Origin: Actinobacteria bacterium UBA4426
Lineage (GTDB): Bacteria > Actinomycetota > Actinomycetes > S36-B12
Assembly: GCA_002390705.1 (NCBI GenBank)
Contig: DGQA01000031.1
Coordinates: forward strand, 10,923-74,922
Length of the DNA stretch: 64,000 nucleotides
Direction: 5' to 3'
Shown here: positions 1 to 64,000 of the stretch, one piece after another
How positions within the stretch are numbered: the first letter of the stretch is position 1
How the letters are laid out: the number at the start of each line of letters is the position of its first letter
Position numbers and translations under genes: made by a program
Notes under the pieces: model-generated
The model's input: only the letters and a program-made list of their open reading frames with translations
The model's database searches: none
What the model was told of the DNA's origin: nothing

Positions 1-477
1 GAACAAGACATTATCCGCAACCATCAAGAGTGCGAAAGTTGCTATGCCCGCAGCCAATCCGCTGAGTCGCATCAAGAAAAGTCCAGTAATAAACGCGAGG
101 AACGCCCCGATCGCAACCGCAATGACCAAACTGGGGTAGATCCCCATATTGACCATCTTTAGTGGTTCCCACAGTTCGTCCAACACATTTTCTTTGATCC
201 GTACAGGCACTGTGAGAAGTCCCGAGGCAAAACCGCCGACCATAGCGAATGCGGCTTGGCCAAAAGACAGAACACCACTGTTACCGATGAGAACTTGAAG
301 GGCCAGCACCATGACAAGAAGTGCCAAGGTTCCTTCAGTAAGAAAAGCAAATGATGCCGACACTGAACTCGCAGCGTAGGCAACAATTACCACGACAAAA
401 ATTGGTCCGAGCAGTTGCTGCCACTGGAACCGGGTCACTCCGGGTAGTTGACTTGACGGCAGAAGATCGTTCGACAT
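1..477 (-). CDS. livM: Branched-chain amino acid ABC transporter permease (LivM-type), 5' part only; the gene runs off the window start
   Basis: Absent from the ORF track because it is open at the window edge. Hand translation of the minus strand from the ATG at 477-475 gives MSNDLLPSSQLPGVTRFQWQQLLGPIFVVVIVAYAAS...GQAAFAMVGGFASGLL..., an unbroken hydrophobic frame down to position 1. Its start overlaps the stop of the upstream LivH-type permease (TAATG). It is the fifth gene of a liv-type operon. Confidence 0.75.
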   Translation of the reverse strand, partial: MSNDLLPSSQLPGVTRFQWQQLLGPIFVVVIVAYAASSVSASFAFLTEGTLALLVMVLALQVLIGNSGVLSFGQAAFAMVGGFASGLLTVPVRIKENVLDELWEPLKMVNMGIYPSLVIAVAIGAFLAFITGLFLMRLSGLAAGIATFALLMVADNVLF

Positions 478-1349
478 TACACGCGCTCCTTGACTGCTTT
501 ATTAGAAATTAAGCCGCCAGGCCTCACCAACAAAACAATGATGACCAAAATGAAAAGCCAGGTGTACGTGTAAATTCGATAGTTACCCAAGAATGAGTTC
601 AGCAGACTGATCGTTGTGCCCACAGCGAAGCCGCCCAGTGCAGCTCCCTGGAGACTTCCAAGCCCACCAATCACAGTCCCCACGAGTGCCAGGATCGTGA
701 TGTTGACACCAAATAGTGGGTCGACCGACCCACGTTGGGTCACCAATACGAATGCAACCGCCGCCGCTAGTACGCCGCTGAAGACGAATGCAGCACCGAT
801 TACTCGGTTAGAGCGGACGCCGAGCAGCCGAGCTGTGTGAAAATCACTCGACGCAGCCCGAATTTGCAGACCGAGAGTTGTTTTCTCAATAAAGAACCAC
901 ATTCCACCAAGGAGTACCAGGGCAAGACCGATAGTCACCACACTACCGCGCGTAATCGTGGTGTCCCCGAACTCAATAACCCCGGTCATCCACGGTGCGA
1001 TTTGTCCCGAGAGTGGGAGTGCACCGAAAATCACTTCGTAGAGCCGCTGGAGGAACACGCTCACTCCGAAGGAAGCAATGAGTAGCACGGAGGGTTCAGC
1101 TAACCGTAATCTCTTGAAAACACTGAATTCCATCAGGAGAGCGAGGATGGCGGTTCCGGTTACGGCGATACCGATGCTTATGGGTAGGCCCAAGTCAATA
1201 GTTACTATTAATAGATAGGCTCCGATCGCGATCAGCTCACCGTGTGCGAAATTCACTAACCGCATGACACCAAAAACCAACCCAATTCCCAGTGCGGCTA
1301 ATCCGTACAGTCCACCGTAACTGAGTGCATCGAGGATTGTCTGAATCAT
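477..1349 (-). CDS. livH: Branched-chain amino acid ABC transporter permease (LivH-type)
   Basis: A 290 aa polytopic membrane protein (MIQTILDALSYGGLYGLAALGIGLVFG...NFAHGEL...), typical of LivH/BraD permeases. ATGA overlap with the upstream ATPase gene. Confidence 0.9.
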   Translation of the reverse strand: MIQTILDALSYGGLYGLAALGIGLVFGVMRLVNFAHGELIAIGAYLLIVTIDLGLPISIGIAVTGTAILALLMEFSVFKRLRLAEPSVLLIASFGVSVFLQRLYEVIFGALPLSGQIAPWMTGVIEFGDTTITRGSVVTIGLALVLLGGMWFFIEKTTLGLQIRAASSDFHTARLLGVRSNRVIGAAFVFSGVLAAAVAFVLVTQRGSVDPLFGVNITILALVGTVIGGLGSLQGAALGGFAVGTTISLLNSFLGNYRIYTYTWLFILVIIVLLVRPGGLISNKAVKERV

Positions 1350-2071
1350 TCGAGGTCCTCTCCAGTACCGAAATATGCTGCCGCAAGTTTTGCTTCATCT
1401 TGAGTGTCTTCGCGTGAAAGTGTTGCTCGCACCTGACCCTCACGGATGACAAGGGTGCGAGCGGCGATACTCATGACGAGGTGGGCGCGTTGCTCGACCA
1501 CAATAATTGCTGTTCCTTTTTCTTGAATTCGACTTAGCACACCGAACACATCTTGAATAACGGTCGGCGACAGGCCAAGACTTGGTTCATCCAGCATGAG
1601 GAGTTTTGGTTCGGAGACCAGTGCGCGGGCAATGGCGAGTTGTTGCTGTTGGCCACCACTGAGCAATCCTGCCTGATAGTTCCTATGGGTGGTAAGAACC
1701 GGAAATAAGTCAATTACTTCTTCGATTGCCTTCTGGGCTCCAGATTTTTCTCGTCGACCGGTGAGCCCTAAACGAAGGTTTTCATTGACGGTGAGGTCCG
1801 TGAAAATCGCGCGTCCCTCGGGCACTAAGGCCAGTCCTAATCGAACAATGTCTTCTGGGTTTTTGCTGCGGATTGATTCACCCTCGAATTCAATAGTTCC
1901 ATGGGACGCTTTCACAGCCCCAGCAATCGCGCCGAGGAACGTTGATTTTCCTGCACCATTGGGTCCAACGATTCCTACAAGCTCACCGGATTCGACATTA
2001 ATGTTTCCGTCAAAAAGAACGTGAACTTTGCCGTATCCTGCCTGAAGGCCTTTCACGTTAAGCAGGCTCAT
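1346..2071 (-). CDS. livF: Branched-chain amino acid ABC transporter ATP-binding protein (LivF-type)
   Basis: Walker A GPNGAGKST, ABC signature LSGGQQQ and Walker B LLMLDEPS. ATGA overlaps with both neighbouring genes. Confidence 0.9.
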   Translation of the reverse strand: MSLLNVKGLQAGYGKVHVLFDGNINVESGELVGIVGPNGAGKSTFLGAIAGAVKASHGTIEFEGESIRSKNPEDIVRLGLALVPEGRAIFTDLTVNENLRLGLTGRREKSGAQKAIEEVIDLFPVLTTHRNYQAGLLSGGQQQQLAIARALVSEPKLLMLDEPSLGLSPTVIQDVFGVLSRIQEKGTAIIVVEQRAHLVMSIAARTLVIREGQVRATLSREDTQDEAKLAAAYFGTGEDLE

Positions 2072-2814
2072 GCGCGACCGCCGTGCAAACCCATGGTGGC
2101 GTCACCTAAATAAGCTGTTAGCACTCCTTCATCGACTAATGCGTCGTGTGGTGTTCCTTCAAAGAGCATTTCACCTGAGGCTAGAACAAATACCCGTGTG
2201 CACGCATCAGCAACTAGGCCAACATTATGTTCGATCAACAACATCCCACAACCAGATTCGACGCGAATTGTTTCAAGAGCTGCAAGGAGGACGGGGGTTT
2301 CTTGGTCATTGAGGCCTGCGGCTGGCTCATCCATAATCAGGTAATCGGGGTTTGCTGTTAGTGCGCGTGCTAGACCCACTAGGCGAGAAAGCCCGTGGGA
2401 GAGCCCGCCAGCAGAATCAGTCCTTACCCCACCCAGGCCCAGTAATTCAATGGCATCAAGTGCCCGGCGGTTTGCTTTTTTAGTAGATTCCCCTGCGCCA
2501 ATTGCGCCCAGCACAATGTTCTCGGTAACAGAAAGCTCGGTAAAGAGTCGGCCAGATTGAAAAGTGCGTGCGAGGCCTGCTCGTGTACGAGCTTCAGGAG
2601 TGAGTCCATCGAGGCTGCGGCCATCCATGGAAACTGTGCCCGAATTTTGAGATTCATAACCCGCAATAATATTGACCAGTGTGGTTTTACCAGCACCATT
2701 GGGACCAAGAAGCCCCACTATTTCACCCTTGTTTACGGTGACGCTGACGTCTTCGAGCACCTGAATTGCTCCAAAAGACTTGACGATCGACACAGCTTTA
2801 AGAATCTGTGTCAC
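2068..2814 (-). CDS. livG: Branched-chain amino acid ABC transporter ATP-binding protein (LivG-type)
   Basis: Walker A GPNGAGKTT, signature-like LSHGLSRLVGLARAL and Walker B YLIMDEPAAGL. Lies in operon context with the liv permeases. Confidence 0.9.
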   Translation of the reverse strand: MTQILKAVSIVKSFGAIQVLEDVSVTVNKGEIVGLLGPNGAGKTTLVNIIAGYESQNSGTVSMDGRSLDGLTPEARTRAGLARTFQSGRLFTELSVTENIVLGAIGAGESTKKANRRALDAIELLGLGGVRTDSAGGLSHGLSRLVGLARALTANPDYLIMDEPAAGLNDQETPVLLAALETIRVESGCGMLLIEHNVGLVADACTRVFVLASGEMLFEGTPHDALVDEGVLTAYLGDATMGLHGGRA

Positions 2815-2880
2815 AAATATCTCCTGATAATTTGAGATGAGAAGTTACTAATCCCAAGACCACGGTACCCAAGTTGTGTA

Positions 2881-2919
2881 GCGGGCTGACGGAGTGAATT
2901 TCACGCTCCATCAGCCCGC
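2881..2919 (-). terminator. Intercistronic stem-loop between the binding-protein gene and the ATPase gene (attenuating terminator or mRNA stabiliser)
   Basis: Arms gcgggctgacggag (2881-2894) and ctccatcagcccgc (2906-2919) form a 14-bp stem with one mismatch and an 11-nt loop. It begins 9 nt after the binding-protein stop. No clear U-tract follows on the minus strand. Confidence 0.4.
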
Positions 2920-2927
2920 TCGTGCAA

Positions 2928-4196
2928 CTAGTTGAGAATTGGCTGCTCTGCAGCGCGGTACTCAATGAATGAGTGGGATCCGTCTTGCACTTGCATGACT
3001 GCCATCGGGCGAGTCACGTTAACGTGCAATTGCGGTGAGAAGCTCGTTGGTCCCGCGGTGAGATCAACGTTGTCGAATGCTTCCAACGCTGCTGCCAGAT
3101 CGGCACCATTTGTGGAACCAGCCTGCTCGGCTGCGAGTGCGAATGCTTCAATGCTTGAAGCTCCCGTGACTAGTCCACTGGTTGCCGCATCATTGCCAGT
3201 GAGACCCTTATAAGCCGACAGTAGTTCGGCGACCTTTGGATTGGGATCGTCACCGAATACGGATGCATATGTCACGAAGTAGAAATTAGACAGATCCGGA
3301 ACAGCTCCGAGCCAGAAAGCACCATCCATGCCAAAACCGGACACGACTGGTGTTTCAACGCCACCTGCTCGCAGTGCTGCTGCTGCTTCAGCGCCGCCAC
3401 CAGGGTAGGAGCACAGTGCAACAACATCAGGATTTGAATCCTTGATTTCCTTGACCTGCGCGGTCACAGGTGCTGCAAGTGAGCCTTCAGGTGTTTGGCT
3501 AAATTCAGGTGCCGACACAATTTCGCCACCCAATTGGATCCAGCGCTCTTCAAATACTTTGCACTGGTTTTGGGTGTATTTGATTGACATGTCTTTAAAT
3601 AGTGATGCCTTTGGACCAAATTCTTCAAATGCCCATTCGGCCATGATCGCTGCTTCACCCGGAACTGCAGATCCGAGCGAGAAGCCCAGTGTCAATCCTG
3701 CATCCGGTCCCATGATCGTGTCACCGACACAGGGAGCGATAACTAAGACGCCAGCGTCTTGAGCAACCTGGGAGGCTTTAGCGTTGATGTCGTAGTCGCA
3801 GGTCACAAGCATTAGCTGTGCACCCTGATCAATCAGATCCGTGGCGATTTGTGCCCCCTTGTCAGGGTTTGTTTCACCATCAACCTCAATGAGTTCTAGT
3901 TGACAGCCAAGAACGCCGCCAGCAGCATTGGTTGCATCAATTGCAATGCGCGCAGTGTCGAGCGCCGGTACATCGAACGGTGACATGAAGCCGGTTTGGG
4001 CCATGGCGGATCCGATCAAAATAGGCTCGGTGCATTCTTCAGCTACTTCTTCAGCTACTTCTTCAGTTGCTGTTTCTGCGGCTGTTGTCTCTGCCGTTGT
4101 TTCCTCTGCAGAGTCTGTGGTTGAGGCGCAGCCAGCGAGCACAAGGCTCAGGCTTGCAGCGACCGCGAGGATTCCCGCGGCTCTTCTATTCTTCAT
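2928..4196 (-). CDS. ABC transporter substrate-binding lipoprotein (Leu/Ile/Val-binding family)
   Basis: N-terminal signal peptide with lipobox LVLAGC, followed by an acidic T/E/A-rich linker (TAETTAAETATEEVAEEVAEE). A 422 aa periplasmic-binding-protein-like body. First gene of the liv-type operon. Confidence 0.8.
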   Translation of the reverse strand: MKNRRAAGILAVAASLSLVLAGCASTTDSAEETTAETTAAETATEEVAEEVAEECTEPILIGSAMAQTGFMSPFDVPALDTARIAIDATNAAGGVLGCQLELIEVDGETNPDKGAQIATDLIDQGAQLMLVTCDYDINAKASQVAQDAGVLVIAPCVGDTIMGPDAGLTLGFSLGSAVPGEAAIMAEWAFEEFGPKASLFKDMSIKYTQNQCKVFEERWIQLGGEIVSAPEFSQTPEGSLAAPVTAQVKEIKDSNPDVVALCSYPGGGAEAAAALRAGGVETPVVSGFGMDGAFWLGAVPDLSNFYFVTYASVFGDDPNPKVAELLSAYKGLTGNDAATSGLVTGASSIEAFALAAEQAGSTNGADLAAALEAFDNVDLTAGPTSFSPQLHVNVTRPMAVMQVQDGSHSFIEYRAAEQPILN

Positions 4197-4237
4197 CTGT
4201 TCTCCCTAGGTGTCGGTCCAGTTAACTGTGTGTCCCT

Positions 4238-4266
4238 ATTTATGCCACAATTCTGCCGTACGTCAA
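4238..4266 (-). promoter_or_regulatory. Candidate sigma-70-type promoter of the liv-type operon
   Basis: On the minus strand, TTGACG (4266-4261) is followed by a 17-nt spacer and ATAAAT (4243-4238). This is about 40 nt upstream of the RBS GGGAGA and the ATG at 4196. Confidence 0.35.
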
Positions 4267-4324
4267 GAAAACGACATGATTTGATGCCATATTGTCACCT
4301 AATTCGGTGCAGAATGCGGGCTTT

Positions 4325-4741
4325 TCACGTTTTTGCCAGAAAAGACTTGACAGTTGACTCTGGCCAAGGCTGCGAACCGCCACTGGGATCGGGGAAATGA
4401 ACGGCGGTGTGGCGCCCTTCAATACAGAGACCCCCCTCCAGATTTTCCACCACGAATCCAAAAGACACCGAAGATCGACCCACCGCAATCACACCCACAG
4501 TGACATTTACTTCCTGGTTGAACCAGATCCGTTCGCGGTAATCCACTTCAACGTGCACCCGGGGAATTGCACCGGTCAACTCTGTGGGGAGCCCAATCGA
4601 ACGTCGAAGTTCATGCTCTACTTCCTCTAACCATCGGATTGCAACGGAGAAGTGGTTATGGCCAGCGGCATCCGTATCCGCCCACTCCAACCGTTTAAGG
4701 ACCATTATCGACGCCCCGGTGATCTCTGCTTTGACAGACAT
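4325..4741 (-). CDS. Hotdog-fold acyl-CoA thioesterase (4HBT/YbgC-like)
   Basis: 138 aa, containing RLEWADTDAAGHNHFSVAIRWLEEVEHE. The conserved Asp and overall pattern match 4HBT-type thioesterases. A paralogue lies at 45728-46162. Confidence 0.7.
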   Translation of the reverse strand: MSVKAEITGASIMVLKRLEWADTDAAGHNHFSVAIRWLEEVEHELRRSIGLPTELTGAIPRVHVEVDYRERIWFNQEVNVTVGVIAVGRSSVSFGFVVENLEGGLCIEGRHTAVHFPDPSGGSQPWPESTVKSFLAKT

Positions 4742-4974
4742 GTGCGCATGGTAACAACAGGTGGCCGCTTTATGAGAGTGGAAATACGCTTACCACCGAG
4801 TCTGAATAATGCGGCTTGGTCCATCGACTTCTTGTGAAACGACAATCCGATCTGGGAATCGTTCCTTTATTTCGCTCACGTGGCTAATTACCCCGATGGT
4901 TTGACCGCCTGAGAGTGAGGTCGTCGAACGAGGGTCTGCCATTGATTCATCCATCACACTGATTCCAAGACCGG
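4709..4974. repeat. Left copy of a diverged direct repeat (thioesterase 5' end, intergenic spacer and sbcC 3' end) flanking the GC-rich block
   Basis: In my hand alignment, 4709-4912 matches 12702-12905 with 25 mismatches in 204 positions and no indels. 4913-4974 matches 13077-13138 with 7 mismatches in 62. The left copy lacks the 171 nt that correspond to 12906-13076. Confidence 0.85.
4790..4974 (-). pseudogene. sbcC: sbcC 3'-terminal fragment (truncated, with an internal deletion)
   Basis: The translation ...GLGISVMDESMADPRSTTSLSGGQTIGVISHVSEIKERFPDRIVVSQEVDGPSRIIQTRW parallels the C-terminus of the intact SbcC at 12783-15524 (...GLGISVMDESTGEPRPTTSLSGGETFY...GGRTIGVISHVSEMKDRFPDRIVVSREIDGPSRIIQTRS). 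It lacks the 57 codons between the two SGG sites and everything upstream. Confidence 0.85.
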
Positions 4975-5084
4975 CTGTCGACCTCGCTGGTCGTCTCCGC
5001 ACCGCCGTCTCCGTCGTTGCTGCCGCAGGCCACGGCTGCCCCTAGAAACACCACGCAGCTGAGAGCTGCCAGAAATCACTTCAT
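4975..5084 (-). pseudogene. Lipoprotein signal-peptide remnant (5' gene fragment with an in-frame TGA)
   Basis: The minus strand from the ATG at 5084 reads M K * F L A A L S C V V F L G A A V A C G S N D G D G G A E T T S E V D S. This looks like a signal peptide with lipobox AVAC, but codon 3 is TGA (5078-5076). The frame also runs out of frame into the sbcC fragment at 4974. Confidence 0.45.
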
Positions 5085-5191
5085 TGCCTACGCCTCTGAT
5101 CATTGACACACACCCAGATGAATGTCCATTTGATTCTTACTAATTACCGAACCATGTGTCAACGATCACAAAGAATCAATCGCAGTGATTC

Positions 5192-6163
5192 TCAGACGAA
5201 CCGCAGCACGGTCTTGCCCAGACTCTTCCGATCGAGCATTGCGCGCATGGCTGCGGCGATGTCTTCGACCGGAACGATCTGACGCACGTCGGGTCGGACC
5301 GCTCCTGATTCGACCAGCGGCATCAGTTCGTCCCACTGCTGCCGCGCGAACCCTGGATGCGCGCGCGTCCACGGACCCCAGGCAACACCGGAGACGTCGA
5401 TGTTCGCGAGTAGCAGGCGGTTCAGCCGGACCGACGGAATCTCGCCGGCGACGTACCCCAACGAGAGTAGCCGGCCACCGATGGTCAGCGAGCGCAAAGA
5501 CTCCAGCACGACCTGGTCGCTCCCGATCACATCGAGGACCACGTCCGCACCGAGGCCGCCAGTGAGGTCGCGGACGCGCTCGGCGCTGGCGCCCTCGATG
5601 ATCTCGTCGGCTCCCATCGTGGTCGCGAATGCGGCCTCCTCGGCCGAGGACACCATGCCGATCACCCTGCAGCCGAGACCGGCGGCGATCTGCACGGCGG
5701 CGGACCCGACACCGCCGGCCGCGCCGTTGACGACGACGACGGACCCCGGGCGGACCCGCGCCCGCACGGCCAAAGCGAAATGAGCAGTGAGGTAGTTGAG
5801 GGGCATCGCGGCGCCCTGATTGAAGTTGAGCGACTGCGGGAGCGGGAAGACCCGTTCGGACGGCACGGCGACCACCTCGGCCGCACTTCCGTACGCCGAC
5901 CAGCCGGCCACTCGGTCACCGGCAGTGAACCCGAGCGCTGCCGCGTCCTGGGAAACCACCCCTGCGAAGTCGACGCCAAGGACGAAGGGCACCTCGGGCT
6001 TGATCTGGTAGCGACCCTCGCTCATCAGTAGGTCGGGGTAGGAAAGGCCGACACTGTGCACCTCGATCAGAACCTCGTCCTCGCCGGCCACAGGAGCAGG
6101 ACCGATCTCGCCAACCCGAACGCCGTCGGGCCCATCCAGTGCGACGACCTGGGCAGCCCTCAT
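5192..6163 (-). CDS. NADPH:quinone oxidoreductase / zinc-type alcohol dehydrogenase superfamily (MDR) protein
   Basis: The true start is MRAAQVVALDGPDGVRV... (ATG at 6163-6161), forming an ATGA overlap with the upstream CoA-transferase stop. Contains the Rossmann motif AAGGVGSAAVQIA. The 133-aa Arg/Pro-rich N-terminal extension in the ORF track is read-through of the upstream gene. Confidence 0.85.
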   Translation of the reverse strand: MRAAQVVALDGPDGVRVGEIGPAPVAGEDEVLIEVHSVGLSYPDLLMSEGRYQIKPEVPFVLGVDFAGVVSQDAAALGFTAGDRVAGWSAYGSAAEVVAVPSERVFPLPQSLNFNQGAAMPLNYLTAHFALAVRARVRPGSVVVVNGAAGGVGSAAVQIAAGLGCRVIGMVSSAEEAAFATTMGADEIIEGASAERVRDLTGGLGADVVLDVIGSDQVVLESLRSLTIGGRLLSLGYVAGEIPSVRLNRLLLANIDVSGVAWGPWTRAHPGFARQQWDELMPLVESGAVRPDVRQIVPVEDIAAAMRAMLDRKSLGKTVLRFV

Positions 6164-7257
6164 CGGACCCAGCCGGTGAGCACATCCGAGACCGTCACAG
6201 GGCGAGCTCCAGGGGGTATCGGTGTGGTGGTGGTGGATCGGCTGAAGCGAGGTGCTGGCGCCGGTTGCGCTACCCCGTCGAGCTCGACGTAGGCGGACCG
6301 GCTGCGGGCATGCGCATCCTGGAGGGCCTCGCTGAAGGTGAGGACCGGAGTCGCGCAAGCGTCGGACCCCTCGAAGACCTGAGCCCAGGCATCGCGGGAA
6401 CGGTTGGCGACAGCGGCGGTGATCCGTTCGCGTATCCCCGGCCAGGCCGCGCGGTCGTATTGGTCGCCGATGGTGTCGGGATCGATCTCGAGGTTGGCCA
6501 GCAGGATCGCGAAGAACTTCCGTTCGATCGCGCCGATGGCCAGGTAGCGACCGTCCAAACAAGTGTAGGTGTCGTAGAAGGGCGCGCCTCCGTCCAGGAG
6601 GTTACTCTGCCGCTCCTCCGACCAGGTGCCGGCACCGCGCATCGCCCACATCTTCTGGGCGATGATGCCGATCCCGTCGACCATGGCGGTGTCGACGACC
6701 TGTCCGTGTCCGGACCGCTCCCGCTCCCAGAGCGCCGCCAGCAAGCCGGTCACCAGAACCATCGAGCCGCCGCCGTAGTCGCCTAGCAAGGTGAGCGGAA
6801 CCGGTGGTGGTCGGTCGGCCTCGCCGAGCGCGTGCAGGACGCCGGTTGCCGCCAGGTAGTTCAGGTCGTGGCCGGCCGACATCGCCAGAGGGCCCTCGCG
6901 CCCCCAGCCCGTCATCCGGCCGAGGACCAGCCGGGGGTTCAGCTCCTGCAGTTCCTGTGGCCCCAGACCCATTCGTTCCAGGACGCCGGGCCGGAAGCCT
7001 TCGAGGAGGACGTCGGCGTTTCGGCAGAGCTCGCGTAGGTCCTGCAGTCCGGCCGCGGACTTGAGATCGAGGGTCGTGGTGCGCCGGCCGCGCAGGACAT
7101 GGTCGACCGAGCCGGCCAGTTCGGCCATAGGCGAAGCTCCCGGCCTGTCGATCCGGACGACGTCGGCACCGAGGTCGGCTAGCACCATGGCGGAGTGCGG
7201 CACGGGTCCCAGCGCCGCCAGTTCCAAGACGCGGAGGTCGCTGAGCGGCCCTGTCAA
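6160..7257 (-). CDS. Family III CoA-transferase (CaiB/BaiF/Frc family)
   Basis: The N-terminus (L)TGPLSDLRVLELAALGPVPHSAMVLADLGADVVRIDRPG is the canonical family III motif. The proposed TTG start at 7257-7255 forms a TTGA overlap with the MaoC stop. The longer ORF-track version overlaps the upstream gene. Confidence 0.8.
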   Translation of the reverse strand: MTGPLSDLRVLELAALGPVPHSAMVLADLGADVVRIDRPGASPMAELAGSVDHVLRGRRTTTLDLKSAAGLQDLRELCRNADVLLEGFRPGVLERMGLGPQELQELNPRLVLGRMTGWGREGPLAMSAGHDLNYLAATGVLHALGEADRPPPVPLTLLGDYGGGSMVLVTGLLAALWERERSGHGQVVDTAMVDGIGIIAQKMWAMRGAGTWSEERQSNLLDGGAPFYDTYTCLDGRYLAIGAIERKFFAILLANLEIDPDTIGDQYDRAAWPGIRERITAAVANRSRDAWAQVFEGSDACATPVLTFSEALQDAHARSRSAYVELDGVAQPAPAPRFSRSTTTTPIPPGARPVTVSDVLTGWVR

Positions 7258-8114
7258 AGGAGGCCTCGGAAGTAGGCCTGGGCTTGGAGGTGAGTCTGAC
7301 CGGAGGGCCGGGCCACGTGGATCACGAAGCGGCGGGTGGCAGGGGCGGGCACCTCGTAAATGCGGTAGGTGAGAGCGTCGCCTGGCCATGCCTGAGCTTT
7401 CCAGCGGCAGACCAGTCGAGTCAGGTGGGCGGTGTCGTCGAGAGTCGAGAGAAGGGTGCCGACGACGCCGGCAGTCAGCATTCCGACTGCGAACGGACCG
7501 GGGTAGCCGCCGGCCTCGGCGAAGGCTTGGTCGTGATGGATCGGGTTGAAGTCTCCCGATGCCCCTTGGTACCGGACGAAGTCGGTGATGGTGAGCGGTT
7601 CGTCGGTCAACGCGAGGACTAGTTCATGGTCCTCAGGAGCGGACCAGGTCGGAACAACTGCCGTCGGGACAGTCCCGGGCGAACTCTGTTCGAGGAGGAT
7701 CGAGGTGGCACGCAGACTCGCCACCACGTCGTTTCCGCCAATGGGGACGAAGTTGGTGACGGTTTCTGTGAACTCCATCGTCCCGCGTCCACCGGGCTTC
7801 TCGTAGACCCGGTCGATGCGCTCGATGCCGGTCAACTCCGCGCCGATCGCGGGCGGGCCGGTGGAAAAGGTGAACTCCTGCTCCCCGTGCAGCACCCGGC
7901 GGTAGTCGCGATCGATGCCGTGCCAGGCGCTGTCTTCGGGCGCCAGCCAGAACCGGGCTGAGGCCAGAAAGGTCACCGGCGAGCAGACCGGGTGCGGCTG
8001 GTCCTTGGTCCAGGAGGTCGGGCGGGTCGCTCGGTGGAACTCTCGGCACTTTCCCAGCTCAACCGGCATCCGAAACGGTCGTCCGGTGCGACCAGCTAGG
8101 TCGCTCGTCGTCAT
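7254..8114 (-). CDS. Double-hotdog MaoC-like (R)-specific enoyl-CoA hydratase/dehydratase
   Basis: The C-terminal half carries the MaoC motif YQGASGDFNPIHHDQAFAEAGGYPGPFAVGML. The N-terminal half is a second hotdog-like domain. Confidence 0.8.
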   Translation of the reverse strand: MTTSDLAGRTGRPFRMPVELGKCREFHRATRPTSWTKDQPHPVCSPVTFLASARFWLAPEDSAWHGIDRDYRRVLHGEQEFTFSTGPPAIGAELTGIERIDRVYEKPGGRGTMEFTETVTNFVPIGGNDVVASLRATSILLEQSSPGTVPTAVVPTWSAPEDHELVLALTDEPLTITDFVRYQGASGDFNPIHHDQAFAEAGGYPGPFAVGMLTAGVVGTLLSTLDDTAHLTRLVCRWKAQAWPGDALTYRIYEVPAPATRRFVIHVARPSGQTHLQAQAYFRGLL

Positions 8115-8184
8115 GCTGCTGTCCGGCGACGGGGTGGAACATCCGAGCGCCCAGTGGAGGGTCGGGCGCCCGCTTGGCTTGATG

Positions 8185-9690
8185 TCAGCGAAGCGGCCAC
8201 TGGATGTGCTTCACCTGGAAGAACTCGCGGAAACCGTCCTCGCCCATCTCGCGGCCGAAGCCGCTGAGGCCGAAGCCGCCCCAGGGTCCCTCGGGCCTCA
8301 TGAAACCGCCGCCGTTGACGGTGACCGCTCCGGTCCGCAAGCGAAGAGCGAGCTGATGTGCCTCGGCGGGCTCGCCGAAGACGGCGGCATGCAGCCCGTA
8401 CGGAGAGTCGTGGGCGATGGCGAGCGCCACCTCGACGTCATCGTAGGGGAGCAATGTTCCGACCGGACCGAAGAGCTCCTCCTGGCAGATGAGGTCGGAG
8501 TTGTTGACGTTGCCGATGATCGCCGGGTTCATGAAGTAACCCGGAAGCCCTTCAGGGCGTCCGCCGCCGGCGACGAGTGATCCGCCGCGCTCCAGGGCTC
8601 CGTTGAGGTGACCCTCTACGAAGTCGCGTTGCTCCGCCCTGATCAGCGGTCCGAGGTCGGTGTCCTCGGCCCATGGCGAACCCACCTTCATCTCGGCCAT
8701 GAATCGGAAAGCGGCGTCGGCGTACTCGTCATACATGGCGCGCGGCACTAGGGTCCGTGTCGTGGCTCCGCAGCCCTGTCCGGAGTTCCGGGCGAACCGG
8801 TAGATGCTGTTCGCTACGACGTCGTCCACGTCTGAGCCCGGCAGGATGATCGAGGCAGACTTACCACCCAGCTCGAGGACCAGGCGCTTGGTTGTATGGG
8901 CCGCGGCCTGCATGATGTGCCGGCCGACCGCCAGTGAACCAGTGAACATCACCATGTCGACGTCGGGGTGAGAGCTGAGGGTCTCACCCACGTCGCCGTC
9001 TCCCATCACGAAGTTGACTACGCCCTGGGGGAGGTCCGCTCTCTCGACGAGCCGCATGAACGCCAAGGTCGCCAGCGGCGTCCGCGGGGAGGGCTTGAAG
9101 ACCAGGGAGCAGCCGGCAGCCAGACCGGGCCCGAGCTTCCAGGCGACCGAGTTAATCGGGAAGTTGTAGCCGGTGATCCCGGCGACCACCCCGACCGGGA
9201 TCCGCTGCAGCAGCGAGTTGCTGGCCGGTGGACCCAGGTGCGGCGGGAGGCCCTCCTGGTAACCGCCGTGGGGGCCCTTCAGAGCCATGTCGGCGGCCCA
9301 TCGCAGGTTGCCGATCGGCATCCCGACCTGCATCGCCCGGGTGAGCCCGATGGGGGTGCCGACCTCCGTCACGATGATCTCGGCCAGCTCCTCGCGGTGC
9401 CGATCCATGATATCGGCGATCTGGAGGATCACTTCCGAGCGCTCCCGGGGAGTGGCGTCCTTCCACGGCCCTAAGTCGAAAGCCCTGCGAGCAGAGGCGA
9501 CCGCGCGCTCGGCCTGGGAGGTCGTGGCGTTGGCGACGGTCCGGATCTCCTCGGTGGTGCTCGGGTTAACGATGTTCAACCGAGTGTCGGCGTCACCGTC
9601 CTCCCATGTGCCGTTGATCCAGTTGGTCGGCCCGTCGATGAGGGCCTGGGCAGCGGGGCTCAGAGTGCGGGCGAGGTCGTTCGTGGTCAT
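8185..9690 (-). CDS. NAD(P)-dependent aldehyde dehydrogenase
   Basis: Contains ALDH motifs FTGSLAVGRHI, LELGGKSA and the catalytic-Cys region NSGQGCGATTR. The likely start MTTNDLARTL (ATG at 9690-9688) lies 2 nt after the upstream SDR stop. Confidence 0.9.
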   Translation of the reverse strand: MTTNDLARTLSPAAQALIDGPTNWINGTWEDGDADTRLNIVNPSTTEEIRTVANATTSQAERAVASARRAFDLGPWKDATPRERSEVILQIADIMDRHREELAEIIVTEVGTPIGLTRAMQVGMPIGNLRWAADMALKGPHGGYQEGLPPHLGPPASNSLLQRIPVGVVAGITGYNFPINSVAWKLGPGLAAGCSLVFKPSPRTPLATLAFMRLVERADLPQGVVNFVMGDGDVGETLSSHPDVDMVMFTGSLAVGRHIMQAAAHTTKRLVLELGGKSASIILPGSDVDDVVANSIYRFARNSGQGCGATTRTLVPRAMYDEYADAAFRFMAEMKVGSPWAEDTDLGPLIRAEQRDFVEGHLNGALERGGSLVAGGGRPEGLPGYFMNPAIIGNVNNSDLICQEELFGPVGTLLPYDDVEVALAIAHDSPYGLHAAVFGEPAEAHQLALRLRTGAVTVNGGGFMRPEGPWGGFGLSGFGREMGEDGFREFFQVKHIQWPLR

Positions 9691-9692
9691 GG

Positions 9693-10463
9693 TCACCGTG
9701 CGAGGAACCCTCCGTCGACGGGCAGGGCGACGCCAGTTACCCAACTCGCGTCGTCACTGGCGAGGAAGGCCGCTGCGCTGGCGATCTCCTCGGGTGCTGC
9801 CGCTCGGCCCATCGGGACCGACGCCTTGTATGTGGCCTTGAGGTCTTCGATGTCGGCGCCGTTCTCCCGACCGAAGAACTGCGAGAGCATCGGCGTCTCG
9901 ATCATCGCAGGCAGGATCGCGTTGGAGCGGATCCCCTCAGGACCGAGCCGGACGGCGAGCGACTTCATGAACAGCACGATGCCTCCCTTGGACATCGAGT
10001 ACAACGGGCTGAACGGCGAGCCGACCACCCCGGAGACCGACGACGTGAACAGAATCGATCCCTTGCCTTCGGCTTTCTGGATCAACGGCAACGCGAACTG
10101 GGTCGCGTAGAACGCGCTGCGCTGATTGACGTTGATGAGCTTCTCGAAATCGGCCGATTCGATGTCGAGCCCGGCCGCACCTGGAATGCCGGCGTGGTTG
10201 AAGAGCACGTGTAAAACTTTGAAGTCCCGGGCCACTTGATCGATCATCGAGCGGATCTGATCGTTGTCCCCGACGTCGCAGACGATCGCGGTGGCAGCAC
10301 CGCCGGCTTCCTCGATCTCGGTGACGACAGCCTTCGCCGCGTTTTCGTCGATGTCGGAGACGACGACGTGCGCGCCCTCGCTAGCGAAGCGCACGGCGCT
10401 CGCCCTGCCCATCCCTGAGCCACCCGCTGTGATCAGCGCGACCCTGTTTTCAAGTCGTCTCAC
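9693..10463 (-). CDS. Short-chain dehydrogenase/reductase (SDR)
   Basis: GTG start at 10463-10461, preceded by RBS GAAGGAG. Cofactor motif ITAGGSGMGRA and the catalytic Y-x3-K (YSMSKGG). The ORF-track N-terminal extension of 82 aa is spurious. Confidence 0.85.
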   Translation of the reverse strand: MRRLENRVALITAGGSGMGRASAVRFASEGAHVVVSDIDENAAKAVVTEIEEAGGAATAIVCDVGDNDQIRSMIDQVARDFKVLHVLFNHAGIPGAAGLDIESADFEKLINVNQRSAFYATQFALPLIQKAEGKGSILFTSSVSGVVGSPFSPLYSMSKGGIVLFMKSLAVRLGPEGIRSNAILPAMIETPMLSQFFGRENGADIEDLKATYKASVPMGRAAAPEEIASAAAFLASDDASWVTGVALPVDGGFLAR

Positions 10464-10521
10464 ACTCTTACTCCTTCGATTCTCCGTGTCGGGCGCTCTC
10501 CCCTGGGTGTGTTCGGTGTGG

Positions 10522-10722
10522 TCAGCGGACCTTGTAGCCGCCGTCGGCCACCAAGGCGTGCCCGGTGACGTAGGAGGAGCTCTCCGAGCACAGCCATGCG
10601 ACGGCCTGGGCGATTTCGGCAGGCTTGCCGATCCGGGTGAGGACGCAACCGATCCGGTCGATGTACTCGGCGTCGGACTCGGTGCTGCCCTTACGGCGGC
10701 GAGCAGCAATCGGGGTGTCCAT
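10522..10722 (-). pseudogene. C-terminal fragment of a second SDR gene
   Basis: ...RIGKPAEIAQAVAWLCSESSSYVTGHALVADGGYKVR matches only the last 45 or so residues of an SDR. The Rossmann and catalytic parts are absent, and nothing upstream encodes them. Confidence 0.6.
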
Positions 10723-11037
10723 CACTCTCCTCTTTCCTTGGACATCCATGGAGGGGTCCCACGGTTGAACCCACTCACAAATTCAGTCTTGGCATGCCCT
10801 ATCATTATCATCAATTGTCGCCGCCAAGTCAAGCCTCCGACAAGTCATCATCGATAAGCCATTTCTCATCCCTGAGGATGCTCACCATTACCCGGGCACT
10901 CTTAAGTGGGACACGGAGAGTGTTATGCGGCTGGTTTCGTGAGTCTCGTCGGGGGTTGGTCATGGCACAAATTTCGTGGCTACAGTCACCATGTAATCGC
11001 ACGCCAAAGCAAGAGCCGGAACGAGGAGTGCCGAACT

Positions 11038-12672
11038 ATGAGGAGCTACCGGGGGCTGATCGTCCCCTTCGAGAATCCCCTTGACTGGACTCTCGCCAAG
11101 GTGCTGCGCCACCAGGCCTGCGAACGACCCAACAAGGTCTACCTCGATGCCCCCGAGGAGGGCGTCACGATGACCTACGGTGAGACGCTCGACGCGGCAG
11201 AGGCCGTCGCTCGGTCGCTCTGTGCCACCGGATCGACATACGGCGACCGCGTGATGATCCTGGCCCAGAACTCCTCGCAGCTGGTGCTCACCTGGTTTGG
11301 TACGGCAGTTGGCGGCTTCGTCGAGGTTCCGATCAACACCGCGTACGAGTTCGACTTCCTTGCCCACCAGATCCGGACCGCGCAACCGACGGTCGCCATC
11401 ATCGACGACCGATTCGCGCACCGCTTCGTCTCCATCAAGGAGGACTGCGCCGGGCTCGAGCGGTTCTGGGTCATCGACAACGGTGAGCTCGACACCGCCC
11501 TAAAGACGTTGAGAGACGCCGGCTGGGCAGCAGAGCCTTGGGACGACCTGCTCACCCGTCGGGAGGCAGAGCTGCCTGAGGTTGTGGCTCGTGACCTGGG
11601 GGCGATCTTCTTCACCTCCGGCACGACCGGGCCTTCGAAGGGTGTGGCGATGTCGCACTCGCAGTTCTACTTCGACGCGGTCGAGTGCTACAACCTGACT
11701 CGGCTCACCAGTGAAGACACCTACATGGTGACTACGCCGCTCTTCCACGGCAACGCTCAGTGGCTCGCCGCGTACCCGGCGCTGGTCGCGGGCGCCCGCT
11801 TCGTACTCCGGCGTAAGTTCAGCGCGAGCCGCTGGATCGACTGGGTGCGCGAGAGCGGAGTCACGGTCACGAACTTCCTCGGCGTGATGATGGACTTCGT
11901 GTGGAAACAACCAGTGCGCGAGGACGACGCCGACAACCAGTTGCGGTGCATCTTTGCAGCCCCGACGGCCAGCTCGATCGTGGACGGGTTCCGGCAGCGC
12001 TTCGGAGTCGAGGCGTTCGTGGAGGTCTTCGGACTCACCGAAGTTTCCATGCCGATCCTTTCGCCGTATGGCGAGGACCGGCCGGCCGGCGCCGCCGGGC
12101 TGGCCGTGAACGAGTGGTTCGACATCCAGCTGGTCGACCCCGAGACCGACAAGGAGGTGGCCATCGGCGAGGTCGGAGAGCTGGTCGTCCGGTCCAAGTA
12201 CCCATGGACACTAAGCAACGGCTACCACGGCGCCCCAGAGAAGACCCTGGAGGCGTGGAGAAACCTGTGGTTCCACACTGGAGATGCACTGCGCCGGGAC
12301 GAGGAAGGCTGGTATTACTTCGTCGACCGCTACAAGGACGCGCTCCGGCGACGCGGCGAGAACATCAGCTCGTACGAGATCGAGCAGGCAGTGCTTTCTC
12401 ACCCCAATGTCTTGGAGTGCGCCGTGATCGCGGTCCCGGCGACGATCGAGGCCGGCGAGGACGAGGTGATGGCCTGCGTGGTCACCGATGGGATGATCGA
12501 ACCGGTAAAGCTCTACGCGTTCTGCTCGACGAAGATGCCGTCGTTCGCGCTTCCCCGGTTCATCCGCGTCCTTCCCGAGCTGCCGAAGACGCCCTCGGAG
12601 AAGGTGCAGAAGTCTGAGCTGCGCGCAGCAGGAGTCACCGCCGACACCTTCGATTGGGAGGCTGCCGGGTGA
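11038..12672 (+). CDS. AMP-forming acyl-CoA synthetase/ligase (ANL superfamily)
   Basis: ATG at 11038 preceded by GAGGAG. AMP-binding signature FFTSGTTGPSKGV, and later GELVVRS...YHG...WFHTGD...GENISSYEIE. The C-terminal Lys region is LPKTPSEKVQK. Confidence 0.85.
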   Translation: MRSYRGLIVPFENPLDWTLAKVLRHQACERPNKVYLDAPEEGVTMTYGETLDAAEAVARSLCATGSTYGDRVMILAQNSSQLVLTWFGTAVGGFVEVPINTAYEFDFLAHQIRTAQPTVAIIDDRFAHRFVSIKEDCAGLERFWVIDNGELDTALKTLRDAGWAAEPWDDLLTRREAELPEVVARDLGAIFFTSGTTGPSKGVAMSHSQFYFDAVECYNLTRLTSEDTYMVTTPLFHGNAQWLAAYPALVAGARFVLRRKFSASRWIDWVRESGVTVTNFLGVMMDFVWKQPVREDDADNQLRCIFAAPTASSIVDGFRQRFGVEAFVEVFGLTEVSMPILSPYGEDRPAGAAGLAVNEWFDIQLVDPETDKEVAIGEVGELVVRSKYPWTLSNGYHGAPEKTLEAWRNLWFHTGDALRRDEEGWYYFVDRYKDALRRRGENISSYEIEQAVLSHPNVLECAVIAVPATIEAGEDEVMACVVTDGMIEPVKLYAFCSTKMPSFALPRFIRVLPELPKTPSEKVQKSELRAAGVTADTFDWEAAG

Positions 12673-12689
12673 TGGCGAGAAGCCTCGCG

Positions 12690-12734
12690 TCACCAGACGA
12701 ACGACGCCCCGGTGATCTCCGTTTTGACAGAAAT
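12690..12734 (-). pseudogene. Remnant of the thioesterase 5' end (right-hand repeat copy)
   Basis: Reads I S V K T E I T G A S F V W *, against MSVKAEITGASIMVLK... in the intact gene at 4741. The start codon position is ATT instead of ATG. Homology ends at 12702. Confidence 0.7.
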
Positions 12735-13138
12735 GTGGTCAGGGTATCAACAGGTGACTGCATTCAGTGAGTAGAAATACGACTACGACCGAGTCTGAAT
12801 AATGCGGCTTGGTCCATCGATTTCTCGAGAAACGACAATCCGGTCTGGGAATCGGTCCTTCATTTCGCTCACGTGGCTAATTACTCCGATGGTTCGACCG
12901 CCTGATTTAAGTTGATCTAGTTGGTCGAGCACTCGCTCTAAAGTTTCTGTGTCAAGAGAACCAAATCCTTCGTCAACAAAAAGAGTCTCGAGTGAAACCC
13001 CGCCAGTCTCACTTTGAACTACATCAGCTAAACCCAAAGCCAGTGATAAGGACGCATAAAAAGTTTCACCGCCTGAGAGCGAGGTCGTCGGACGAGGCTC
13101 TCCCGTTGATTCATCCATCACACTAATTCCGAGACCGG
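12702..13138. repeat. Right copy of the diverged direct repeat (thioesterase 5' remnant, intergenic spacer and the 3' end of intact sbcC)
   Basis: See the left copy at 4709-4974. It contains two 8-bp direct repeats, ccgcctga (12898-12905 and 13069-13076), that delimit the segment missing from the left copy. Confidence 0.85.
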
Positions 13139-15524
13139 TGTTCCCGCGACCGGTAGCGTCTTCATCAAGAAGAAATGACAACCGGCCGCTACTCATTTTG
13201 CGTAAGTGAATTGATGCCGATTCCAATACGTGGGCAAATCGAAGTTGCAGCGCGTAGCTCTCTAAAGTTAATTTTTTGGTATTTACGGAAGACTTTGCGG
13301 TAACAATTGCCCCCAAAGAAACTGATTCAGCCAGGTTGATGGAAAGTTTTTCCACACCTTTTTTTTCTTTCACGAATTTCTTCACCAGAGTCGATACCGA
13401 CTTGGCGGTACTTAACGCGATGGTGTGACTATCTTCGGCCTTTTTGACCACTTCCTGCGCTTGCGTGAGTTCAGCCTTCACTTTGTCGAATTTTGCAGAG
13501 AATTCGTGACTATTAATGTGCAGGACCTCAGGGGAAAGTGTCTTGGCCATCGAATCAAATTCGTGTTGCGCATCGAGCCATCCACTCAACCGAGTGTTAC
13601 TAGTTTCAAGCTTAATGAGAGTGTCCGAAGGATTTTCGTCGACACCTATCAACTTCGCTAGATCTGATTCTTTTTGTTTGACCTCAGCATCGAATTCAAA
13701 CAATTGTGTGCGCGAAATCTCAAGCTCTTGCTCTACTAGCACTCGTGCATCAGCACTAGTCTTATATTCGAGATCTAGTTGTATGAGTTTTGCTTGTAAA
13801 CGTTCGCTTTGTTCCAATAGATTCCGCTTGAGCGTTATCTCTGCTTCTAATTGGGCCAGAACTGTCGCTACGTCTTTGGGTGAACTACCTGACACTTTTC
13901 CGTTCAACGTGGCCAGCTCTATTTTTGCTTGTGATACCTCAGAATTTCGCGCCTCTACCTTCATTTTCTGATCGTTTCGCAGTGTCCTAGCGGTTTTTAA
14001 CCCATTTTCCAACGACTCTAATACACGATCGGTAATGAGTTCTATCCCCACTTCGCCGCTTGCAGGTCGCGGGTGATGAAGGGAACCACACACTGCACAA
14101 GGCTCTCCGTTTGCCAATTCACTAGCCAGTACTGCGACTCGATGCTCAAGTTGTGTGCGCTGCGCTTGAGAGAGTGCGAGTTCTGATCGGGCTACTTCGT
14201 ACTCGCACTTCTGTAGTTCCAATTGGTACTGTGTGAGTTCTTCACCCAATTGCAAATGATAGGCCTCTGCTTTTTCCAACTGAGTGAGTAGTTGGGAAAT
14301 TTTTTTCTGAATTTCTACTTGCTCTTCCAATTCACTTATCTGCATTGCAGCACCAGTTGATACTGAAATTTCTTCTTTCATTTCAATAGCTAATCGCGGG
14401 TAATCCGCAATAGAGTCGGTGAGTTTCGTGCGGTGCATTTCTTTTTCGTTTAATTCCGCGACCAACTTCTCCCGCCGAGATGTGCGCTTCGTCACCGCGA
14501 TTTGCCAATCAACCAACGGCTTTAACTGACCAATGAGCTCGTGGTTTGCGACAATTAACCCAGGAACTTTATCTAGTGAGAGTTCCCGCTCATCCGACCC
14601 TAATTTGTCTCGAGTTTCCTTGACCAGTCCCTCGAGTTGAATTAATTTCCCGAGTTTTTCCTGGATATCAATGAGATCATTAAATTGGATGTGAAGGGGC
14701 TCAGCGAATAACCTCGCTTCTTCCTTATGTGATTCAGCATTTTGTGCCGTTAGTTCAAAATGGTTATTCACTTCTTGGGTGATAGTAATTGCATCACTCG
14801 GGTGTGAATCAACGAGTTCATCAACTCGCTCATGTAAGTCGCTTGGGTCAGAGTCACTCAACATTCCTTGAATCTGGACGGCGATATCCCTGATTGCTGA
14901 GTGAGCACTCTCGATCGCGAACTCTGCTTGTTTCCCACGTTGGTCCAGCTCGCTCTGCAATTGTGCATAAAAGTTGTCTCCCAGTAAATCTCGTAATGCC
15001 TTCAGTCGATCGCTTGGATTCATGCGTAACAACGCAGCGAATTCACCTTGGGCCAAGACAACGAGTTGCCGAAACTGCTGGGCATTTAAGTGCAGTAGAT
15101 CTGTGAGGTAGCTGCCAATCTCTGTGGCGTGGGTGAGTGCAAAATCTTGCTCCCCAGTGGAATCAAATCTGATTAATGACTGGGTCGCTGCGCGTTTGGT
15201 CTCGCCAGTTCCGTCTTCTCTGACAAATAAGTATGGAATCCCACGAATAATCTTGTGCCTAATTCCATTAACCGAGAAATCGAGCACTATCTGTGAACGT
15301 TCAGGTCCTTCGCTGTAATCACTGCGTATTCGGTCTTTTGCCGACTCCTGCCCGCTTAAAGTGCTGAATAATGCGTAGGTGATCGAGTCAATGATCGTGG
15401 TCTTGCCGGTCGCGGTGGGTCCGTCAATTAGGAACAGGCCTGCAGAACTGAGCTCATCAAAATTGACCACCTGCTTGTCACGAAACGGGCCGATCCCAGT
15501 AATTTCAAGTGCATGAATCCTCAC
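12783..15524 (-). CDS. sbcC: SbcC/Rad50-family DNA double-strand-break repair ATPase
   Basis: 913 aa. N-terminal Walker A GPTATGKTT, long coiled-coil, zinc hook CAVCGSLHHP, C-terminal signature SLSGGE and Walker B LFVDEGFGSLD. GTG start forming a GTGA overlap with sbcD. Confidence 0.9.
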   Translation of the reverse strand: MRIHALEITGIGPFRDKQVVNFDELSSAGLFLIDGPTATGKTTIIDSITYALFSTLSGQESAKDRIRSDYSEGPERSQIVLDFSVNGIRHKIIRGIPYLFVREDGTGETKRAATQSLIRFDSTGEQDFALTHATEIGSYLTDLLHLNAQQFRQLVVLAQGEFAALLRMNPSDRLKALRDLLGDNFYAQLQSELDQRGKQAEFAIESAHSAIRDIAVQIQGMLSDSDPSDLHERVDELVDSHPSDAITITQEVNNHFELTAQNAESHKEEARLFAEPLHIQFNDLIDIQEKLGKLIQLEGLVKETRDKLGSDERELSLDKVPGLIVANHELIGQLKPLVDWQIAVTKRTSRREKLVAELNEKEMHRTKLTDSIADYPRLAIEMKEEISVSTGAAMQISELEEQVEIQKKISQLLTQLEKAEAYHLQLGEELTQYQLELQKCEYEVARSELALSQAQRTQLEHRVAVLASELANGEPCAVCGSLHHPRPASGEVGIELITDRVLESLENGLKTARTLRNDQKMKVEARNSEVSQAKIELATLNGKVSGSSPKDVATVLAQLEAEITLKRNLLEQSERLQAKLIQLDLEYKTSADARVLVEQELEISRTQLFEFDAEVKQKESDLAKLIGVDENPSDTLIKLETSNTRLSGWLDAQHEFDSMAKTLSPEVLHINSHEFSAKFDKVKAELTQAQEVVKKAEDSHTIALSTAKSVSTLVKKFVKEKKGVEKLSINLAESVSLGAIVTAKSSVNTKKLTLESYALQLRFAHVLESASIHLRKMSSGRLSFLLDEDATGRGNTGLGISVMDESTGEPRPTTSLSGGETFYASLSLALGLADVVQSETGGVSLETLFVDEGFGSLDTETLERVLDQLDQLKSGGRTIGVISHVSEMKDRFPDRIVVSREIDGPSRIIQTRS

Positions 15525-16684
15525 GGTGCAGCACCATTTAAATTGACGTGTTCAATCGCTTCTTGCACCAATGATCGCTGAGGATCAGAAATGTGACCAC
15601 TGGTCACGTGACCGACAAATCCAGCCGTTATGTCAATGGCGGGCGTGTTTTGCGGGTCCAAGCGCTCGTGAATTGACCGGGCACCCAATCCACCTTGTGG
15701 ATGAAACTCAATCTGCTTGAGGTGTGGGAATCTGTGTATGAGACGCTCCCAGCTCCGTTCTTGACGGACCGGGTCAATCACAATCGCGCGAACCCACGAG
15801 CCTTCGGCCCCACCAAAAATCGAGTCGGTAAGCAAGGCGTCAAGTTCTCCTGTGATGGTCACCAATGGCCCCGGAACTGGGGTCACAATGTTTTCATAGG
15901 AGATAGGCCCCGATTGCGAGATCTGAACTAATGTAACGCTTTTTTGGTGATTCTCTTCAGAATATGAATACGGTAAAGGCGAACCTGAGTACTTCACAAT
16001 TGTTGCGGAATCTTCCGGGCTTGAGATCACCTGGGCACCGTGAAGGTGTCCCATTGCGGTGTAGTCAACCCCGGTAAAAATACTCGATGGTGCATCGCCG
16101 ATTCCACCAATTTCAAGGGAACGTTCCGACTCGCTCCCACTCCCGCCCGTAATGAAGGCGTGAGAAACAACCATGCTGCGCACGTCACCCCGTAGCACTA
16201 AATCAGATCTCACCGTCGCCATTGCGGCCGTGAGCACTCCAGTATGCGTGCGCTCAGATCCCAATTCGGTAAATACAACCTCGGGTTGCAAGTACGGGAT
16301 TCCGTAGACAACCAACTCCACACCGTCGCGTCCGGTGATTTCTAACGGTGTTCCAATTTCGGAAATCGTAGAGCGAATGTGCACCCCGTTTGCGGACATG
16401 AGACCACTGCCGAACCCCAGTCGCACTGCCGAATCATGATTGCCTGGAGTAATAAACACTAGACAGACAGAACTCAGGCCAATGAGAGCACGATCGAAGA
16501 GTTGAACTGACTCAGCCGGTGGAACTGCCCGGTCGTAGATGTCTCCAGCAATGACAACCAACTCAACTTTTTGTTCGGCCACGTAGGCCACAAGCCAGTC
16601 GATAAAAGTTTCCTGGTGAGTGTGCATGCTTTCGGAGAGAAAAGTGCGCCCTAGGTGCCAGTCGGAAGTGTGTAGAATTTTCAC
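15521..16684 (-). CDS. sbcD: SbcD/Mre11-family nuclease
   Basis: GTG at 16684-16682 preceded by GGGAG. Begins VKILHTSDWHLGRTF (phosphoesterase motif I), then AGDIYDR, GNHDS and the GHLH motifs. The ORF-track extension to 16975 overlaps dnaB and is rejected. Confidence 0.85.
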   Translation of the reverse strand: MKILHTSDWHLGRTFLSESMHTHQETFIDWLVAYVAEQKVELVVIAGDIYDRAVPPAESVQLFDRALIGLSSVCLVFITPGNHDSAVRLGFGSGLMSANGVHIRSTISEIGTPLEITGRDGVELVVYGIPYLQPEVVFTELGSERTHTGVLTAAMATVRSDLVLRGDVRSMVVSHAFITGGSGSESERSLEIGGIGDAPSSIFTGVDYTAMGHLHGAQVISSPEDSATIVKYSGSPLPYSYSEENHQKSVTLVQISQSGPISYENIVTPVPGPLVTITGELDALLTDSIFGGAEGSWVRAIVIDPVRQERSWERLIHRFPHLKQIEFHPQGGLGARSIHERLDPQNTPAIDITAGFVGHVTSGHISDPQRSLVQEAIEHVNLNGAAP

Positions 16685-16706
16685 GGTGCTCCCAACAAAC
16701 CGACGA

Positions 16707-18089
16707 CTAAATAGAGTCGCGGGCCATGTCAACAAAGCGCGAATAGTGGCCTTGAAAGGCCACCGTGACAGTCGCCGTCGGGCCATTGCGGTGCTTTGCA
16801 ACGATAAAGTCGGCTTCCCCTGCCCGAGGTGACTCACGGTCGTAGGCGTCCTCGCGGTGAAGTAGCACCACCATATCTGCATCCTGCTCCAGCGATCCCG
16901 ACTCGCGTAGGTCAGAAAGCATTGGCCGTTTGTCTTGACGTTGTTCCGGTCCACGGTTGAGCTGACTGATGGCAATCACGGGGACTTCAAGTTCCTTTGC
17001 CAGCAGTTTTAAGGATCTGGAGAACTCGGAAACCTCCTGCTGGCGGTTCTCAACGCGCTTCCCGCTTGTCATGAGTTGTAGGTAGTCAACAACAACGAGT
17101 TGCAAGTTATGGCGTTGCTTCAACCGACGACACTTTGCCCGAATTTCCATGAGGTTCATGTTGGGTGAGTCGTCAATGAAAAACGGTGCTTCGCTGACCG
17201 TACCCATCTTATTGGCAAGTTTCGCCCAGTCGGCTTCACTCATCTGACCCGAACGCATGTGATGTAACGCGACCTGGGCTTCTGCAGATAGCAGACGCAT
17301 CACGATTTCGTTGCGACTCATTTCAAGTGAAAAAATAACGCTCGTTAATCCATGCTTAATGGAGGCGCTCCGACAAATATCAAGACCGAGCGTTGATTTA
17401 CCCAGTGCGGGGCGCGCTGCAACAATAACGAGTTGCCCGGCATGTAGTCCGTTTGTGAGCGTGTCCAACTCAGCAAACCCGGTTGGTACACCAACCATTT
17501 CACCATCGCGATTAGAGATCGCTTCAATCTCACTCAAGGTTCCCTGCATGATGTCACTTAAAGGTGCGTAGTCCTCGCTTGACCGGCGCTCCGTTACTTC
17601 GTAGACCTCGGCTTGGGCGCGGTCAACTGCGTCGTCCACTTCACCTTGACCGCTGTAACCGAGATGCACAATCCGTGTTCCCGCAGTAACGAGTCTGCGT
17701 AAAATTGCTTGCTCCCGAACAATGCGCCCGTAGTAATTCGCGTTGGCAGCCGTGGGAACCATGGAAACTAAAGTGTGTAAATAGGAGGGTCCGCCGATCC
17801 GAGTAATTTCGCCCGACTTGGTCAACTCTGAAGCCACTGTCACGGCGTCAGCCGGCTCGCCTCGACCGTAAAGATCTAAAATTGTGTCGTAGATTGTGGA
17901 GTGTGACGGCCGATAAAAGTCGTCGGCGCGGATTGATTCAACTACGTCCGCGATTGCGTCTTTACTCAACAGCATCGCACCCAGCACCGACTGCTCGGCG
18001 GCTTCATCATTGGGGGGTGTGCGATCCGGTGCGGCAGAATAGGCAGAGTCCCGGGGTTCTTCGGGGATATGTAGCTCGGAGACGCTCAA
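16707..18089 (-). CDS. dnaB: Replicative DNA helicase DnaB
   Basis: 460 aa. N-terminal AEQSVLGAMLL, Walker A ARPALGKST, and later motifs VVVDYLQLM and SQLNRGPEQR. No intein. Confidence 0.95.
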   Translation of the reverse strand: MSVSELHIPEEPRDSAYSAAPDRTPPNDEAAEQSVLGAMLLSKDAIADVVESIRADDFYRPSHSTIYDTILDLYGRGEPADAVTVASELTKSGEITRIGGPSYLHTLVSMVPTAANANYYGRIVREQAILRRLVTAGTRIVHLGYSGQGEVDDAVDRAQAEVYEVTERRSSEDYAPLSDIMQGTLSEIEAISNRDGEMVGVPTGFAELDTLTNGLHAGQLVIVAARPALGKSTLGLDICRSASIKHGLTSVIFSLEMSRNEIVMRLLSAEAQVALHHMRSGQMSEADWAKLANKMGTVSEAPFFIDDSPNMNLMEIRAKCRRLKQRHNLQLVVVDYLQLMTSGKRVENRQQEVSEFSRSLKLLAKELEVPVIAISQLNRGPEQRQDKRPMLSDLRESGSLEQDADMVVLLHREDAYDRESPRAGEADFIVAKHRNGPTATVTVAFQGHYSRFVDMARDSI

Positions 18090-18188
18090 TTCTGCCCTTT
18101 CTGAATGTGAGTGCTCGGTGGTCTCTGGAAAATCTTCGACTACCCGCAGTTAACACCCAAGGGCTGACGTTAGAGACCGCGAATCGCC

Positions 18189-18341
18189 GTGTCCATTCAC
18201 CCTGTGGGTCGTGATGTGCGCTACCTGTGCACTAAGGGACCATACTGGTGGATTGTCCCGGGATATCCTGTGGAAAAGATGAGTATTTTGGATGTTTTCT
18301 GGCTTTTCACCCACAAGATGGTGTCCACACCCTGTGGACAA
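18189..18341. promoter_or_regulatory. Cluster of DnaA-box-like sequences in the dnaB / LMW-PTP divergent intergenic region
   Basis: GTGTCCACA (18321-18329) and TGTGGACAA (18333-18341, the reverse complement of TTGTCCACA) form the inverted repeat TGTCCACA-ccc-TGTGGACA. TGTGGAAAA lies at 18269-18277. A degenerate copy of the same 20-nt arrangement, gtgtccattcaccctgtgggtc, lies at 18189-18210. Confidence 0.4.
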
Positions 18342-18365
18342 AAACTTTATTACTAGGCTTCGCGG

Positions 18366-18887
18366 GTGCCTAATCTAGGGAGTTCGCAGCAATTGCGCGT
18401 GACCGCCGTGTGCCTGGGCAATATTTGCCGATCACCAATTGCTGAAGCTGTACTTCGTGACCGGATCCAAGCGGCCGGACTCAGCGAAAAAGTAGTTGTT
18501 GACTCAGCCGGCACCGGTGATTGGCATCTTGGCCACGAGGCAGATCCCAGGACCCATGCCATCCTTTCCCAAAACGGTTACGTGTTAACCCACTCGGCCC
18601 GACAGATTACTTCGAGTTGGATGGCTGAAATCGACATTATTTTGGTCATGGATTCCAGTAATTACCTCAATGTTGAAGCCTTAATGCGTGACAGCGGGTT
18701 CGAACCTGAGCTGTACATGATCCGTAGCTTTGACCCAGATCTTGCCCACTATGACAATCTGAGCCCGGAGCTGGACGTGCCCGACCCCTATTACGATCGG
18801 GACAATGGGTTTGCTCTGGTACTGAAAATGATCGAACGGGCAGCCGACGAATTTGTCGCCGGGCTACCCGCTCGCTTGAATCAATAA
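18366..18887 (+). CDS. ptpA: Low-molecular-weight protein tyrosine phosphatase
   Basis: P-loop CLGNICRSP (C-X5-R-S) near the N-terminus and a DP motif (DVPDPYY) near the C-terminus. The ORF-track start at 18366 is GTG. In-frame TTG (18393) or GTG (18399) are alternatives. Confidence 0.85.
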   Translation: MPNLGSSQQLRVTAVCLGNICRSPIAEAVLRDRIQAAGLSEKVVVDSAGTGDWHLGHEADPRTHAILSQNGYVLTHSARQITSSWMAEIDIILVMDSSNYLNVEALMRDSGFEPELYMIRSFDPDLAHYDNLSPELDVPDPYYDRDNGFALVLKMIERAADEFVAGLPARLNQ

Positions 18888-18890
18888 GTA

Positions 18891-19610
18891 TTAATCCGGG
18901 TGAACCACTTCCGGGTCACCCGATAAACGACGGTACGCCAGCGCATCTGCCAGGTAAGTAAATGCCGCAACAAATACGTTGACCAACAGCACCAAAATAA
19001 ATGCAATACCGGAAACCATGCTCGTCAACACATTAAAGTCATTGGCTCCCCCAATAAGGATCGATTGGCTTACTGAGGCAACTACGGTAAGTGAGACCGT
19101 TGCACCGATTAGTACGATTTTGAACCCGATGAAGCGCCAGAATGAAGTAGTAATCAATTCCCAGCTCATGGCGAGAGCCGCAAAACCGGTCATGCCTGAG
19201 TTTCCAATAAGTGCATAAGGAAATAGTGAAAACATAAAAGCTAAAATTAGCCCTGGGATAATAAAAGCGACCAAACCGACAACAACAATGCCGGTATAGA
19301 CGAGACCTGCTACGAGAAACCACCAATACCGATCTGAGCGCAACAGCACTCCCACAGATGGTTTGGCTCCTTCTGAGGCGTTATAGGCGTTGCGTAAGAG
19401 TCCAAGGAATGTGTAGAAGAAGCCAAGGATCCCGAGGAAGATTACAATTGCACCCAGGGCTGGAACAGCGACTGCGGCAAGCGCCCCCACAATAATGATC
19501 GCGACGGGAATAGCAATCGCGACAAAAATCACCAGCAGCCAATGCCAATATTGACGCTTGGTCAAACTCCATGCCTCATCAAGTACGGCAGCGATATCAA
19601 ATCCGGACAT
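18891..19610 (-). CDS. Polytopic membrane protein of unknown function
   Basis: The likely start is MSGFDIAAVLDEAW (ATG at 19610, RBS AAAGGA). It has several long hydrophobic segments and no motif I recognise with confidence. Confidence 0.55.
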   Translation of the reverse strand: MSGFDIAAVLDEAWSLTKRQYWHWLLVIFVAIAIPVAIIIVGALAAVAVPALGAIVIFLGILGFFYTFLGLLRNAYNASEGAKPSVGVLLRSDRYWWFLVAGLVYTGIVVVGLVAFIIPGLILAFMFSLFPYALIGNSGMTGFAALAMSWELITTSFWRFIGFKIVLIGATVSLTVVASVSQSILIGGANDFNVLTSMVSGIAFILVLLVNVFVAAFTYLADALAYRRLSGDPEVVHPD

Positions 19611-19771
19611 GTTTTTCCTTTCAGTTCCCATGATTACGCGAGATTTTTTGGTGTGACCAGGCGGCGAAATCTGGTGACAAATTGACCTTAGCATCTTTAA
19701 ATCACCGGTATGTCGACTTTAAATGTGGGAAATGGACATGAATCAGGCCCAATTTCCAAGGACCGAACTAT

Positions 19772-20812
19772 TTACCGATCGGGCCTTAAGTCTGCAATTA
19801 CGTATTCCAGTAGTTCACGACCATGATCAGATGCGGTCACAATGTCAGCACTGTGCAGGTCGACCCCGTTAAAGGCCTGCAGGCGTAAAACGTCTCCGTG
19901 TCGGAGTTGGTTGGGAAATATTCCAGCAAAAGAAAAGGAAAAATCACTTACTTGATTATTCAGAACAATCTCGGTGTGAGGTAGGTCAAGTGGTACATCA
20001 AGGTACACCGCATCACGCCGTTTATTTGTCATCAGAGTTACTCGTGCGCTCTCTATCGCCTCGGTAAAATCCTTCCCGGGTTCAGTGACATGAATTATTG
20101 CCGAATTATGATCCACTTTTTCTTCGATACTAAAAATGGTTTCATTAGGAACAGTGACATTGGTGGGTACCTGCGCGATCACGGCATGTAAACCGGATAC
20201 TTCGAGAATTTTTTGTACCATTTCATAATATTTCTTCGGCACATACATATTTCTTAAATCACCATGGTTCAGTTTCAAATAGAACAAAACCACTGATTGC
20301 CGGTGTCCCTCCAGATTAACTGCGGCATTGTTATGAACTGTGTCCGGGATCCAGCCAAGGAGAATTCCGGTTTCATGTGCACCTAGCTTGATGTTTGCTT
20401 TTTGGCTATACGGGTGGGCTGCCGTTGCTTCACTAAAAATACCCAAGTACCCGGCTTCGGTTGCCCATTGTGAGCCGAATCGTTTGAGTCTCTCAAAAAG
20501 GTGGTGTCCGCGAGCCGCGTCTCGCACAACCGCAATACCTGCATGTATAACCCGCTCCACGCCCTCTTCCACCATAAGCGCCATATGGCCAAGAATAGTT
20601 CCGTCATTTAATTGACCGATTGTGCTGCGTAAAGTGTTGTTACGTATTCTTTCAGCTATTTTCTCGGCGTCATAAACCCAGTCAGCGTCATACGACTCCC
20701 CATACGACTCTTTGATCAACTCAACGAGGACCTCGGATTCATGTGGTTCAAGAAATCGGATTATGACATCTGAATCTTCGACCATGACACCAGTATTGCT
20801 AAGACGCAGCAC
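19772..20812 (-). CDS. GNAT-like N-acetyltransferase fused to a C-terminal domain of about 180 aa of unknown function
   Basis: The N-terminal 160 or so aa have a GNAT-like pattern (...GHMALMVEEGVERVIHAGIAVVRDAARGHHLFERLKRF...). I do not recognise the C-terminal half. The start may be MVEDSD (20785). Confidence 0.5.
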   Translation of the reverse strand: MLRLSNTGVMVEDSDVIIRFLEPHESEVLVELIKESYGESYDADWVYDAEKIAERIRNNTLRSTIGQLNDGTILGHMALMVEEGVERVIHAGIAVVRDAARGHHLFERLKRFGSQWATEAGYLGIFSEATAAHPYSQKANIKLGAHETGILLGWIPDTVHNNAAVNLEGHRQSVVLFYLKLNHGDLRNMYVPKKYYEMVQKILEVSGLHAVIAQVPTNVTVPNETIFSIEEKVDHNSAIIHVTEPGKDFTEAIESARVTLMTNKRRDAVYLDVPLDLPHTEIVLNNQVSDFSFSFAGIFPNQLRHGDVLRLQAFNGVDLHSADIVTASDHGRELLEYVIADLRPDR

Positions 20813-20819
20813 AACATTT

Positions 20820-20852
20820 AAAAGGGGCCGCCCACTGGGAGCGACCCCTTTT
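20820..20852 (-). terminator. Rho-independent terminator (copy 1 of an identical 33-nt element), downstream of the DUF805 gene
   Basis: AAAAGGGGCCGCCCACTGGGAGCGACCCCTTTT. On the minus-strand RNA this gives GGGGUCGCUC/GGGCGGCCCC, a 10-bp stem (two G-U pairs) with a 5-nt loop, followed by UUUU. Confidence 0.75.
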
Positions 20853-20886
20853 ACAACGAACTATGAGAAAGAATTACTTAACAGGA

Positions 20887-21249
20887 CTAGTTGACGGCGG
20901 TAGTGGTGGGTGGACCAAATCGATTGTCACCTTCCGTGCCTGGTGTTGCCCAGAAAACAATCAGCACGATCGAGCCGATTAGAGGAATAAGCGCAATGAG
21001 TATCCACCACGCGCTGCGATCAACATCATGTAAGCGCCGAAAATATAGACCGAGCATCGGCAATACAAAGCTTGCCCAAACAAGGACGGATATGATGATG
21101 GGGAGACCGGTGAGGTCCACAATGAAATTGACAATGAAGATAACCACCGCATAGAACAGAAAGAACCACCAAAATTCTGATCGACTAGCGCGGCCATTGA
21201 ATTTGGCGTAGTTCGAGTAACCTGATTTTATCGCTTCCATATATGACAT
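20887..21249 (-). CDS. DUF805-family inner membrane protein
   Basis: GRASRSEFWWFFLF...YFRRLHDVDRSAWWILIALIPLIGSIVLIVF...GDNRFG is the DUF805 (YhaH/YhaI-like) pattern. The ATG at 21249 lies 7 nt downstream of GGAGG (21261-21257). Confidence 0.8.
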   Translation of the reverse strand: MSYMEAIKSGYSNYAKFNGRASRSEFWWFFLFYAVVIFIVNFIVDLTGLPIIISVLVWASFVLPMLGLYFRRLHDVDRSAWWILIALIPLIGSIVLIVFWATPGTEGDNRFGPPTTTAVN

Positions 21250-21441
21250 GAGCATTCCTCCACTTACATAGTCGGTGTCCGGCACTGGCGGCTTTTACAA
21301 CACTTTCCTCATCACTCTACACACCAAATTACCCCAAAGCGCGCACATTTCAGCACACTCACGCGTATTAAAGGCCACAGCCCGATTCGTGAGCGAGCAC
21401 CTTGGACCGCTGTGGCGGGCGGGTTCAGATTAGTGAAATGT

Positions 21442-21474
21442 AAAAGGGGCCGCCCACTGGGAGCGACCCCTTTT
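21442..21474 (-). terminator. Rho-independent terminator (copy 2 of the identical 33-nt element), downstream of rplI
   Basis: An exact repeat of 20820-20852, 27 nt after the rplI stop. The 30 or so nt between each element and its upstream stop codon are also loosely similar. Confidence 0.75.
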
Positions 21475-21501
21475 CACACCAACGATAAGGAAAACTAATT
21501 G

Positions 21502-21948
21502 TTAGTCAGCTGAAACGACAAACTGCACATTGGCGCTTACACCCGGGTGCACGTCGACTGTTGCATGGTGATTTCCCACCGTCTTAATCGCGCCGGCTAA
21601 ATGCACCTTGCGCTTATCAATTGAAATATCGCCAGCAGCCTTCACCGCTGAGGCGATGTCTGCTGTCGTAATTGAACCGAAGAGTTTTCCGGTCGCACCA
21701 GCTTTGGCGGGGACGACAATCACCATTGATTCAAGTGATTGCTTGATTTCATTGGCATGATCACGGTCACGGACCTCGCGTACCTTACGGGCACGCTTAA
21801 TTTGGGTCACCTGCTTCTCGCCACCACGGGTCCAGGAGATTGCGAAACCGCGTGGGAGTAAGAAGTTGCGTCCATAACCATCTTTGACTTCGACGATGTC
21901 TCCTGCAGCACCAAGACCGCTGACTTCCTGCGTAAGGATGAGTTTCAT
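21502..21948 (-). CDS. rplI: 50S ribosomal protein L9
   Basis: MKLILTQEVSGLGAAGDIVEVKDGYGRNFLLPRG is the canonical L9 N-terminus. Confidence 0.95.
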   Translation of the reverse strand: MKLILTQEVSGLGAAGDIVEVKDGYGRNFLLPRGFAISWTRGGEKQVTQIKRARKVREVRDRDHANEIKQSLESMVIVVPAKAGATGKLFGSITTADIASAVKAAGDISIDKRKVHLAGAIKTVGNHHATVDVHPGVSANVQFVVSAD

Positions 21949-21966
21949 ATTAATGCTCCTTCTTTT

Positions 21967-22227
21967 TTACCGCGTTGCCGCTGAGTAGGGAAGAAGTGCC
22001 ATTTCACGGGCATTCTTCACAGCCATGGCAACATCGCGCTGATGCTGGGTGCAGTTACCGGTAACCCGGCGGGCACGAATCTTGCCTCGATCGGAAACAA
22101 ATTTACGAAGTAGGTTGACGTCTTTATAGTCCAGACCCTTCACTTCTTTTTTGCAGAAGGCGCAAGCTTTGGCCTTCACCATCTTGTTCTTATCTAATAC
22201 TTGTTGGCGCTTGTTATCGCGTGCCAT
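21967..22227 (-). CDS. rpsR: 30S ribosomal protein S18
   Basis: ...[48 protein letters not shown] is the canonical S18 sequence. Confidence 0.95.
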
Positions 22228-22267
22228 TTAATAACTCCTTGAATTTATGAGGGAAAATTTTATGTGT

Positions 22268-22738
22268 TTAGAAGGGTGGTTCATCAAAGTTTGCAGCAGG
22301 TGCACCCGTTGCCCAGGGATCGTCAGCAGGGGCTGCCGATCCACCGCCGGAGCTAAATCCACCTTCGGAGCGTTGTACCCGAGTGACCTTCGCTGTTGCA
22401 TAGCGCAAAGCGGGACCGACATCTTCTACTTCAACTTCCATTACTGTTCGCTTTTCACCCTCTCGGGTTTCATAAGAACGCTGCTTTAATCTACCTGACA
22501 CCATTACCCGAGTCCCCTTTGTGAGTGACTCAGCAACATTTTCTGCGTATTGACGCCACACGCTACATCGCAAGTAGGTCGGGTCCCCGTCTTTCCATTC
22601 ATTCGTTGCTTTGTCCAAATAGCGTGAGTTGGTAGCAACAGTAAATGAAGCAACAGCGGCGCCGCTTGGGGTGAAGCGCAGTTCAGGATCGTTAGTCAAG
22701 TTCCCAATGACCGTCACACTGATATCACCGGCTGCCAT
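22268..22738 (-). CDS. ssb: Single-stranded DNA-binding protein
   Basis: OB-fold N-terminus ([28 protein letters not shown]), a Gly-rich tail and the acidic C-terminal tip DEPPF. Confidence 0.95.
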
Positions 22739-23046
22739 TAGGAAGCCTTAACGGGTGTGGACCAGTTGGGGCGAATCACCTTGGTGCGAACGACAGCTTC
22801 GTTCAGTGAGAGTTGGCGATCCAGTTCGGCCACTGCTTCTGGGGTCGAGGTCAACTCAATTACCGCGTAGTAGCCATCGGTCTTGTGGTTGATTTCGTAG
22901 GCGAAGCGGCGCTTGCCCCAGAAATCTACTTTCTCAACACTTCCACCATCAGCCTTGATTACATTCAGGAATGTATCGAGACTAGGGGCAATAGTTTTTT
23001 CTTCAAGTTCAGAGTCCAGAATGACCATGACTTCGTATTTACGCAT
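22738..23046 (-). CDS. rpsF: 30S ribosomal protein S6
   Basis: [16 protein letters not shown]...[14 protein letters not shown] is the canonical S6 sequence. First gene of the rpsF-ssb-rpsR-rplI operon. Confidence 0.95.
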
Positions 23047-23057
23047 GTATTAACCCA

Positions 23058-23100
23058 CCTCCTTCGGACTAAACGGCCACGGCATTTCCGTGACAGGAGG
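23058..23100 (-). promoter_or_regulatory. Candidate structured 5' leader of the rpsF operon that sequesters the Shine-Dalgarno sequence
   Basis: The minus-strand RNA reads CCUCC-ugu-CACGG-aaaug-CCGUG-gccguuuaguccgaa-GGAGG-uggguuaauac-AUG. The outer CCUCC/GGAGG helix pairs the SD, and the inner hairpin lies at 23078-23092. Confidence 0.3.
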
Positions 23101-23311
23101 ATTAATGCCCTCTTAGAGTAGCCGCAACAGGCTCTAGTTCCACAAGGGGTCGCTATTCCATAATGCTGGCGAGATTCCTCATGGTCACACACGCGATCTG
23201 AGAGCCGTAATTCTTGACTCCTGGTGTGGGTGCCAATGGGCGCTGAATCCAATTTTTGAAAGGGATTGCGTGTGTAAGGCTCAGGTCCACGTGAGGCAAT
23301 AGGCTGACAGC

Positions 23312-24100
23312 GTGCGTATTGCAACCTGGAATGTGAACTCGGTGGGTGCCCGACTTGATCGGTTAGTGGAGTGGCTCCAGAGCGCTCAACCCGATGTGGT
23401 GGCGTTGCAAGAGTTGAAATGCACCGACGAGGCGTTCCCACACCTACCAATCCAAGCAGCGGGCTACGAAGCCGTCACCCACGGCACCGGTCGTTGGAAT
23501 GGTGTTGCGATTCTTTCTCGGGTTGGCGCAACCGACGTTGTTCGGGGTTTAGTTGGACAACCTGATTTCGACGGGGCTTCCGAGCCACGGGCAATTGGAG
23601 CAACCTGCAATGGTGTGCGGGTCTGGAGTGTCTACTGCCCTAATGGTCGCGAACCAAGCCATGATCACTACAGGTACAAGTTGGAGTGGTTCACAGCGTT
23701 GAATGTGACCGCAAAATCAGAAATAGCCGACCATCCTGATCTACCGTTCGCTGTGATCGGTGACTACAACATCGCTCCGACTGACGAGGACGTGTGGGAC
23801 ATCGAAAAATTTGTTGATTCAACACATGTGACACTGGCGGAGCGTGCTGCACTGACCGACCTTGAAGCCATGGGCTTGATTGAGACCGTGCCGCGATCCC
23901 TTAAGGGTGAACCGTACACATTCTGGGACTACCGCAATGGTTCCTTTCACCGTGGTTGGGGGATGCGGATTGACCTTGTCTATGGGAATCAGGTGTTCAC
24001 GTCACTAGTGCAGGATTCATACGTCGATCGCGATGCACGTAAGGGAAAAGGCGCCTCCGATCATGCACCTGTTGTTGTCGATCTAGATTTGTCCGTATGA
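23312..24100 (+). CDS. xthA: Exodeoxyribonuclease III (AP endonuclease)
   Basis: (V)RIATWNVNSVGARLDRLVEWL...PDVVALQELKC at the N-terminus and a C-terminal SDHAPV motif. GTG start. Confidence 0.9.
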   Translation: MRIATWNVNSVGARLDRLVEWLQSAQPDVVALQELKCTDEAFPHLPIQAAGYEAVTHGTGRWNGVAILSRVGATDVVRGLVGQPDFDGASEPRAIGATCNGVRVWSVYCPNGREPSHDHYRYKLEWFTALNVTAKSEIADHPDLPFAVIGDYNIAPTDEDVWDIEKFVDSTHVTLAERAALTDLEAMGLIETVPRSLKGEPYTFWDYRNGSFHRGWGMRIDLVYGNQVFTSLVQDSYVDRDARKGKGASDHAPVVVDLDLSV

Positions 24101-25212
24101 GTCGTGAAGTCCGGCGGATTAGTGTCGAGCAGCATTCAGGGTTCCTAAATGGTGTGATTGCTTCTGGAACCACTTCGGTTTCTTTTTTGCAATTACCCGA
24201 ATGGGGTAATGTCAAAGTGGGGTGGCGACCAGAGTCGGTTGGTTGGTTTGAAGAATCCACACTTGTGGGCGTTGCATTGGTGTTGTATCGCCCTATTCCA
24301 AAATTGCCGCAGCGTTCTTTGGCATACGTTCCCGAAGGTCCGGTTATTGATTGGGAAAGTGGCGATCTTTCTTCATGGTTGTCACCTTTGGTCTCGCACG
24401 TTAAGGGTCGTGGCGCGTTTCAATTAAAGATGGGCCCGCCCGTTGCCATCAAACAATGGGACGCGCAAACAATCAAGAGTGCAATCGGTGAAATCTCACT
24501 GCTTGGAGATGTTCCAAGTGATCGCAAATTCTCACTTGATGACTCGGTGATCAAGTCCATGCGTTCACTTGGATTCGTACAAGAGGAAAACGTTAGTGCT
24601 GGTTTCGGTGACGTACAACCACGTTATGTTTTTCAAGTACCACTTGCCGGTCGCAGTGAAGCCGAATTATTCGCCGGCTTCAACCAGCAGTGGCGACGTA
24701 ATGTTCGCAAGGCTGAAAAGGCCGGTGTTGAAATTTCAATTGGCACGCGCGATGACCTGGCTGCCTTTCACCGGGTTTATGTTGAGACAGCTTCGCGTGA
24801 TGGTTTCACACCGCGAGGCTTGGTCTACTTCCAACGCATGTGGGATGCACTAAGTGATCATTTTACTTTGCATGTTGCGCGCCATGACGGTCATGTTGCT
24901 GCTGCGACAATCATGATCACCGTTGGCGCGCATGCTTGGTACTCCTACGGTGCCTCCACTACCGCCGATCGTGATGTTCGTCCTTCGAATGCATTGCAGT
25001 GGTCCATGATCAAGGCAGCACGTGAATCGGGTTGTTCGGTATATGACCTGCGCGGTATTTCCAACACCTTGGACAGCTCAGATCACCTCTTTGGCTTGGT
25101 GTCTTTCAAACTGGGTTCGGGTGGCTACGCCCAGGAATACGTCGGCGAGTGGGACTGTGTGATTCGTAAGTCTTGGGCTCGCGCTTTTTCGATCTACCAG
25201 CGGCGAGGCTAG
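24097..25212 (+). CDS. FemAB-family peptidoglycan interpeptide-bridge aminoacyltransferase (FemX-like)
   Basis: 371 aa. FLQLPEWGNVKVGWRPESVGWF...AYVPEGPV...FNQQWRRNVRKAEKAGV...YSYGAS... matches the FemABX family pattern. ATGA overlap with xthA. Confidence 0.8.
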   Translation: MSREVRRISVEQHSGFLNGVIASGTTSVSFLQLPEWGNVKVGWRPESVGWFEESTLVGVALVLYRPIPKLPQRSLAYVPEGPVIDWESGDLSSWLSPLVSHVKGRGAFQLKMGPPVAIKQWDAQTIKSAIGEISLLGDVPSDRKFSLDDSVIKSMRSLGFVQEENVSAGFGDVQPRYVFQVPLAGRSEAELFAGFNQQWRRNVRKAEKAGVEISIGTRDDLAAFHRVYVETASRDGFTPRGLVYFQRMWDALSDHFTLHVARHDGHVAAATIMITVGAHAWYSYGASTTADRDVRPSNALQWSMIKAARESGCSVYDLRGISNTLDSSDHLFGLVSFKLGSGGYAQEYVGEWDCVIRKSWARAFSIYQRRG

Positions 25213-25247
25213 GAGGCAGATTGCTGTGATCCTGACATGATTGACGA

Positions 25248-26381
25248 GTGTCTTTCACCCTCAACATAAATGGCGACCGATGGCGTACTCACTTGCGCTC
25301 TGTTGTCAATGCAATCACTACCACCAGCGGCAGTTCACCCGTTCCGGTAGTCAAAGGAAATGGTTACGGAATTGGCCAAGAATTACTCGGTGCAACCGCC
25401 ATGGAACTTGGTGCTGACACAATCGCGGTGGGAACCGTGTTTGAAATCGAGTCGGTTGTCAGTGTCACTCAAGGTGACATTGTCGTGCTTCAACCATTTG
25501 ATTCACGTGACGCCGGAGCCGCCGCTAAATGGTGGGAAATCAGCAAGAAGTTTTATTCCGGTCGCATTATTCGCACCGTCGCAACTCTTGAGGCGCTTAA
25601 TGAACTAATCACCGGATCTAGTGGTGTCCGCGTGATCATTGAGGCCCGCAGCTCTATGGTTCGTTTTGGTTTGACAGAACCCGAACTTATTGGCGTCCTG
25701 GGAAACGCCGATATTCGAGCCGCGCTTGCGACCGGGCAATTTTTTATTGAAGGAATTTCAGTCCACCTGCCCATTGAGCGCTCAGCCCCTGATTCACATG
25801 CCGTTGAAGTCATGCGATGGGCTGGGTTGTGGGAAGCGGAGACTGCGGTTTGGGAGGGCCACTCGCCCCCAGCTCCTGTGATATGGGTTTCCCATTGCAG
25901 TGACGCCGAACTTTCAACTATCCGCCAGAGTGTGAGCGAGTTGATCGTTCGAATGCGCGTTGGAACTCGACTATGGCTTGGTGATCGCTCGACACTTTCT
26001 GCGTCGGGCACCGTGTTAGCTGTGCACCCACTTTCTGAAGGTGTGAAGGTCGGCTACCGTCAACGAAAATCCGGAAAAAATGCCACATTGGTTGTGGTGA
26101 GTGGAGGTACCGCCAACGGGATTGGTTTGAGTGCACCTTCCCCCACTACATCCTTGCGCCAACGAGTTACTTCATTTGGAGTCGGTGCACTCGATGCGGC
26201 CGGAAGATCGATGTCTCCATTTAGTCTGGGAGGGAAGCAAAGGTGGTTCGCCGAACCCCCACACCAACATGTTTCGATGCTCTGGATGAACAGCGAATCT
26301 GTCCTACCGGAGGTTGGGTCTCAGGTCAGCGCCGAGGTTCGATTTACAACCTCACGTTTTGACGCTGTCTTTATTGACTGA
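25248..26381 (+). CDS. Alanine-racemase-like fold-type III PLP protein (divergent)
   Basis: VVKGNGYGIG aligns with the Alr PLP-lysine motif VVKANAYGHG. KVGYRQRK...VVVSGGTANGIG aligns with KVSYGATY...IPIGYADGW. In my hand alignment the second catalytic residue (Tyr of GYADG) is Thr. GTG start. Confidence 0.6.
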   Translation: MSFTLNINGDRWRTHLRSVVNAITTTSGSSPVPVVKGNGYGIGQELLGATAMELGADTIAVGTVFEIESVVSVTQGDIVVLQPFDSRDAGAAAKWWEISKKFYSGRIIRTVATLEALNELITGSSGVRVIIEARSSMVRFGLTEPELIGVLGNADIRAALATGQFFIEGISVHLPIERSAPDSHAVEVMRWAGLWEAETAVWEGHSPPAPVIWVSHCSDAELSTIRQSVSELIVRMRVGTRLWLGDRSTLSASGTVLAVHPLSEGVKVGYRQRKSGKNATLVVVSGGTANGIGLSAPSPTTSLRQRVTSFGVGALDAAGRSMSPFSLGGKQRWFAEPPHQHVSMLWMNSESVLPEVGSQVSAEVRFTTSRFDAVFID

Positions 26382-27658
26382 TCATTCCGGGAGGAAATGT
26401 CGAAAACAATCCATATTGCAAAGTACACAGTTACCCCAATGTGCACGAAGGTTGCTGCGGCATATAACTCTGGCGTAAGAGTTCTCGCATCATCGATTCC
26501 GTAGCCAGCCAGGAACCACCAGATCGCTGCGAAGTAGATAGCTTCGCCGAACTGCCAGATCAGAAAGTCCCGCCAATTTGGTCGGGCCAAGACGGCAAGT
26601 GGAACAAGCCAAAGAACGTATTGCGGCGAATAAACCTTGTTTGTGATTACAAAAGCCGCAAGAATGAGGAATGAAACCTGCGCAATTGTTGGAACAGTAG
26701 GCGCTTTCCTCACCAAAATCGCTATCGCTAACAGCAAAATCGTAAATATTGCGGTCGAAGCAAAATTGAGCAGGTTCTCGGGAACTGTTGGCAACCCAAT
26801 TTGGGTGATGGCGTACCAGAAAGATCCGAAGTCAATTGCTCGATTGAAATTGAATGTATAGAAAGCCGCCCAGCCTTCAAAGTGTGCGATTGCGAACGGG
26901 ATGTTAATCGCAAGGAAGGTCCCAATTGCCGTCACAATCATGATCAGTGTGGGTCGCCAAGATGCTGTTCGCCACGCTAAAAACACGAAAGCTACCAGTA
27001 AGAAAACCGGATAAAATTTGCAGACAATCGCTAGGCCGAGGAAAACACCCGTGAGAAAGGCTTTGTCTTTGGACCATGCCAAAAATGCAAGCGCAACCAG
27101 AGCAATCGGGACGAGGTCCCAGTTGATTGTTGACGCAAGGATCATGGTGGGTGCAAAAACCACCATCGCTGCCCGCCACGGATATCTTGGTTGGGTTAAC
27201 GCGGTTGCAATTACTGTGATCACAAATGGAATAAACAACAACACGATATTTACATCAAAAAATGCTCGGTAGCCGTCGGGGTAAAATGAAGTGACCCACC
27301 CGGTGAGGACGGCGGCGATATATATAAATATTCCAGTACCCACTGGATACTCCAGATAGATACCGTTTGACCCGGCTTGAAGATAAGGAAAGATACCCTC
27401 GATAAACCCGCGGTCAGCGTAAAGAGCGGGTATGTCGGAGTAGCACAGGTGCATGTATCGCTGCGGATCTATCCAACCGTCCATAACACATGAAAAGTCG
27501 AGTAAATAGCCAAATGAATAGGTGACGGCCGCCAAAAAAATCAACACGTAGAGTGGTGGTAAAAGTGTGTAGCCTCGATTCGCGAGCTGACCAAATGGCC
27601 CGCCCACACGTTCAGAGATTTTTGAGTCGCTCACGGGTGAATTATGGTCTGCCTTCAT
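26321..27658 (-). CDS. Polytopic GT-C-type membrane glycosyltransferase-like protein (DUF2029/GT87-like, Rv0051-like position next to ponA)
   Basis: About 12 predicted TM segments, with YSDIPALYADRGFIEGIFPYLQ...LEYPVGTG in the first loop. It occupies the conserved position downstream of ponA. The start is uncertain: ATG at 27658 (17-nt overlap with ponA) or GTG at 27634. Confidence 0.55.
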   Translation of the reverse strand: MKADHNSPVSDSKISERVGGPFGQLANRGYTLLPPLYVLIFLAAVTYSFGYLLDFSCVMDGWIDPQRYMHLCYSDIPALYADRGFIEGIFPYLQAGSNGIYLEYPVGTGIFIYIAAVLTGWVTSFYPDGYRAFFDVNIVLLFIPFVITVIATALTQPRYPWRAAMVVFAPTMILASTINWDLVPIALVALAFLAWSKDKAFLTGVFLGLAIVCKFYPVFLLVAFVFLAWRTASWRPTLIMIVTAIGTFLAINIPFAIAHFEGWAAFYTFNFNRAIDFGSFWYAITQIGLPTVPENLLNFASTAIFTILLLAIAILVRKAPTVPTIAQVSFLILAAFVITNKVYSPQYVLWLVPLAVLARPNWRDFLIWQFGEAIYFAAIWWFLAGYGIDDARTLTPELYAAATFVHIGVTVYFAIWIVFDISSRNDQSIKTASKREVVNRTSALT

Positions 27659-29798
27659 CAATCGGTTGATCTGTCGGAGCCGGTTCGGGGCCAAACTCGT
27701 TTATCGGCTGCTCGACCGGTGCTGGATCTACCGCTGCCGGGTCAGATTCGGTGTTTTCGGGACCAAACTCGTTCACAACTTCAGGGATTGGACAGCCGAG
27801 AGGGATCTCTTCAAGATCTGTCTCAATAAAGTCTGGGCAGTCAATCGGCGACAGTGCTTCATCCGGTGGTGCTTGGAAGTTAACCACCGGCTGTTTTTTG
27901 AGTGAGCCCCTCATGAACGCGGTCCAGATTGCGGCCGGAAAAGAGCCACCGGTGACAGTGCCTAATCCACCGGTCCCCGACATTGAGATTGGCATGCCAC
28001 TTGAGTCCTCTTTCGCCATGAGGACAGCTGCGGAGATTTGTGGTGTGTATCCGGCAAACCAAGCACTCTTGTTGTCGTCAGTCGTTCCGGTCTTAGCTGC
28101 TGCTGGACGATCAAGGGCGAGAGCGGCTTTAGCCGTCCCACTTGTGACAACTTTGTTCAAACTGTAATTCACTGTATTAGCAACTTCGGTACTAAACGCT
28201 GTAGTGAGTAATGGCTCGTATTGATAAATCAATCCACCATTGGGACCGAAAACTTGCTTAATGAATGTGGTAGTGCTTCGAACCCCTTCGTTGGCAAATG
28301 TCGCATACGCATTTGCCATGTCTAAGCCGGATGGTGATCCGGTCCCCAGAACAAATGTCAGGTCAGGTGATTCAAGGTTGAGACCGGGAGTTGTCTCTGG
28401 GATGCCTGCGGCAAGTGCTGCGTCCGCGACATTACGGACTCCTATTTCGGAGGTGAGTTCAACGTAGGCAGAGTTGATGCTTAGTTCGGTTGCTTGTAAT
28501 AGAGACACCACACCGTAGGAATTATCTCCATAGTTATTTAAGGTGTAATCATTTACAGTTGCTGGGGAGTTTCCATTCCAAAGTGAATTTAGAGGTAAGC
28601 CCTGCTCGAGCGCTGATGCGAGTGCGAATGGTTTGAATGTGGAACCTGCCTGAGCGAACTGTCGCGTTGCGTTATTGATTTGATCGGTGATGAAGTCCGT
28701 ACCGCCGTACATAGCGAGCACCTCACCGCTACCAGGCCTTACCGCCGCGAGTCCGATTCGTAATCCTTGTGTCCCTGAAGTTGGTCCTTGATTTTTTACC
28801 GCGCGCTGTGCGGAGCGTTGAGCCTTACGGTTAAAAGAACTTACAATTTTCAGACCACCTCGTTGAATTTCCGTTTCCGTATAGCCTTGGGCCAACAACT
28901 GTTGCTCAACAGCAGTGAGTAGGAATCCGACCTGACCCCCAAGTCGATCTTTTTGTTTGAAAGGAATAATCTCAGGAAAAATTGCCGCATCACGTTGAGC
29001 CTGGGTGATGTCCCCCAATACCGACATGGAGTCCAGGACGTAGGACCACCGTGCTTTGAGACCACTGAGATTGTCTTCGGGGTTGAGACCGGATGGTGAT
29101 TTGATTACTGATGCGAGCACAGCTCCTTCTATGTAATCAAGTTCATTGACTGACTTGTTAAAGTATGCGACCGCAGCTGCTTCGATTCCATTTGCATTTC
29201 TACCGAAGTAAATCGTGTTGAGGTAGTCCTGAAGAATTTGTTCTTTGGAGATTACTGTTTCCAATTTGAAGGCAAGCAGTGCTTCATTTATTTTCCGCTT
29301 CCAAGTACGGTCTTGGGTAAGGAAAGCGATCTTGGCGTACTGTTGGGTGATTGTGGACCCACCTTGGGTGCTGCCCCCGGTCAAGTTATTGAGTGCAGCG
29401 CGGGCGATACCAATCGGTGAAATTCCACCGTGGTTATAAAAGTCTCGGTCTTCAGCTGCAAGGACCGCTTGTTGTATGTCCTCCGGAATGTCCGATAGGA
29501 GGACTGACCGCCGAGTGGACTCACCCAGTCGCCCGATTTCATTTGACCCGCCTGAGTAATAGACCACTGTGGCTTCGCTTGTGGCCAGGTCATTCGGACT
29601 TGGTACTTCGGTGCGTGCCAAGACAACGGCTAAAAATGTTGCGCCAATGGCCGTAAGGAAGATCAATGTCCACAAGATCCGCCGAAGCCAGCGACGGCGC
29701 CACAAAGGCGCGCGCTGCTCGCTTGATGTGCTCCGCTTAGTCGGCTTCTTTATTGCCGTCTTCTTACTCGCGGAGCCCTTCTGTGTAGGGGAGCTCAC
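27642..29798 (-). CDS. ponA: Class A penicillin-binding protein (bifunctional transglycosylase/transpeptidase, PBP1A)
   Basis: GT51 motifs AAEDRDFYNHGGISP and GGSTITQQYAK. Transpeptidase motifs STFKP, SINS and KTGTT. N-terminal TM anchor and a Pro-rich C-terminal tail with a duplicated NEFGPE. Confidence 0.9.
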   Translation of the reverse strand: MSSPTQKGSASKKTAIKKPTKRSTSSEQRAPLWRRRWLRRILWTLIFLTAIGATFLAVVLARTEVPSPNDLATSEATVVYYSGGSNEIGRLGESTRRSVLLSDIPEDIQQAVLAAEDRDFYNHGGISPIGIARAALNNLTGGSTQGGSTITQQYAKIAFLTQDRTWKRKINEALLAFKLETVISKEQILQDYLNTIYFGRNANGIEAAAVAYFNKSVNELDYIEGAVLASVIKSPSGLNPEDNLSGLKARWSYVLDSMSVLGDITQAQRDAAIFPEIIPFKQKDRLGGQVGFLLTAVEQQLLAQGYTETEIQRGGLKIVSSFNRKAQRSAQRAVKNQGPTSGTQGLRIGLAAVRPGSGEVLAMYGGTDFITDQINNATRQFAQAGSTFKPFALASALEQGLPLNSLWNGNSPATVNDYTLNNYGDNSYGVVSLLQATELSINSAYVELTSEIGVRNVADAALAAGIPETTPGLNLESPDLTFVLGTGSPSGLDMANAYATFANEGVRSTTTFIKQVFGPNGGLIYQYEPLLTTAFSTEVANTVNYSLNKVVTSGTAKAALALDRPAAAKTGTTDDNKSAWFAGYTPQISAAVLMAKEDSSGMPISMSGTGGLGTVTGGSFPAAIWTAFMRGSLKKQPVVNFQAPPDEALSPIDCPDFIETDLEEIPLGCPIPEVVNEFGPENTESDPAAVDPAPVEQPINEFGPEPAPTDQPIDEGRP

Positions 29799-29841
29799 TT
29801 GTGTCCTATCGGGGAAGGGGACAGCTTCGGTCTACCAGGTC

Positions 29842-30360
29842 CTAGTCCAACAGATCTTCTGCTGGAATAGACGGCACGGCGCGCCGTGGAGTTCCATCTC
29901 CGAGTGAAAATTTTCGGAGAAGGTAGTTCCAATGGCAGTCGGGACACACTTCTACAACGTACACACGAAACTCACCAAATTTGTTGCACATGCCGGGTAA
30001 TTCGCTGGCTTTGCGGATTCTTCCGGCATAGGGTCCAAGTTCATCACCGTAGATGTAGTTCAATTCCACAAGTTTTTTTCCCTTGCAGGCTGGGCAGTTG
30101 CCCGTTGCTTTCTCTCCATGGAACTTTGCGGCCTTGAGGAGATAGGGGTCCGCTTCGCAAAAATCGCTGCTCAGAGCACCACCACGATGCAGATTTGTAA
30201 TATCTGCGGCCCGGGAAAGTCCATAATCCACCACATTGCGTGGTTTTTTTGGGTCAGAGACTGGTTCAGGTGATGGTAAAGGCCCCCGTTTGGGTATTTT
30301 CTTGCTCGAATCGCCACGGGCAACTCGACCACGGACACTTTCCCTGCGCATCTGGGCCAT
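29842..30360 (-). CDS. DUF5318-family protein (Rv0049-like), putative zinc-ribbon protein
   Basis: The likely start is MAQMRRESV (ATG at 30360). It has two CxxC pairs (CPACKG, CPDCHW) and occupies the conserved position between ponA and padR/ino1, as in other Actinomycetota. Confidence 0.65.
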   Translation of the reverse strand: MAQMRRESVRGRVARGDSSKKIPKRGPLPSPEPVSDPKKPRNVVDYGLSRAADITNLHRGGALSSDFCEADPYLLKAAKFHGEKATGNCPACKGKKLVELNYIYGDELGPYAGRIRKASELPGMCNKFGEFRVYVVEVCPDCHWNYLLRKFSLGDGTPRRAVPSIPAEDLLD

Positions 30361-30406
30361 GGTTGAGTGTAAACCCATTGAACACTTCGGGGTAACCGCA
30401 CATTAG

Positions 30407-30425
30407 ATATATCGATCCGATATAT
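30407..30425. promoter_or_regulatory. Perfect 8-bp inverted repeat, candidate PadR operator
   Basis: ATATATCG (30407-30414), then atc, then CGATATAT (30418-30425). It lies in the divergent DUF5318/padR intergenic region and ends 8 nt before the padR ATG. Confidence 0.4.
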
Positions 30426-30433
30426 TGCGCTAC

Positions 30434-31003
30434 ATGAGTAGCCGCCGCGACGTGTTGAGTTTTGCCATCCTTGGTGTACTCGGCGATGGCCCCCAGCATG
30501 GTTATGAATTACGGAAAAGCTTGACCACCATCCTCGGCCCGTTTCGGGCACTTTCTTATGGCTCTCTGTATCCCGCTCTCAAGCGAATGTATACCGCGAG
30601 ATTAATTGAAGAGGAATCACTGACTCCCGCCACGCAAAGTAACGCGCCAGTACTTTCCGGCAAACGTGCCCGAATCGTGTATGCCATCACAGCTGAAGGT
30701 AAAGAGGTTTTTGGTGAATGGGCAAATAAGCCTGGACCTGAAGCGTGGGAAGACGAAGGATTCGCCGCGCACCTTGCTTTCTTTTCTGCAACCGAAGCAC
30801 GCACCCGGCTTCGCATCCTTGAAGGTCGCCGCTCGCGCCTTGAAGAACGGGTAGATGTATTACGTGACTCGCTCACCCGTAGTAAAGAGCGGGTTGACGC
30901 CTACACACTTCAACTACAGCAACATGGACTTGAAGGAGCTGAGCGCGAAGTGCGTTGGCTTACCGAATTAATTGATCAAGAGAAAGTAACCCAGGAGAGG
31001 TAA
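30434..31003 (+). CDS. PadR-family transcriptional regulator
   Basis: MSSRRDVLSFAILGVLGDGPQHGYELRKSL...SYGSLYPALKRM is the PadR winged-helix signature. It lies immediately upstream of ino1. Confidence 0.85.
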   Translation: MSSRRDVLSFAILGVLGDGPQHGYELRKSLTTILGPFRALSYGSLYPALKRMYTARLIEEESLTPATQSNAPVLSGKRARIVYAITAEGKEVFGEWANKPGPEAWEDEGFAAHLAFFSATEARTRLRILEGRRSRLEERVDVLRDSLTRSKERVDAYTLQLQQHGLEGAEREVRWLTELIDQEKVTQER

Positions 31004-31006
31004 GAA

Positions 31007-32101
31007 ATGAGTGCACAATCCGGCGGAGAGATCCGTGTAGCAATTGTTGGTGTTGGAAACTGTGCTACATCCTTGATCCAAGGTGTGGAGTACTACAAGA
31101 ATGCCAAGGCTGATGAGTTTATCCCCGGACTCATGCACGTTCAGTTTGGCCCCTACCACGTGAGTGACGTTAAATTCGTTGTTGCCTTTGATGTTGACTC
31201 CAAAAAAGTCGGCCTCGACCTCGCCGATGCAATCGGTGCATCTGAGAACAACACAATTAAGTTGTGTGACGTCCCCACTACCGGCGTCACAGTGTCACGT
31301 GGCCACACACTGGATGGACTTGGTAAGTACTACCGGGAAACCATCACCGAGTCTGACGCTGACGAGGTAGACGTGGTTCAGGCTCTCAAAGACGCACAGG
31401 TCGATATTGTTGTGTGTTACCTACCCGTTGGTTCAGAAGATGCGGCCAAGTTCTACGCACAATGCGCAATTGATGCGGGTTGCGGATTTGTTAACGCCCT
31501 ACCTGTCTTTATTGCTGGCACACCCGAGTGGGCTAAGAAGTTTGAAGATGCCGGTCTGCCGATTGTTGGTGACGACATTAAAAGCCAAGTAGGAGCAACA
31601 ATTACCCATCGCGTACTGGCTAAATTGTTCGAAGACCGTGGAGTGATTGTCGACCGCACCTACCAACTCAATGTTGGTGGGAACATGGACTTTAAGAACA
31701 TGCTTGAGCGTGATCGCCTTGAATCTAAGAAGATTTCGAAGACCCAATCGGTGACTTCTCAGCTCTCACATGACCTAGGTGAGAGAAATGTTCATATCGG
31801 TCCTTCGGACTACATTGCCTGGCTTGATGACCGTAAATGGGCATTTGTTCGCCTTGAAGGTCGTGCATTCGGCGACGTCCCTTTGAATCTTGAGTACAAG
31901 CTCGAGGTGTGGGATTCACCCAACAGTGCTGGCGTAATCATTGACGCTGTCCGTGCAGCGAAAATTGCTATGGATCGCAAGGTTGGTGGCCCGATTCTTT
32001 CGGCATCCAGCTATTTCATGAAATCACCGCCTGTCCAATACAGCGACTCAGATGCAAAGCAGGCCGTCGAAGACTTTATCGCCGGCACCATCGAAAAATA
32101 G
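31007..32101 (+). CDS. ino1: myo-Inositol-1-phosphate synthase
   Basis: [22 protein letters not shown]...VVCYLPVGS...[15 protein letters not shown] matches actinobacterial Ino1. Confidence 0.9.
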
Positions 32102-32129
32102 TTTTTCCGTAACAGGTAGCGTCGGCACC

Positions 32130-33410
32130 ATGCAGGCGCTACCGATTGTTCGGGAGCTGCTTCACAGGAAAGATTTTCGGGCGCTTTACAGCACCAGGTT
32201 AGTTGGTCAGTTCGGGGACGGTTTCTTCCAAGCAGCCCTTGCCTCATTCGTTCTTTTTTCACCAGAGCGTGAACCGAATGCCGCCGCAATCGCCGTGGCA
32301 TTCGGTATTTTACTACTTCCTTATTCCTTGATCGGTCCGTTTGCCGGAGTCTTTTTGGACAGATGGTCGCGCCGTAATATTTTAGTTCGAGCAAACCTAC
32401 TCAAAGCTATACTCACGATTCCGGTAATCGCCGCCGTCCTTGTTGGTGATGAATCAGTTTTTCTTGGGTTTTCTGTTTTGGTGGTTCTTGGTGTAGGCAG
32501 ATTTATTTTGGCAGGTTTATCCGCATCCCTGCCCCACGTTGTGGCCGGGAAAGAACTCATCACTGCAAATGCTTTGACACCTACTTCAGGAACGATTGCT
32601 TTCGTTATTGGTGCAACGACTGGTTTAGGAATCCGAGAAATATTTGGTGGTGGTGATCCTGGAAGTGTCGCACTCCTTCTATTTTCAATGGGCACATTTG
32701 TTTCGGCAGCTCTGATTTCCCGAACGTTTGGTGTCCTTGCTTTGGGGCCATCTCACCGATTGAGCCACACAATGGTGGAGTCGCTTCGAAGTGTCACCGG
32801 TGATCTAGCTTCCGGGGCTCGTACCCTGCACTCACACCCAAATGCTGCCAGGGCCTTAATGCTCGTTGTCATTAACCGGGTGTCATTTGGGGTAATAATC
32901 AGCGGATCACTCTTGCTCCTGCGCAACACATTCCATCAGAGCATCAACGCCAATGCAGCCCTCGCAGACTTTGTGGTTCTCTCCGGTTGCGCGGCGACCG
33001 CAGCGCTCATCGCTGCGATTCTGACACCGTGGGTAACCCGGAAGATTGGGATTCCCCACTGGTCGGCAATCACCGTAGGCCAGGCCTCAATTGGCATGCT
33101 GATATTCGCTTTCGGTGCTTCTGGTCAAAACTTTCCGTTGCTGCTCCTCGCCGGATTTAGCCTCGGTTTCGCAGGTCAAGCGGTCAAAGTGTGCTCGGAC
33201 ACAGTGATTCAAAAACAAATCCCAGATACCAGCCTAGGTCGGGTATTTGCACTATTCGACATGAGTGTCAATGTTGCATTGGTTGTAGGAATTATCACGG
33301 TGGCGGTACTCTCTCCCGTAAATGGTGTTGCTCCGATCCTTTATCTGGGTGTTGGTGTCGGATTGGCGTTGGCTAGTTATTGGTACTGGCGCACCGATCG
33401 CACCCACTAA
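32130..33410 (+). CDS. MFS transporter
   Basis: The start is MQALPIVRELLHRKDFRALYSTRLVGQFGDGFFQ. It has about 12 TM segments and the MFS loop motif FLDRWSRR. The ORF-track start at 32052 overlaps ino1. Confidence 0.8.
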   Translation: MQALPIVRELLHRKDFRALYSTRLVGQFGDGFFQAALASFVLFSPEREPNAAAIAVAFGILLLPYSLIGPFAGVFLDRWSRRNILVRANLLKAILTIPVIAAVLVGDESVFLGFSVLVVLGVGRFILAGLSASLPHVVAGKELITANALTPTSGTIAFVIGATTGLGIREIFGGGDPGSVALLLFSMGTFVSAALISRTFGVLALGPSHRLSHTMVESLRSVTGDLASGARTLHSHPNAARALMLVVINRVSFGVIISGSLLLLRNTFHQSINANAALADFVVLSGCAATAALIAAILTPWVTRKIGIPHWSAITVGQASIGMLIFAFGASGQNFPLLLLAGFSLGFAGQAVKVCSDTVIQKQIPDTSLGRVFALFDMSVNVALVVGIITVAVLSPVNGVAPILYLGVGVGLALASYWYWRTDRTH

Positions 33411-33477
33411 GCCACATGCAACTGTGACTTTAAAGTTCTCACCTATTTCTTCCTACAAGGTCGTGTAGGATTTTTGT

Positions 33478-34746
33478 ATGTCCAGTACAGCTACAGACCA
33501 GTATCAGCGCAGTCCAGTGACACGGGATCGAGTCCGTCCGCGAACTATTTTCTCGGTCATAGTTTTCGTGCTCGCAACGGTTCTCACTCCTGTAGCTGTT
33601 GCCGGGAACTGGGCTCACACCACAATTTTGGATACCGAGCGGTACATCGAAACCGTTGGTCCAATTGCTAGTAGCCCTGAAGTACAAGAAGCTTTCGCCG
33701 GTATTGTCACCGACGCAATCGTGGACCAGATTGATACTGAGTCACTGGTGGGTGACTTCCTCGGTGGAATTCTACCGAGCAACCCGTTAACCGATCGACT
33801 TGCCGGACCCTTAGCAACCGGGATTAATGGTTTGATCGGTCAAGCCGTTGACTCTTTCGTTTCTTCCGATTTATTCACCAACGCGTGGATAAAACTCAAC
33901 ACCGCAGCCCAAAAAGGCCTGGTTGCGATCTTAAAAAATGAGCCAAGTGGTCCAATCGAGATTCAGGGCGACGACGTGGTCTTAAATCTCGACACAATCA
34001 TTGAGCTTGCCCAACAAAGATTAGTCGATGAGGGGATTTCGTTCGCTGCCAATATCACTATTCCACCCACGGACAAGCAATTTGTGTTGATGACCGCTCC
34101 AGCTTTAAATCAGGCCCGAATTTTCTATTCGTTCTCAGCACCAATTCTCACTTGGGTCTTAGTGATAGTGGCAGCAATGTTCGTGCTCGCAATTTTGCTC
34201 GCTCGCCGGAGAGCGCGGACAACGGTTGCCGTGGGAATTGCAGTTCTTGGTTCATCCCTTGTGCTGTACGCCATGATTACTTTTGGTGAAGGAATAGTCA
34301 CTAATCAATTTGAGGGTAGTGTCTTTGAGGGTGCAGTGGTCGTTGTCTACCAAAACTTCCTGAACTATCTTGTTTCAGGATTACAAGCCTTACTCGCCCT
34401 TAGTGTGATCGTGATTGCGGGCGGTTGGCTGGCTGGTCGAACTAACTCTGCAAATTACGTGCGCGGCCTCCTCACACGCGGCCTCACGGGGATTGCCGAT
34501 CACACTGGTTGGGATACGGGAGTGAAGCTCTCGCCATACGCCCCGATTATCCGCTGGGTTATTGTGTGTACTTGGTTGTTCGTGCTACTCGGTAGCACGC
34601 TCCTTGGCACCTTTAATGGGGTTTTATTCACACTACTTATCGCGGCAGTATGGACCGGGTTGGAGATCCTTATCCGCGCTCGGACCACCAAAGAAGAAGC
34701 CGTTCCTGAGCCAGTTGAGGTGCCAAAGGCCCCTGATCAAGCCTGA
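33478..34746 (+). CDS. Integral membrane protein of unknown function
   Basis: 422 aa with an N-terminal TM, an extracytoplasmic region of about 190 aa, and then four or more TM segments. I recognise no motif. Confidence 0.55.
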   Translation: MSSTATDQYQRSPVTRDRVRPRTIFSVIVFVLATVLTPVAVAGNWAHTTILDTERYIETVGPIASSPEVQEAFAGIVTDAIVDQIDTESLVGDFLGGILPSNPLTDRLAGPLATGINGLIGQAVDSFVSSDLFTNAWIKLNTAAQKGLVAILKNEPSGPIEIQGDDVVLNLDTIIELAQQRLVDEGISFAANITIPPTDKQFVLMTAPALNQARIFYSFSAPILTWVLVIVAAMFVLAILLARRRARTTVAVGIAVLGSSLVLYAMITFGEGIVTNQFEGSVFEGAVVVVYQNFLNYLVSGLQALLALSVIVIAGGWLAGRTNSANYVRGLLTRGLTGIADHTGWDTGVKLSPYAPIIRWVIVCTWLFVLLGSTLLGTFNGVLFTLLIAAVWTGLEILIRARTTKEEAVPEPVEVPKAPDQA

Positions 34747-36103
34747 GTTCCAAAAGAAACTTGTATGCTTCCCCCACTTCACGGCCGGGTCCGATTCCTA
34801 GGATTTCCATAATCTGGGCACCGTTGAGGTCAGGTCTGATCGAGTCGAGTTCTTCTTGTTCCTGTAGGTCAGCAATCCGTTGCTCTAAGCCGTCATAGGC
34901 TTTTTGTAACGCTTCAGCCCGGCGTTTATTGCGGGTAGTTGAGTCAGCTCGAGTCAATTTGTGGAGTCGACTCAGAAGTGGCCCGGCGTCACGCACGTAC
35001 CGGCGAACAGCTGAGTCACTCCATTCACCGGTGCCGTATCCATGAAAACGTAGATGTAATTCCACCAGTTGCGAGACCGCGTCAATTTGTTCGTTACTAA
35101 AGCGTAGTGCTTTCATTCGCTTCTTTGTCATGCGAGCGCCCACCGCCTCATGGTGGTGAAAAGAAACTCTGCCATCAGACTCGAATTTGCGGGTTTTAGG
35201 TTTTCCTATGTCGTGTAACAGCGCTGCCATCCGCAGGATTAAGTCACCTGGCAGTTGCGGTTCGTGTCCATTTTCCAAATCAATTGCCTGCTCCAGAACT
35301 TTGAGTGTGTGTTCATACACATCTTTGTGGTGGTGGTGTTCATCTTCTTCCAATTGTAAGAGTGGTAATTCCGGTAGTACGTATCCAGCCAACCCTGTTT
35401 CCACCATGACCGTTAAACCAACTCGGGGGTGATTAGACATGACGATCTTGATCAACTCTTCACGGATTCGCTCAGCCGAGACAATGTCAAGCCGTGATGC
35501 CATCTCGCGCATTGCATCAATTACGTCAGCCGCAATAGAAAACTGTAGTTGGGAGGCAAAACGTGCCGCCCGCAGCATTCGTAGGGGATCGTCTGAAAAT
35601 GACTGTATTGGTGTGAAAGGTGTTCGTAGGATCTTTTTTTCTAAATCTTTTAAACCTTCAAACAGATCCACAAACTCCAATGTGGGAAGTATTAATGCCA
35701 TTGCATTTACCGTGAAGTCACGGCGTCCAAGGTCAGCCGCTAATTCAGATCCAAACTCAACATCGGGCTTGCGGGAATCTGCATTGTAATTTTCACTGCG
35801 GTAGGTAGTGATCTCAATTTGGCGTTCATCCTTACTTGCACTAATTGTGCCAAATGCGATTCCGGTGTCCCACGATTTTTCAGCCCAACCATCCAACAGG
35901 CGTTGAATCTGGCTTGGTTCCGCGCTCGTGGTGAAGTCAAGATCGGCTAACGGGGAGGTTCGGCTTAAAAAAGCATCCCGAACCGGGCCGCCAACCAAGG
36001 CAAGTTCATGGCCAGCATTGTGGAAAAGGGTGCCCAATTCATAGAGCAGGCCCGCGACTGGGGCTAGGCTCTCGAGCGCTTGGCGTTGTAAGGAAGTGGA
36101 CAC
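34670..36103 (-). CDS. cca: CCA tRNA nucleotidyltransferase / poly(A) polymerase family protein with an HD domain
   Basis: Nucleotidyltransferase motif GGPVRDAFL...DLDFTT, then RRDFTVNAMA, and the HD domain LLHDIGKP. GTG start at 36103. Confidence 0.85.
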   Translation of the reverse strand: MSTSLQRQALESLAPVAGLLYELGTLFHNAGHELALVGGPVRDAFLSRTSPLADLDFTTSAEPSQIQRLLDGWAEKSWDTGIAFGTISASKDERQIEITTYRSENYNADSRKPDVEFGSELAADLGRRDFTVNAMALILPTLEFVDLFEGLKDLEKKILRTPFTPIQSFSDDPLRMLRAARFASQLQFSIAADVIDAMREMASRLDIVSAERIREELIKIVMSNHPRVGLTVMVETGLAGYVLPELPLLQLEEDEHHHHKDVYEHTLKVLEQAIDLENGHEPQLPGDLILRMAALLHDIGKPKTRKFESDGRVSFHHHEAVGARMTKKRMKALRFSNEQIDAVSQLVELHLRFHGYGTGEWSDSAVRRYVRDAGPLLSRLHKLTRADSTTRNKRRAEALQKAYDGLEQRIADLQEQEELDSIRPDLNGAQIMEILGIGPGREVGEAYKFLLELRLDQGPLAPQLAQERLLLWWSERG

Positions 36104-36144
36104 GGCAACTAAGGTTACCCACCCGGAGCGTTTATCCTCACTAC

Positions 36145-38319
36145 ATGGTGTTTTTGAGCGACCGAACCCGCTCTTGGCACAGGTCTGCGTTGGTTATCTC
36201 TTTTTTAGTGTCAACTTTTGGATTAATGGGCCTTGGGTTGTCTCCCGCAGCAGCTGACCCCACCGGGTCAGTACTCGCCGTTGTGGTCGATCGTATTACT
36301 CCCATTTCCCCGCAACCCGGTGACACATTACGAATCTCGGGAAAGTTGCTTAATTCTTCGGATTCGGTCTTGACCAAGATATCCGCCCGCTTAGGAATCT
36401 CAGCTAGTCCCATTGAGAAGCGGGCCCAGATCGCACAGCAATCAGAACTTGAGCTCAACCCGGAAGCCGAGCCGATTGACTACTTCTTGAACAAAACCAA
36501 AGTCCTCCTCAGTGATGCACTTCAGCCGGGTGATGGGGCAAACTTTGAGGTAAGCATCCCGGTCAACGACCTACCCCTTGGGCGAGACGGGGTGTACGCA
36601 CTAATGGTGGAAGTGCTCGGTGCTGATGGTTCGGGGAACGTGCGACGTCAGGGTGGTTTTCGCACCTTTATACCGTGGATGGGTCCGGACTCAAACCCCA
36701 TCGACTTAGTCTGGCTGTGGCCACTTATCGACTACCCAGCCCAGGAAGCCAACAAGGTTTTATTAAATGACGAGGTCCCTCGATCATTGGCTCCCGGTGG
36801 TCGATTGGATTCCCTGCTCACGGTCGGCGCCGATAATGTAGACAAGGTAAGTTGGGTCGCTGATCCGCAGCTGCTTCAAGTCTCCCAGGATATGGCTCGT
36901 GGTTATCAAGTCCGTAACGGTCAGTCACTTTCGGTTGGTGATCTTTCTACTCAATCGGGTCAGTGGATATCCCGGTTGACAGAGGCCCTCCTCGCTAGTC
37001 AAGATTTTGATTCTGTGAAATCGGGGAAGAATGATCGGTTACCACTGTGGGTGACCCCATACGCTGATATTGATGCTGGAGCAGTAACCGCAGCCGGAAT
37101 GGGAACCAATGTTGTCCGTTCCACCACCATGGCCACAGGCGTTGCATCTAATGTTTTGGGACAGGCCGTCAGCGGAACTTTGTATTGGGCACCAAGTGGG
37201 AGGCTGAATAAGGAAACTGGTGACCTACTTGCATCAAGTGGTGTTCGCACAGTAATCCTTCGCGCGAACGCACTGCCCCCATCACAACCAAATACGATTT
37301 CAACCGGTCTCGGAGTGCTGGGAACAACCTACAATGGCATGAACGCAGTATTGGTCGATCCAGGTTTGAGCGCAACACTGAGTCTTAATCAGTCTTCTCA
37401 ATCAAATGCGATTTTGATGCGTCAGCGATTTCTTGCCGAAACGGCATTAATGAGTCAACTTATTCGTGAAGATGCACCTTCACGAATTATCGTGGCCGGA
37501 CCACGGGACATTCGGTGGAATCCTTCACCCGAAGCCCTGAACGCCCTCCTGAGTGCAACGGGGTCTGTTCCTTGGCTGCAATCTGCATCTCTTTCAGACC
37601 TACTGATCGAAAACAGCACCGCAATTGCCCGCAAACGCGGTGGCTACGGCCCTAAAGCTCAAAAAGCCGAGTTACCGTCTGCCTATTTGAAAAGAGTCCA
37701 AAGGGCAAGTGATGAACTTGCCGCGTTAACGGCAGTACTTGATAACCCCCTTGGTATAACGCGCCCATATGCAGAAGCAATTTTACGAGCGCAATCAAGT
37801 GCTTGGCGGGTTGATCCTGCTACAGGTGAAGAATTAATTTCTAGTATTACCTCAAGTTTACAAGATCAAACTGACAAAGTTTATGCGCTTTCACAAGGAA
37901 CCATCACCCTCTCGGGTGAAAGTGGTCTCGTGCCCGTGACTATCGCAAATGATCTTGACCGTTCCGTCACCATAGGTGTGCAACTGCGTGGAGATCCCCG
38001 TGCTCGTTTAAAAAGTGAGCCACTCTACGAAATCACTATCGAACCGGGAAAAAAGGTCAGTGTTGAACTTGCAGCGACGATTGTTGGAGGTCGCGCTTTG
38101 AGTGCTGGTGTCCAATTACTCACGCCTGAAGGCCAAAAATTTGGGCGTGTGGCTCAGATCGATTTGGTGTCAACCGCGTATGCCCGTGCTGCAGGCTGGG
38201 TGATCGGCGCCGCTTTCGTTGCCATTGTGCTTTTCGTTGTCGTAGGGATTACCCGGCGAGTTCACAAGGTGGCTACCAATGCACGGTCGGATTCACAGAA
38301 GAATGACCCATATGTCTGA
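36145..38319 (+). CDS. Large conserved actinobacterial exported protein (Rv3909-like) upstream of murJ
   Basis: 724 aa with an N-terminal signal/TM and a C-terminal TM anchor (AAGWVIGAAFVAIVLFVVVGITRRV). It occupies the conserved position between cca and murJ. Confidence 0.55.
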   Translation: MVFLSDRTRSWHRSALVISFLVSTFGLMGLGLSPAAADPTGSVLAVVVDRITPISPQPGDTLRISGKLLNSSDSVLTKISARLGISASPIEKRAQIAQQSELELNPEAEPIDYFLNKTKVLLSDALQPGDGANFEVSIPVNDLPLGRDGVYALMVEVLGADGSGNVRRQGGFRTFIPWMGPDSNPIDLVWLWPLIDYPAQEANKVLLNDEVPRSLAPGGRLDSLLTVGADNVDKVSWVADPQLLQVSQDMARGYQVRNGQSLSVGDLSTQSGQWISRLTEALLASQDFDSVKSGKNDRLPLWVTPYADIDAGAVTAAGMGTNVVRSTTMATGVASNVLGQAVSGTLYWAPSGRLNKETGDLLASSGVRTVILRANALPPSQPNTISTGLGVLGTTYNGMNAVLVDPGLSATLSLNQSSQSNAILMRQRFLAETALMSQLIREDAPSRIIVAGPRDIRWNPSPEALNALLSATGSVPWLQSASLSDLLIENSTAIARKRGGYGPKAQKAELPSAYLKRVQRASDELAALTAVLDNPLGITRPYAEAILRAQSSAWRVDPATGEELISSITSSLQDQTDKVYALSQGTITLSGESGLVPVTIANDLDRSVTIGVQLRGDPRARLKSEPLYEITIEPGKKVSVELAATIVGGRALSAGVQLLTPEGQKFGRVAQIDLVSTAYARAAGWVIGAAFVAIVLFVVVGITRRVHKVATNARSDSQKNDPYV

Positions 38320-39979
38320 GCGAGCGTTACTCGGTCCCAGCACCGTTATGGCAGTGGGAACCGTTACCTCACGAGTCACCGGGGTGGCGCGCGACATCAC
38401 CATGACGGCCGCGTTGGGGTTCTTTCTGGTATCTGATGCATTTTCACTTGGTAACTCATTACCTAACATGATTTATATTCTGGTGATTGGTGGTGCGCTT
38501 AACGCGGTATTCATCCCACAACTTGTTCGTAAAATGAAAGATGACGCAGATGGCGGCCGCGCCTACGCAGATCGTTTGATCACCCTCACCGCAATTACTC
38601 TTTTTTTCCTGTCAGTCTTAGCAATTGTTATGGCCCCTCTTATTGTCGCGGTTTACACGCCAAGTGACTACCCGAAAAATGAATTTGATTTGGCCGTCGC
38701 GTTTACGCGTTTATGTTTACCGCAAATATTTTTCTATGGAATTTACACAATGTTCAGTCAAGTGTTGAACACCAGGGGAAAATTCGGTGCACCAATGTTC
38801 GCACCGATCGCCAACAATATTGTCGCGATTTCTACTTTCTTGTTATTCATCTATTTCGCTGGAACCGCTGCTGCCGCAGAAGGAAACCTGTCGTCGGGTC
38901 AGGTGTGGCTGTTGGGATTGGGAACAACCTTGGGTGTTGTTGCCCAAGCGCTAATTTTGATACCTGTTCTCATTCGAGCCGGTTACATGTGGCGGCCACG
39001 TTTTGATTTGCGTGGCCACGGTCTGGGTAAAGCTGGGAAACTTGCGGTGTGGACAATCGGGCTCGTACTGGTAAATCAATTGACATACATCGTGATCACC
39101 CGACTTGCTGCCCAGGCGAATGTCAACGCGGCCGCCCAAGAAGTTGTTGCTGCCGGGTTAACCACCTACCAAAAAGCACACTTAGTGTTCATGCTCCCAC
39201 ACAGTGTCATCACCGTTTCTATCGTTACGGCTCTGCTTCCCGCTTTGAGTCGAGTAGCACACGCGGGGAAACTTTCGCAGGTTGGTCGTGATATTTCCGG
39301 CGCTTTGCGACTCGTGTCATTTTTTATCATTCCCGTCACTGCCATCCTGTTCGTAGTTGGGATTTCGGTGGCGGTCCTACTCTTTGGCTTTGGTGCGGCA
39401 ACAACGCAGCAAGCTGAACTCATGGGTCAAGTAATTTCAATCTTCATGCTCGGCATGATTCCTTTTACACTTTTTTATGTGTTGTTGCGTGGTTACTACT
39501 CGCTAGAGGACACTAAAACTCCCTTCTTCATCACTGTGATTTTCTCCCTTGTTCTTTTGGTGTTGCTCGTCCCTTTCTTTAATAACTTCACTGGTGGAGG
39601 CACACAAATTTCCTTTATGGCGGCCTGTTACAGCGGGTCCTACTGGGTTGGATTGCTCATCGCTTGGATTGTGTTGGCCCGTAAACTTGGTGGATTGCAA
39701 TCTGGGACCACAATTGCGTCGATTACCCGAATGGGGGTTGCTGGTCTTTTTTCGGTATTCGCAATGCTCCTCGCCCAAACCCAAATCAATAATGCGATTT
39801 TTGGATCAAGTGAAAGTGTTGATCTGACTGACAAAATGAGTGTGCTGATTCGCTTAACTGTTGTTGTTTGTGTGGGGATAATTTCGTACCTTGTCACGGC
39901 TTGGATTTTTCGAGTACCGGAAATCACCCTTGCCTACCGTGTCATCCGTAAAAAACTAGGCTCTAAAGTAAAGTCGTGA
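38312..39979 (+). CDS. murJ: Lipid II flippase MurJ (MviN)
   Basis: The start MSERALLGPSTVMAVGTVTSRVTGVARD...LGNSLPNMIYILVIGGALNAVFIPQLV is the MurJ N-terminal signature. About 14 TM segments. 8-nt overlap with the upstream gene. Confidence 0.9.
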   Translation: MSERALLGPSTVMAVGTVTSRVTGVARDITMTAALGFFLVSDAFSLGNSLPNMIYILVIGGALNAVFIPQLVRKMKDDADGGRAYADRLITLTAITLFFLSVLAIVMAPLIVAVYTPSDYPKNEFDLAVAFTRLCLPQIFFYGIYTMFSQVLNTRGKFGAPMFAPIANNIVAISTFLLFIYFAGTAAAAEGNLSSGQVWLLGLGTTLGVVAQALILIPVLIRAGYMWRPRFDLRGHGLGKAGKLAVWTIGLVLVNQLTYIVITRLAAQANVNAAAQEVVAAGLTTYQKAHLVFMLPHSVITVSIVTALLPALSRVAHAGKLSQVGRDISGALRLVSFFIIPVTAILFVVGISVAVLLFGFGAATTQQAELMGQVISIFMLGMIPFTLFYVLLRGYYSLEDTKTPFFITVIFSLVLLVLLVPFFNNFTGGGTQISFMAACYSGSYWVGLLIAWIVLARKLGGLQSGTTIASITRMGVAGLFSVFAMLLAQTQINNAIFGSSESVDLTDKMSVLIRLTVVVCVGIISYLVTAWIFRVPEITLAYRVIRKKLGSKVKS

Positions 39980-41565
39980 TCAGATCAGGAACCAAGTTCG
40001 ATCGCTACACACTTTTAGAAGTGGTCAGCGAACACGAACCTAGGGTTAAAGGTGAATTCGAAGTCCAATTGTGGCTCGGCCAAGACGAGATTTTGGATCG
40101 TAATGTCGCGGTTCGTTTGGTGAGGACCGAAGACCGGCGTGTGCCTAAGGTGCTGGGAGCAGCCCAAGCAGCAGCAATGGTTGACGACCGTCGCCTGCTA
40201 CGAGTCCTAGATATTCTTGATATTAGAAATACGTTGGAACATCCCGCTTACACGGCAATTATTAGTGAGTGGTGCACGGGAACGCCACTTCACGAAGCGC
40301 TTATGGACGCGGGCACGTCCGCTTTTGATGCTGAGTTCTCACTGGATTCTGTTTCCAATCTTGCCTGGGCGTTAAATGCTTGCCTCACATTTAATCTCGA
40401 GCATGGACGGTTACGGCCCAGTTGTGTGTTCTTGACTGAAAGCTCGGAAGTATTGGTCAGTGGTCTGGCCGTGGACCACGCACTTTTTGGCCCATTATTT
40501 GGGAATGAGAGCACCTATGATGCAACCGAAAATAAAGATGTAAACGGCTTGGGTTCGTTGCTTTACTGCTTCACAACCGGTCTTTGGCCCTATCCTTGGT
40601 CCACGAGTGAAAATGATTCCGGCCCTTTTTTGAGTGTTCATGTGCCCTTCTCACCCAAAGTGGGTAGAGATATCCCGCTGCCATCAAGCGTGCGGGCCAG
40701 TATCCCGCGTGTGGTAGATGATCTCGTGAGTAGAAGTGTGATCGGGGCGAGCAAATCGCGTGGTGTTACCCGAATCCAAGATTCACTCGGTTTTGCCAAT
40801 GCAATTGCGTCCGCGAAGGACTACTTCACACCGATGAGTACCACCACTGTCCGAGCACCGGCTGGAGTTTCCCAAAGCGCCTCACCCGCAAGTGTCGCTC
40901 AACGCATGATCGCAGTCGCAGTGGCTGCGGCTCTTGTACTCGCTACCGCTGTTGTTGGGTTCCAACTTCTCAACAGATCCGCCACATCCAGTTCACAACT
41001 GGATTCGAATGACAACGTTGTAGACCCTTTGGAAATCTTAACCAGCCCGGCCACCCCTTTTATTGAAGTTGATGTGGGCAACATTGCCGAGGTGGTCCCA
41101 ATTGCGTCGGCGCGTTCATTTGACCCTCGTGGTGGTGCCCCGAACGGGGTGTTGGGGAAAGAAAGGGAAAAGGGCGCACCGTTAGCAATCGATGGGGACG
41201 CGGTCACTGCCTGGACCACTAAGGCGTATAAATCCTCTACTTTAGGTAAAAAAGGTGGGGTTGGGCTCATCTTGGATCTCGGCCAAGAAGTAGATGTGAC
41301 CGGTGTCTCGCTTGGTCTGGTGGGCTATGGGACCGACCTGCAGATCCGGGTTGCCAACGAAATCCTCCCTGACCCGGATTTGTGGACCAGGCTGGTCAGT
41401 ATTGAAGATGCTGGCCCGCAAATCGATTTACGCGCCCCTCGAGCGGTAACGGGGCGTTATGTCTTGATTTGGCTCACGGGTATCCCACCAAAAGAAACTG
41501 GTGATCGCTTCCAAGCTGGGATCGCGAGTGCTTCGGTTTTTGGTGCCACCGTGTCCGAATCCTGA
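39976..41565 (+). CDS. Membrane-anchored pseudokinase with a C-terminal discoidin/F5-8-type-C-like domain
   Basis: Kinase-like fold with degenerate catalytic motifs. There is no GxGxxG loop; VAVR replaces VAIK; HGRLRP replaces HRDLKP; SGLAV replaces DFG. It has a central TM segment and a C-terminal AIDGDAVTAWTTKAY region. GTGA overlap with murJ. Confidence 0.7.
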   Translation: MIRSGTKFDRYTLLEVVSEHEPRVKGEFEVQLWLGQDEILDRNVAVRLVRTEDRRVPKVLGAAQAAAMVDDRRLLRVLDILDIRNTLEHPAYTAIISEWCTGTPLHEALMDAGTSAFDAEFSLDSVSNLAWALNACLTFNLEHGRLRPSCVFLTESSEVLVSGLAVDHALFGPLFGNESTYDATENKDVNGLGSLLYCFTTGLWPYPWSTSENDSGPFLSVHVPFSPKVGRDIPLPSSVRASIPRVVDDLVSRSVIGASKSRGVTRIQDSLGFANAIASAKDYFTPMSTTTVRAPAGVSQSASPASVAQRMIAVAVAAALVLATAVVGFQLLNRSATSSSQLDSNDNVVDPLEILTSPATPFIEVDVGNIAEVVPIASARSFDPRGGAPNGVLGKEREKGAPLAIDGDAVTAWTTKAYKSSTLGKKGGVGLILDLGQEVDVTGVSLGLVGYGTDLQIRVANEILPDPDLWTRLVSIEDAGPQIDLRAPRAVTGRYVLIWLTGIPPKETGDRFQAGIASASVFGATVSES

Positions 41566-41632
41566 AACTAGCTCACGAAACTCACGACCGGGCACAGCCA
41601 CGCCGCATCTTTATGCTCATTAGGCTTGATGC

Positions 41633-42274
41633 GTGCCAGCGACGGACTTACGTGAATTTAGTGATCGCGAGTTGATCGCTGCGCACATAGCCGGTGATTC
41701 ACATTCGTTCGGCGAATTGGTCTCCCGTCACCGGGATCGCCTTTGGGCAGTTGCGCTTCGCACTACCCGTGACCCGGAGGAGGCATCTGATGCACTCCAA
41801 GATGCCCTTATCTCGGCGTATCGGCGAGCCGATCAGTATCGCGGGGAAGCCGCTGTAACCACCTGGCTACACCGGATTGTCGTGAATGCTTGTCTGGATA
41901 GATTGCGGCGTAAGGCAGTGCGCCCCACCACGACCTTGCCCGACCACAACGAGAACAACAGCCGCGAAATGATAGAACCGCGAGATGCCATTGCCGAACG
42001 TGAAAACTGGATTGAAATCTCGGCCGCGCTGGCTGAGTTGCCGCAGGACCAAAGAGAGGCCATTATTCTGGTAGATGTCCAGGGATATTCCGTCGACGCG
42101 GCCGCGAAAGAACTTGATTGCCCCACCGGGACCATTAAGAGTCGGTGTAGTCGCGGCCGGAGCAAACTGGCCGAGTCTTTGGGACACTTGCGGAACCAAG
42201 ACAAGGGTGAGATCGTCACATCAATAGAACCAGATCGAACCTCACACCCCACAGACGCTCGGAAGGAGGAGTAA
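41633..42274 (+). CDS. sigM: ECF sigma factor (SigM-like)
   Basis: Region 2 is FGELVSRHRDRLWAVALRTTRDPEEASDALQDALISAYR...WLHRIVVNACLD. Region 4 is REAIILVDVQGYSVDAAAKELDCPTGTIKSRCSRGR. It lies in the conserved position upstream of trxB. Confidence 0.85.
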   Translation: MPATDLREFSDRELIAAHIAGDSHSFGELVSRHRDRLWAVALRTTRDPEEASDALQDALISAYRRADQYRGEAAVTTWLHRIVVNACLDRLRRKAVRPTTTLPDHNENNSREMIEPRDAIAERENWIEISAALAELPQDQREAIILVDVQGYSVDAAAKELDCPTGTIKSRCSRGRSKLAESLGHLRNQDKGEIVTSIEPDRTSHPTDARKEE

Positions 42275-42275
42275 C

Positions 42276-43184
42276 GTGAAAAGCACAGACGGAGACTCCG
42301 AATTACCTGAGCTTGAATACCCGGAACTTACGGGTGAGCTGAGGGCATTTGGGGAATATTTGGACGCCCAACCGGTTGAGGCAATGCCCTCACATGTTTG
42401 GGAGCAGATTGCAACCACCCTTTCACTTGAATCTGCTGACCGAGTAGTCCCTGATTCACCTGCGGCCCTTGGCTCAGATCCTGCGGTCTTAGAACTCGAT
42501 AGCTACCGCAAGCGCCGGATTGGTGGCAAGTGGGCCGGTGGTCTGGTTGCGGCCAGCGTCACCCTCTTCGCAGTCGGGATTGGGGTCAATGTCGTAAATT
42601 CAGACTCCAGCGACCAGAACTCAGTTGTGGCTGACGCCCCTATTCCCGAAGATCAAGTTGCCAATTCAGGTTCACTCAGTGCTGCCTCACCCCAAATCAT
42701 TCAGGCTGGTTTTGTGCCTCCCGCGATTGAAATCATGGAGAGCGGTAACGATTACGACTCTGTAAATCTGAGGGACATCATCGACCGGATACTGCGTAAA
42801 ATTGGGGTTGAGAAGCCCATGGACATGTTTATGGCCCCGGTTCAGAACATGGAAGCCAAGAAAATGTCAATCGGGACTGGGATGACTGGGAGTGTGGATT
42901 CCTTGCGTAAATGCGTCACCGCGATCACTAATTCCGAATCTTCCCAGGCCTTATTTGTAGATCGTGCTACTTACCAAGGTATGGACGCCGGGGTGATTGT
43001 GATCCCCATGACCATGTTCACGGGAATGGATGCGGCGACAACGAGTGATGAGCGCGCGCAGCTAGGTCTCGCCCTTGAGTCATTGGGGACGGACATGAGC
43101 GCACTCGACGTGTGGGTTGTCGGTCCCGACTGTGGAAATCTCGCACTCGATGTGTACTCCCACATAAGCCATTCACTCAACTAG
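42276..43184 (+). CDS. Putative anti-sigma factor (single-pass membrane protein)
   Basis: It starts 1 nt after the sigM stop. It has a single TM segment (WAGGLVAASVTLFAVGIGV) about 90 aa from the N-terminus and occupies the position of anti-SigM in other actinobacteria. Confidence 0.6.
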   Translation: MKSTDGDSELPELEYPELTGELRAFGEYLDAQPVEAMPSHVWEQIATTLSLESADRVVPDSPAALGSDPAVLELDSYRKRRIGGKWAGGLVAASVTLFAVGIGVNVVNSDSSDQNSVVADAPIPEDQVANSGSLSAASPQIIQAGFVPPAIEIMESGNDYDSVNLRDIIDRILRKIGVEKPMDMFMAPVQNMEAKKMSIGTGMTGSVDSLRKCVTAITNSESSQALFVDRATYQGMDAGVIVIPMTMFTGMDAATTSDERAQLGLALESLGTDMSALDVWVVGPDCGNLALDVYSHISHSLN

Positions 43185-43263
43185 AATCGATTAAGTCCCC
43201 CAAGCGTATACTCCTATCTTACATCCGTTCCTTGGCACCACCAAATGAAAGTAGTGATTTTTC

Positions 43264-44193
43264 GTGAGTGAAGTTCGTAATGTAATCATCATCGGATCTG
43301 GCCCAGCCGGCTACACAGCAGCGATTTATGCGGCGCGAGCCCAAATCAATCCCTTACTTTTTGAGGGTTCGGTTACCGCTGGTGGTGCACTCATGAACAC
43401 TACCGACGTTGAGAATTTCCCTGGGTTTGAAAACGGAATCATGGGTCCCCAACTCATGGAAGATATGCGAGCGCAAGCGGTGAGGTTTGGCACTGAAATA
43501 ATTACAGACGACGTAACTCAGATTAACGTTGATGGCGACATTAAATCTGTCACGGACGGCGCCGGTAACGTGTATCAAGCCCACACTTTAATCCTGTCCA
43601 TGGGTTCGGGTTACCGCGAACTTGGCTTACCGAATGAAAAACGCCTGAGTGGTCATGGAGTTTCTTGGTGCGCAACTTGTGATGGCTTCTTCTTCCGTGA
43701 ACAAGATATTGCTGTCGTTGGTGGTGGTGACTCGGCACTGGAAGAAGCGATCTTCCTAACCCGATTTGCTAAGTCTGTAACACTGGTTCACCGTCGTGGA
43801 GAATTACGTGGTAGTAAAATCATGCAGGAGCGGGCTCTCGCCAACGAGAAAATTCACGTTGCTTGGAACAGTGAAGTAGCAGCCATTCACGGTGAGGCAA
43901 AACTTTCCGGGGTCACACTTCGCGACACTGAAAATGGTACCGAGCGTGAAATTGCCATCACTGGCTTGTTTATTGCAATTGGTCACGACCCACGCTCAGA
44001 ACTGCTATCAGGGAAGGTTGATCTTGACCCTGAGGGCTATGTACTCGTTGAGTCCGGATCCACCCGCACCTCTGCCCCAGGCGTGTTCGCTTGTGGCGAC
44101 CTGGTCGACCACACGTACCGACAGGCGATCACGGCGGCTGGGACCGGTTGTGCCTCCGCGCTCGACGCTGAGCGTTATCTCGCCCACCAGTAG
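43264..44193 (+). CDS. trxB: Thioredoxin reductase
   Basis: FAD motif [19 protein letters not shown], redox-active CATCDG, and NADPH motif [12 protein letters not shown]. Confidence 0.95.
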
Positions 44194-44245
44194 TAATCAC
44201 CGTAAGCCTTTTCGCTAAGTTAGACCCCAATCAAAGGAGAATGGC

Positions 44246-44566
44246 ATGGGAGCAACCAAGATCGTCACCGACGCAAACTTCGCAGACGAAGTACTCGTGA
44301 GTGAAAAGCCGGTACTTGTTGATTTCTGGGCTGAGTGGTGTGGGCCATGTAAAATGGTGGCCCCGATCCTGGAGGAAATCGCGGCAAATAACGACGGGCT
44401 CGTAATCGCCAAAATGAATGTTGATGAAAACCCGTCAACCCCAGCCTCCTATGGCATCACTTCGATTCCCACCATGAACGTGTACCAGGGCGGGGAAATT
44501 GTGAAGACGATCATTGGCGCTAAGCCAAAGGCTGCTTTACTCGCTGACCTCGCCCCGTACTTGTAG
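44246..44566 (+). CDS. trxA: Thioredoxin
   Basis: The WCGPC active site (FWAEWCGPCKMVAP). 106 aa. Confidence 0.95.
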   Translation: MGATKIVTDANFADEVLVSEKPVLVDFWAEWCGPCKMVAPILEEIAANNDGLVIAKMNVDENPSTPASYGITSIPTMNVYQGGEIVKTIIGAKPKAALLADLAPYL

Positions 44567-44569
44567 GAA

Positions 44570-45619
44570 ATGCTCCGCCTTGGGTCAACCGGGGCGGCCG
44601 TAGCGGAGGTCTGCGCACGGCTCGCGCACCTGGGTCTACTTGCCGACAACAGTGGCACTGCTGTTGCAACGAATATTTACGATGAACATGTTGTTGATGC
44701 TGTGCGCACATTTCAGCAAGAGCGTGGCATTACTGTTGACGGTCTTGTTGGACCAGAGACTTTTCGCAGGCTTGATGAAGCTCGCTGGCAACTAGGTGAC
44801 CGTGTCCTTTCATTTACTGCGGGCCACTTAATGGTGGGTGATGACGTCACCGAGCTACAACGACGGCTCAACCAACTTGGTTTTGATGCAGGAAGACCCG
44901 ACGGAATTTTTGGTCCCGCAGCGGACCTTGCCGTACGTGAATTTCAACGTGGAGTGGGGGTGAGTGCCGACGGTACTTGCGCCCTTGACACCCTGCGCGC
45001 ATTTGAGCGTCTATCGCGATCAATTGTCGGTGGTGACTCGGGCGCATTACGAGAGCATGCATCACTTGCTTCATTGAGAACTGGGATCGCTGACAAGGTT
45101 ATTGTGATTGATCCGGGTGAAAGTGTGCACCCTGAATTGACCTACGCGATTTGCGTGCGCATTGAAGGTCGGCTCGCAGCCCTTGGTACACAGGTACTTC
45201 TTACCCGACCTGAGGCACCTCTGGAACGAAAAACCCAGTCAATGCATGCCAAGTTTGCTAACGATATGGACGCCGACATTGTGATCTCGCTACACCTAGA
45301 TCACGTCGAGAGCGCAAAACCTAATGGAATTTCGGTCTACTACTTTGGTTCACCTAGCGGTGGGAACCAATCAACGGGTGGGCGAATCCTCGCGGAGTTG
45401 ATCAACGAGGAACTCACCAGCAGAACAGACCGGAAAGACTGCCTAATTCACCCTAGGACTTGGGATCTTCTCCGTTTTACTCAGATGCCCACGGTTCGCA
45501 TTGAGCTTGGTTACATGTCTAATGTTGGAGACGCCAAGCGCCTCACCTCAGAAGCGTTCCACGACGCCGTGGCTGAGGGTGTAGTCGCAGCACTTACTAA
45601 ATTTTGCTCTCCCCGGTAG
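44570..45619 (+). CDS. cwlM: CwlM-type N-acetylmuramoyl-L-alanine amidase homologue with two peptidoglycan-binding domains
   Basis: Two PG_binding_1 repeats (VRTFQQERGITVDGLVGPETFRRL and VREFQRGVGVSADGTCALDTLRAF) followed by an Amidase_3 domain (VIVIDPGE...ISLHLD...). It occupies the conserved position after trxA. Confidence 0.85.
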   Translation: MLRLGSTGAAVAEVCARLAHLGLLADNSGTAVATNIYDEHVVDAVRTFQQERGITVDGLVGPETFRRLDEARWQLGDRVLSFTAGHLMVGDDVTELQRRLNQLGFDAGRPDGIFGPAADLAVREFQRGVGVSADGTCALDTLRAFERLSRSIVGGDSGALREHASLASLRTGIADKVIVIDPGESVHPELTYAICVRIEGRLAALGTQVLLTRPEAPLERKTQSMHAKFANDMDADIVISLHLDHVESAKPNGISVYYFGSPSGGNQSTGGRILAELINEELTSRTDRKDCLIHPRTWDLLRFTQMPTVRIELGYMSNVGDAKRLTSEAFHDAVAEGVVAALTKFCSPR

Positions 45620-45695
45620 GCCAGAGCAGACGCACTAAGAACCCCAATCCCACACCAATTGAAATTAACAACACTGCCGAGAAGAATCGTTTCAC
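45597..45695 (-). CDS. Candidate small membrane protein (32 aa), unannotated
   Basis: Hand translation from the GTG at 45695, 5 nt downstream of GGAGGT, gives (M)KRFFSAVLLISIGVGLGFLVRLLWPTGESKI*, which has one TM helix. It is below the ORF-track size cut-off and overlaps the cwlM 3' end by 23 nt. Confidence 0.25.
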   Translation of the reverse strand: MKRFFSAVLLISIGVGLGFLVRLLWPTGESKI

Positions 45696-45727
45696 CTCGC
45701 ACCTCCTATCCATGAAAGAATACGCCC

Positions 45728-46162
45728 ATGACAAATTGGAGTGGCTACGCCCACCGGGTTCGCTTTAGCGAAGTTGACCCACAGAGCATTGTGTTTAATT
45801 CCCGCTACCTTGAGTTTTTTGACGCGGCAAGCATTGAGTTCTTCCGCTTCTTCGGGTACCCCCCAGACCTGATGCAGTCTGCTGGATTGGAACCGGTCCT
45901 AGTTGAAGTCAATCTTCGCTACCACCGATCAGCTCAACTCGATCAGATCATTCACATCAGCATTACTTGTTCACGGCTAGGAAATTCGAGTTTTGATTTA
46001 GATTTTGAAGCTCGGATTCAAGATCCTGAAAGTAGTTCGCTAGGAACTGATTTAGTCACTTCAGCAAAAATAACCTATGTCAACGTAGATCAGGTGACGA
46101 GGGAATCAGTACCGATCCCGATCGCGTTCCGCGAGTTTCTCGCTACAACAATTCCAGAATAG
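45728..46162 (+). CDS. Hotdog-fold acyl-CoA thioesterase (4HBT/YbgC-like)
   Basis: YAHRVRFSEVDPQSIVFNSRYLEFFDAASIEFFR, with the conserved Asp in the 4HBT context. 144 aa. Confidence 0.7.
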   Translation: MTNWSGYAHRVRFSEVDPQSIVFNSRYLEFFDAASIEFFRFFGYPPDLMQSAGLEPVLVEVNLRYHRSAQLDQIIHISITCSRLGNSSFDLDFEARIQDPESSSLGTDLVTSAKITYVNVDQVTRESVPIPIAFREFLATTIPE

Positions 46163-47282
46163 TTGCATTGGCCATTCCGCCACCTTCGCACATGGTTTGT
46201 AACCCGTATCGGATGTTGTTGCGCCGCATGTGATGAACCAGAGTTGTCATAATGCGAGCACCGGAGGCGCCTAATGGGTGCCCGAGGGCAATCGCGCCAC
46301 CGTTGGGATTGGTAATCCCGTGATCAGCGCCAGTATCTTTCAACCAGGCACCTACTACGCAAGCGAATGCCTCATTGACTTCGAAGACCCCAATGTCACC
46401 GAGGGAAAGCCCTGATTTAGTAAGCACTTTCTCAGTAGCAGGAATAGGCCCGGTCAACATGATCACTGGATCAACACCCGCCATAGCATTGGTGTGCACT
46501 CGAACAATTGGCTGCAACCCCAACTCCTTGGCCCGTTCACTGGTCATCACAAGTAGTGCGGCGGATCCATCAGAGATTTGCGAAGCGTTTCCAGCTGTAA
46601 CAACACCCTTAGGGTTAAAAGCGGGTTTTAATACTGACAGGGTTTCAGTAGTTGTTCCGGGGCGAATTCCTTGATCGACACTCACTCCCGCAATAGGTAA
46701 CGTCTCAGAGTCAAAAATTCCGTCACTGCTCGCCTTGGCGGCACGCTGCTGGGAAATAGCAGCGATCTCATCTAGTTGCTCGCGCGAAAGTGCCCACTGC
46801 TCGGCAATCATTTCGGCACTTAAGCCTTGGGGAACCAGATGTGGGTAGTGCTTCAACATCTCGGGACTAAATGGTCCGTCTCCACCCGCCATATTGCTAA
46901 ACATCGGTACCCGCGACATGGATTCAACACCACCAGCGATAACAATGTCGGAATTGCCGCTGATGACCGATGCGGCAGCGAAAGCAACGGCCTGTTGGCT
47001 TGAGCCGCACTGACGGTCAATTGTGGTTCCGGTGACACTTTGTGGGAATCCGGCTGCCAAGGCGGCGTTACGTCCAATATTGGTGCTTTGTTCGCCTACT
47101 TGACCCACACATCCCCAATACACGTCTTCGACTAGATGGGATTCAATCCCAGCACGGTTAATTACCTCGCGCAGGATCGCCGCGCTGACATCCACCGGAT
47201 GCATTTCGCTGAGGGCGCCTTTCCCTGGTTTTCCAATCCCTACCGGAGTTCGAACGGCTTCAACAATTACGGCGTCTCTCAT
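46143..47282 (-). CDS. Acetyl-CoA C-acetyltransferase/acyltransferase (thiolase)
   Basis: Active-site Cys region IDRQCGSSQQA, and C-terminal NPNGGAIALGHPLGASGARI and CEGGGMANA. Confidence 0.9.
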   Translation of the reverse strand: MRDAVIVEAVRTPVGIGKPGKGALSEMHPVDVSAAILREVINRAGIESHLVEDVYWGCVGQVGEQSTNIGRNAALAAGFPQSVTGTTIDRQCGSSQQAVAFAAASVISGNSDIVIAGGVESMSRVPMFSNMAGGDGPFSPEMLKHYPHLVPQGLSAEMIAEQWALSREQLDEIAAISQQRAAKASSDGIFDSETLPIAGVSVDQGIRPGTTTETLSVLKPAFNPKGVVTAGNASQISDGSAALLVMTSERAKELGLQPIVRVHTNAMAGVDPVIMLTGPIPATEKVLTKSGLSLGDIGVFEVNEAFACVVGAWLKDTGADHGITNPNGGAIALGHPLGASGARIMTTLVHHMRRNNIRYGLQTMCEGGGMANATILELL

Positions 47283-47312
47283 GGTTTAAGTATTCCTTAT
47301 CCGGAGTAAGTT

Positions 47313-48155
47313 CTAGGTAATAAGTTGGGTAACAGGTTCCAGCAGATCATTTATCTGGTTTGTACGCAGCATGGTAAGTGCAATCAACATAAAAACCAGG
47401 CTCAAGACACCCGCAATTTGGACCGGTATTCGGATTCTTTTCGGTGGAAACACCATGATTGTGGCTACTACAGCACCCACAATTAGCCCACCAAAATGTG
47501 CACGCCAATCAACAAGTGGTGAGAAGAAGCCGATTGCCACGTTGATAGCGAGTAGAAGTAGCACTTGGCTAATGTCGTAACGCAATCTGCGCCCAGCGAC
47601 AATTAACGCACCCATCAGTCCAAATATCGCACCGGAAGCACCGACGGAGACGGTGTTTAAGTCGGAGAACCAGTAGGAAGCAACTGAGCCTCCCAAAGCA
47701 GCTAAGAGGTAGAGAACAGTGAAGCGAGTGTGACCAAGGATGCGCTCAAGTGTTGATCCAAGAAAAAACAATATGTACATGTTGAACGCGATGTGAATAA
47801 AAGATCCATGTAAGAAGGCACTGGTAAATAGTCTCCACGATTCGCCACCTTGAGCGATTGCTACCGGATACATGCCGTATTCCACGGCGACTTGATTGAT
47901 TCCTTCTAGATACTGGATCGCAAAAAAAAGAACGTTGATGCCAATGAGTGAATATGTCACGCGCGGGGTGGTGATCACTGCTCCACCAGCGACAGTTCTT
48001 GTTACTGGCGGAGCAGTGGCTTTCATGCAGTCTGGGCACCGGTAGCCGACGGGTGCTGCGATCATGCAGTTGGTACAAATTGGTTTTTCACACCGTGAAC
48101 ACGAGATGCGGGTGGGTCTATCTGTGTGCCGATAGCACGAAGGGGAATCTTCCAC
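47313..48155 (-). CDS. Rhomboid-family intramembrane serine protease with an N-terminal zinc-ribbon
   Basis: N-terminal CYRH...CSRCEKPIC..C...CPDC. Rhomboid motifs WRLFTSAFLHGSFIHIAFNM and GASGAIFGLMGA, plus a downstream His (HFGG). Confidence 0.85.
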   Translation of the reverse strand: MEDSPSCYRHTDRPTRISCSRCEKPICTNCMIAAPVGYRCPDCMKATAPPVTRTVAGGAVITTPRVTYSLIGINVLFFAIQYLEGINQVAVEYGMYPVAIAQGGESWRLFTSAFLHGSFIHIAFNMYILFFLGSTLERILGHTRFTVLYLLAALGGSVASYWFSDLNTVSVGASGAIFGLMGALIVAGRRLRYDISQVLLLLAINVAIGFFSPLVDWRAHFGGLIVGAVVATIMVFPPKRIRIPVQIAGVLSLVFMLIALTMLRTNQINDLLEPVTQLIT

Positions 48156-48160
48156 TTAAT

Positions 48161-48679
48161 TTAGGTGCGAATAATTTCAATCGACTGCATCACCACGTCA
48201 ACCTTGGGGCGATCCTGGGATCCGGTTTCAACTGCAGCGATCGCATCCACAACGTCGCGGCTAGCTTGATCAGCGACTTCCCCAAAGATTGTGTGTTTGA
48301 AGTTTAACCACGTGGTTGCTGCAACGGTGACGAAGAACTGGGATCCATTGGTGCCTGGACCTGCATTTGCCATGGCTAGAATGTAAGGCTTATCAAATGT
48401 GAGTTCGGGGTGTGCTTCGTCCTCGAATCGGTAACCGGGGCCGCCTGTTCCGGTACCCAGTGGGTCTCCGCCCTGAATCATGAAACCGGGGATAATCCGG
48501 TGAAAGACCAAGTCTTTGTACAAAGGTGCACTCGACTTCGCGCTCACCCGTGGGTCAGTCCATTCCTTGGTTCCCTCGGACAACCCGGTGAAGTTTTCCA
48601 CCGTTTTAGGGGCATGGTCAGGGAAAAGATTGCAGTTAATGTCCCCGAGGTTTGTATGAATAATCGCTTGTAGTGTCAT
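48161..48679 (-). CDS. ppiA: Peptidyl-prolyl cis-trans isomerase (cyclophilin type)
   Basis: FHRIIPGFMIQGGDP...GGPGYRFEDE...LAMANAGPGTNGSQFF is the cyclophilin signature. Confidence 0.95.
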   Translation of the reverse strand: MTLQAIIHTNLGDINCNLFPDHAPKTVENFTGLSEGTKEWTDPRVSAKSSAPLYKDLVFHRIIPGFMIQGGDPLGTGTGGPGYRFEDEAHPELTFDKPYILAMANAGPGTNGSQFFVTVAATTWLNFKHTIFGEVADQASRDVVDAIAAVETGSQDRPKVDVVMQSIEIIRT

Positions 48680-48798
48680 GTGCAGATACTTTCACGCTAC
48701 CGTTAGGGGTACTCGCGCGGGCGGTGAATTTGCCCACGCAATGCTTCACGGGCGTAATGCCCGTGTTCCGGGTCACCAGTAAGCGAAACGAGGAATTG

Positions 48799-48871
48799 TG
48801 GAGCTTAGGAGACTCGAACTCCTGACATCTGCCTTGCAAAGGCAGCGCTCTACCAACTGAGCTAAAGCCCC
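48799..48871 (-). tRNA. tRNA-Ala (anticodon UGC)
   Basis: The minus strand GGGGCTTTAGCTCAGTTGGTAGAGCGCTGCCTTTGCAAGGCAGATGTCAGGAGTTCGAGTCTCCTAAGCTCCA folds into a cloverleaf by hand. The G3:U70 identity pair is present and the anticodon loop is TTTGCAA. CCA is not encoded. Confidence 0.9.
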
Positions 48872-48928
48872 TCATGTTGCGGGTTGCGTATCGATTGCGC
48901 CGAACCTGTGTTCAGTGCGAGCCGAATG

Positions 48929-49054
48929 CTAGCGCAGGTCCTGATCGGCTCCGACTTCAGACCAAAGATCGTCGTCACTCTGATTTGCGGTGACCTGCCG
49001 GAATACCAGGTATCCAACTCCAGCCAAGATGGCAAGTAAAAGCAGTTTCTTCAT
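48929..49054 (-). CDS. Small single-pass membrane protein with a DLW motif (41 aa)
   Basis: MKKLLLLAILAGVGYLVFRQVTANQSDDDLWSEVGADQDLR. This is the only plausible part of ORF 48929-49237; the remainder of that ORF is the antisense of tRNA-Ile. It resembles what I recall as the short actinobacterial 'DLW-39' family, but this is unverified. Confidence 0.45.
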   Translation of the reverse strand: MKKLLLLAILAGVGYLVFRQVTANQSDDDLWSEVGADQDLR

Positions 49055-49101
49055 ACCGTGAAGATACACGCTTAACGAAGTTGCTCCACACCTACCTCTC
49101 G

Positions 49102-49176
49102 TGGGCCCAGATGGACTTGAACCATCGACCTCTTCCTTATCAGGGAAGCGCTCTAACCAAGCTGAGCTATGGGCCC
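49102..49176 (-). tRNA. tRNA-Ile (anticodon GAU)
   Basis: The minus strand GGGCCCATAGCTCAGCTTGGTTAGAGCGCTTCCCTGATAAGGAAGAGGTCGATGGTTCAAGTCCATCTGGGCCCA forms a complete cloverleaf. The anticodon loop is CTGATAA. Confidence 0.9.
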
Positions 49177-49289
49177 GAAATAGCGTGCCGAGACTACCTG
49201 ACCACTCACCCCCGGATACATGGGGATGTGATTTCACCCGTTAATGCCTATGCCGTGATAGTGAAAAGGGAGCCCGGTAACCTTGTCAG

Positions 49290-50153
49290 ATGAAGGGAAT
49301 AATTCTGGCTGGTGGGACCGGGAGCCGTTTGTGGCCCATTACCAAGGGTGTGAGTAAGCAACTGCTCCCCGTCTACGACAAACCGATGCTGCACTACCCC
49401 TTGGCCACCTTGATGGCAGCCGGTATCCGTGAAGTCTTGGTGATTACGACCCCTGAGGACTCGGAGTCCTTCTCCCGGCTTCTAGGTAACGGTTCAGAGT
49501 GGGGAATGTCGATCACTTTTGCAACCCAGCCACGGCCTGAAGGGCTTGCCCAAGCGTTTTTAATCGGTGAAGAATTCTTGGCCGGCGACTCTGTGGCGTT
49601 GATCCTGGGTGACAATCTTTTCTATGGCGCTTCCTTAGGACGTAAACTTGCAGAGTTGACATCAGTTGAGGGTGCACATGTGTTCGCCTACGAGGTTGCC
49701 AACCCCAGTGAATATGGTGTTGTCGTATTTGATGACAACGGGGTTGCGCTCTCGATCGAGGAAAAGCCAAAGAGCCCTCAGAGCTCTTATGCTGTTCCTG
49801 GCTTGTATTTTTACGACAACACTGTTGTTGCGGTGGCCAAGTCGATCAAGCCTTCTGATCGCGGTGAACTAGAAATTACCACCGTTAACGACCATTACTT
49901 ACAGGCTGGGAAACTAAAAGTGGCGGTTTTGGAGCGGGGAACTGCGTGGTTGGATACGGGAACGTTTCGATCACTGCAAGACGCCGGAGAGTTTGTGCGG
50001 GTGATGGAAGACCGCACTGGAACCAAGGTGGGTTGTGTTGAAGAAATTTCTTGGCGTAATGGTTGGATCTCTTCCGAACAGCTCTTGACCTTAGCGCAAC
50101 CGTTACTCAAGAGTGGATACGGCGACTATCTTGTTGCACTTGCCAATAAGTAA
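49290..50153 (+). CDS. rmlA: Glucose-1-phosphate thymidylyltransferase
   Basis: [33 protein letters not shown] is the canonical RmlA N-terminus. 287 aa. Confidence 0.9.
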
Positions 50154-50168
50154 TTAAAAAAATTATGG

Positions 50169-50543
50169 TTAAGCGTCTTCAGAGAGCACAACTTCAACAC
50201 CGCCGGTAATTCCTACCGTTAAGTTGTACAGGATTGTGAAAAGCCCAGCAAATGTGGAAACTAAAACTATCTCGACTGAAGCAAGAATAAGGGTAGAACC
50301 GATCACTTGACTAAATCCTAATGAAGTAACGAGGTCAAGCCCACTGGTGCTGCCCACCACGTCGGTAACTGTGCCTGACAAAGATTCGATTACCCCGGTG
50401 CGATCCAAAATGAACCAGACGGCAGTGACAGCTACCACAAGAACAATGGCGATTGTTAGTGAAAGGATGAAGGCCGCTTTGGTCACCGACCAGGGATCGA
50501 ACCTGGTCACGTACAGACGGACCCGCCGCGGACCCCCACTCAC
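50169..50543 (-). CDS. DUF3566-family membrane protein (Rv0007-like) downstream of gyrA
   Basis: [34 protein letters not shown]... is the typical DUF3566 core. ATGA overlap with the gyrA stop. Confidence 0.75.
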
Positions 50544-53119
50544 TCTGTTGCCTGACCCGTGGCTGCATCGATTTCGTCAGCTACCTCAGTGATGTCGGTT
50601 AACTGGGTTCCTTCGTTAGCATCTTCGTTAGCATCTTCGTCATCGTCATCGTCTTCCGCGCCTTTAGCTACGGCTACAACCGTTGTGTCGTCACCTAATC
50701 GCATCATGCGTACACCCATAGTGTCCCGACCAGAAGCCCGGATTTCATCAACTTTGGTGCGGATCACTACACCGTTAGAGGCAATAGCGAAGATTTGATC
50801 TGTGTGCGAACACACCATGGCGCCAACTAATTCACCGCGCTGCTCAGGGAGCTTCATGGCGCGCACGCCCTTGATCCCTCGGCCTTTGGCGGCCCACTCA
50901 TCAACTGACGTCCTTTTAGCAAACCCACCGTCAGTGATAGTCACCACAAAGGTTCCAGGGGTGACTACATCCATTGACAGTAGGGCGTCGTCTTCGCGGA
51001 AACGCATCCCGATCACACCGCCCGTTGCTCGCCCCATGGGGCGTAAAGTCGCGTCATTGGCTGTGAAACGCGCTGAGAGACCTTTTTTGGAAACAAGAAG
51101 TAAGTCATCGGTTTCTGACACCAGACGCGCCCCATTAAGTTCATCACCATCGTGGAGGTTGATCGCAATGATTCCTCCTTGACGGTTGGTGTCGTACTCA
51201 CTTAGGCGTGTTTTTTTCACCATGCCGGTGCGGGTTGATAGCACTAAGTAATCACTTTCGGCATAGTTGGGAATTGCCAGCACTTGCGCAATCGTTTCAT
51301 CTGTTTGAAACGCCAACAGGTTGGCAACATGTTGTCCCCGTGCGTCCCGGCCTGTTTCAGGAAGCTGGTAGGCCTTTGCCCGATACACCCGACCAAGGTT
51401 TGTGAAGAACAAAATCCAATGGTGGGTAGTGCTGACGAACATGTGTTCAACTACATCGTCCTGGCGTAGGTTGGCCCCTTTAACTCCACGACCGCCGCGG
51501 CGTTGGGCTCGGTAAAGATCACTGTGGGTCCGTTTTGCGTACCCACCTGAAGTTATCGTGACGACGACGTCTTCGACGGCAATGAGATCCTCGTCAGTGA
51601 CGTCACCGTCCCAGGCCACGATCTCGGTTCTCCGGTCGTCACCGAATTTGTCAGAAATCTCGGTGAGTTCGTCACTCACTATTGCGCGTTGACGCTGGTC
51701 TGATGCCAAGATGTCGTTGTAGTCAGCCACTTTAACCATGAGATCGTTATATTCGTCAACTATTTTTTTGCGTTCAAGTGCTGCTAGACGGCGTAGCTGC
51801 ATATCAAGAATTGCTGTTGCTTGAATCTCATTAATCTCAAGAAGGTCGATTAGCCCGACGCGGGCATCTTCAACGGTCGCACTTGCGCGAATCAAGGCAA
51901 TGACCGCGTCTAACGCATCGAGTGCTTTAAGGTAGCCACTGAGAATATGAGCACGCTCCTCCGCTTTACGTAGGCGGAAACGAGTGCGTCGTTGAATTAC
52001 TTCAATTTGATGTAACACCCAGTAACTCAGGAATTGCTCTAGCGTCAAAGTGCGTGGCACTGAATCTACGAGTGCCAGCATGTTGGCACCGAAGTTGTCT
52101 TGGAGCTGGGTGTGCTTGTACAGCTGATTTAACACTACCTGGGCGACCGCGTCGCGTTTAAGTTCAATGATCAAACGCATACCCGTACGCGATGATGAAT
52201 CATCACGGACGTCAGAGATTCCGGTGAGTTTTGCTTCACCGACGAGTTCAGCGATCCGTAGGAGAAGATTATCTGGATTTACCTGATAAGGAAGTGCCGT
52301 GACAACGAGGATTTGCCGTCCTCTTTTATCCTCGTCGACGGTAACCACTGCGCGCATGGTGATTGAGCCACGACCGGTCCGTTGAGCGTCCTCGATTCCT
52401 TTACGCCCCACAATCAAGGCCCCTGTGGGAAAGTCAGGACCCTTGACTAAATCCATCAATGCCGCTTGGCGCTCTTCAACTGTTGACTCAGGGTTGGACA
52501 GCAACCACTGCGCACCGGCTGCGATCTCACGCAAATTGTGTGGGGGGATATTGGTGGCCATACCAACTGCGATACCTGAACTCCCATTTACCAAAAGGTT
52601 GGGGAATCGACTTGGTAGTACCGAGGGTTCCAGGGTACGACCGTCATAGTTTGGTTGAAAGTTGACGGTTTCTTCGTCGATATCGCGCACCATCTCCATG
52701 GCGAGTGAGGCCATGCGACACTCGGTATAGCGCTGTGCTGCGGGGGGATCATTGCCTGGTGAACCAAAGTTTCCTTGGCCTTGTACAAGCGGGTACCGCA
52801 ATGACCACGGTTGGGCTAGGCGTACCAGTGCGTCGTAGATCGCGCTGTCACCATGTGGGTGGAAGTTACCCATGACGTCGCCCACGACACGGGCACTCTT
52901 AGAGAAGTTGCGATCCGGACGGTAACCACCGTCGTACATTGCATATAAAACGCGACGGTGAACTGGCTTGAGCCCATCGCGTACGTCGGGTAATGCGCGA
53001 GAGACGATCACCGACATGGAATAGTCAAGATAAGAACGCTGCATTTCGGTCTGTAGGTCCACCGGTTCAATTCGACCGTGGTTATTAACTTCTTCTACTA
53101 CTTCAATGTCTTCTGGCAC
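50540..53119 (-). CDS. gyrA: DNA gyrase subunit A
   Basis: [14 protein letters not shown], catalytic Tyr region [30 protein letters not shown], and a C-terminal beta-pinwheel with an acidic tail ([15 protein letters not shown]). Confidence 0.97.
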
Positions 53120-53146
53120 GTTGTTCTCCGTTAACTATTTTCTTGA

Positions 53147-55117
53147 TTAAATGTCTAAGAAGCGAACATCGCGGGCGTTTTGTTGAATAAAATTTCGTCG
53201 TGACTCAACGTCTTCACCCATAAGCACACTGAACATTTCGTCGGCTTGCGCTGCGTCGTCTAACGTTACTTGGAGTAAAACGCGGTCTGCGGGATTCATG
53301 GTTGTCTCCCACAATTCATCCGCATTCATTTCACCAAGACCTTTGTAACGTTGAATTGATTCTTCTTTCGGAAGTCGTCGACCTGCTGCTAGCCCTGCTT
53401 CCATAAGAGCATCTTTTTCTCTATCTGAATACGCGAAGTCAGCAGCTTCACGTGACCACTTTATTTTGAACAGCGGTGGTTGCGCTAAAAAAACGTGGCC
53501 ATGTTCAACGAGTGGTCGCATAAAGCGGAACAGGAAAGTCAACAACAGTGTTCGAATATGTTGTCCGTCAACATCAGCGTCAGCCATAAGGACAACTTTG
53601 TGGTAGCGTAACCTGTTAAGGTCGAATTCGTCCTGGATACCAGTACCGAAAGCCGAGATCAACGCTTGGACTTCAGTATTTTGTAGTACCCGGTCAATTC
53701 TCGCTTTTTCCACGTTAATGATTTTTCCGCGGATCGGAAGAATTGCCTGGGTGCGCGGATCGCGACCTTGACGCGCTGAACCACCAGCACTGTCGCCCTC
53801 AACAATAAATACTTCACAATCTTCTGGTTCCCGGCTAGAGCAGTCAATGAGCTTACCGGGCATTCCTGCTCCCCCCAGTAGCCCTTTTCGGTTACGTGCC
53901 AGGTCGCGTGCTTTACGTGCTGCTATCCGCGCAGTTGCTGCATTGACTGATTTACGCGCAATTTCTTTGCCTTCGGCGGGATTCTGTTCAAACCAGGCAC
54001 CAAGTTGGTCGTTGACCACCTTTTGGACAAAGGCTTTCATTTCAGTATTTCCTAGTTTGGATTTTGTTTGGCCTTCAAACTGGGGTTCAGCAAGTTTCAC
54101 ACTGACAATCGCGGTAAGCCCCTCTCGGATATCCTCACCGGAAAGATTAATGTCTTTTTCTTTGAGAATATTCCACTCGCGGGAGAATTTATTAACAAGT
54201 GAAGTCAAGGCAGTGCGGAAACCTTCTTCGTGTGTTCCACCTTCTGTGGTGTTAATTGTATTTGCAAACGTGTACACCGACTCTGCATAAGAGTTATTCC
54301 ACTGCATTGAAATTTCGGCACTTAACGTCTTATCCTCATTCTCAGTCGTGAGATCAATAACAGTTGGGTTGGCAATTCCTTTACTCGCATTGATGTGACG
54401 AACAAAGTCAGAGATACCGCCTTCATACATGTAAGACACATGGCGTACCGCTTCGGTGACTTCGGTTGGGTTTTCAGAGTCAATTATTGCAACCGAACCT
54501 GGTCGCTCGTCAGTAAGTTCTAATTTCAGTCCACGGTTAAGGAAGGCCATTTCTTGGAAACGACGGGCGAGTGTTGTGAAATCGTAGGTGGTGGTTTCAA
54601 AAATCTCACCGTCAGCCCAAAAAGTGACCGTGGTTCCCGTGCGATCGGTTTTCTCACCTTTTTCAAGTGGTGCCTCCGGTGCGCCGTACTTGTAATGCTG
54701 ACGGTAAACGAATCCGTCTCGGTGGATTTCAACCGCTAGATCGGTTGAGAGCGCGTTCACAACCGAGACCCCCACGCCGTGTAGGCCACCAGAGACCGAA
54801 TAACCGCTGCCCCCAAATTTCCCACCCGCGTGTAACACGGTTAAAACAACTTCAACAGCTGGCCTTTTCTCAATCGGATGGTCGTCAACGGGGATTCCTC
54901 GACCATCGTCTATTACCCGGATTGCACCGTCGGGCATAATTGTGACTGAAATTTCGGTGGCGTAACCAGCTAAGGCTTCATCGACCGCGTTGTCCACGAC
55001 TTCGTAGACCAAATGGTGGAGGCCTCGTTCACCTGTTGAGCCGATGTACATACCGGGGCGCTTACGCACCGCGTCAAGGCCTTCAAGCACCTGGATCGCA
55101 CTGGCGTCGTAGGACAT
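53147..55117 (-). CDS. gyrB: DNA gyrase subunit B
   Basis: GHKL ATPase motifs ([32 protein letters not shown]), [20 protein letters not shown], and PLRGKI-like [11 protein letters not shown]. Confidence 0.97.
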
Positions 55118-55353
55118 ATTGGCCCCTCCTGGGAGTGAATCTTTTGAGGAAAGTGAACTGGCTTTAGTCTACCCCGAAGTTCTGACATCACCTAGCCTGT
55201 AAAGGCTTACGGAGCCTTAAATGCGCCTAGTGACCCCCTAGTTGCAAGTTGCAGTACGAAATGACGGGTAAAATCCGTCCATTTCCGTCCTAGGGGCCAA
55301 ATTAAGCCATCTGCGTTAACTTCGTGGCCGTGGCCGTAGTTGTAGCCGTAGGC

Positions 55354-55863
55354 CTATCCGTAGGTGTCGCGGGGTCCCCGGCCGGCAACATGCCACGCTC
55401 CCTTTTTCCAGGACGGCCCTTGGGGTCCATAAATTGAGATTTTTAGCACCAGTCCGTCACCGATTTCGGACGCTATTTTTGCCAGGATTTGGTTTTGGAG
55501 TATCCGTAATTGAGTTGCCCAGGCGGTGGACTCCGCGGTGAGACGAAGGGTTCCTTGGTCAAACCCTGCGGGGACACAGTGATCCGCTATTTCAGCACCT
55601 ACTATTTCAGCCCATGAGTTCAGAACTTTTGCCATGGCGGTCTCTTTCTCCCAACCACTTTCGGTCACGAGTTTGTCCAATGCACTCCCAAGAAGTTCAG
55701 GGTCTCTTCCGGCTTGGGTGCCTTTAATAGTCCTTTTAGCCGACGTTCCTTTAGTGGCACGTCGTAAGAGTCGTTCAGCAGCTTGGGCTTGCTCCTGCGG
55801 GGTCACTTCTGGAGTTTGTTCAGGGTCTACTTTCTCAACCAAAAGGAACCACCCCGTGAGCAA
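55354..55863 (-). CDS. dciA: DUF721 protein (DciA-type helicase-loading factor, Rv0004-like)
   Basis: It occupies the conserved position between recF and gyrB. Its C-terminal half (...WAEIVGAEIADHCVPAGFDQGTLRLTAESTAWATQLR...) matches the DUF721 pattern. The start is uncertain: TTG at 55863 or TTG at 55842, both overlapping the recF 3' end. Confidence 0.7.
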   Translation of the reverse strand: MLTGWFLLVEKVDPEQTPEVTPQEQAQAAERLLRRATKGTSAKRTIKGTQAGRDPELLGSALDKLVTESGWEKETAMAKVLNSWAEIVGAEIADHCVPAGFDQGTLRLTAESTAWATQLRILQNQILAKIASEIGDGLVLKISIYGPQGPSWKKGAWHVAGRGPRDTYG

Positions 55864-56980
55864 CTATCGAGTCTGAAGAAATGTGAAACCTTGGTCCGAC
55901 GATTTCAATTGGCACATCAGACTCCACTGCTGCGGTAATAAATACTTGGGGGGCGTGTTGAGTCAACTCTAAAATTGTCGTGCGACGAAGTACATCAAGC
56001 TCAGCAAAAACGTCGTCGAGTATTAAAATAGGATCGATTCCATCAGCCTTCAAAACATCTGCGCTAGCAACCCGGAGGGCTAATGCCGCAGACCAACTTT
56101 CACCATGTGAGGCGTAACCCTTGAGTGGAAGTGCGCCTAATTGTATGAACAGTTCATCACGGTGTGGTCCTACCAGTGTTACCCCACGAAGTGCCTCTTC
56201 CTTTTTTCGTACACCTAACTGCTCAAGAATGTGTTCTTTGATTTCGTCGCGGGTGAGTGATTCCAGATCGCCTCCGGTGAGGTACTTCGATTGGTATGTA
56301 AGTGATATTTCTGATGCACTAACAGCGTTTTCACCTCCACTAATCAGGTTGTACCGCGTACAGATAAATGGTGTTAATTCACGAATAAATTGAATTCTCG
56401 AGTAGGTGATCTCTGCTCCAAGTTGCGCGAGTTGGTCATTCCACACCTGCAATGTGCTATCAATGTTTTCCCGATTTGACGACTTCAAGAGAGCATTACG
56501 TTGCCGTAAGACTTTTTCGTAATCTGACTTAACACCTAAAAATTTTGGTGTTCGTTGAATGAGAGTTTGGTCCATGAAATTTCGTCGTTCGCTGGGATCA
56601 CCTTTAACCAACGCTAAGTCTTCCGGTGCGAACATGATCACCCTGACTATTCCTAAAATATCTCTGACCCGGGGAACGGGAGAACGATTGAGTTTCGCCC
56701 TATTTGTTTTACCAGGACTGATCTCTATGTCAATCGTTAGTGCGCGCTCATCTTGATTGATCTTCGACCGAATTACAGCCGATGCGGCTCCAAATTTAAC
56801 GAGTGAATTTTCACTTGCTACTCGATGGGAATTTAGAGTTGCTAGGTAATAAATAGCTTCAACAATATTGGTTTTACCTCGACCATTTGAACCCACCAGC
56901 ACATTGACTCCGGGAGAGAATTCAACGTGGGCTTCCTTGTACGAGCGGAAATCGTTGAGCTGGAGGGTTTGCACCCACAT
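55835..56980 (-). CDS. recF: DNA replication and repair protein RecF
   Basis: Walker A GSNGRGKTNIVEAI, signature region GESWSAALALR and Walker B ILILDDVFAELD. Confidence 0.95.
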   Translation of the reverse strand: MWVQTLQLNDFRSYKEAHVEFSPGVNVLVGSNGRGKTNIVEAIYYLATLNSHRVASENSLVKFGAASAVIRSKINQDERALTIDIEISPGKTNRAKLNRSPVPRVRDILGIVRVIMFAPEDLALVKGDPSERRNFMDQTLIQRTPKFLGVKSDYEKVLRQRNALLKSSNRENIDSTLQVWNDQLAQLGAEITYSRIQFIRELTPFICTRYNLISGGENAVSASEISLTYQSKYLTGGDLESLTRDEIKEHILEQLGVRKKEEALRGVTLVGPHRDELFIQLGALPLKGYASHGESWSAALALRVASADVLKADGIDPILILDDVFAELDVLRRTTILELTQHAPQVFITAAVESDVPIEIVGPRFHISSDSIVAHGVVPFG

Positions 56981-56983
56981 GTG

Positions 56984-58108
56984 TCAGCCCGTCAAACGTA
57001 CTGGCATTAAAAGATAGCGGTAGTCCGCCTCAGTATCGTTGTTGTTATTAGTCATCCCGGTGATTACCACCGGTTTTGTTGCCAAAGTAAAGGAAAAGCG
57101 AGCTTTTGGAGCGTCGATAGCATGGAGACCATCGAGTAGATAGCCTGGGTTGAATGCTATTTCGATTGGATCCCCATCAACGTCAACTTCCAATACTTCA
57201 TTTGCTTGAGCATCATCACCAGAACCGGCACGCATATTAATTTCACCATGTGCAAAGTGCATCCGAATTGGTGTGTTGCGTTCTGCAACAAGTGCAACTC
57301 GTTTTACCGCATTTACAAGTTCGGTAGTATCAACAATCGCGGTTGTGGAACTTTCATTCGGTAATAGTGAACGATATTTGGGAAATTCGCCATCAAGTAG
57401 TCGGGTGGTTGTTCTCATACCTTCGGCTTCGAAACCAATAAGTTTTTCACCGTCTGGTGCGATCGCCAATTCGACCGCCTGAGCAGACCCCATGCTTTTT
57501 GCAGCATCAGCTAGAATTCTAGCCGGCACTAAGGTGTTGAGTTCAATTGAAGTTTTGGTCGGTGACCAAGGAAATGTTCGTACAGCTAACCGATAACGAT
57601 CTGTTGCTGCCAAAGTCACATGTGAACCATCAATTTCCACCCTAATACCTGTGAGAACCGGAATTGTGTCATCTTTTCCAGCAGCTATTGCAACCTGGGC
57701 GACGGCTTCAGAAAATACATCACCATCAACACTCCCTGCTGTTGTTGGCATGTCCGGTAAAGCTGGATAATCTTCCACGGGAAGTGTAGGAAGTGTGAAT
57801 GAACTTCTTCCACACTCAATTAATACTCGGTTACCCTCTAGCTTTAGCACAACCGGTGCCGCTGGTAGTGCTTTAGTGATATCGGCTAGCAGCCGACCTG
57901 ACACTAGAACCTTTCCAATTTCAATCACATCAACGTTCAACTGAACACGTGCTGATACTTCATAGTCAAAGCTCGACAAGGTGAGCGAGTCTTGATCCGC
58001 AATCAACATGACACCGGAAAGCACTGGCATCGATGGGCGCGAGGGCAAGGTTCGCGCAGCCCACGTAACTGCTTGCGCTAGGGCGTCGCGTTCAACTCGG
58101 ATGTGCAT
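56984..58108 (-). CDS. dnaN: DNA polymerase III beta sliding clamp
   Basis: 374 aa beginning MHIRVERDALAQAVTWAARTLPSRPSMPVLSGVMLIA. Three-domain clamp length. It lies in the dnaA-dnaN-recF context. Confidence 0.95.
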   Translation of the reverse strand: MHIRVERDALAQAVTWAARTLPSRPSMPVLSGVMLIADQDSLTLSSFDYEVSARVQLNVDVIEIGKVLVSGRLLADITKALPAAPVVLKLEGNRVLIECGRSSFTLPTLPVEDYPALPDMPTTAGSVDGDVFSEAVAQVAIAAGKDDTIPVLTGIRVEIDGSHVTLAATDRYRLAVRTFPWSPTKTSIELNTLVPARILADAAKSMGSAQAVELAIAPDGEKLIGFEAEGMRTTTRLLDGEFPKYRSLLPNESSTTAIVDTTELVNAVKRVALVAERNTPIRMHFAHGEINMRAGSGDDAQANEVLEVDVDGDPIEIAFNPGYLLDGLHAIDAPKARFSFTLATKPVVITGMTNNNNDTEADYRYLLMPVRLTG

Positions 58109-58635
58109 GTGTTCGTGCCCCTGTCTAGAAAGATAAATTGAGTAAGTCCATAGTGTGCCCTATCCCTCCATTTTTTGTAAGAGCAACCGTACTGAGGGGA
58201 ATCAAAGTAAAGTTATCCCCACCGCGCCCTTTTATGAGTAGTCCCTTAATAACAATGTATAAAGAAGTAGTAGTAGTCATAGGTCGTGTGGATATGGTGG
58301 ATAAAGTATTTTTATGGTTGGATCTGTGCGTGTCGCCGGTGGTAGTAATTGTGGATAGGTAAGTCAAAATTGTGGATAGGTGTGGATGAAGTAGGGAAAT
58401 AATCGGTGTATCCCCACAAAGAGGAAGATTTATCCACAGGATAGGTAGTTTTTCAAGGATTCTATGTAAGTCGTCCACAGGGTATCAACACAGGCGAGAA
58501 ATAACGCAGTGGCGGTGCTTTGTGGTACTTATCAACATATTTATCCACATGTCTTATCCACAACTGTGGGTATTGTGGGGATGAAAGGTACCGGTGTGAA
58601 TATTGGTAAGTACTGTGGCTTGATGCCACAGGGAG
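58109..58635. other. oriC core candidate: a DnaA-box array plus an AT-rich stretch in the dnaA-dnaN intergenic region
   Basis: Perfect TTATCCACA boxes lie at 58430-58438, 58541-58549 and 58554-58562. Boxes matching 8 of 9 positions in the opposite orientation are TGTGGATAT (58287), GGTGGATAA (58296), TGTGGATAG (58350 and 58371) and TGTGGATGA (58381). Variants are TTATCCCCA (58213), GTATCCCCA (58408) and TCGTCCACA (58471). An AT-rich stretch runs around 58125-58285. Confidence 0.75.
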
Positions 58636-60081
58636 TTACATTGGTCGTGGTTGAGACTTAATTCGACTGGTGAGGTCAGTGACTTGGTTATAGAGGCTGC
58701 GTTTTTCCGCCATAAGTCCACGGATCTTACGATCAGCGTGCATTACAGTTGTGTGATCTCGGCCGCCAAAAGCTTGCCCAATCTTAGGCAGGGATAAATC
58801 GGTGAGTTCACGGCATAAATACATGGAGATCTGGCGGGCTGTGACAAGAGTACGACTTCGGCTGGAGCCACAGAGTTCTTCGATGCTCACACCAAAATAG
58901 GAAGCGCATGCGCCCATAATTTGGGCGGCTGTTATTTCCGGACCAACATCAGAGGGTAAGAGGTCTTTGAGCACCGCCTCGGTAATTGCAAGGTCAACCG
59001 GTTGCTGATTCAAGGACGCAAAAGCAGTGACCCGGATTAAAGCACCTTCAAGTTCACGAATATTGGTGGAGATCTTCGAAGCTATGTACTCGAGTACCTC
59101 TGCAGGAGCTACGAGTCTTTCTTGCGTGCTCTTTTTCCGAAGAATAGCAATACGCGTTTCAAGGTCGGGTGGTTGAACGTCAGTGATCAAACCCCATTCG
59201 AATCGAGAACGCATTCGGTCTTCAAAGTCAGGGAGTTGTTTTGGTGGCAGGTCACTTGTGATCACAATTTGCTTATTTGCGTTGTGTAATGTGTTAAAAG
59301 TGTGGAAAAACTCTTCCTGTGTCTGGACTTTTCCACTCAAAAACTGAATGTCGTCGACTAGGAGAACATCAATGTCGCGGTAACGGCGTTGGAAACTTGC
59401 TGCCTTGTCATCGCGAATACTGTTAATAAATTCATTGGTAAATTCTTCGGAACTAATGTAACGAACATGGGTACCCTTAAATAGGGTCTTGGTGTAATGC
59501 CCAATAGCGTGCAATAAGTGGGTCTTTCCTAATCCTGAACCACCGTAGATAAATAAAGGGTTGTATGCCTTAGCGGGCTGTTCGGCCACGGCAACTGCAG
59601 CAGCATGTGCGAAGCGATTACTCGTGCCAGCAACGAAAGTATCGAAGGTGTACTTGATATTGAGGCGACCAAACTCTTCTTTGTTACTCGGGGATCCCAT
59701 ACCGGGTCGGTCGATACCAGCTTCACGGATACCGCCGCTTCCGAGGTCACTAGTAAGTTCATTATTTGCATAAGTAGAGTCGGCGACCTCGTCGGTCAAG
59801 TCCTCATCAAGGGACGGGGCGATCGAGGGGTCAACGGTGACGGCAAGACGGATCTCGCGGCCCACGATGTCACTGAGCGCACTACTCACCAAAGGGCGAA
59901 GCCTGGTCTCAAGTACATCCTTTGTGAATTCATTCGGGGCGGCGATCAAGACGGTGTCTTCAACTAAGCCCAACGGGCGCGTGAGTGAGACAAAAGCTTT
60001 CTGTTGAGGGCTTAAAGTTCCATCGGAGAGGGTGTTCAAAGCAGCATTCCACATGGCGGTGAGTTCGCTATCCCCAGCCAT
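58636..60081 (-). CDS. dnaA: Chromosomal replication initiator protein DnaA
   Basis: AAA+ Walker [16 protein letters not shown], Walker [10 protein letters not shown], and the C-terminal DNA-binding helix [11 protein letters not shown]. Confidence 0.97.
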
Positions 60082-60100
60082 TAACCCTTAACACCTCCAA

Positions 60101-60143
60101 TTATCCTGAATTTATCCACACGTTTTTCCACAGATGTGGATGA
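60101..60143. promoter_or_regulatory. DnaA boxes upstream of dnaA (second oriC part and/or dnaA autoregulation)
   Basis: TTATCCTGA (60101), a perfect TTATCCACA (60112-60120), TTTTCCACA (60124-60132) and TGTGGATGA (60135-60143), all within 65 nt of the dnaA start. Confidence 0.65.
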
Positions 60144-60358
60144 GTGGAACGATACTATAAGTAGTGAAGGGGTTATGGCAAGGGAAATCCCCTTATTGCC
60201 ACAATATGTTGGTGTGAGTGCGGGGAAGTGCTTGATCACGGACACACGGATGAAGGTCGGCTGATGAGGGCTGGAGTTGACCGCGTAAAGGTCATAGCGT
60301 AACCTTGGCCTGCTTATCACTGAGCGAGAACAGGTGAAGCAAGACCTCAAGGAGACCC

Positions 60359-60493
60359 ATGAAGCGCACATTCCAGCCCAATACCCGCCGGCGGGCAAAG
60401 ACCCACGGCTTTCGGGCCCGTATGAGCACCCGTGCTGGTCGCAGTATTTTGGCCACTCGACGCGCCAAGGGCCGTACTCGACTTTCTGCTTAG
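60359..60493 (+). CDS. rpmH: 50S ribosomal protein L34
   Basis: Below the ORF-track cut-off. Hand translation gives [44 protein letters not shown], preceded by RBS AAGGAG. Confidence 0.92.
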
Positions 60494-60536
60494 TTCACTC
60501 GCTCTGATGGTTGGGGCGCTGAGATAAAGGTTGTTC

Positions 60537-60872
60537 ATGTTGGCAGCCCAGCACCGAATGCGAAGTTCTGCTGACTTTCAAAAGGTGCGCCGGAATGGCA
60601 AAAAAATAGTGACAGCCGGCTTGATTGTGCATGTGTACGAGGGTATGTATCTAGGCCACGCGACTCAAGTAGGCCTGACAGTTGGCAAGGATTGCGGTAA
60701 CTCGGTGCAGCGGCACCGTACAAGTCGTCGGATCCGAGCTGCATTCAACCCAATCGTATCTCAGTTGCCTCCGGGCACCGGTGTGGTTGTCAAAGCCCTC
60801 CCCGATATTCACGCGGTGCGCCTGGATTCACATCTGATCGCAGAGTCGTTACTGAGCAAGATAAAATTATGA
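60537..60872 (+). CDS. rnpA: Ribonuclease P protein component
   Basis: MLAAQHRMRSSADFQKVRRNGKK... is the RnpA N-terminal pattern (RLRRSxDF-like). It follows rpmH. TTG at 60531 is an alternative start. Confidence 0.85.
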   Translation: MLAAQHRMRSSADFQKVRRNGKKIVTAGLIVHVYEGMYLGHATQVGLTVGKDCGNSVQRHRTSRRIRAAFNPIVSQLPPGTGVVVKALPDIHAVRLDSHLIAESLLSKIKL

Positions 60873-61222
60873 CCCATCTAAATCGGTGGGTGAATGCCAT
60901 TGTGTGGGTGTGGGACCACAGTGTCGGTTGGGCGGTGCGCCTGGTCTTTCTGGCGCTGATTAAGGGCTACCAGATTACTATCTCACCACTGTTGCCACCG
61001 AGTTGCCGCTTCCATCCAAGTTGCTCGGCGTACGCATACGGGAGTATCCGTGATCACGGATCTGCCAAGGGCTTAACCTTGGCCACGGTTCGTCTAATAC
61101 GGTGCAACCCTTGGAACAATGGTGGCTTTAATCCAGTGCCCGAAAAAGGGCGCTGGTTGTCGGATGTTTATCCGGATGGTCAACCACGAATAAGTGCGAA
61201 CGGAGAACATGTTCATTCTTGA
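60869..61222 (+). CDS. yidD: Membrane protein insertion efficiency factor YidD
   Basis: LIKGYQITISPLLPPSCRFHPSCSAYAYGSIRDHGSAKGLTLATVRLIRCNPW is the YidD signature. ATGA overlap with rnpA. Confidence 0.85.
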   Translation: MTHLNRWVNAIVWVWDHSVGWAVRLVFLALIKGYQITISPLLPPSCRFHPSCSAYAYGSIRDHGSAKGLTLATVRLIRCNPWNNGGFNPVPEKGRWLSDVYPDGQPRISANGEHVHS

Positions 61223-62153
61223 TTGGCTACGTACCGGGGTTAGCTGGGTCTTAGTCCAGTTTTACGATGTACTGAGCAATTTTATAGATCCAACGAGTGG
61301 TTGGACGTGGGCATTGTCCATTGTCGGTCTAGTAATTGTGATTCGAATAGCGCTCATTCCTCTGTTTGTGAAGCAGATAAAAGCGCAGCGGAATCTTCAA
61401 ATTATTCAACCTCAAATGAAAGAGATTCAGAAGAAATACGCTGGGGATAAAGAGCGTCAATCCCAAGAAATGATGAAGCTGTACAAGGAAACTGGTACTA
61501 ATCCGCTGGCATCATGTTTACCGATTCTTTTACAAGCGCCCATATTTTTTGCGCTCTTCAGTGTCCTGCAAGGCATCGCAATGTTGCGGCCGGAGGGAGT
61601 TTTCAACTGGGATCGATACGCACCCTTGTTACAAGTTGCGCACGATGCGTCAATTTTTGGTGTACCTCTTTATGGAACTTTTCTCGGTGCCGATGAAGTC
61701 GCTCTTGATGGATTCAACCCGACATCAACACGGGTCCTAGCATTTATCTTGATCATTTTGATGAGCTCGACCACGTTTTTAACCCAACGTCAGTTGATTG
61801 TGAAAAATACAGCTCCAGGGAATCCAATGGTGCGCCAACAAAAAATCTTGTTGTACGTGTTTCCGATTGTGTTCGCGGTCGGTGGCGTCAACTTCCCGAT
61901 CGGTGTATTGATTTACTGGTTCACCACAAACGTGTGGACCATGGGACAACAGTTCTGGGTTATTCGCAATAATCCTCAACCGGGGACACCAGCGTTTGAG
62001 GCCCAAGAAGCACGCAAGGCTGCAAAAATAGCTCGTAAAGGTGGAATAGTGATCGAGACCGAAGTTACCGACATAGTGTCGGTAACCCCGGAACGGGTCC
62101 AACCTAAACGCACCTCAAAGAGCAAAAGAAGCCCGAACAAAAAGAAGAAATAA
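61209..62153 (+). CDS. yidC: Membrane protein insertase YidC
   Basis: ...IRIALIPLFVKQIKAQRNLQIIQPQMKEIQKKY...MKLYKETGTNPLASCLPILLQAPIFFALF is the YidC/Oxa1 core, followed by a Lys-rich C-terminal tail. GTG at 61194 is an alternative start. Confidence 0.9.
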   Translation: MFILDWLRTGVSWVLVQFYDVLSNFIDPTSGWTWALSIVGLVIVIRIALIPLFVKQIKAQRNLQIIQPQMKEIQKKYAGDKERQSQEMMKLYKETGTNPLASCLPILLQAPIFFALFSVLQGIAMLRPEGVFNWDRYAPLLQVAHDASIFGVPLYGTFLGADEVALDGFNPTSTRVLAFILIILMSSTTFLTQRQLIVKNTAPGNPMVRQQKILLYVFPIVFAVGGVNFPIGVLIYWFTTNVWTMGQQFWVIRNNPQPGTPAFEAQEARKAAKIARKGGIVIETEVTDIVSVTPERVQPKRTSKSKRSPNKKKK

Positions 62154-62215
62154 CCTGTGAGCCGAATCATCGGCTGTGCGACTAACTTAATTAACTGAGA
62201 AAGCGAGTACGTGTT

Positions 62216-62704
62216 ATGAGTGAAGTAACCGCAACTAATGCAAAGCAACTTGATCAAGAAGGCGATGTAGCGGCCGACTACCTGGAAGGCTTGTTAGATA
62301 TTTGTGACCTCGATGGTGATATTGACATTGAGGTGGACAGTAGTCGGGCCAGAGTGTCCATTGTTGAGGGCGAAAAAGGTGATCTTTCCTACCTTGTGGG
62401 GGCGGACGGCGAAGTCCTACAGTCACTACAGGAACTCGCCCGACTTGCCGCCGCGCGAGAAACAGGTGAGCGTTCACGGCTAATGCTCGATATCGCTGGT
62501 TACCGAGTCAAGCAAAAAGAGGTGCTTGAGGAGTCAGCCAAGACCGCATGTGCCCAAGCTCAACGAACCTCAGCGCCAGTGCACATGGCTCCAATGAATC
62601 CGTATGAGCGTAAAGTTGTCCATGACATCGTGGCCACCATCGGACTATCGAGTGAGTCCGAAGGCGATGAGCCCAATCGCCGCGTGGTCATCCGAGTTTC
62701 TTAA
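62216..62704 (+). CDS. jag: Jag/R3H-domain RNA-binding protein
   Basis: KH-like and R3H regions (...MNPYERKVVHDIVATIGLSSESEGDEPNRRVVI). It occupies the conserved position after yidC. Confidence 0.8.
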   Translation: MSEVTATNAKQLDQEGDVAADYLEGLLDICDLDGDIDIEVDSSRARVSIVEGEKGDLSYLVGADGEVLQSLQELARLAAARETGERSRLMLDIAGYRVKQKEVLEESAKTACAQAQRTSAPVHMAPMNPYERKVVHDIVATIGLSSESEGDEPNRRVVIRVS

Positions 62705-62707
62705 CGC

Positions 62708-63367
62708 ATGGTTTCCCGTGAAACAACCGGGGAGAACGCACCTTGGTTGAGTCCGGCGCTCGAGCAATTGGAGCGTTTCCAAGAAATTTTGGCAGGGCCT
62801 GCTCTCGAGCGTGGCCTGATGGGTCCACGAGAGATGCCTCGACTATGGGATCGACATATCCTTAACTGCGCGGTGGTCGCCAACCCCGAGCTTCTCTTAC
62901 TCCCAAACCATTCTCTAGTAGCAGATGTGGGATCAGGCGCCGGGCTCCCCGGCCTGGTGTGGGCAATTGTCCGGCCCGATATTTCGATGGTCCTCATCGA
63001 ACCACTTTTACGCCGAGCTACCTTTCTCACCGAGGCAGTGATTGAGCTAGGGCTCAGTGATCGGGTGACAGTACTTCGAGCGAGGGCGGAGAAAGTTGTA
63101 GCGACGCCCGGCTGGACAGGGGTCGATATCGTTACGGCCCGGGCGGTAGCTCCCATGGAACGCCTACTTGGATGGACCATGCCGCTATTGAAACCAGTGG
63201 GGGACCTGATTGCGTTGAAGGGGTTAACTGCCCAGAAGGAAGTCGCGCAGGTTCCAGTGCACACGTTAACTCAGTTTGGGATCACCGAGATCGAGGTGTT
63301 GACCTGCGGCGCGGGGGTGGTGGAACCTAAGACTACGGTGGTTCGGGCCCGGCGTAGAATCAATTAG
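62708..63367 (+). CDS. rsmG: 16S rRNA (guanine527-N7)-methyltransferase RsmG (GidB)
   Basis: The SAM motif DVGSGAGLPGL and an N-terminal MVSRET typical of actinobacterial RsmG. Confidence 0.9.
   Translation: MVSRETTGENAPWLSPALEQLERFQEILAGPALERGLMGPREMPRLWDRHILNCAVVANPELLLLPNHSLVADVGSGAGLPGLVWAIVRPDISMVLIEPLLRRATFLTEAVIELGLSDRVTVLRARAEKVVATPGWTGVDIVTARAVAPMERLLGWTMPLLKPVGDLIALKGLTAQKEVAQVPVHTLTQFGITEIEVLTCGAGVVEPKTTVVRARRRIN
62710..62725. other. parS-like site embedded in the rsmG start
   Basis: GGTTTCCCGTGAAACA matches the parS consensus TGTTTCACGTGAAACA at 14 of 16 positions. Confidence 0.45.
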
Positions 63368-63445
63368 CCAAATAGGCCACAATAGACCGGTGCCACAACA
63401 ATCAAAATCCGGAGACGAACCCACCGGCCTTGGTTGGCCAACCAA

Positions 63446-63461
63446 TGTTTCACGGGAAACA
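63446..63461. other. parS centromere-like site upstream of parA
   Basis: TGTTTCACGGGAAACA matches the consensus TGTTTCACGTGAAACA at 15 of 16 positions. It lies in the rsmG-parA intergenic region. Confidence 0.7.
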
Positions 63462-63514
63462 TTGACCACTGAAGACGATCAAATCGGAACAAAAGTTGGT
63501 TTAGGGTGGCCCAC

Positions 63515-64000
63515 ATGACCCGGATCATTACCATTGCAAATCAAAAGGGTGGAGTAGGAAAAACCACAACAACGGTCAATATCGCAGCAGCGATGGCCCA
63601 AATGGGCAAAACGGTCCTGGTAATTGACATGGACCCACAAGGGAACGCGACGACTGCACTTGGGATCGAGCACTCCGAAGGCACACCCGGTATCTACAAC
63701 GTCCTGATGGGAGAAATTACTCTCGCTGATGTGATCACCCTCTGCCCAGACGTACCCCAACTATTTGGAATTCCAGCAACAATAGATCTCGCTGGTGCTG
63801 AAGTTGAGCTTGTGTCCACCCCGAATCGCGAACACCGATTACGCGAGGAAATCGAGAAGTTATTACGCACGGCGCATTTTGACTACATTTTCTTGGACTG
63901 CCCGCCCAGTCTAGGGCTACTCACCCTCAATGGTTTGGTGGCAGCTCGCGAGGTTTTACTCCCCATCCAGTGTGAGTATTACGCATTAGAAGGACTCTCC
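63515..64000 (+). CDS. parA: Chromosome partitioning ATPase ParA (Soj), 5' part; the gene runs off the window end
   Basis: Hand translation gives MTRIITIANQKGGVGKTTTTVNIAAAMAQMGKTVLVIDMDPQGNATT..., with the deviant Walker A KGGVGKT. An in-frame TGA at 63470 limits upstream extension. GTG at 63506 is an alternative start. Confidence 0.9.
   Translation, partial: MTRIITIANQKGGVGKTTTTVNIAAAMAQMGKTVLVIDMDPQGNATTALGIEHSEGTPGIYNVLMGEITLADVITLCPDVPQLFGIPATIDLAGAEVELVSTPNREHRLREEIEKLLRTAHFDYIFLDCPPSLGLLTLNGLVAAREVLLPIQCEYYALEGLS

Follow-up and report, generated by a model that had tools for sequence, protein, structure and literature searches.

A foreign metabolic gene cassette flanked by decayed duplicates of its target between sbcC and a thioesterase gene in a coastal-marine actinobacterium

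The stretch of DNA analyzed here, 64,000 nucleotides from Actinobacteria bacterium UBA4426 (the window), derives from a coastal-marine Candidatus Nanopelagicales lineage of about 50% GC and raises the question of how a 7.7-kb block of six metabolic genes was inserted between two core genes that both remain intact. The block (the island, 4975-12701) is tiled by the six genes and two gene remnants with gaps of 29-312 nt. Its GC content is 60-71% compared with about 44-55% outside, and the GC3 of its genes is 0.79-0.85 compared with 0.45-0.57 for host genes, with composition stepping sharply at both junctions. The island and its native flanks are organized as follows.

4325-4741, minus strand: intact acyl-CoA thioesterase gene, 138 aa, 4HBT_2 (ORF and Pfam PF13279), left native flank
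4975-5084, minus strand: remnant of a lipoprotein solute-binding-protein gene at the left end of the island, its signal peptide with lipobox read from the sequence
5085-5191: island-internal intergenic region, richer in AT, where a consensus scan predicts two promoter-like sites
5192-6163, minus strand: gene 1, NADPH:quinone oxidoreductase-like zinc-type dehydrogenase, 323 aa (Pfam ADH_N and ADH_zinc_N; gene call in L059)
6160-7257, minus strand: gene 2, family III CoA-transferase, 365 aa (Pfam PF02515)
7254-8114, minus strand: gene 3, MaoC-like hydratase with a double hotdog fold, 286 aa (Pfam PF01575 and PF13452)
8185-9696, minus strand: gene 4, aldehyde dehydrogenase, 503 aa (Pfam PF00171)
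9693-10463, minus strand: gene 5, short-chain dehydrogenase (SDR), 256 aa (Pfam adh_short)
10525-10725, minus strand: remnant of a second short-chain dehydrogenase gene, C-terminal 67 aa (tblastn)
11038-12672, plus strand: gene 6, AMP-dependent acyl-CoA ligase, 544 aa (Pfam)
12673-12701: 29-nt tail past the ligase stop codon, ending at the right junction (12701/12702)
12783-15524, minus strand: intact sbcC, 913 aa (ORF and Pfam AAA_23, SbcC_Walker_B), right native flank

The two remnants are degraded, as the lipoprotein reading frame carries an in-frame TGA at codon 3 and is cut after about 37 codons, and the SDR remnant aligns by tblastn at 67% identity with only residues 204-270 of the 270-aa SDR beside the ligase in L073. 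Within the intergenic region, the inverted repeat GATCATTGACACA / TGTGTCAACGATC is conserved in two further carriers of the island, L001 and L072. The closest non-self homologue of gene 1 is 68% identical, and those of the ligase are 83% (L073, a contig of 66.8% GC) and 78% identical (Blastococcus). The named relatives of the island genes are high-GC actinomycetes, and donor-like clusters in contigs of 65-67% GC have the same gene neighbours as the island.

A composition step of this sharpness at both junctions is also what an assembly chimera or bin contamination would produce, with GC-rich DNA wrongly joined to a Nanopelagicales contig, and an earlier note on this DNA had named a chimeric contig as the finding that would overturn its reading of the locus. 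The assemblies speak decisively against it. Four of them, from different projects, cover the island together with both repeats described below at 99.98-100% identity, another six read through the left junction, and in total the junctions recur at 99.9-100% identity in more than 12 assemblies that differ in project and assembler. The collection has the protein identical to the window thioesterase on contigs in 84 blocks; all places listed for it (10 of 23 contigs) enter the island where the contig is long enough, and 10 of the 10 places listed for the identical SbcC (of 24 contigs) run on into the island. Among these thioesterase and SbcC matches no empty site was found in the window's own lineage, with only other lineages being empty. 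The island is carried by three diverged lineages (the window, L001 and L072), and across it the window shares 94-95% identity with L001 and L072, island and flanks having diverged together. The island is also ameliorating in all three. A chimera is thus excluded, and we assign it practically no probability.

How the island is joined to the host is revealed by a pair of direct repeats. Local alignment matches 4709-4898 with 12702-12891 (166 of 190 positions identical, BLAST E = 2e-67) and 4899-4974 with 13063-13138 (68 of 76, BLAST E = 3e-21), giving 234 of 266 identical positions (88%), 32 mismatches and one 171-nt gap in the left copy; these counts reproduce exactly those of the earlier note. 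A repeat search found no other long direct repeats within 4200-13700. The repeat unit is the one described there, namely thioesterase codons 1-11, a 48-nt spacer and the 3' end of sbcC, with the right copy starting in ATT.

4709-4974, minus strand: left repeat copy, with thioesterase codons 1-11 in use (4709-4741) and spacer (4742-4789), from alignment to 12702-13138
4790-4974, minus strand: sbcC 3'-end stump, a pseudogene within the left repeat copy, with 8 non-synonymous and 3 synonymous private changes
4904-4912: site where the stump lost 171 nt, marked by the sole remaining copy of ACCGCCTGA, whose right-repeat copies lie 171 nt apart
12702-13138, minus strand: right repeat copy, with thioesterase stump (12702-12734, start ATT, not ATG), spacer (12735-12782) and functional sbcC 3' end (12783-13138)
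13139-13186, minus strand: extra 48 nt of sbcC that the original duplication included, gone from the window's left copy and kept in the L072 stump

The left copy continues into the whole thioesterase gene and the right copy is part of the whole sbcC, while the truncated halves, an sbcC stump on one side and 11 thioesterase codons on the other, border the island. L002 and L016 have the empty ancestral site, with the thioesterase gene immediately after sbcC and a single copy of the repeat unit. The insertion-duplication structure proposed in the earlier note is therefore borne out, with the target junction present twice, and it is because the target segment was duplicated that both flanking genes stayed whole.

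Comparison of the carriers indicates that the present boundaries are not all original. The right junction lies at one same position in the window, L001 and L075. On the left, the lipoprotein gene is longer in L072, with about 95 codons retained, and meets at GGCCGG an sbcC stump whose start lies 48 nt further upstream than that of the window (L072 5047-5167 against window 13187-13067, a 90.9% alignment). As L072 keeps this longer junction, the original duplication spanned at least 485 bp, and the earlier figure of about 437 bp of homology gives way to this bound. The left boundary of the window corresponds to a deletion between AGCCGG and ACACCGG, and its 171-nt gap is flanked by exact 9-nt repeats, ACCGCCTGA on the plus strand, at 12897-12905 and 13068-13076 of the right copy; both features are later microhomology deletions. 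L001 and L072 have in common an internal deletion unlike that of the window. The motif at the L072 junction, GGCCGG, is a GC-rich 5-6 nt candidate microhomology also found in native sbcC.

The divergence between the copies had been attributed in the earlier note either to a homologous patch from a distinct lineage or to the age of the event. The first possibility, a circle that integrated by a single (Campbell-type) crossover through a patch of about 437 bp from a lineage divergent by about 12%, with most of the divergence inherited, fits the topology. It also gains from three stump sites that match L002 and not the functional copies of the window or L001, and from the hypervariable spacer, whose left and right copies differ at 10-13 of 48 nt (21-27%), above the expectation from stump decay. 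The character of the changes argues otherwise. Private changes of the sbcC stumps comprise 14 non-synonymous and 6 synonymous, whereas the functional orthologues of the window, L001 and L002 differ mainly synonymously (9 to 41; Fisher p=6e-5), and all 16 sites that differ between the window and L001 in the functional sbcC 3' end are synonymous. Ten sites group the window stump with the functional copies of the window and L001 against L002, and the duplication is longer than the postulated patch. Over 63 nt the window and L072 stumps have no derived stump-specific change in common, and four window-stump changes, in u1-63, are missing from the L072 stump and so arose after insertion. As inferred, the stump originally departed from the native sequence at 0-1 of 63 sites, a bound on stem length set by the 63 overlapping nucleotides only. 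Since the stump changes look neutral and the L072 stump lacks the private changes of the window, the copies would have been nearly identical when made. The 12% divergence of the repeats appears to be neutral decay, after insertion, of two useless halves, and the insertion is old. The second possibility thus stands, while the 14 to 6 ratio and the L072 stump leave the first in effect refuted and very improbable. A patch from a strain divergent by about 2% is possible and would merge into the explanation preferred below; the spacer difference may reflect some such earlier divergence or later recombination that replaced the left spacer.

These observations lead us to a model in which a high-GC actinomycete would have been the source of a cassette, 7.7 kb or longer, that became lodged in a single event between sbcC and the thioesterase gene downstream of it. 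The cassette would have carried genes for a CoA ligase, two SDRs, an aldehyde dehydrogenase, a MaoC hydratase, a CoA-transferase, a quinone oxidoreductase and a solute-binding lipoprotein. Integration would have doubled at least 485 bp of target (the last ~135 sbcC codons, the 48-nt spacer and 11 thioesterase codons), preferably through a single homologous crossover of the Campbell type by a circular chimeric molecule whose copy of the target segment came from the host strain itself or one almost identical to it, with no need for a recombinase in the island. Non-synonymous changes would then have built up in the sbcC stump along with lineage-specific deletions at microhomologies, the ATG of the thioesterase stump would have been lost, and the lipoprotein gene and one SDR gene would have decayed to remnants within the island. 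Taken as a whole (single entry, near-identical copies, later decay and recombination in the flanks), we judge this account to be modestly probable.

The route itself is less secure than the account that contains it. The topology fits a Campbell-type crossover, and template switching, sister-chromosome insertion or two-step repair give the same product. In E. coli conjugation, single crossovers by circular plasmids with partly lost homology yield target duplications of 109-950 bp and are commoner than homology-facilitated illegitimate recombination (HFIR) (PMC3240628). A foreign fragment has no obvious reason to bear about 0.5 kb of recipient DNA, however, and two illegitimate joins plus a crossover are required compared with two joins for a template switch. 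The sequence contains no vector remnant, circle junction or own-lineage empty site that would mark a circular intermediate. Taken alone, the crossover by a circle is the route we infer and prefer, with a confidence that falls somewhat short of even.

The economy of joins brings in an alternative without circle or crossover, in which duplicative illegitimate insertion occurred by template switching or sister-chromosome bridging. A nascent strand or broken sisters would have been linked at thioesterase codon 11 to a foreign fragment and then, by microhomology, back to the chromosome in sbcC, about 485 bp behind that point, leaving copies that were initially identical. Two joins suffice, with no host DNA on the incoming molecule, and the near identity of the copies at their origin is accounted for. 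The oldest recoverable left junction, that of L072, lies at the GGCCGG common to native sbcC, and because all later rearrangements here are deletions at 4-9 nt of microhomology, such joining evidently operates at this locus. Donor-side microhomology is nonetheless unreadable because the closest homologues are only 68-83% identical in protein, and a limited literature search found no experimental precedent for such capture of foreign DNA in bacteria. We consider this alternative unlikely, although it is the one that we weigh most seriously.

A two-step history is also conceivable, in which a simple insertion at thioesterase codon 11 broke the gene and a linear fragment from a relative later restored it. 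The fragment, consisting of the wild-type sbcC 3' end, spacer and thioesterase gene, would have entered by HFIR, with a crossover in or beyond the thioesterase gene and an illegitimate join at GGCCGG in the lipoprotein gene, deleting the left part of the island. This sequence of events explains why the left end of the island cuts a gene mid-sequence, supplies a selective reason for the second event, tolerates a pre-existing difference between the left and right spacers, and agrees with the frequent recombination with relatives in the left flank as well as with the 3-10 bp microhomology and accompanying deletion of HFIR (PMC3240628). Two rare events are required, however, and no intermediate with an island, no left repeat and a broken thioesterase gene was present among the contigs examined, which makes this history improbable.

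Repeats that preserve the 3' end of a target gene also call to mind integrative elements, many of which duplicate that end. The island could accordingly be the remnant of an integrative plasmid, ICE or prophage that was aimed at the sbcC 3' end, brought a substitute for that end with it and later lost its integrase, and the loss of genes at the left end of the island would suit such a history. The known att identity segments of such elements are roughly 15-110 bp, far below a repeat of at least 485 bp across two genes and a spacer. No integrase or recombinase was found in or beside the island among ORFs and Pfam domains, in agreement with the earlier note, and the Pfam domains of the island include no excisionase, transfer or replication genes. 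The island has no plasmid match and no tRNA gene, the closest lying at 48.8-49.2 kb, and it consists wholly of one catabolic cluster laid out as in chromosomal clusters of high-GC contigs. We give this origin hardly any credence. Insertion as a transposon or IS was rejected as well, as the island ends have no terminal inverted repeats and Pfam detects no transposase domain.

Once established, the island has been maintained, and it appears to have later moved or been lost. Between the window and L001 its genes have a dS of 0.12-0.21, an omega of 0.05-0.15 and no stop codons, and the neighbouring flank genes have a dS of 0.16-0.28. Polarized substitutions in the island are 240 S>W against 88 W>S, compared with 180 against 164 in the flank. 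These values show that the six genes are under purifying selection while their composition slowly drifts to AT. From window position ~3546 outward to 1, L001 (with the island) matches L002 (without it) at 97-100% identity, compared with 88-93% beside the island, where L001 is nearer to the window. The island is thus present or absent at one fixed locus in close relatives, with the left breakpoint in a flanking core gene, a pattern that points to later gain or loss through homologous recombination in the flanking core genes. The next relative, L017, has other genes at the position upstream of the thioesterase gene.

Among known systems, the locus most resembles the Campbell insertion-duplications made by suicide plasmids and in E. 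coli conjugation (PMC3240628), with a single contiguous target segment repeated directly on both sides, truncated copies facing the insert, intact genes outside, no need for a site-specific recombinase and a repeat length within the 109-950 bp range. Unlike those cases, the island is natural, ancient and of foreign composition, has no visible vector or circular form, and its repeats have decayed by 12% and several deletions. With HFIR in naturally transformable bacteria it shares recombinase-free capture, an insert of a few kilobases and a candidate microhomology, GGCCGG, at the oldest left junction. The usual outcome of HFIR, however, is replacement of recipient DNA, with a deletion of similar size and no duplication (PMC3240628), such that here, where the target is duplicated, it fits only as a second step after simple insertion. 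Integrase islands with att repeats likewise keep their target gene intact through 3'-end repeats, but the present locus differs in having no integrase or tRNA, a repeat that runs into the next gene and a purely metabolic cassette. The flexible genomic islands of aquatic streamlined bacteria are described as exchanged through homologous recombination in conserved flanks (PMC4033161), and our locus resembles them in its fixed-locus presence or absence and core-gene breakpoint. That framework concerns the swapping of islands and not their first entry, the scar of which, the duplication, is legible here.

The locus is a clear natural instance of a kind of event already known and reveals no new molecular mechanism. 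A more far-reaching possibility, which we regard as a long shot, is that the repeats serve as portable homology arms, where recombination between them frees a circle of island plus one repeat that re-enters relatives by a single crossover. If so, re-entry would break neither sbcC nor the thioesterase gene, the left-spacer types (the window like L070, with L001 and L072 of another type) alongside one shared right-copy type would represent separate re-integrations, and streamlined planktonic actinobacteria lacking classical mobile-element machinery would have a recombinase-free, self-contained means of transferring foreign metabolic cassettes. The divergence of repeats around islands can mean pseudogene decay and not necessarily a diverged donor, which calls for caution elsewhere. 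Streamlined planktonic bacteria have few mobile elements, and the first entry of foreign genes into them is rarely visible; here the entry scar is still readable and three lineages keep different stages of its decay, so that the original junctions, relative age, amelioration and spread by flank recombination can be reconstructed from sequence alone, providing a worked natural case of recombinase-independent gene capture.

Local alignment of window positions 4650-5050 against 12650-13200 recovered two ungapped blocks, pairing 4709-4898 with 12702-12891 (166/190 identical) and 4899-4974 with 13063-13138 (68/76 identical). Overall, the repeat copies are identical at 234 of 266 positions, and the 32 mismatches and the single 171-nt segment present only in the right copy agree with the counts reached by hand in the earlier note. 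In a repeat search of 4200-13700, these blocks were the only long direct repeats. Read on the minus strand, the repeat unit runs from the final ~118 codons of sbcC through a 48-nt spacer into the initial 11 codons of an acyl-CoA thioesterase gene (4HBT_2). The right copy forms part of an intact sbcC of 913 amino acids and ends in a thioesterase stump that starts with ATT, and the left copy runs into an intact thioesterase of 138 amino acids, with sbcC present there merely as a stump. Both flanking genes are whole and their truncated halves face the island, the topology of the insertion-duplication originally proposed for this locus. Consensus scans of the retained spacer for promoters and terminators gave no match, and the RNA fold of 12655-12800 was no better than those of shuffled sequences (z = -0.41).

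Exact-protein look-ups on both flanks led us to reject a chimeric contig. Four contigs from different projects (ERZ807166, ERZ23498568, JGI 3300045300 and JGI 3300025886) span sbcC, right repeat, island, left repeat and thioesterase at 99.98-100% identity, a recurrence that disposes of the assembly artefact held out earlier as an alternative, and six more contigs cross the left junction. The exact window thioesterase is present on contigs from many samples, and the exact window SbcC is followed by the island ligase in all 10 listed places, among 24 contigs. Among the matches listed for these two exact proteins, none showed an empty site in the window's own lineage.

The island at 4975-12701 has a GC content of 60-71% against ~44-55% elsewhere and is the only such region in the 64 kb; GC3 is 0.79-0.85 in its genes and 0.45-0.57 in host genes.

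Genes and gene remnants of the island (window coordinates)
4975-5084, lipoprotein solute-binding protein remnant, first ~37 codons, with an in-frame TGA
5192-6163, quinone-oxidoreductase-like dehydrogenase
6160-7257, family III CoA-transferase
7254-8114, MaoC hydratase
8185-9696, aldehyde dehydrogenase
9693-10463, short-chain dehydrogenase (SDR)
10525-10725, minus strand, second SDR remnant, C-terminal 67 codons, 67% identical to the 270-aa SDR beside the ligase in the donor-like contig L073
11038-12672, AMP-dependent acyl-CoA ligase, on the strand opposite to the other five island genes

Six genes and two remnants fill the island, and neither a recombinase domain nor room for one was found among the genes tiling 4975-12701, bearing out the earlier remark that the insert lacks a recombinase gene. 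With no recombinase domain, no tRNA within 35 kb of the island and no terminal inverted repeats at its ends, site-specific insertion was rejected. A plasmid origin was rejected as well, since PLSDB plasmids cover at most 13% of the island, at 65-68% identity. The N-terminal ~200 codons of the second SDR are missing, indicating that the island shrank internally after its arrival. Positions 5085-5191 form an AT-richer intergenic stretch within the GC-rich island, with equivalents in two further island-carrying lineages, L001 and L072. This stretch holds a conserved inverted repeat, GATCATTGACACA / TGTGTCAACGATC, whose arms are separated by ~46 nt, and the dead lipoprotein gene is preceded here by two sigma-70-like sites. 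The stretch may be an operator-promoter region that was kept and now reads towards the thioesterase gene.

The flanks belong to Candidatus Nanopelagicales genomes from coastal and marine metagenomes; the nearest relatives of the island proteins outside this host clade lie in high-GC DNA. For the ligase, identity is 83% to a homologue on L073 (66.8% GC), which stands beside two SDRs as in the island, and 78% to a Blastococcus protein. For the dehydrogenase, it is 68% to a homologue on contig L066 (64.6% GC), a contig that also holds CoA-transferase, MaoC hydratase and ligase homologues. These two best identities, 68% for the quinone oxidoreductase and 83% for the ligase, both to high-GC metagenome contigs, are too low for junction microhomology to be read from these homologues; named relatives, from Blastococcus, Pseudonocardiales, Nocardioidaceae and others, are at most 78% identical. 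The cassette is thus part of a CoA-thioester catabolic cluster of actinomycete origin. The lipoprotein remnant had no match in L066 or contig L069, nor in the window beyond the island.

The history of the locus is recorded in its other carriers. L001 (MAG ANT-21) has the island and both repeats at ~93% identity to the window, L072 is 94-95% identical to both, and pairwise island divergence among the three carriers is 4.6-6.1%. Two relatives, L002 and L016, retain an empty site, with the thioesterase gene directly after sbcC. The right junction lies at the identical position in the window, L001 and L075; the island was therefore inserted once, and the useless side then decayed separately in each lineage. 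L072 keeps ~95 lipoprotein codons, and GGCCGG marks their joint with an sbcC stump whose start lies 48 nt further upstream than that of the window stump, at the equivalent of window 13186. This puts the original duplication at 485 bp or more, and the earlier figure of about 437 bp of homology has to be given up. The island's left boundary in the window is secondary to the original insertion, as 4974/4975 fits a deletion with its endpoints at AGCCGG (lipoprotein gene) and ACACCGG (stump). The 171-nt gap of the window is bounded by two exact 9-nt repeats; unlike it, a deletion of u73-u333 (u, position along the repeat unit from window 13138 towards 12702) is common to L072 and L001, and L001 has an additional deletion between CGGTGGC repeats.

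The difference between the repeat copies had been ascribed either to a homologous patch from a distinct lineage or to the age of the event, and the evidence speaks against the former and for the latter. Among changes private to the stumps, 14 are non-synonymous and 6 synonymous (window 8:3, L072 6:3), compared with 9 and 41 where the window, L001 and L002 differ in the functional end of sbcC (Fisher p=6e-5), and since the private changes are mostly non-synonymous, the stumps changed after ceasing to encode SbcC. The functional ends of the window and L001 differ at 16 sites, all synonymous. Across the 63-nt overlap of the window and L072 stumps, no derived stump-specific change is held in common, four window stump changes are missing from L072, and the original stump, as reconstructed, departs from the native sequence at 0-1 positions. 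These codon-level changes and the second stump lineage led us to reject a 12%-divergent donor patch. At 10 sites the window stump agrees with the functional copies of the window and L001 and not with L002, and at 3 the reverse holds, placing the patch in the carriers' own stem lineage; its source may have been a strain a few per cent away. Lineages L003 and L017-L020, where sbcC is absent from the upstream side of the thioesterase gene, were unusable as outgroups for these changes.

The left and right spacer copies differ at 10-13 of 48 nt, above the stump-rate prediction, and left spacers fall into two types, one in the window and L070 (a lineage with an 89% identical thioesterase, whose contig begins just 84 nt upstream of that gene), the other in L001 and L072, a distribution that points to later recombination. 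At u370 and u427 (window 12769 and 12712), T is found in the right copy of L001 and the left copies of L001 and L072, and C in both window copies, L070 and L002; either gene conversion between the repeats of one lineage or exchange with other lineages could explain this pattern, which is limited to two sites.

Between the window and L001, island genes show dS of 0.12-0.21, omega of 0.05-0.15 and no stop codons, and adjacent host genes show dS of 0.16-0.28. The cassette is therefore functional and diverged along with its immediate flanks. When substitutions were polarised by taking the state found in just one of the three carriers as derived, the island had 240 strong-to-weak against 88 weak-to-strong changes, implying an equilibrium GC of ~0.43 against 0.68 at present, while the flank was balanced (180 against 164). 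Amelioration towards AT is thus in progress in all three lineages.

In the left flank (window 1-4741), where L001 and L002 were compared, the two are 97-100% identical from ~3546 outward and the window differs from both by 7-15%; beside the island, L001 is 92-98% identical to the window and 88-93% to L002. A near-identical backbone therefore occurs with and without the island, and the flank is a recombination mosaic with a breakpoint within a solute-binding-protein gene of the host. This presence or absence on a near-identical backbone is the pattern described for flexible islands of aquatic bacteria (PMC4033161).

In the next-nearest lineage, L003 and L017, whose thioesterase is 80% identical, sbcCD is replaced by genes for a flavin monooxygenase, an SDR and an AraC-type regulator (L017 296-3741), so the position upstream of the thioesterase is variable in the wider clade. 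Synteny breaks off on that side, which may be a hot spot where accessory catabolic genes collect. The sbcC gene itself (12783-15524) evolves unusually fast for a core gene (omega ~0.27-0.28 against L001 and L002), with 79-84% nucleotide identity to L002 over most of its length compared with 88-94% for neighbouring genes. The DnaB frame is 862 aa in L002 (2015-4603) and L016 versus 460 aa at window 16707-18089; the ~1.19 kb by which it is longer stays in frame and may be an intein. On the minus strand at 48798-49176, tRNA-Ala(TGC) adjoins tRNA-Ile(GAT), a pair typical of spacers in ribosomal RNA operons, and such an operon probably lies within the window.

Taken together, the locus records one insertion with a target duplication of at least 485 bp whose copies were near-identical at origin, with no recombinase, and with microhomology deletions and flank recombination coming later. 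Selection explains the survival of a duplication-type product, as either sbcC or the thioesterase would have been broken by simple insertion anywhere in the 485-bp stretch. A single crossover by a circle that bore the target segment would yield exactly this product, and in E. coli conjugation such events gave duplications of 109-950 bp and were commoner than homology-facilitated illegitimate recombination (PMC3240628). Of the Campbell-type route put forward in the earlier note, the topology stands and the route is plausible, yet other routes yield the same product; we infer it tentatively and rank it first, at somewhat short of an even chance. Template switching, or insertion from a sister chromosome, through two microhomology joins would need fewer steps and no host DNA on the incoming molecule, and we consider it possible but rather unlikely. 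A two-step origin, in which homology-facilitated illegitimate recombination repaired the thioesterase gene after a simple insertion at codon 11, would account for the cut lipoprotein gene and seems improbable. Whether by the favoured single crossover or otherwise, the structure is a well-preserved natural case of an already known kind of event, of moderate interest.

Follow-up and report, generated by a model that had tools for sequence, protein, structure and literature searches.

A GC-rich catabolic gene block beside a duplicated sbcC-thioesterase junction in a marine relative of 'Ca. Nanopelagicales'

Compositionally foreign gene blocks that lie amid conserved core genes and lack mobility genes are known as integrase-free 'flexible' genomic islands or acquired catabolic operons; they are present or absent in close relatives, and are spread or lost via flanking homology. 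The block at positions 4975-12701 of the window, by which I mean the whole stretch of 64,000 nucleotides analysed from Actinobacteria bacterium UBA4426 (contig DGQA01000031.1), resembles them in these respects. However, it is bracketed by a long imperfect target duplication (437 bp, now 204 + 76 bp), which records the mode of entry and could itself mediate excision. Two direct copies of the target, intact neighbours and truncated duplicates are also what Campbell-type insertion-duplication by suicide plasmids leaves behind, and that process is likewise reversible by recombination between the copies. In contrast to such plasmid insertions, the block carries neither a vector backbone nor a replication gene or selectable marker, a circular intermediate is hypothetical here, and the copies have diverged by 12% and are partly deleted. 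Homology-facilitated illegitimate recombination (HFIR), described for naturally competent bacteria and for conjugation in E. coli (PMC3240628), also lets host recombination integrate foreign DNA with no element-encoded recombinase, but it typically costs the recipient DNA, whereas the block shows a target duplication. Like the block, classical islands, ICEs and prophages that target tRNA genes or gene 3' ends deviate in G+C content, are bounded by direct repeats and sit at the 3' end of a gene that is restored. Unlike these, the block lacks an integrase, an excisionase, a tRNA and any short identical att core, and its repeat covers parts of two genes.

I put the probability at roughly 80% that 4975-12701 is a metabolic island from high-GC, soil-type Actinomycetota, inserted once by recombination with duplication of the target junction, and inherited and shuffled since. 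The original prediction had proposed that a GC-rich catabolic block was acquired horizontally and lies in a core region close to the origin, and composition, empty sites and high-GC homologues all support this; the 7.7-kb block is a real yet fairly ordinary case of horizontal gene transfer. Its G+C content is 65.4%, against 50.8% across the remaining window, and about 14 standard deviations above the host's own 7.7-kb windows (mean 50.8%, sd 1.0, maximum 52.6). The right edge is abrupt, with G+C passing from 0.64 to 0.49 around ~12700 in 100-bp windows, while the left edge is composite (64% in 4975-5084, 39% in 5085-5191, and at least 65% throughout from 5192 onward). GC3 is 0.79-0.85 in the six genes of the block and 0.43-0.57 in 15 flanking genes. 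The predicted compositional step is thus borne out by G+C and GC3, as is, in the ORF listing, the crowding of the block with long antisense ORFs. A tetranucleotide profile, which had been suggested as a check, separates block and host by z = 29 raw and z = 21 once normalised for G+C; the deviations in usage correlate at only 0.41 with the host, compared to 0.83-0.91 for host windows and 0.84-0.88 between the block and loci of high-GC Actinomycetota. The host, which is marine and related to 'Ca. Nanopelagicales', has roughly 51% G+C, and the origin-proximal location holds: gyrA, gyrB, recF, dnaN and dnaA lie at 50.5-60.1 kb, yidC and rsmG at 61.2-63.4 kb, and the block is ~46 kb from dnaA. Its reported lack of classical mobile-element hallmarks was confirmed as well, since Pfam and NCBIfam detect neither integrase nor transposase within it, there is no tRNA within 36 kb, and its ends carry no terminal inverted repeats.

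The gene calls made from the sequence agree with Pfam and NCBIfam. On the minus strand, the first gene (5192-6163, 323 aa; ADH_N and ADH_zinc_N) encodes an MDR-family NAD(P)H oxidoreductase (QOR), quinone-oxidoreductase or enoyl-reductase-like, with matches below cut-off to the NCBIfam PIG3 and acrylyl-CoA-reductase subfamilies, 216 bits to PDB 4eye, and further matches to FAS ER domains. The next product (6160-7257, minus strand, 365 aa) had been called a family III CoA-transferase, which stands at the superfamily level, but its specific identity is that of a predicted alpha-methylacyl-CoA racemase orthologue. It aligns end to end with M. tuberculosis MCR (Rv1143; PDB 1X74; 433 bits, E 7e-129), resembles Far (2G04) too, and reaches about 110 bits or less against true CoA-transferases; its GHD and GDYGGGS motifs align with the catalytic His126/Asp127 and Asp156. 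It is followed, still on the minus strand, by a double-hotdog MaoC-type (R)-specific enoyl-CoA hydratase (7254-8114, 286 aa; FAS1_DH_region and MaoC_dehydratas), whose similarity to PDB entries (mycobacterial MaoC proteins, HadB and peroxisomal hydratase 2) is weak, and by an NAD(P)-dependent aldehyde dehydrogenase (ALDH; 8185-9696, 503 aa; Aldedh, 466 bits). The ALDH gene overlaps by 4 bp with that of a classical SDR, probably an alcohol dehydrogenase (9693-10463, minus strand, 256 aa; adh_short), whose best PDB matches are TsaC, butanediol dehydrogenase and glucose dehydrogenase. Divergent from this operon, an AMP-forming acyl-CoA ligase (AMP-binding; 544 aa) occupies 11038-12672 on the plus strand and scores 483 bits with NCBIfam PRK06155; ligase, ALDH, MaoC and QOR all remain under the NCBIfam equivalog cut-offs. 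Purifying selection acts on the block genes (omega 0.05-0.14; 0.11 for QOR and 0.08 for ALDH), and dS between the window and the relative L022 is 0.12-0.21 in the block and 0.13-0.33 in the flanks, which together suggest that the genes have retained their function.

Both neighbours of the block are intact host genes on the minus strand, a thioesterase (4HBT_2, PF13279) at 4325-4741 on the left and the DNA-repair gene sbcC (Pfam and NCBIfam SbcC) at 12783-15524 on the right. In three lineages, L021, L023/L038 and L080, the site is empty as predicted, and the thioesterase gene comes straight after sbcC, about 55 bp past it. A 204-bp imperfect direct repeat with 88% identity brackets the block exactly. 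In its left copy (4709-4912), the 48-bp intergenic region lies between the initial 33 bp of the thioesterase gene and the final 123 bp of sbcC; in its right copy (12702-12905), this region separates a dead thioesterase start (12702-12734, ATG changed to ATT) from the final 123 bp of the functional sbcC. The longest stretch without a mismatch covers 33 bp (4795-4827). This repeat was overlooked in the original prediction. A further 76 bp at 4899-4974 are 89% identical to 13063-13138 within the intact sbcC, and the two repeats together are the duplicated target junction, originally 437 bp, which supplies the hint at how the block was acquired that had been lacking. The displaced or duplicated sbcC 3' end on the left (sbcC', 4790-4974, minus strand, translated as TAGLGISVMDESMADPRSTTSLSGG/QTIGVISHVSEIKERFPDRIVVSQEVDGPSRIIQTRW and a stop) is in frame but has lost 171 bp internally, between 14-nt repeats, and has several non-synonymous changes, and the window and L081 have these marks of decay in common. 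The right breakpoint, 12701|12702 (…GGGGCGTCG|TTCGTCTGG… in minus-strand sense), falls at the identical nucleotide in six lineages (the window, L081, L079, L078, L022 and L082), and such a single breakpoint in all block-bearing lineages indicates that the block was inserted once. At the left, 4975-5084 (minus strand, 64% G+C) is a frameshifted lipoprotein signal-peptide fragment (…FLAALSCVVFLGAAVACGSNDGDGG…) where the foreign DNA begins on the left side; L022 shares it at 87% identity, with the lipobox Cys gone, and among the sequences compared it has no other match. That L022 has both this fragment and the spacer next to it also speaks for a single origin. The left junction itself differs between the window and L022, which has 70 bp of unrelated filler, so that the original left breakpoint is not certain.

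Abrupt compositional steps at both ends, in DNA of metagenomic source, could come from an assembler joining a high-GC contig of another organism into a low-GC genome, a chimera that the original prediction had itself raised. I give this next to no credence, as more than 20 marine contigs, assembled independently in different projects and with different assemblers, span both junctions at an identity of at least 99.93%, and the 163-kb long-read-like contig L081 spans them too. Moreover, diverged species (L022 at 92% ANI, L078, L079 and L082) share the breakpoint, and junction repeats 12% diverged are too unlike to mislead an assembler. An old resident region whose high G+C was maintained by selection or biased gene conversion, and which some relatives have lost, would explain why the block has dS values like those of core genes and is under purifying selection. 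This is nevertheless highly improbable, given the clean empty site in the outgroups L023/L038 and L080, the dead target-end copies on both sides and the G+C-normalised tetranucleotide usage, which fits high-GC Actinomycetota and not the host. The homologues argue against it too: the nearest non-host ligases are 76-83% identical, and every named one belongs to high-GC Actinomycetota. Partial operon synteny is found there as well, with MaoC, MCR and QOR genes transcribed in this order and divergent from the ligase in Blastococcus, the order SDR, ALDH, MaoC and MCR in L037 (ALDH 71% identical), and SDR (86% identical), a second SDR (SDR2) and a divergent ligase in L035; the G+C content of these loci is 67-72%. 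These comparisons, which the original prediction had called for, place the donor among the high-GC Actinomycetota (about 67-72% G+C).

The island would have entered the clade once, between sbcC and the thioesterase gene, and the duplicated segment would have comprised the 48-bp spacer with 356 bp from the end of sbcC on one side and 33 bp from the start of the thioesterase gene on the other. Both host genes would thereby have stayed whole, with a defunct copy of either gene end left over. With the junction duplicated, and integrase, transposase, tRNA target and inverted repeats absent, recombination by host enzymes is indicated; judging from the architecture, the most likely route would be a Campbell-type single crossover with a circular molecule bearing a copy of the junction, although neither a circular form nor a donor junction or a vector was observed. 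A site-specific element integrating at the 3' end of sbcC, with a replacement 3' end and an integrase gene deleted later, would also produce direct repeats, as such elements often carry the 3' end of their target gene themselves, and the decay at the left junction (the dead lipoprotein fragment, the filler in L022) means that DNA was lost there. However, this is unlikely, as no integrase or excisionase domain turned up in the block-bearing lineages, nothing similar was found in plasmid, phage or viral collections, and the similarity is graded over 437 bp and reaches into a second gene, rather than forming a short identical core. Somewhat less doubtful is an illegitimate route, in which linear foreign DNA was joined inside the thioesterase gene and repaired by a relative's wild-type sbcC'-spacer-thioesterase fragment, or a replication template switch copied foreign DNA and re-entered 437 bp upstream. 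HFIR is established for foreign DNA with a one-sided anchor (PMC3240628), and the spacer resembles L021 in the left copy and L022 in the right, which would fit copies of different ancestry; yet two rare events are needed, and HFIR normally combines insertion with deletion. After the single insertion that I favour, homologous recombination would have shuffled the island among close relatives as it was inherited. Recombination in the repeat is indicated by the nucleotide identity of sbcC to L021, which is 98-99% down to about 12900 and falls to 90% exactly at the repeat edge, and by two sites 12 bp apart that show all four allele combinations. L021 itself may have lost the island precisely through the 33-bp identical core, or may never have received it.

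The cargo comprises an operon for SDR, ALDH, (R)-hydratase, alpha-methylacyl-CoA racemase and MDR reductase, and a divergent acyl-CoA ligase. An (R)-specific hydratase and an SDR are the enzyme types of MFE-2, and the peroxisomal AMACR + MFE-2 route handles 2-methyl-branched acyl-CoAs. The block resembles this route, as far as genes tell, in that its racemase gene lies alongside those of a MaoC-type (R)-specific hydratase and of an SDR, but it adds ALDH, MDR reductase and ligase and has no acyl-CoA dehydrogenase or thiolase; neither does it contain a regulator or transporter. Probably, the block feeds 2-methyl-branched alcohols, aldehydes or acids into beta-oxidation. Most likely, a 2-methyl-branched, isoprenoid-like alcohol or aldehyde would be oxidised to the acid, which would be activated to its CoA ester and racemised at the 2-methyl centre, after which the enoyl intermediate would be hydrated or reduced and host beta-oxidation would complete the breakdown.

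Six intact genes and two fragments had been described; the six genes stand, whereas the fragments number four: two in the block (the lipoprotein fragment and SDR2') and two in the repeats (sbcC' and thioesterase'). SDR2' (10522-10725, minus strand) preserves the last 67 codons of a second SDR gene, 67% identical in tblastn to residues 204-270 of the SDR2 that is whole (270 aa) in the source-like contig L035, and is annotated in metagenome contigs as a 66-aa adh_short_C2 ORF. After the ligase stop codon, 29 bp of foreign DNA form a tail at 12673-12701, as defined by breakpoint comparison. The spacer at 5085-5191, from the QOR stop codon to the dead lipoprotein start, has two promoter-like sites on the minus strand and is conserved in L022; its G+C content of 39% is odd for a high-GC donor, and the block may have passed through another low-GC genome first.

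The G+C content of the block (window 4975-12701, 7.7 kb) is 65.4%, against 50.8% in the rest of the window (z about 14), and host stretches of the same length reach at most 52.6% (mean 50.8, standard deviation 1.0). GC3 amounts to 0.79-0.85 in the six block genes versus 0.43-0.57 in 15 neighbouring genes, the tetranucleotide usage of the block lies 21-29 standard deviations off that of the host windows, and after G+C normalisation its tetranucleotide correlation with the host is 0.41, as against 0.84-0.88 for loci of high-GC Actinomycetota, segments non-homologous to the block included. The compositional step read from the bare sequence in the original prediction is thus real and large on calculation, and the block has both the deviant composition and the foreign oligonucleotide signature of a horizontally acquired island. 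Its right edge is abrupt, at about position 12700, and its left edge is composite, with 64% G+C at 4975-5084, a spacer of 39% at 5085-5191, and uniformly high values from 5192 onwards. Pfam and NCBIfam bear out the predicted gene list, and gyrA, gyrB, recF, dnaN and dnaA are found at 50.5-60.1 kb, with yidC and rsmG beyond them; the block is about 46 kb from dnaA, so that it was correctly called origin-proximal. The only tRNAs in the 64-kb window are tRNA-Ala(TGC) at 48798-48871 and tRNA-Ile(GAT) at 49101-49176, both on the minus strand, a pair typical of rRNA spacers.

The closest homologues of the block genes, and their synteny, are located in a different lineage. The nearest relatives of the ligase beyond the host clade are 76-83% identical, and every named one is a high-GC actinomycete (among them Blastococcus, Pseudonocardiales, Dactylosporangium, Thermobifida and Nocardioides). 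Identities to genes from Actinomycetota of 67-72% G+C are 63-73% for the racemase-like protein, 71% for the aldehyde dehydrogenase (ALDH) and 75-86% for the short-chain dehydrogenase (SDR), with conserved gene order: a Blastococcus contig has the quinone oxidoreductase (QOR), racemase and MaoC genes in one direction and a divergent ligase, a second source-like contig (L037) has SDR, ALDH, MaoC and racemase in the order of the window, and a third (L035, JGI 3300083162) carries a ligase and an SDR that are 83% and 86% identical, with two SDR genes divergent from the ligase. In the window only the last 67 codons of the second SDR are left (10522-10725), which indicates that the island has lost DNA since its arrival.

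In a scan with SbcC over species-representative genomes, the host falls among marine MAGs that bear the label 'Candidatus Nanopelagicales' or 'uncultured actinobacterium'; a protein search and look-ups of contigs added further lineages. The block lies between sbcC and the thioesterase gene in the window, in L081 (97.9% nucleotide identity to the window), and in L079, L078 and L022, whose SbcC proteins are 98%, 91% and 87% identical to that of the window; it is also present in L082, a contig without sbcC whose ligase is 96% identical and which shares 95.1% nucleotide identity with L022. The same site is empty in the close relatives L021 (SbcC 95% identical), L023 and L038 (81%) and L080 (77%), where about 55 bp separate the sbcC stop from the thioesterase start codon, so that the predicted thioesterase gene abutting sbcC does exist; the empty site of L021 is known from one contig, which ends 93 bp into the thioesterase gene. 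The right breakpoint, between …GGGGCGTCG and TTCGTCTGG…, falls on the identical nucleotide in all six block-bearing lineages, and the window and L022 have the left-end spacer and a dead lipoprotein fragment in common, which together show that the block was inserted once. A metagenome scan with the thioesterase protein yielded no new block-bearing lineages; it did recover L038, with its L023-type empty site, and L039, a lineage with a different neighbourhood. The adjacency of sbcC and the thioesterase gene is specific to the marine clade. The metagenome contigs L040-L046, actinobacterial and much GC-richer (60-64%), keep the pair of thioesterase (47-64% identical) and Peripla_BP_6 ABC transporter without an adjoining sbcC.

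That the junctions might be an assembly chimera had been raised with the original prediction, and independent contigs exclude it. An exact-protein look-up of the two flanking genes found, in ENA and JGI, more than 20 contigs from various projects and assemblers (names in MEGAHIT and SPAdes style) in which sbcC, block and thioesterase gene are arranged alike at a nucleotide identity of at least 99.93% to the window. Both junctions are spanned by the 163-kb contig L081, whose many frameshift-split genes suggest a long-read assembly, and five more lineages, all diverged, have them as well. Among the population contigs, SOLA scaffold_87 (L012:15298-18747) is structurally unlike the others beyond the left end of the window, downstream of the ABC transporter; its SDR has 350 instead of 267 amino acids, and its OYE-type gene product 451 instead of 785.

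Terminal inverted repeats are absent, as had been predicted, but a direct repeat that brackets the block had been overlooked. In a self-comparison of the window, 4709-4912 matches 12702-12905 over 204 bp at 88% identity, and a second repeat of 76 bp, 4899-4974 versus 13063-13138 (89% identity), continues the first, with 33 bp as the longest exact run between the copies. On the minus strand, the right copy runs from the functional last 123 bp of sbcC (12783-15524) through a 48-bp spacer to a dead thioesterase start, whose ATG is now ATT; the left copy begins with a dead sbcC 3' end, and the spacer there leads into the live thioesterase gene (4325-4741). The single contiguous junction of L021, L023 and L080 aligns with 4709-4974 as well as with 12702-13138; two direct copies are thus present of a segment that is single-copy in the empty site, and the original insertion event duplicated 437 bp of its target. 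The dead sbcC piece (4790-4974) keeps its frame, lacks 171 bp between two 14-nt repeats and has several non-synonymous changes. These decay marks are also found in L081, whereas in L022 most of the piece is replaced by 70 bp of unrelated filler, which shows that the remnants erode independently. Further evidence of drift is a 12-bp tandem duplication, TTGATACCCTGA, in the non-functional right-copy spacer of L078 (10751-10871). Apart from L022, the lipoprotein fragment and the low-GC spacer had zero matches among the sequences compared. Upstream of the dead lipoprotein fragment, the 39% G+C spacer has two sigma-70-like promoter matches (5099-5162, minus strand), consensus matches that could now drive transcription on towards the thioesterase gene.

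The predicted lack of classical mobile-element hallmarks holds throughout, and the island belongs to the integrase-free horizontally acquired catabolic islands. All open reading frames in 4742-12782 are metabolic families or remnants, leaving no element-encoded recombinase; Pfam and NCBIfam give no transposase domain, no tRNA or tmRNA target lies near the block (the nearest tRNAs are at 48.8-49.2 kb), and searches of plasmid, phage and IMG/VR sequences for a vector returned single-gene matches at 65-68% identity or nothing. The dead target-gene ends at the joints narrow the mechanism down to recombination with duplication of the target. IS elements and composite transposons leave a target-site duplication of 2-15 bp, for which 437 bp, here without a transposase, is far too long. 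An integrase that was once present and later lost is possible, but no tyrosine or serine recombinase was called in any block-bearing contig, and instead of a short identical att core the block is flanked by a repeat of 204 and 76 bp that is graded in similarity, 12% diverged, and spans two genes. One-sided illegitimate routes, and a template switch, are possible as well. The preferred mechanism, to which I would assign roughly 45% of the probability, is a Campbell-type insertion-duplication; the observed architecture is what would result if a circular molecule with one junction copy integrated by a single crossover.

The empty site of L021 may reflect either a loss or a later gain elsewhere. 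L021 falls within the block-bearing lineages (identity 95.6% with the window and 95.1% with L078, and 93.6% between window and L078), and its junction is of the functional sbcC end type up to the 33-bp identical stretch (window 4795-4827), thereafter matching the left copy of the window; it is precisely at the edge of the repeat that identity between window and L021 falls from 98-99% to 90%. Both the switch and the identity break are predicted by a precise loss in L021 through recombination of the two repeats, the history with the fewest events, and also by a later gain of the block in the lineage of the window, from an L022-like donor by a crossover at the repeat. A four-point distance test on the spacer copies was star-like (sums 0.369, 0.377 and 0.393), and three sites in the sbcC 3' end (GGN, GAM, GAY) were dropped as lineage markers for Campbell gain versus L021 loss, as all four allele combinations are seen among the right copies. 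Under either history, whether a lineage has the block or lacks it depends on homologous recombination at the duplicated junction. It is conceivable, though I consider it improbable, that the 437-bp junction acts as a RecA-dependent attachment site making an integrase-free metabolic cassette mobile within the clade. The cassette would loop out as a circle with one hybrid repeat and both illegitimate joints (predicted circle joint: lipoprotein'-sbcC'…spacer-thioesterase'-ligase 3' end) and enter related genomes at their naive sbcC-thioesterase junction by one crossover; none of the contigs compared has this circle joint. Such an attachment site fits the identity break at the repeat edge and the reciprocal likeness of the spacers, the right copy of the window resembling L022 and the native left copy L021; a single ancestral insertion that L021 later lost explains this pattern equally. 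If true, the attachment-site reading would amount to a 'homology-addressed' mobile island, able to spread in a recombining clade though it has no mobility gene.

Between the window and L022, the block genes have a dS of 0.12-0.21, comparable to the 0.13-0.33 of flanking core genes, which puts the age of the island at roughly that of the species split; with omega at 0.05-0.14, it is maintained by purifying selection. Block GC3 is 0.82-0.85 versus 0.86-0.89 in the nearest source-like relatives, so that the island has kept nearly all of their GC richness, and this difference of 0.03-0.04 is a weak hint of amelioration. Substitutions in the block between window and L022, polarised by L035, L037 and the Blastococcus contig, count 113 GC to AT and 11 AT to GC; GC saturation of the outgroups at synonymous sites would by itself give about 9:1, and I reject these directional substitutions as uninformative on amelioration.

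The predicted family III CoA-transferase was placed in the right superfamily, but alignment scores and motifs identify it as an alpha-methylacyl-CoA racemase orthologue. It aligns end to end with the Mycobacterium tuberculosis racemase MCR (433 bits, E 7e-129) and scores 386 bits against Far, versus at most 110 bits against YfdE, Frc, CaiB and BbsEF. GHD in the query matches GHD at 125-127, and GDYGGGS matches GDFGGGS at 155-161, on His126/Asp127 and Asp156 of the M. tuberculosis numbering, the catalytic residues in the MCR structures. A true CoA-transferase role of the itaconate or mesaconate type, suggested by the top NCBIfam matches, is rejected on the far lower bit scores and these racemase motifs. 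With this correction and that of the flanking target duplication, both substantive, the original interpretation is supported.

At three joints of the operon adjacent genes overlap by 4 bp, and a promoter-like site lies upstream. The SDR resembles alcohol dehydrogenases, its gene overlapping that of the ALDH by 4 bp, and the two enzymes would convert an alcohol via the aldehyde to the acid; the ligase, of a generic medium- or long-chain type, would form the CoA ester, and the racemase would epimerise the 2-methyl centre. The MaoC protein, a double-hotdog (R)-hydratase type, and the QOR, an enoyl-reductase-related MDR reductase, may hydrate or reduce enoyl intermediates, and the host would supply the dehydrogenase and thiolase steps. 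The best guess for the substrate is a 2-methyl-branched or isoprenoid-type compound; a functional link of the adjacent host thioesterase and ABC transporter to the block is speculation. A literature search on this gene combination and on racemase-linked isoprenoid catabolism found nothing specific. The island probably gave a marine lineage that is abundant and uncultured a module for branched-chain (2-methyl or isoprenoid-type) acids, which could matter for how phytol-like lipids are turned over in the sea. Horizontally transferred catabolic operons are well known, as are core-region islands that some genomes have and others lack, and current views are not overturned. The case is a clean, well-bounded natural example of a streamlined marine actinobacterium that gained a working catabolic operon from distant relatives of high G+C without mobile-element machinery, and its value lies in an unusually well-documented natural integration with target duplication, of which filled and empty sites are kept in sister lineages.

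Two other loci vary among the host relatives. The dnaB gene of L023 has a 1188-bp in-frame insertion (2723-3910), an intein of 396 amino acids with LAGLIDADG and homing-endonuclease domains, which is also found in L038, L027 and L028 and is absent from the window (dnaB at 16707-18089), L021 and L022, and is thus polymorphic within the group. The FemAB-like gene at 24097-25212 of the window has a dS of 0.77 to L022, against 0.13-0.33 in neighbouring genes, and nucleotide identity drops to 73-81% at 24300-25200; this region is a locally hypervariable or recombined cell-wall locus.
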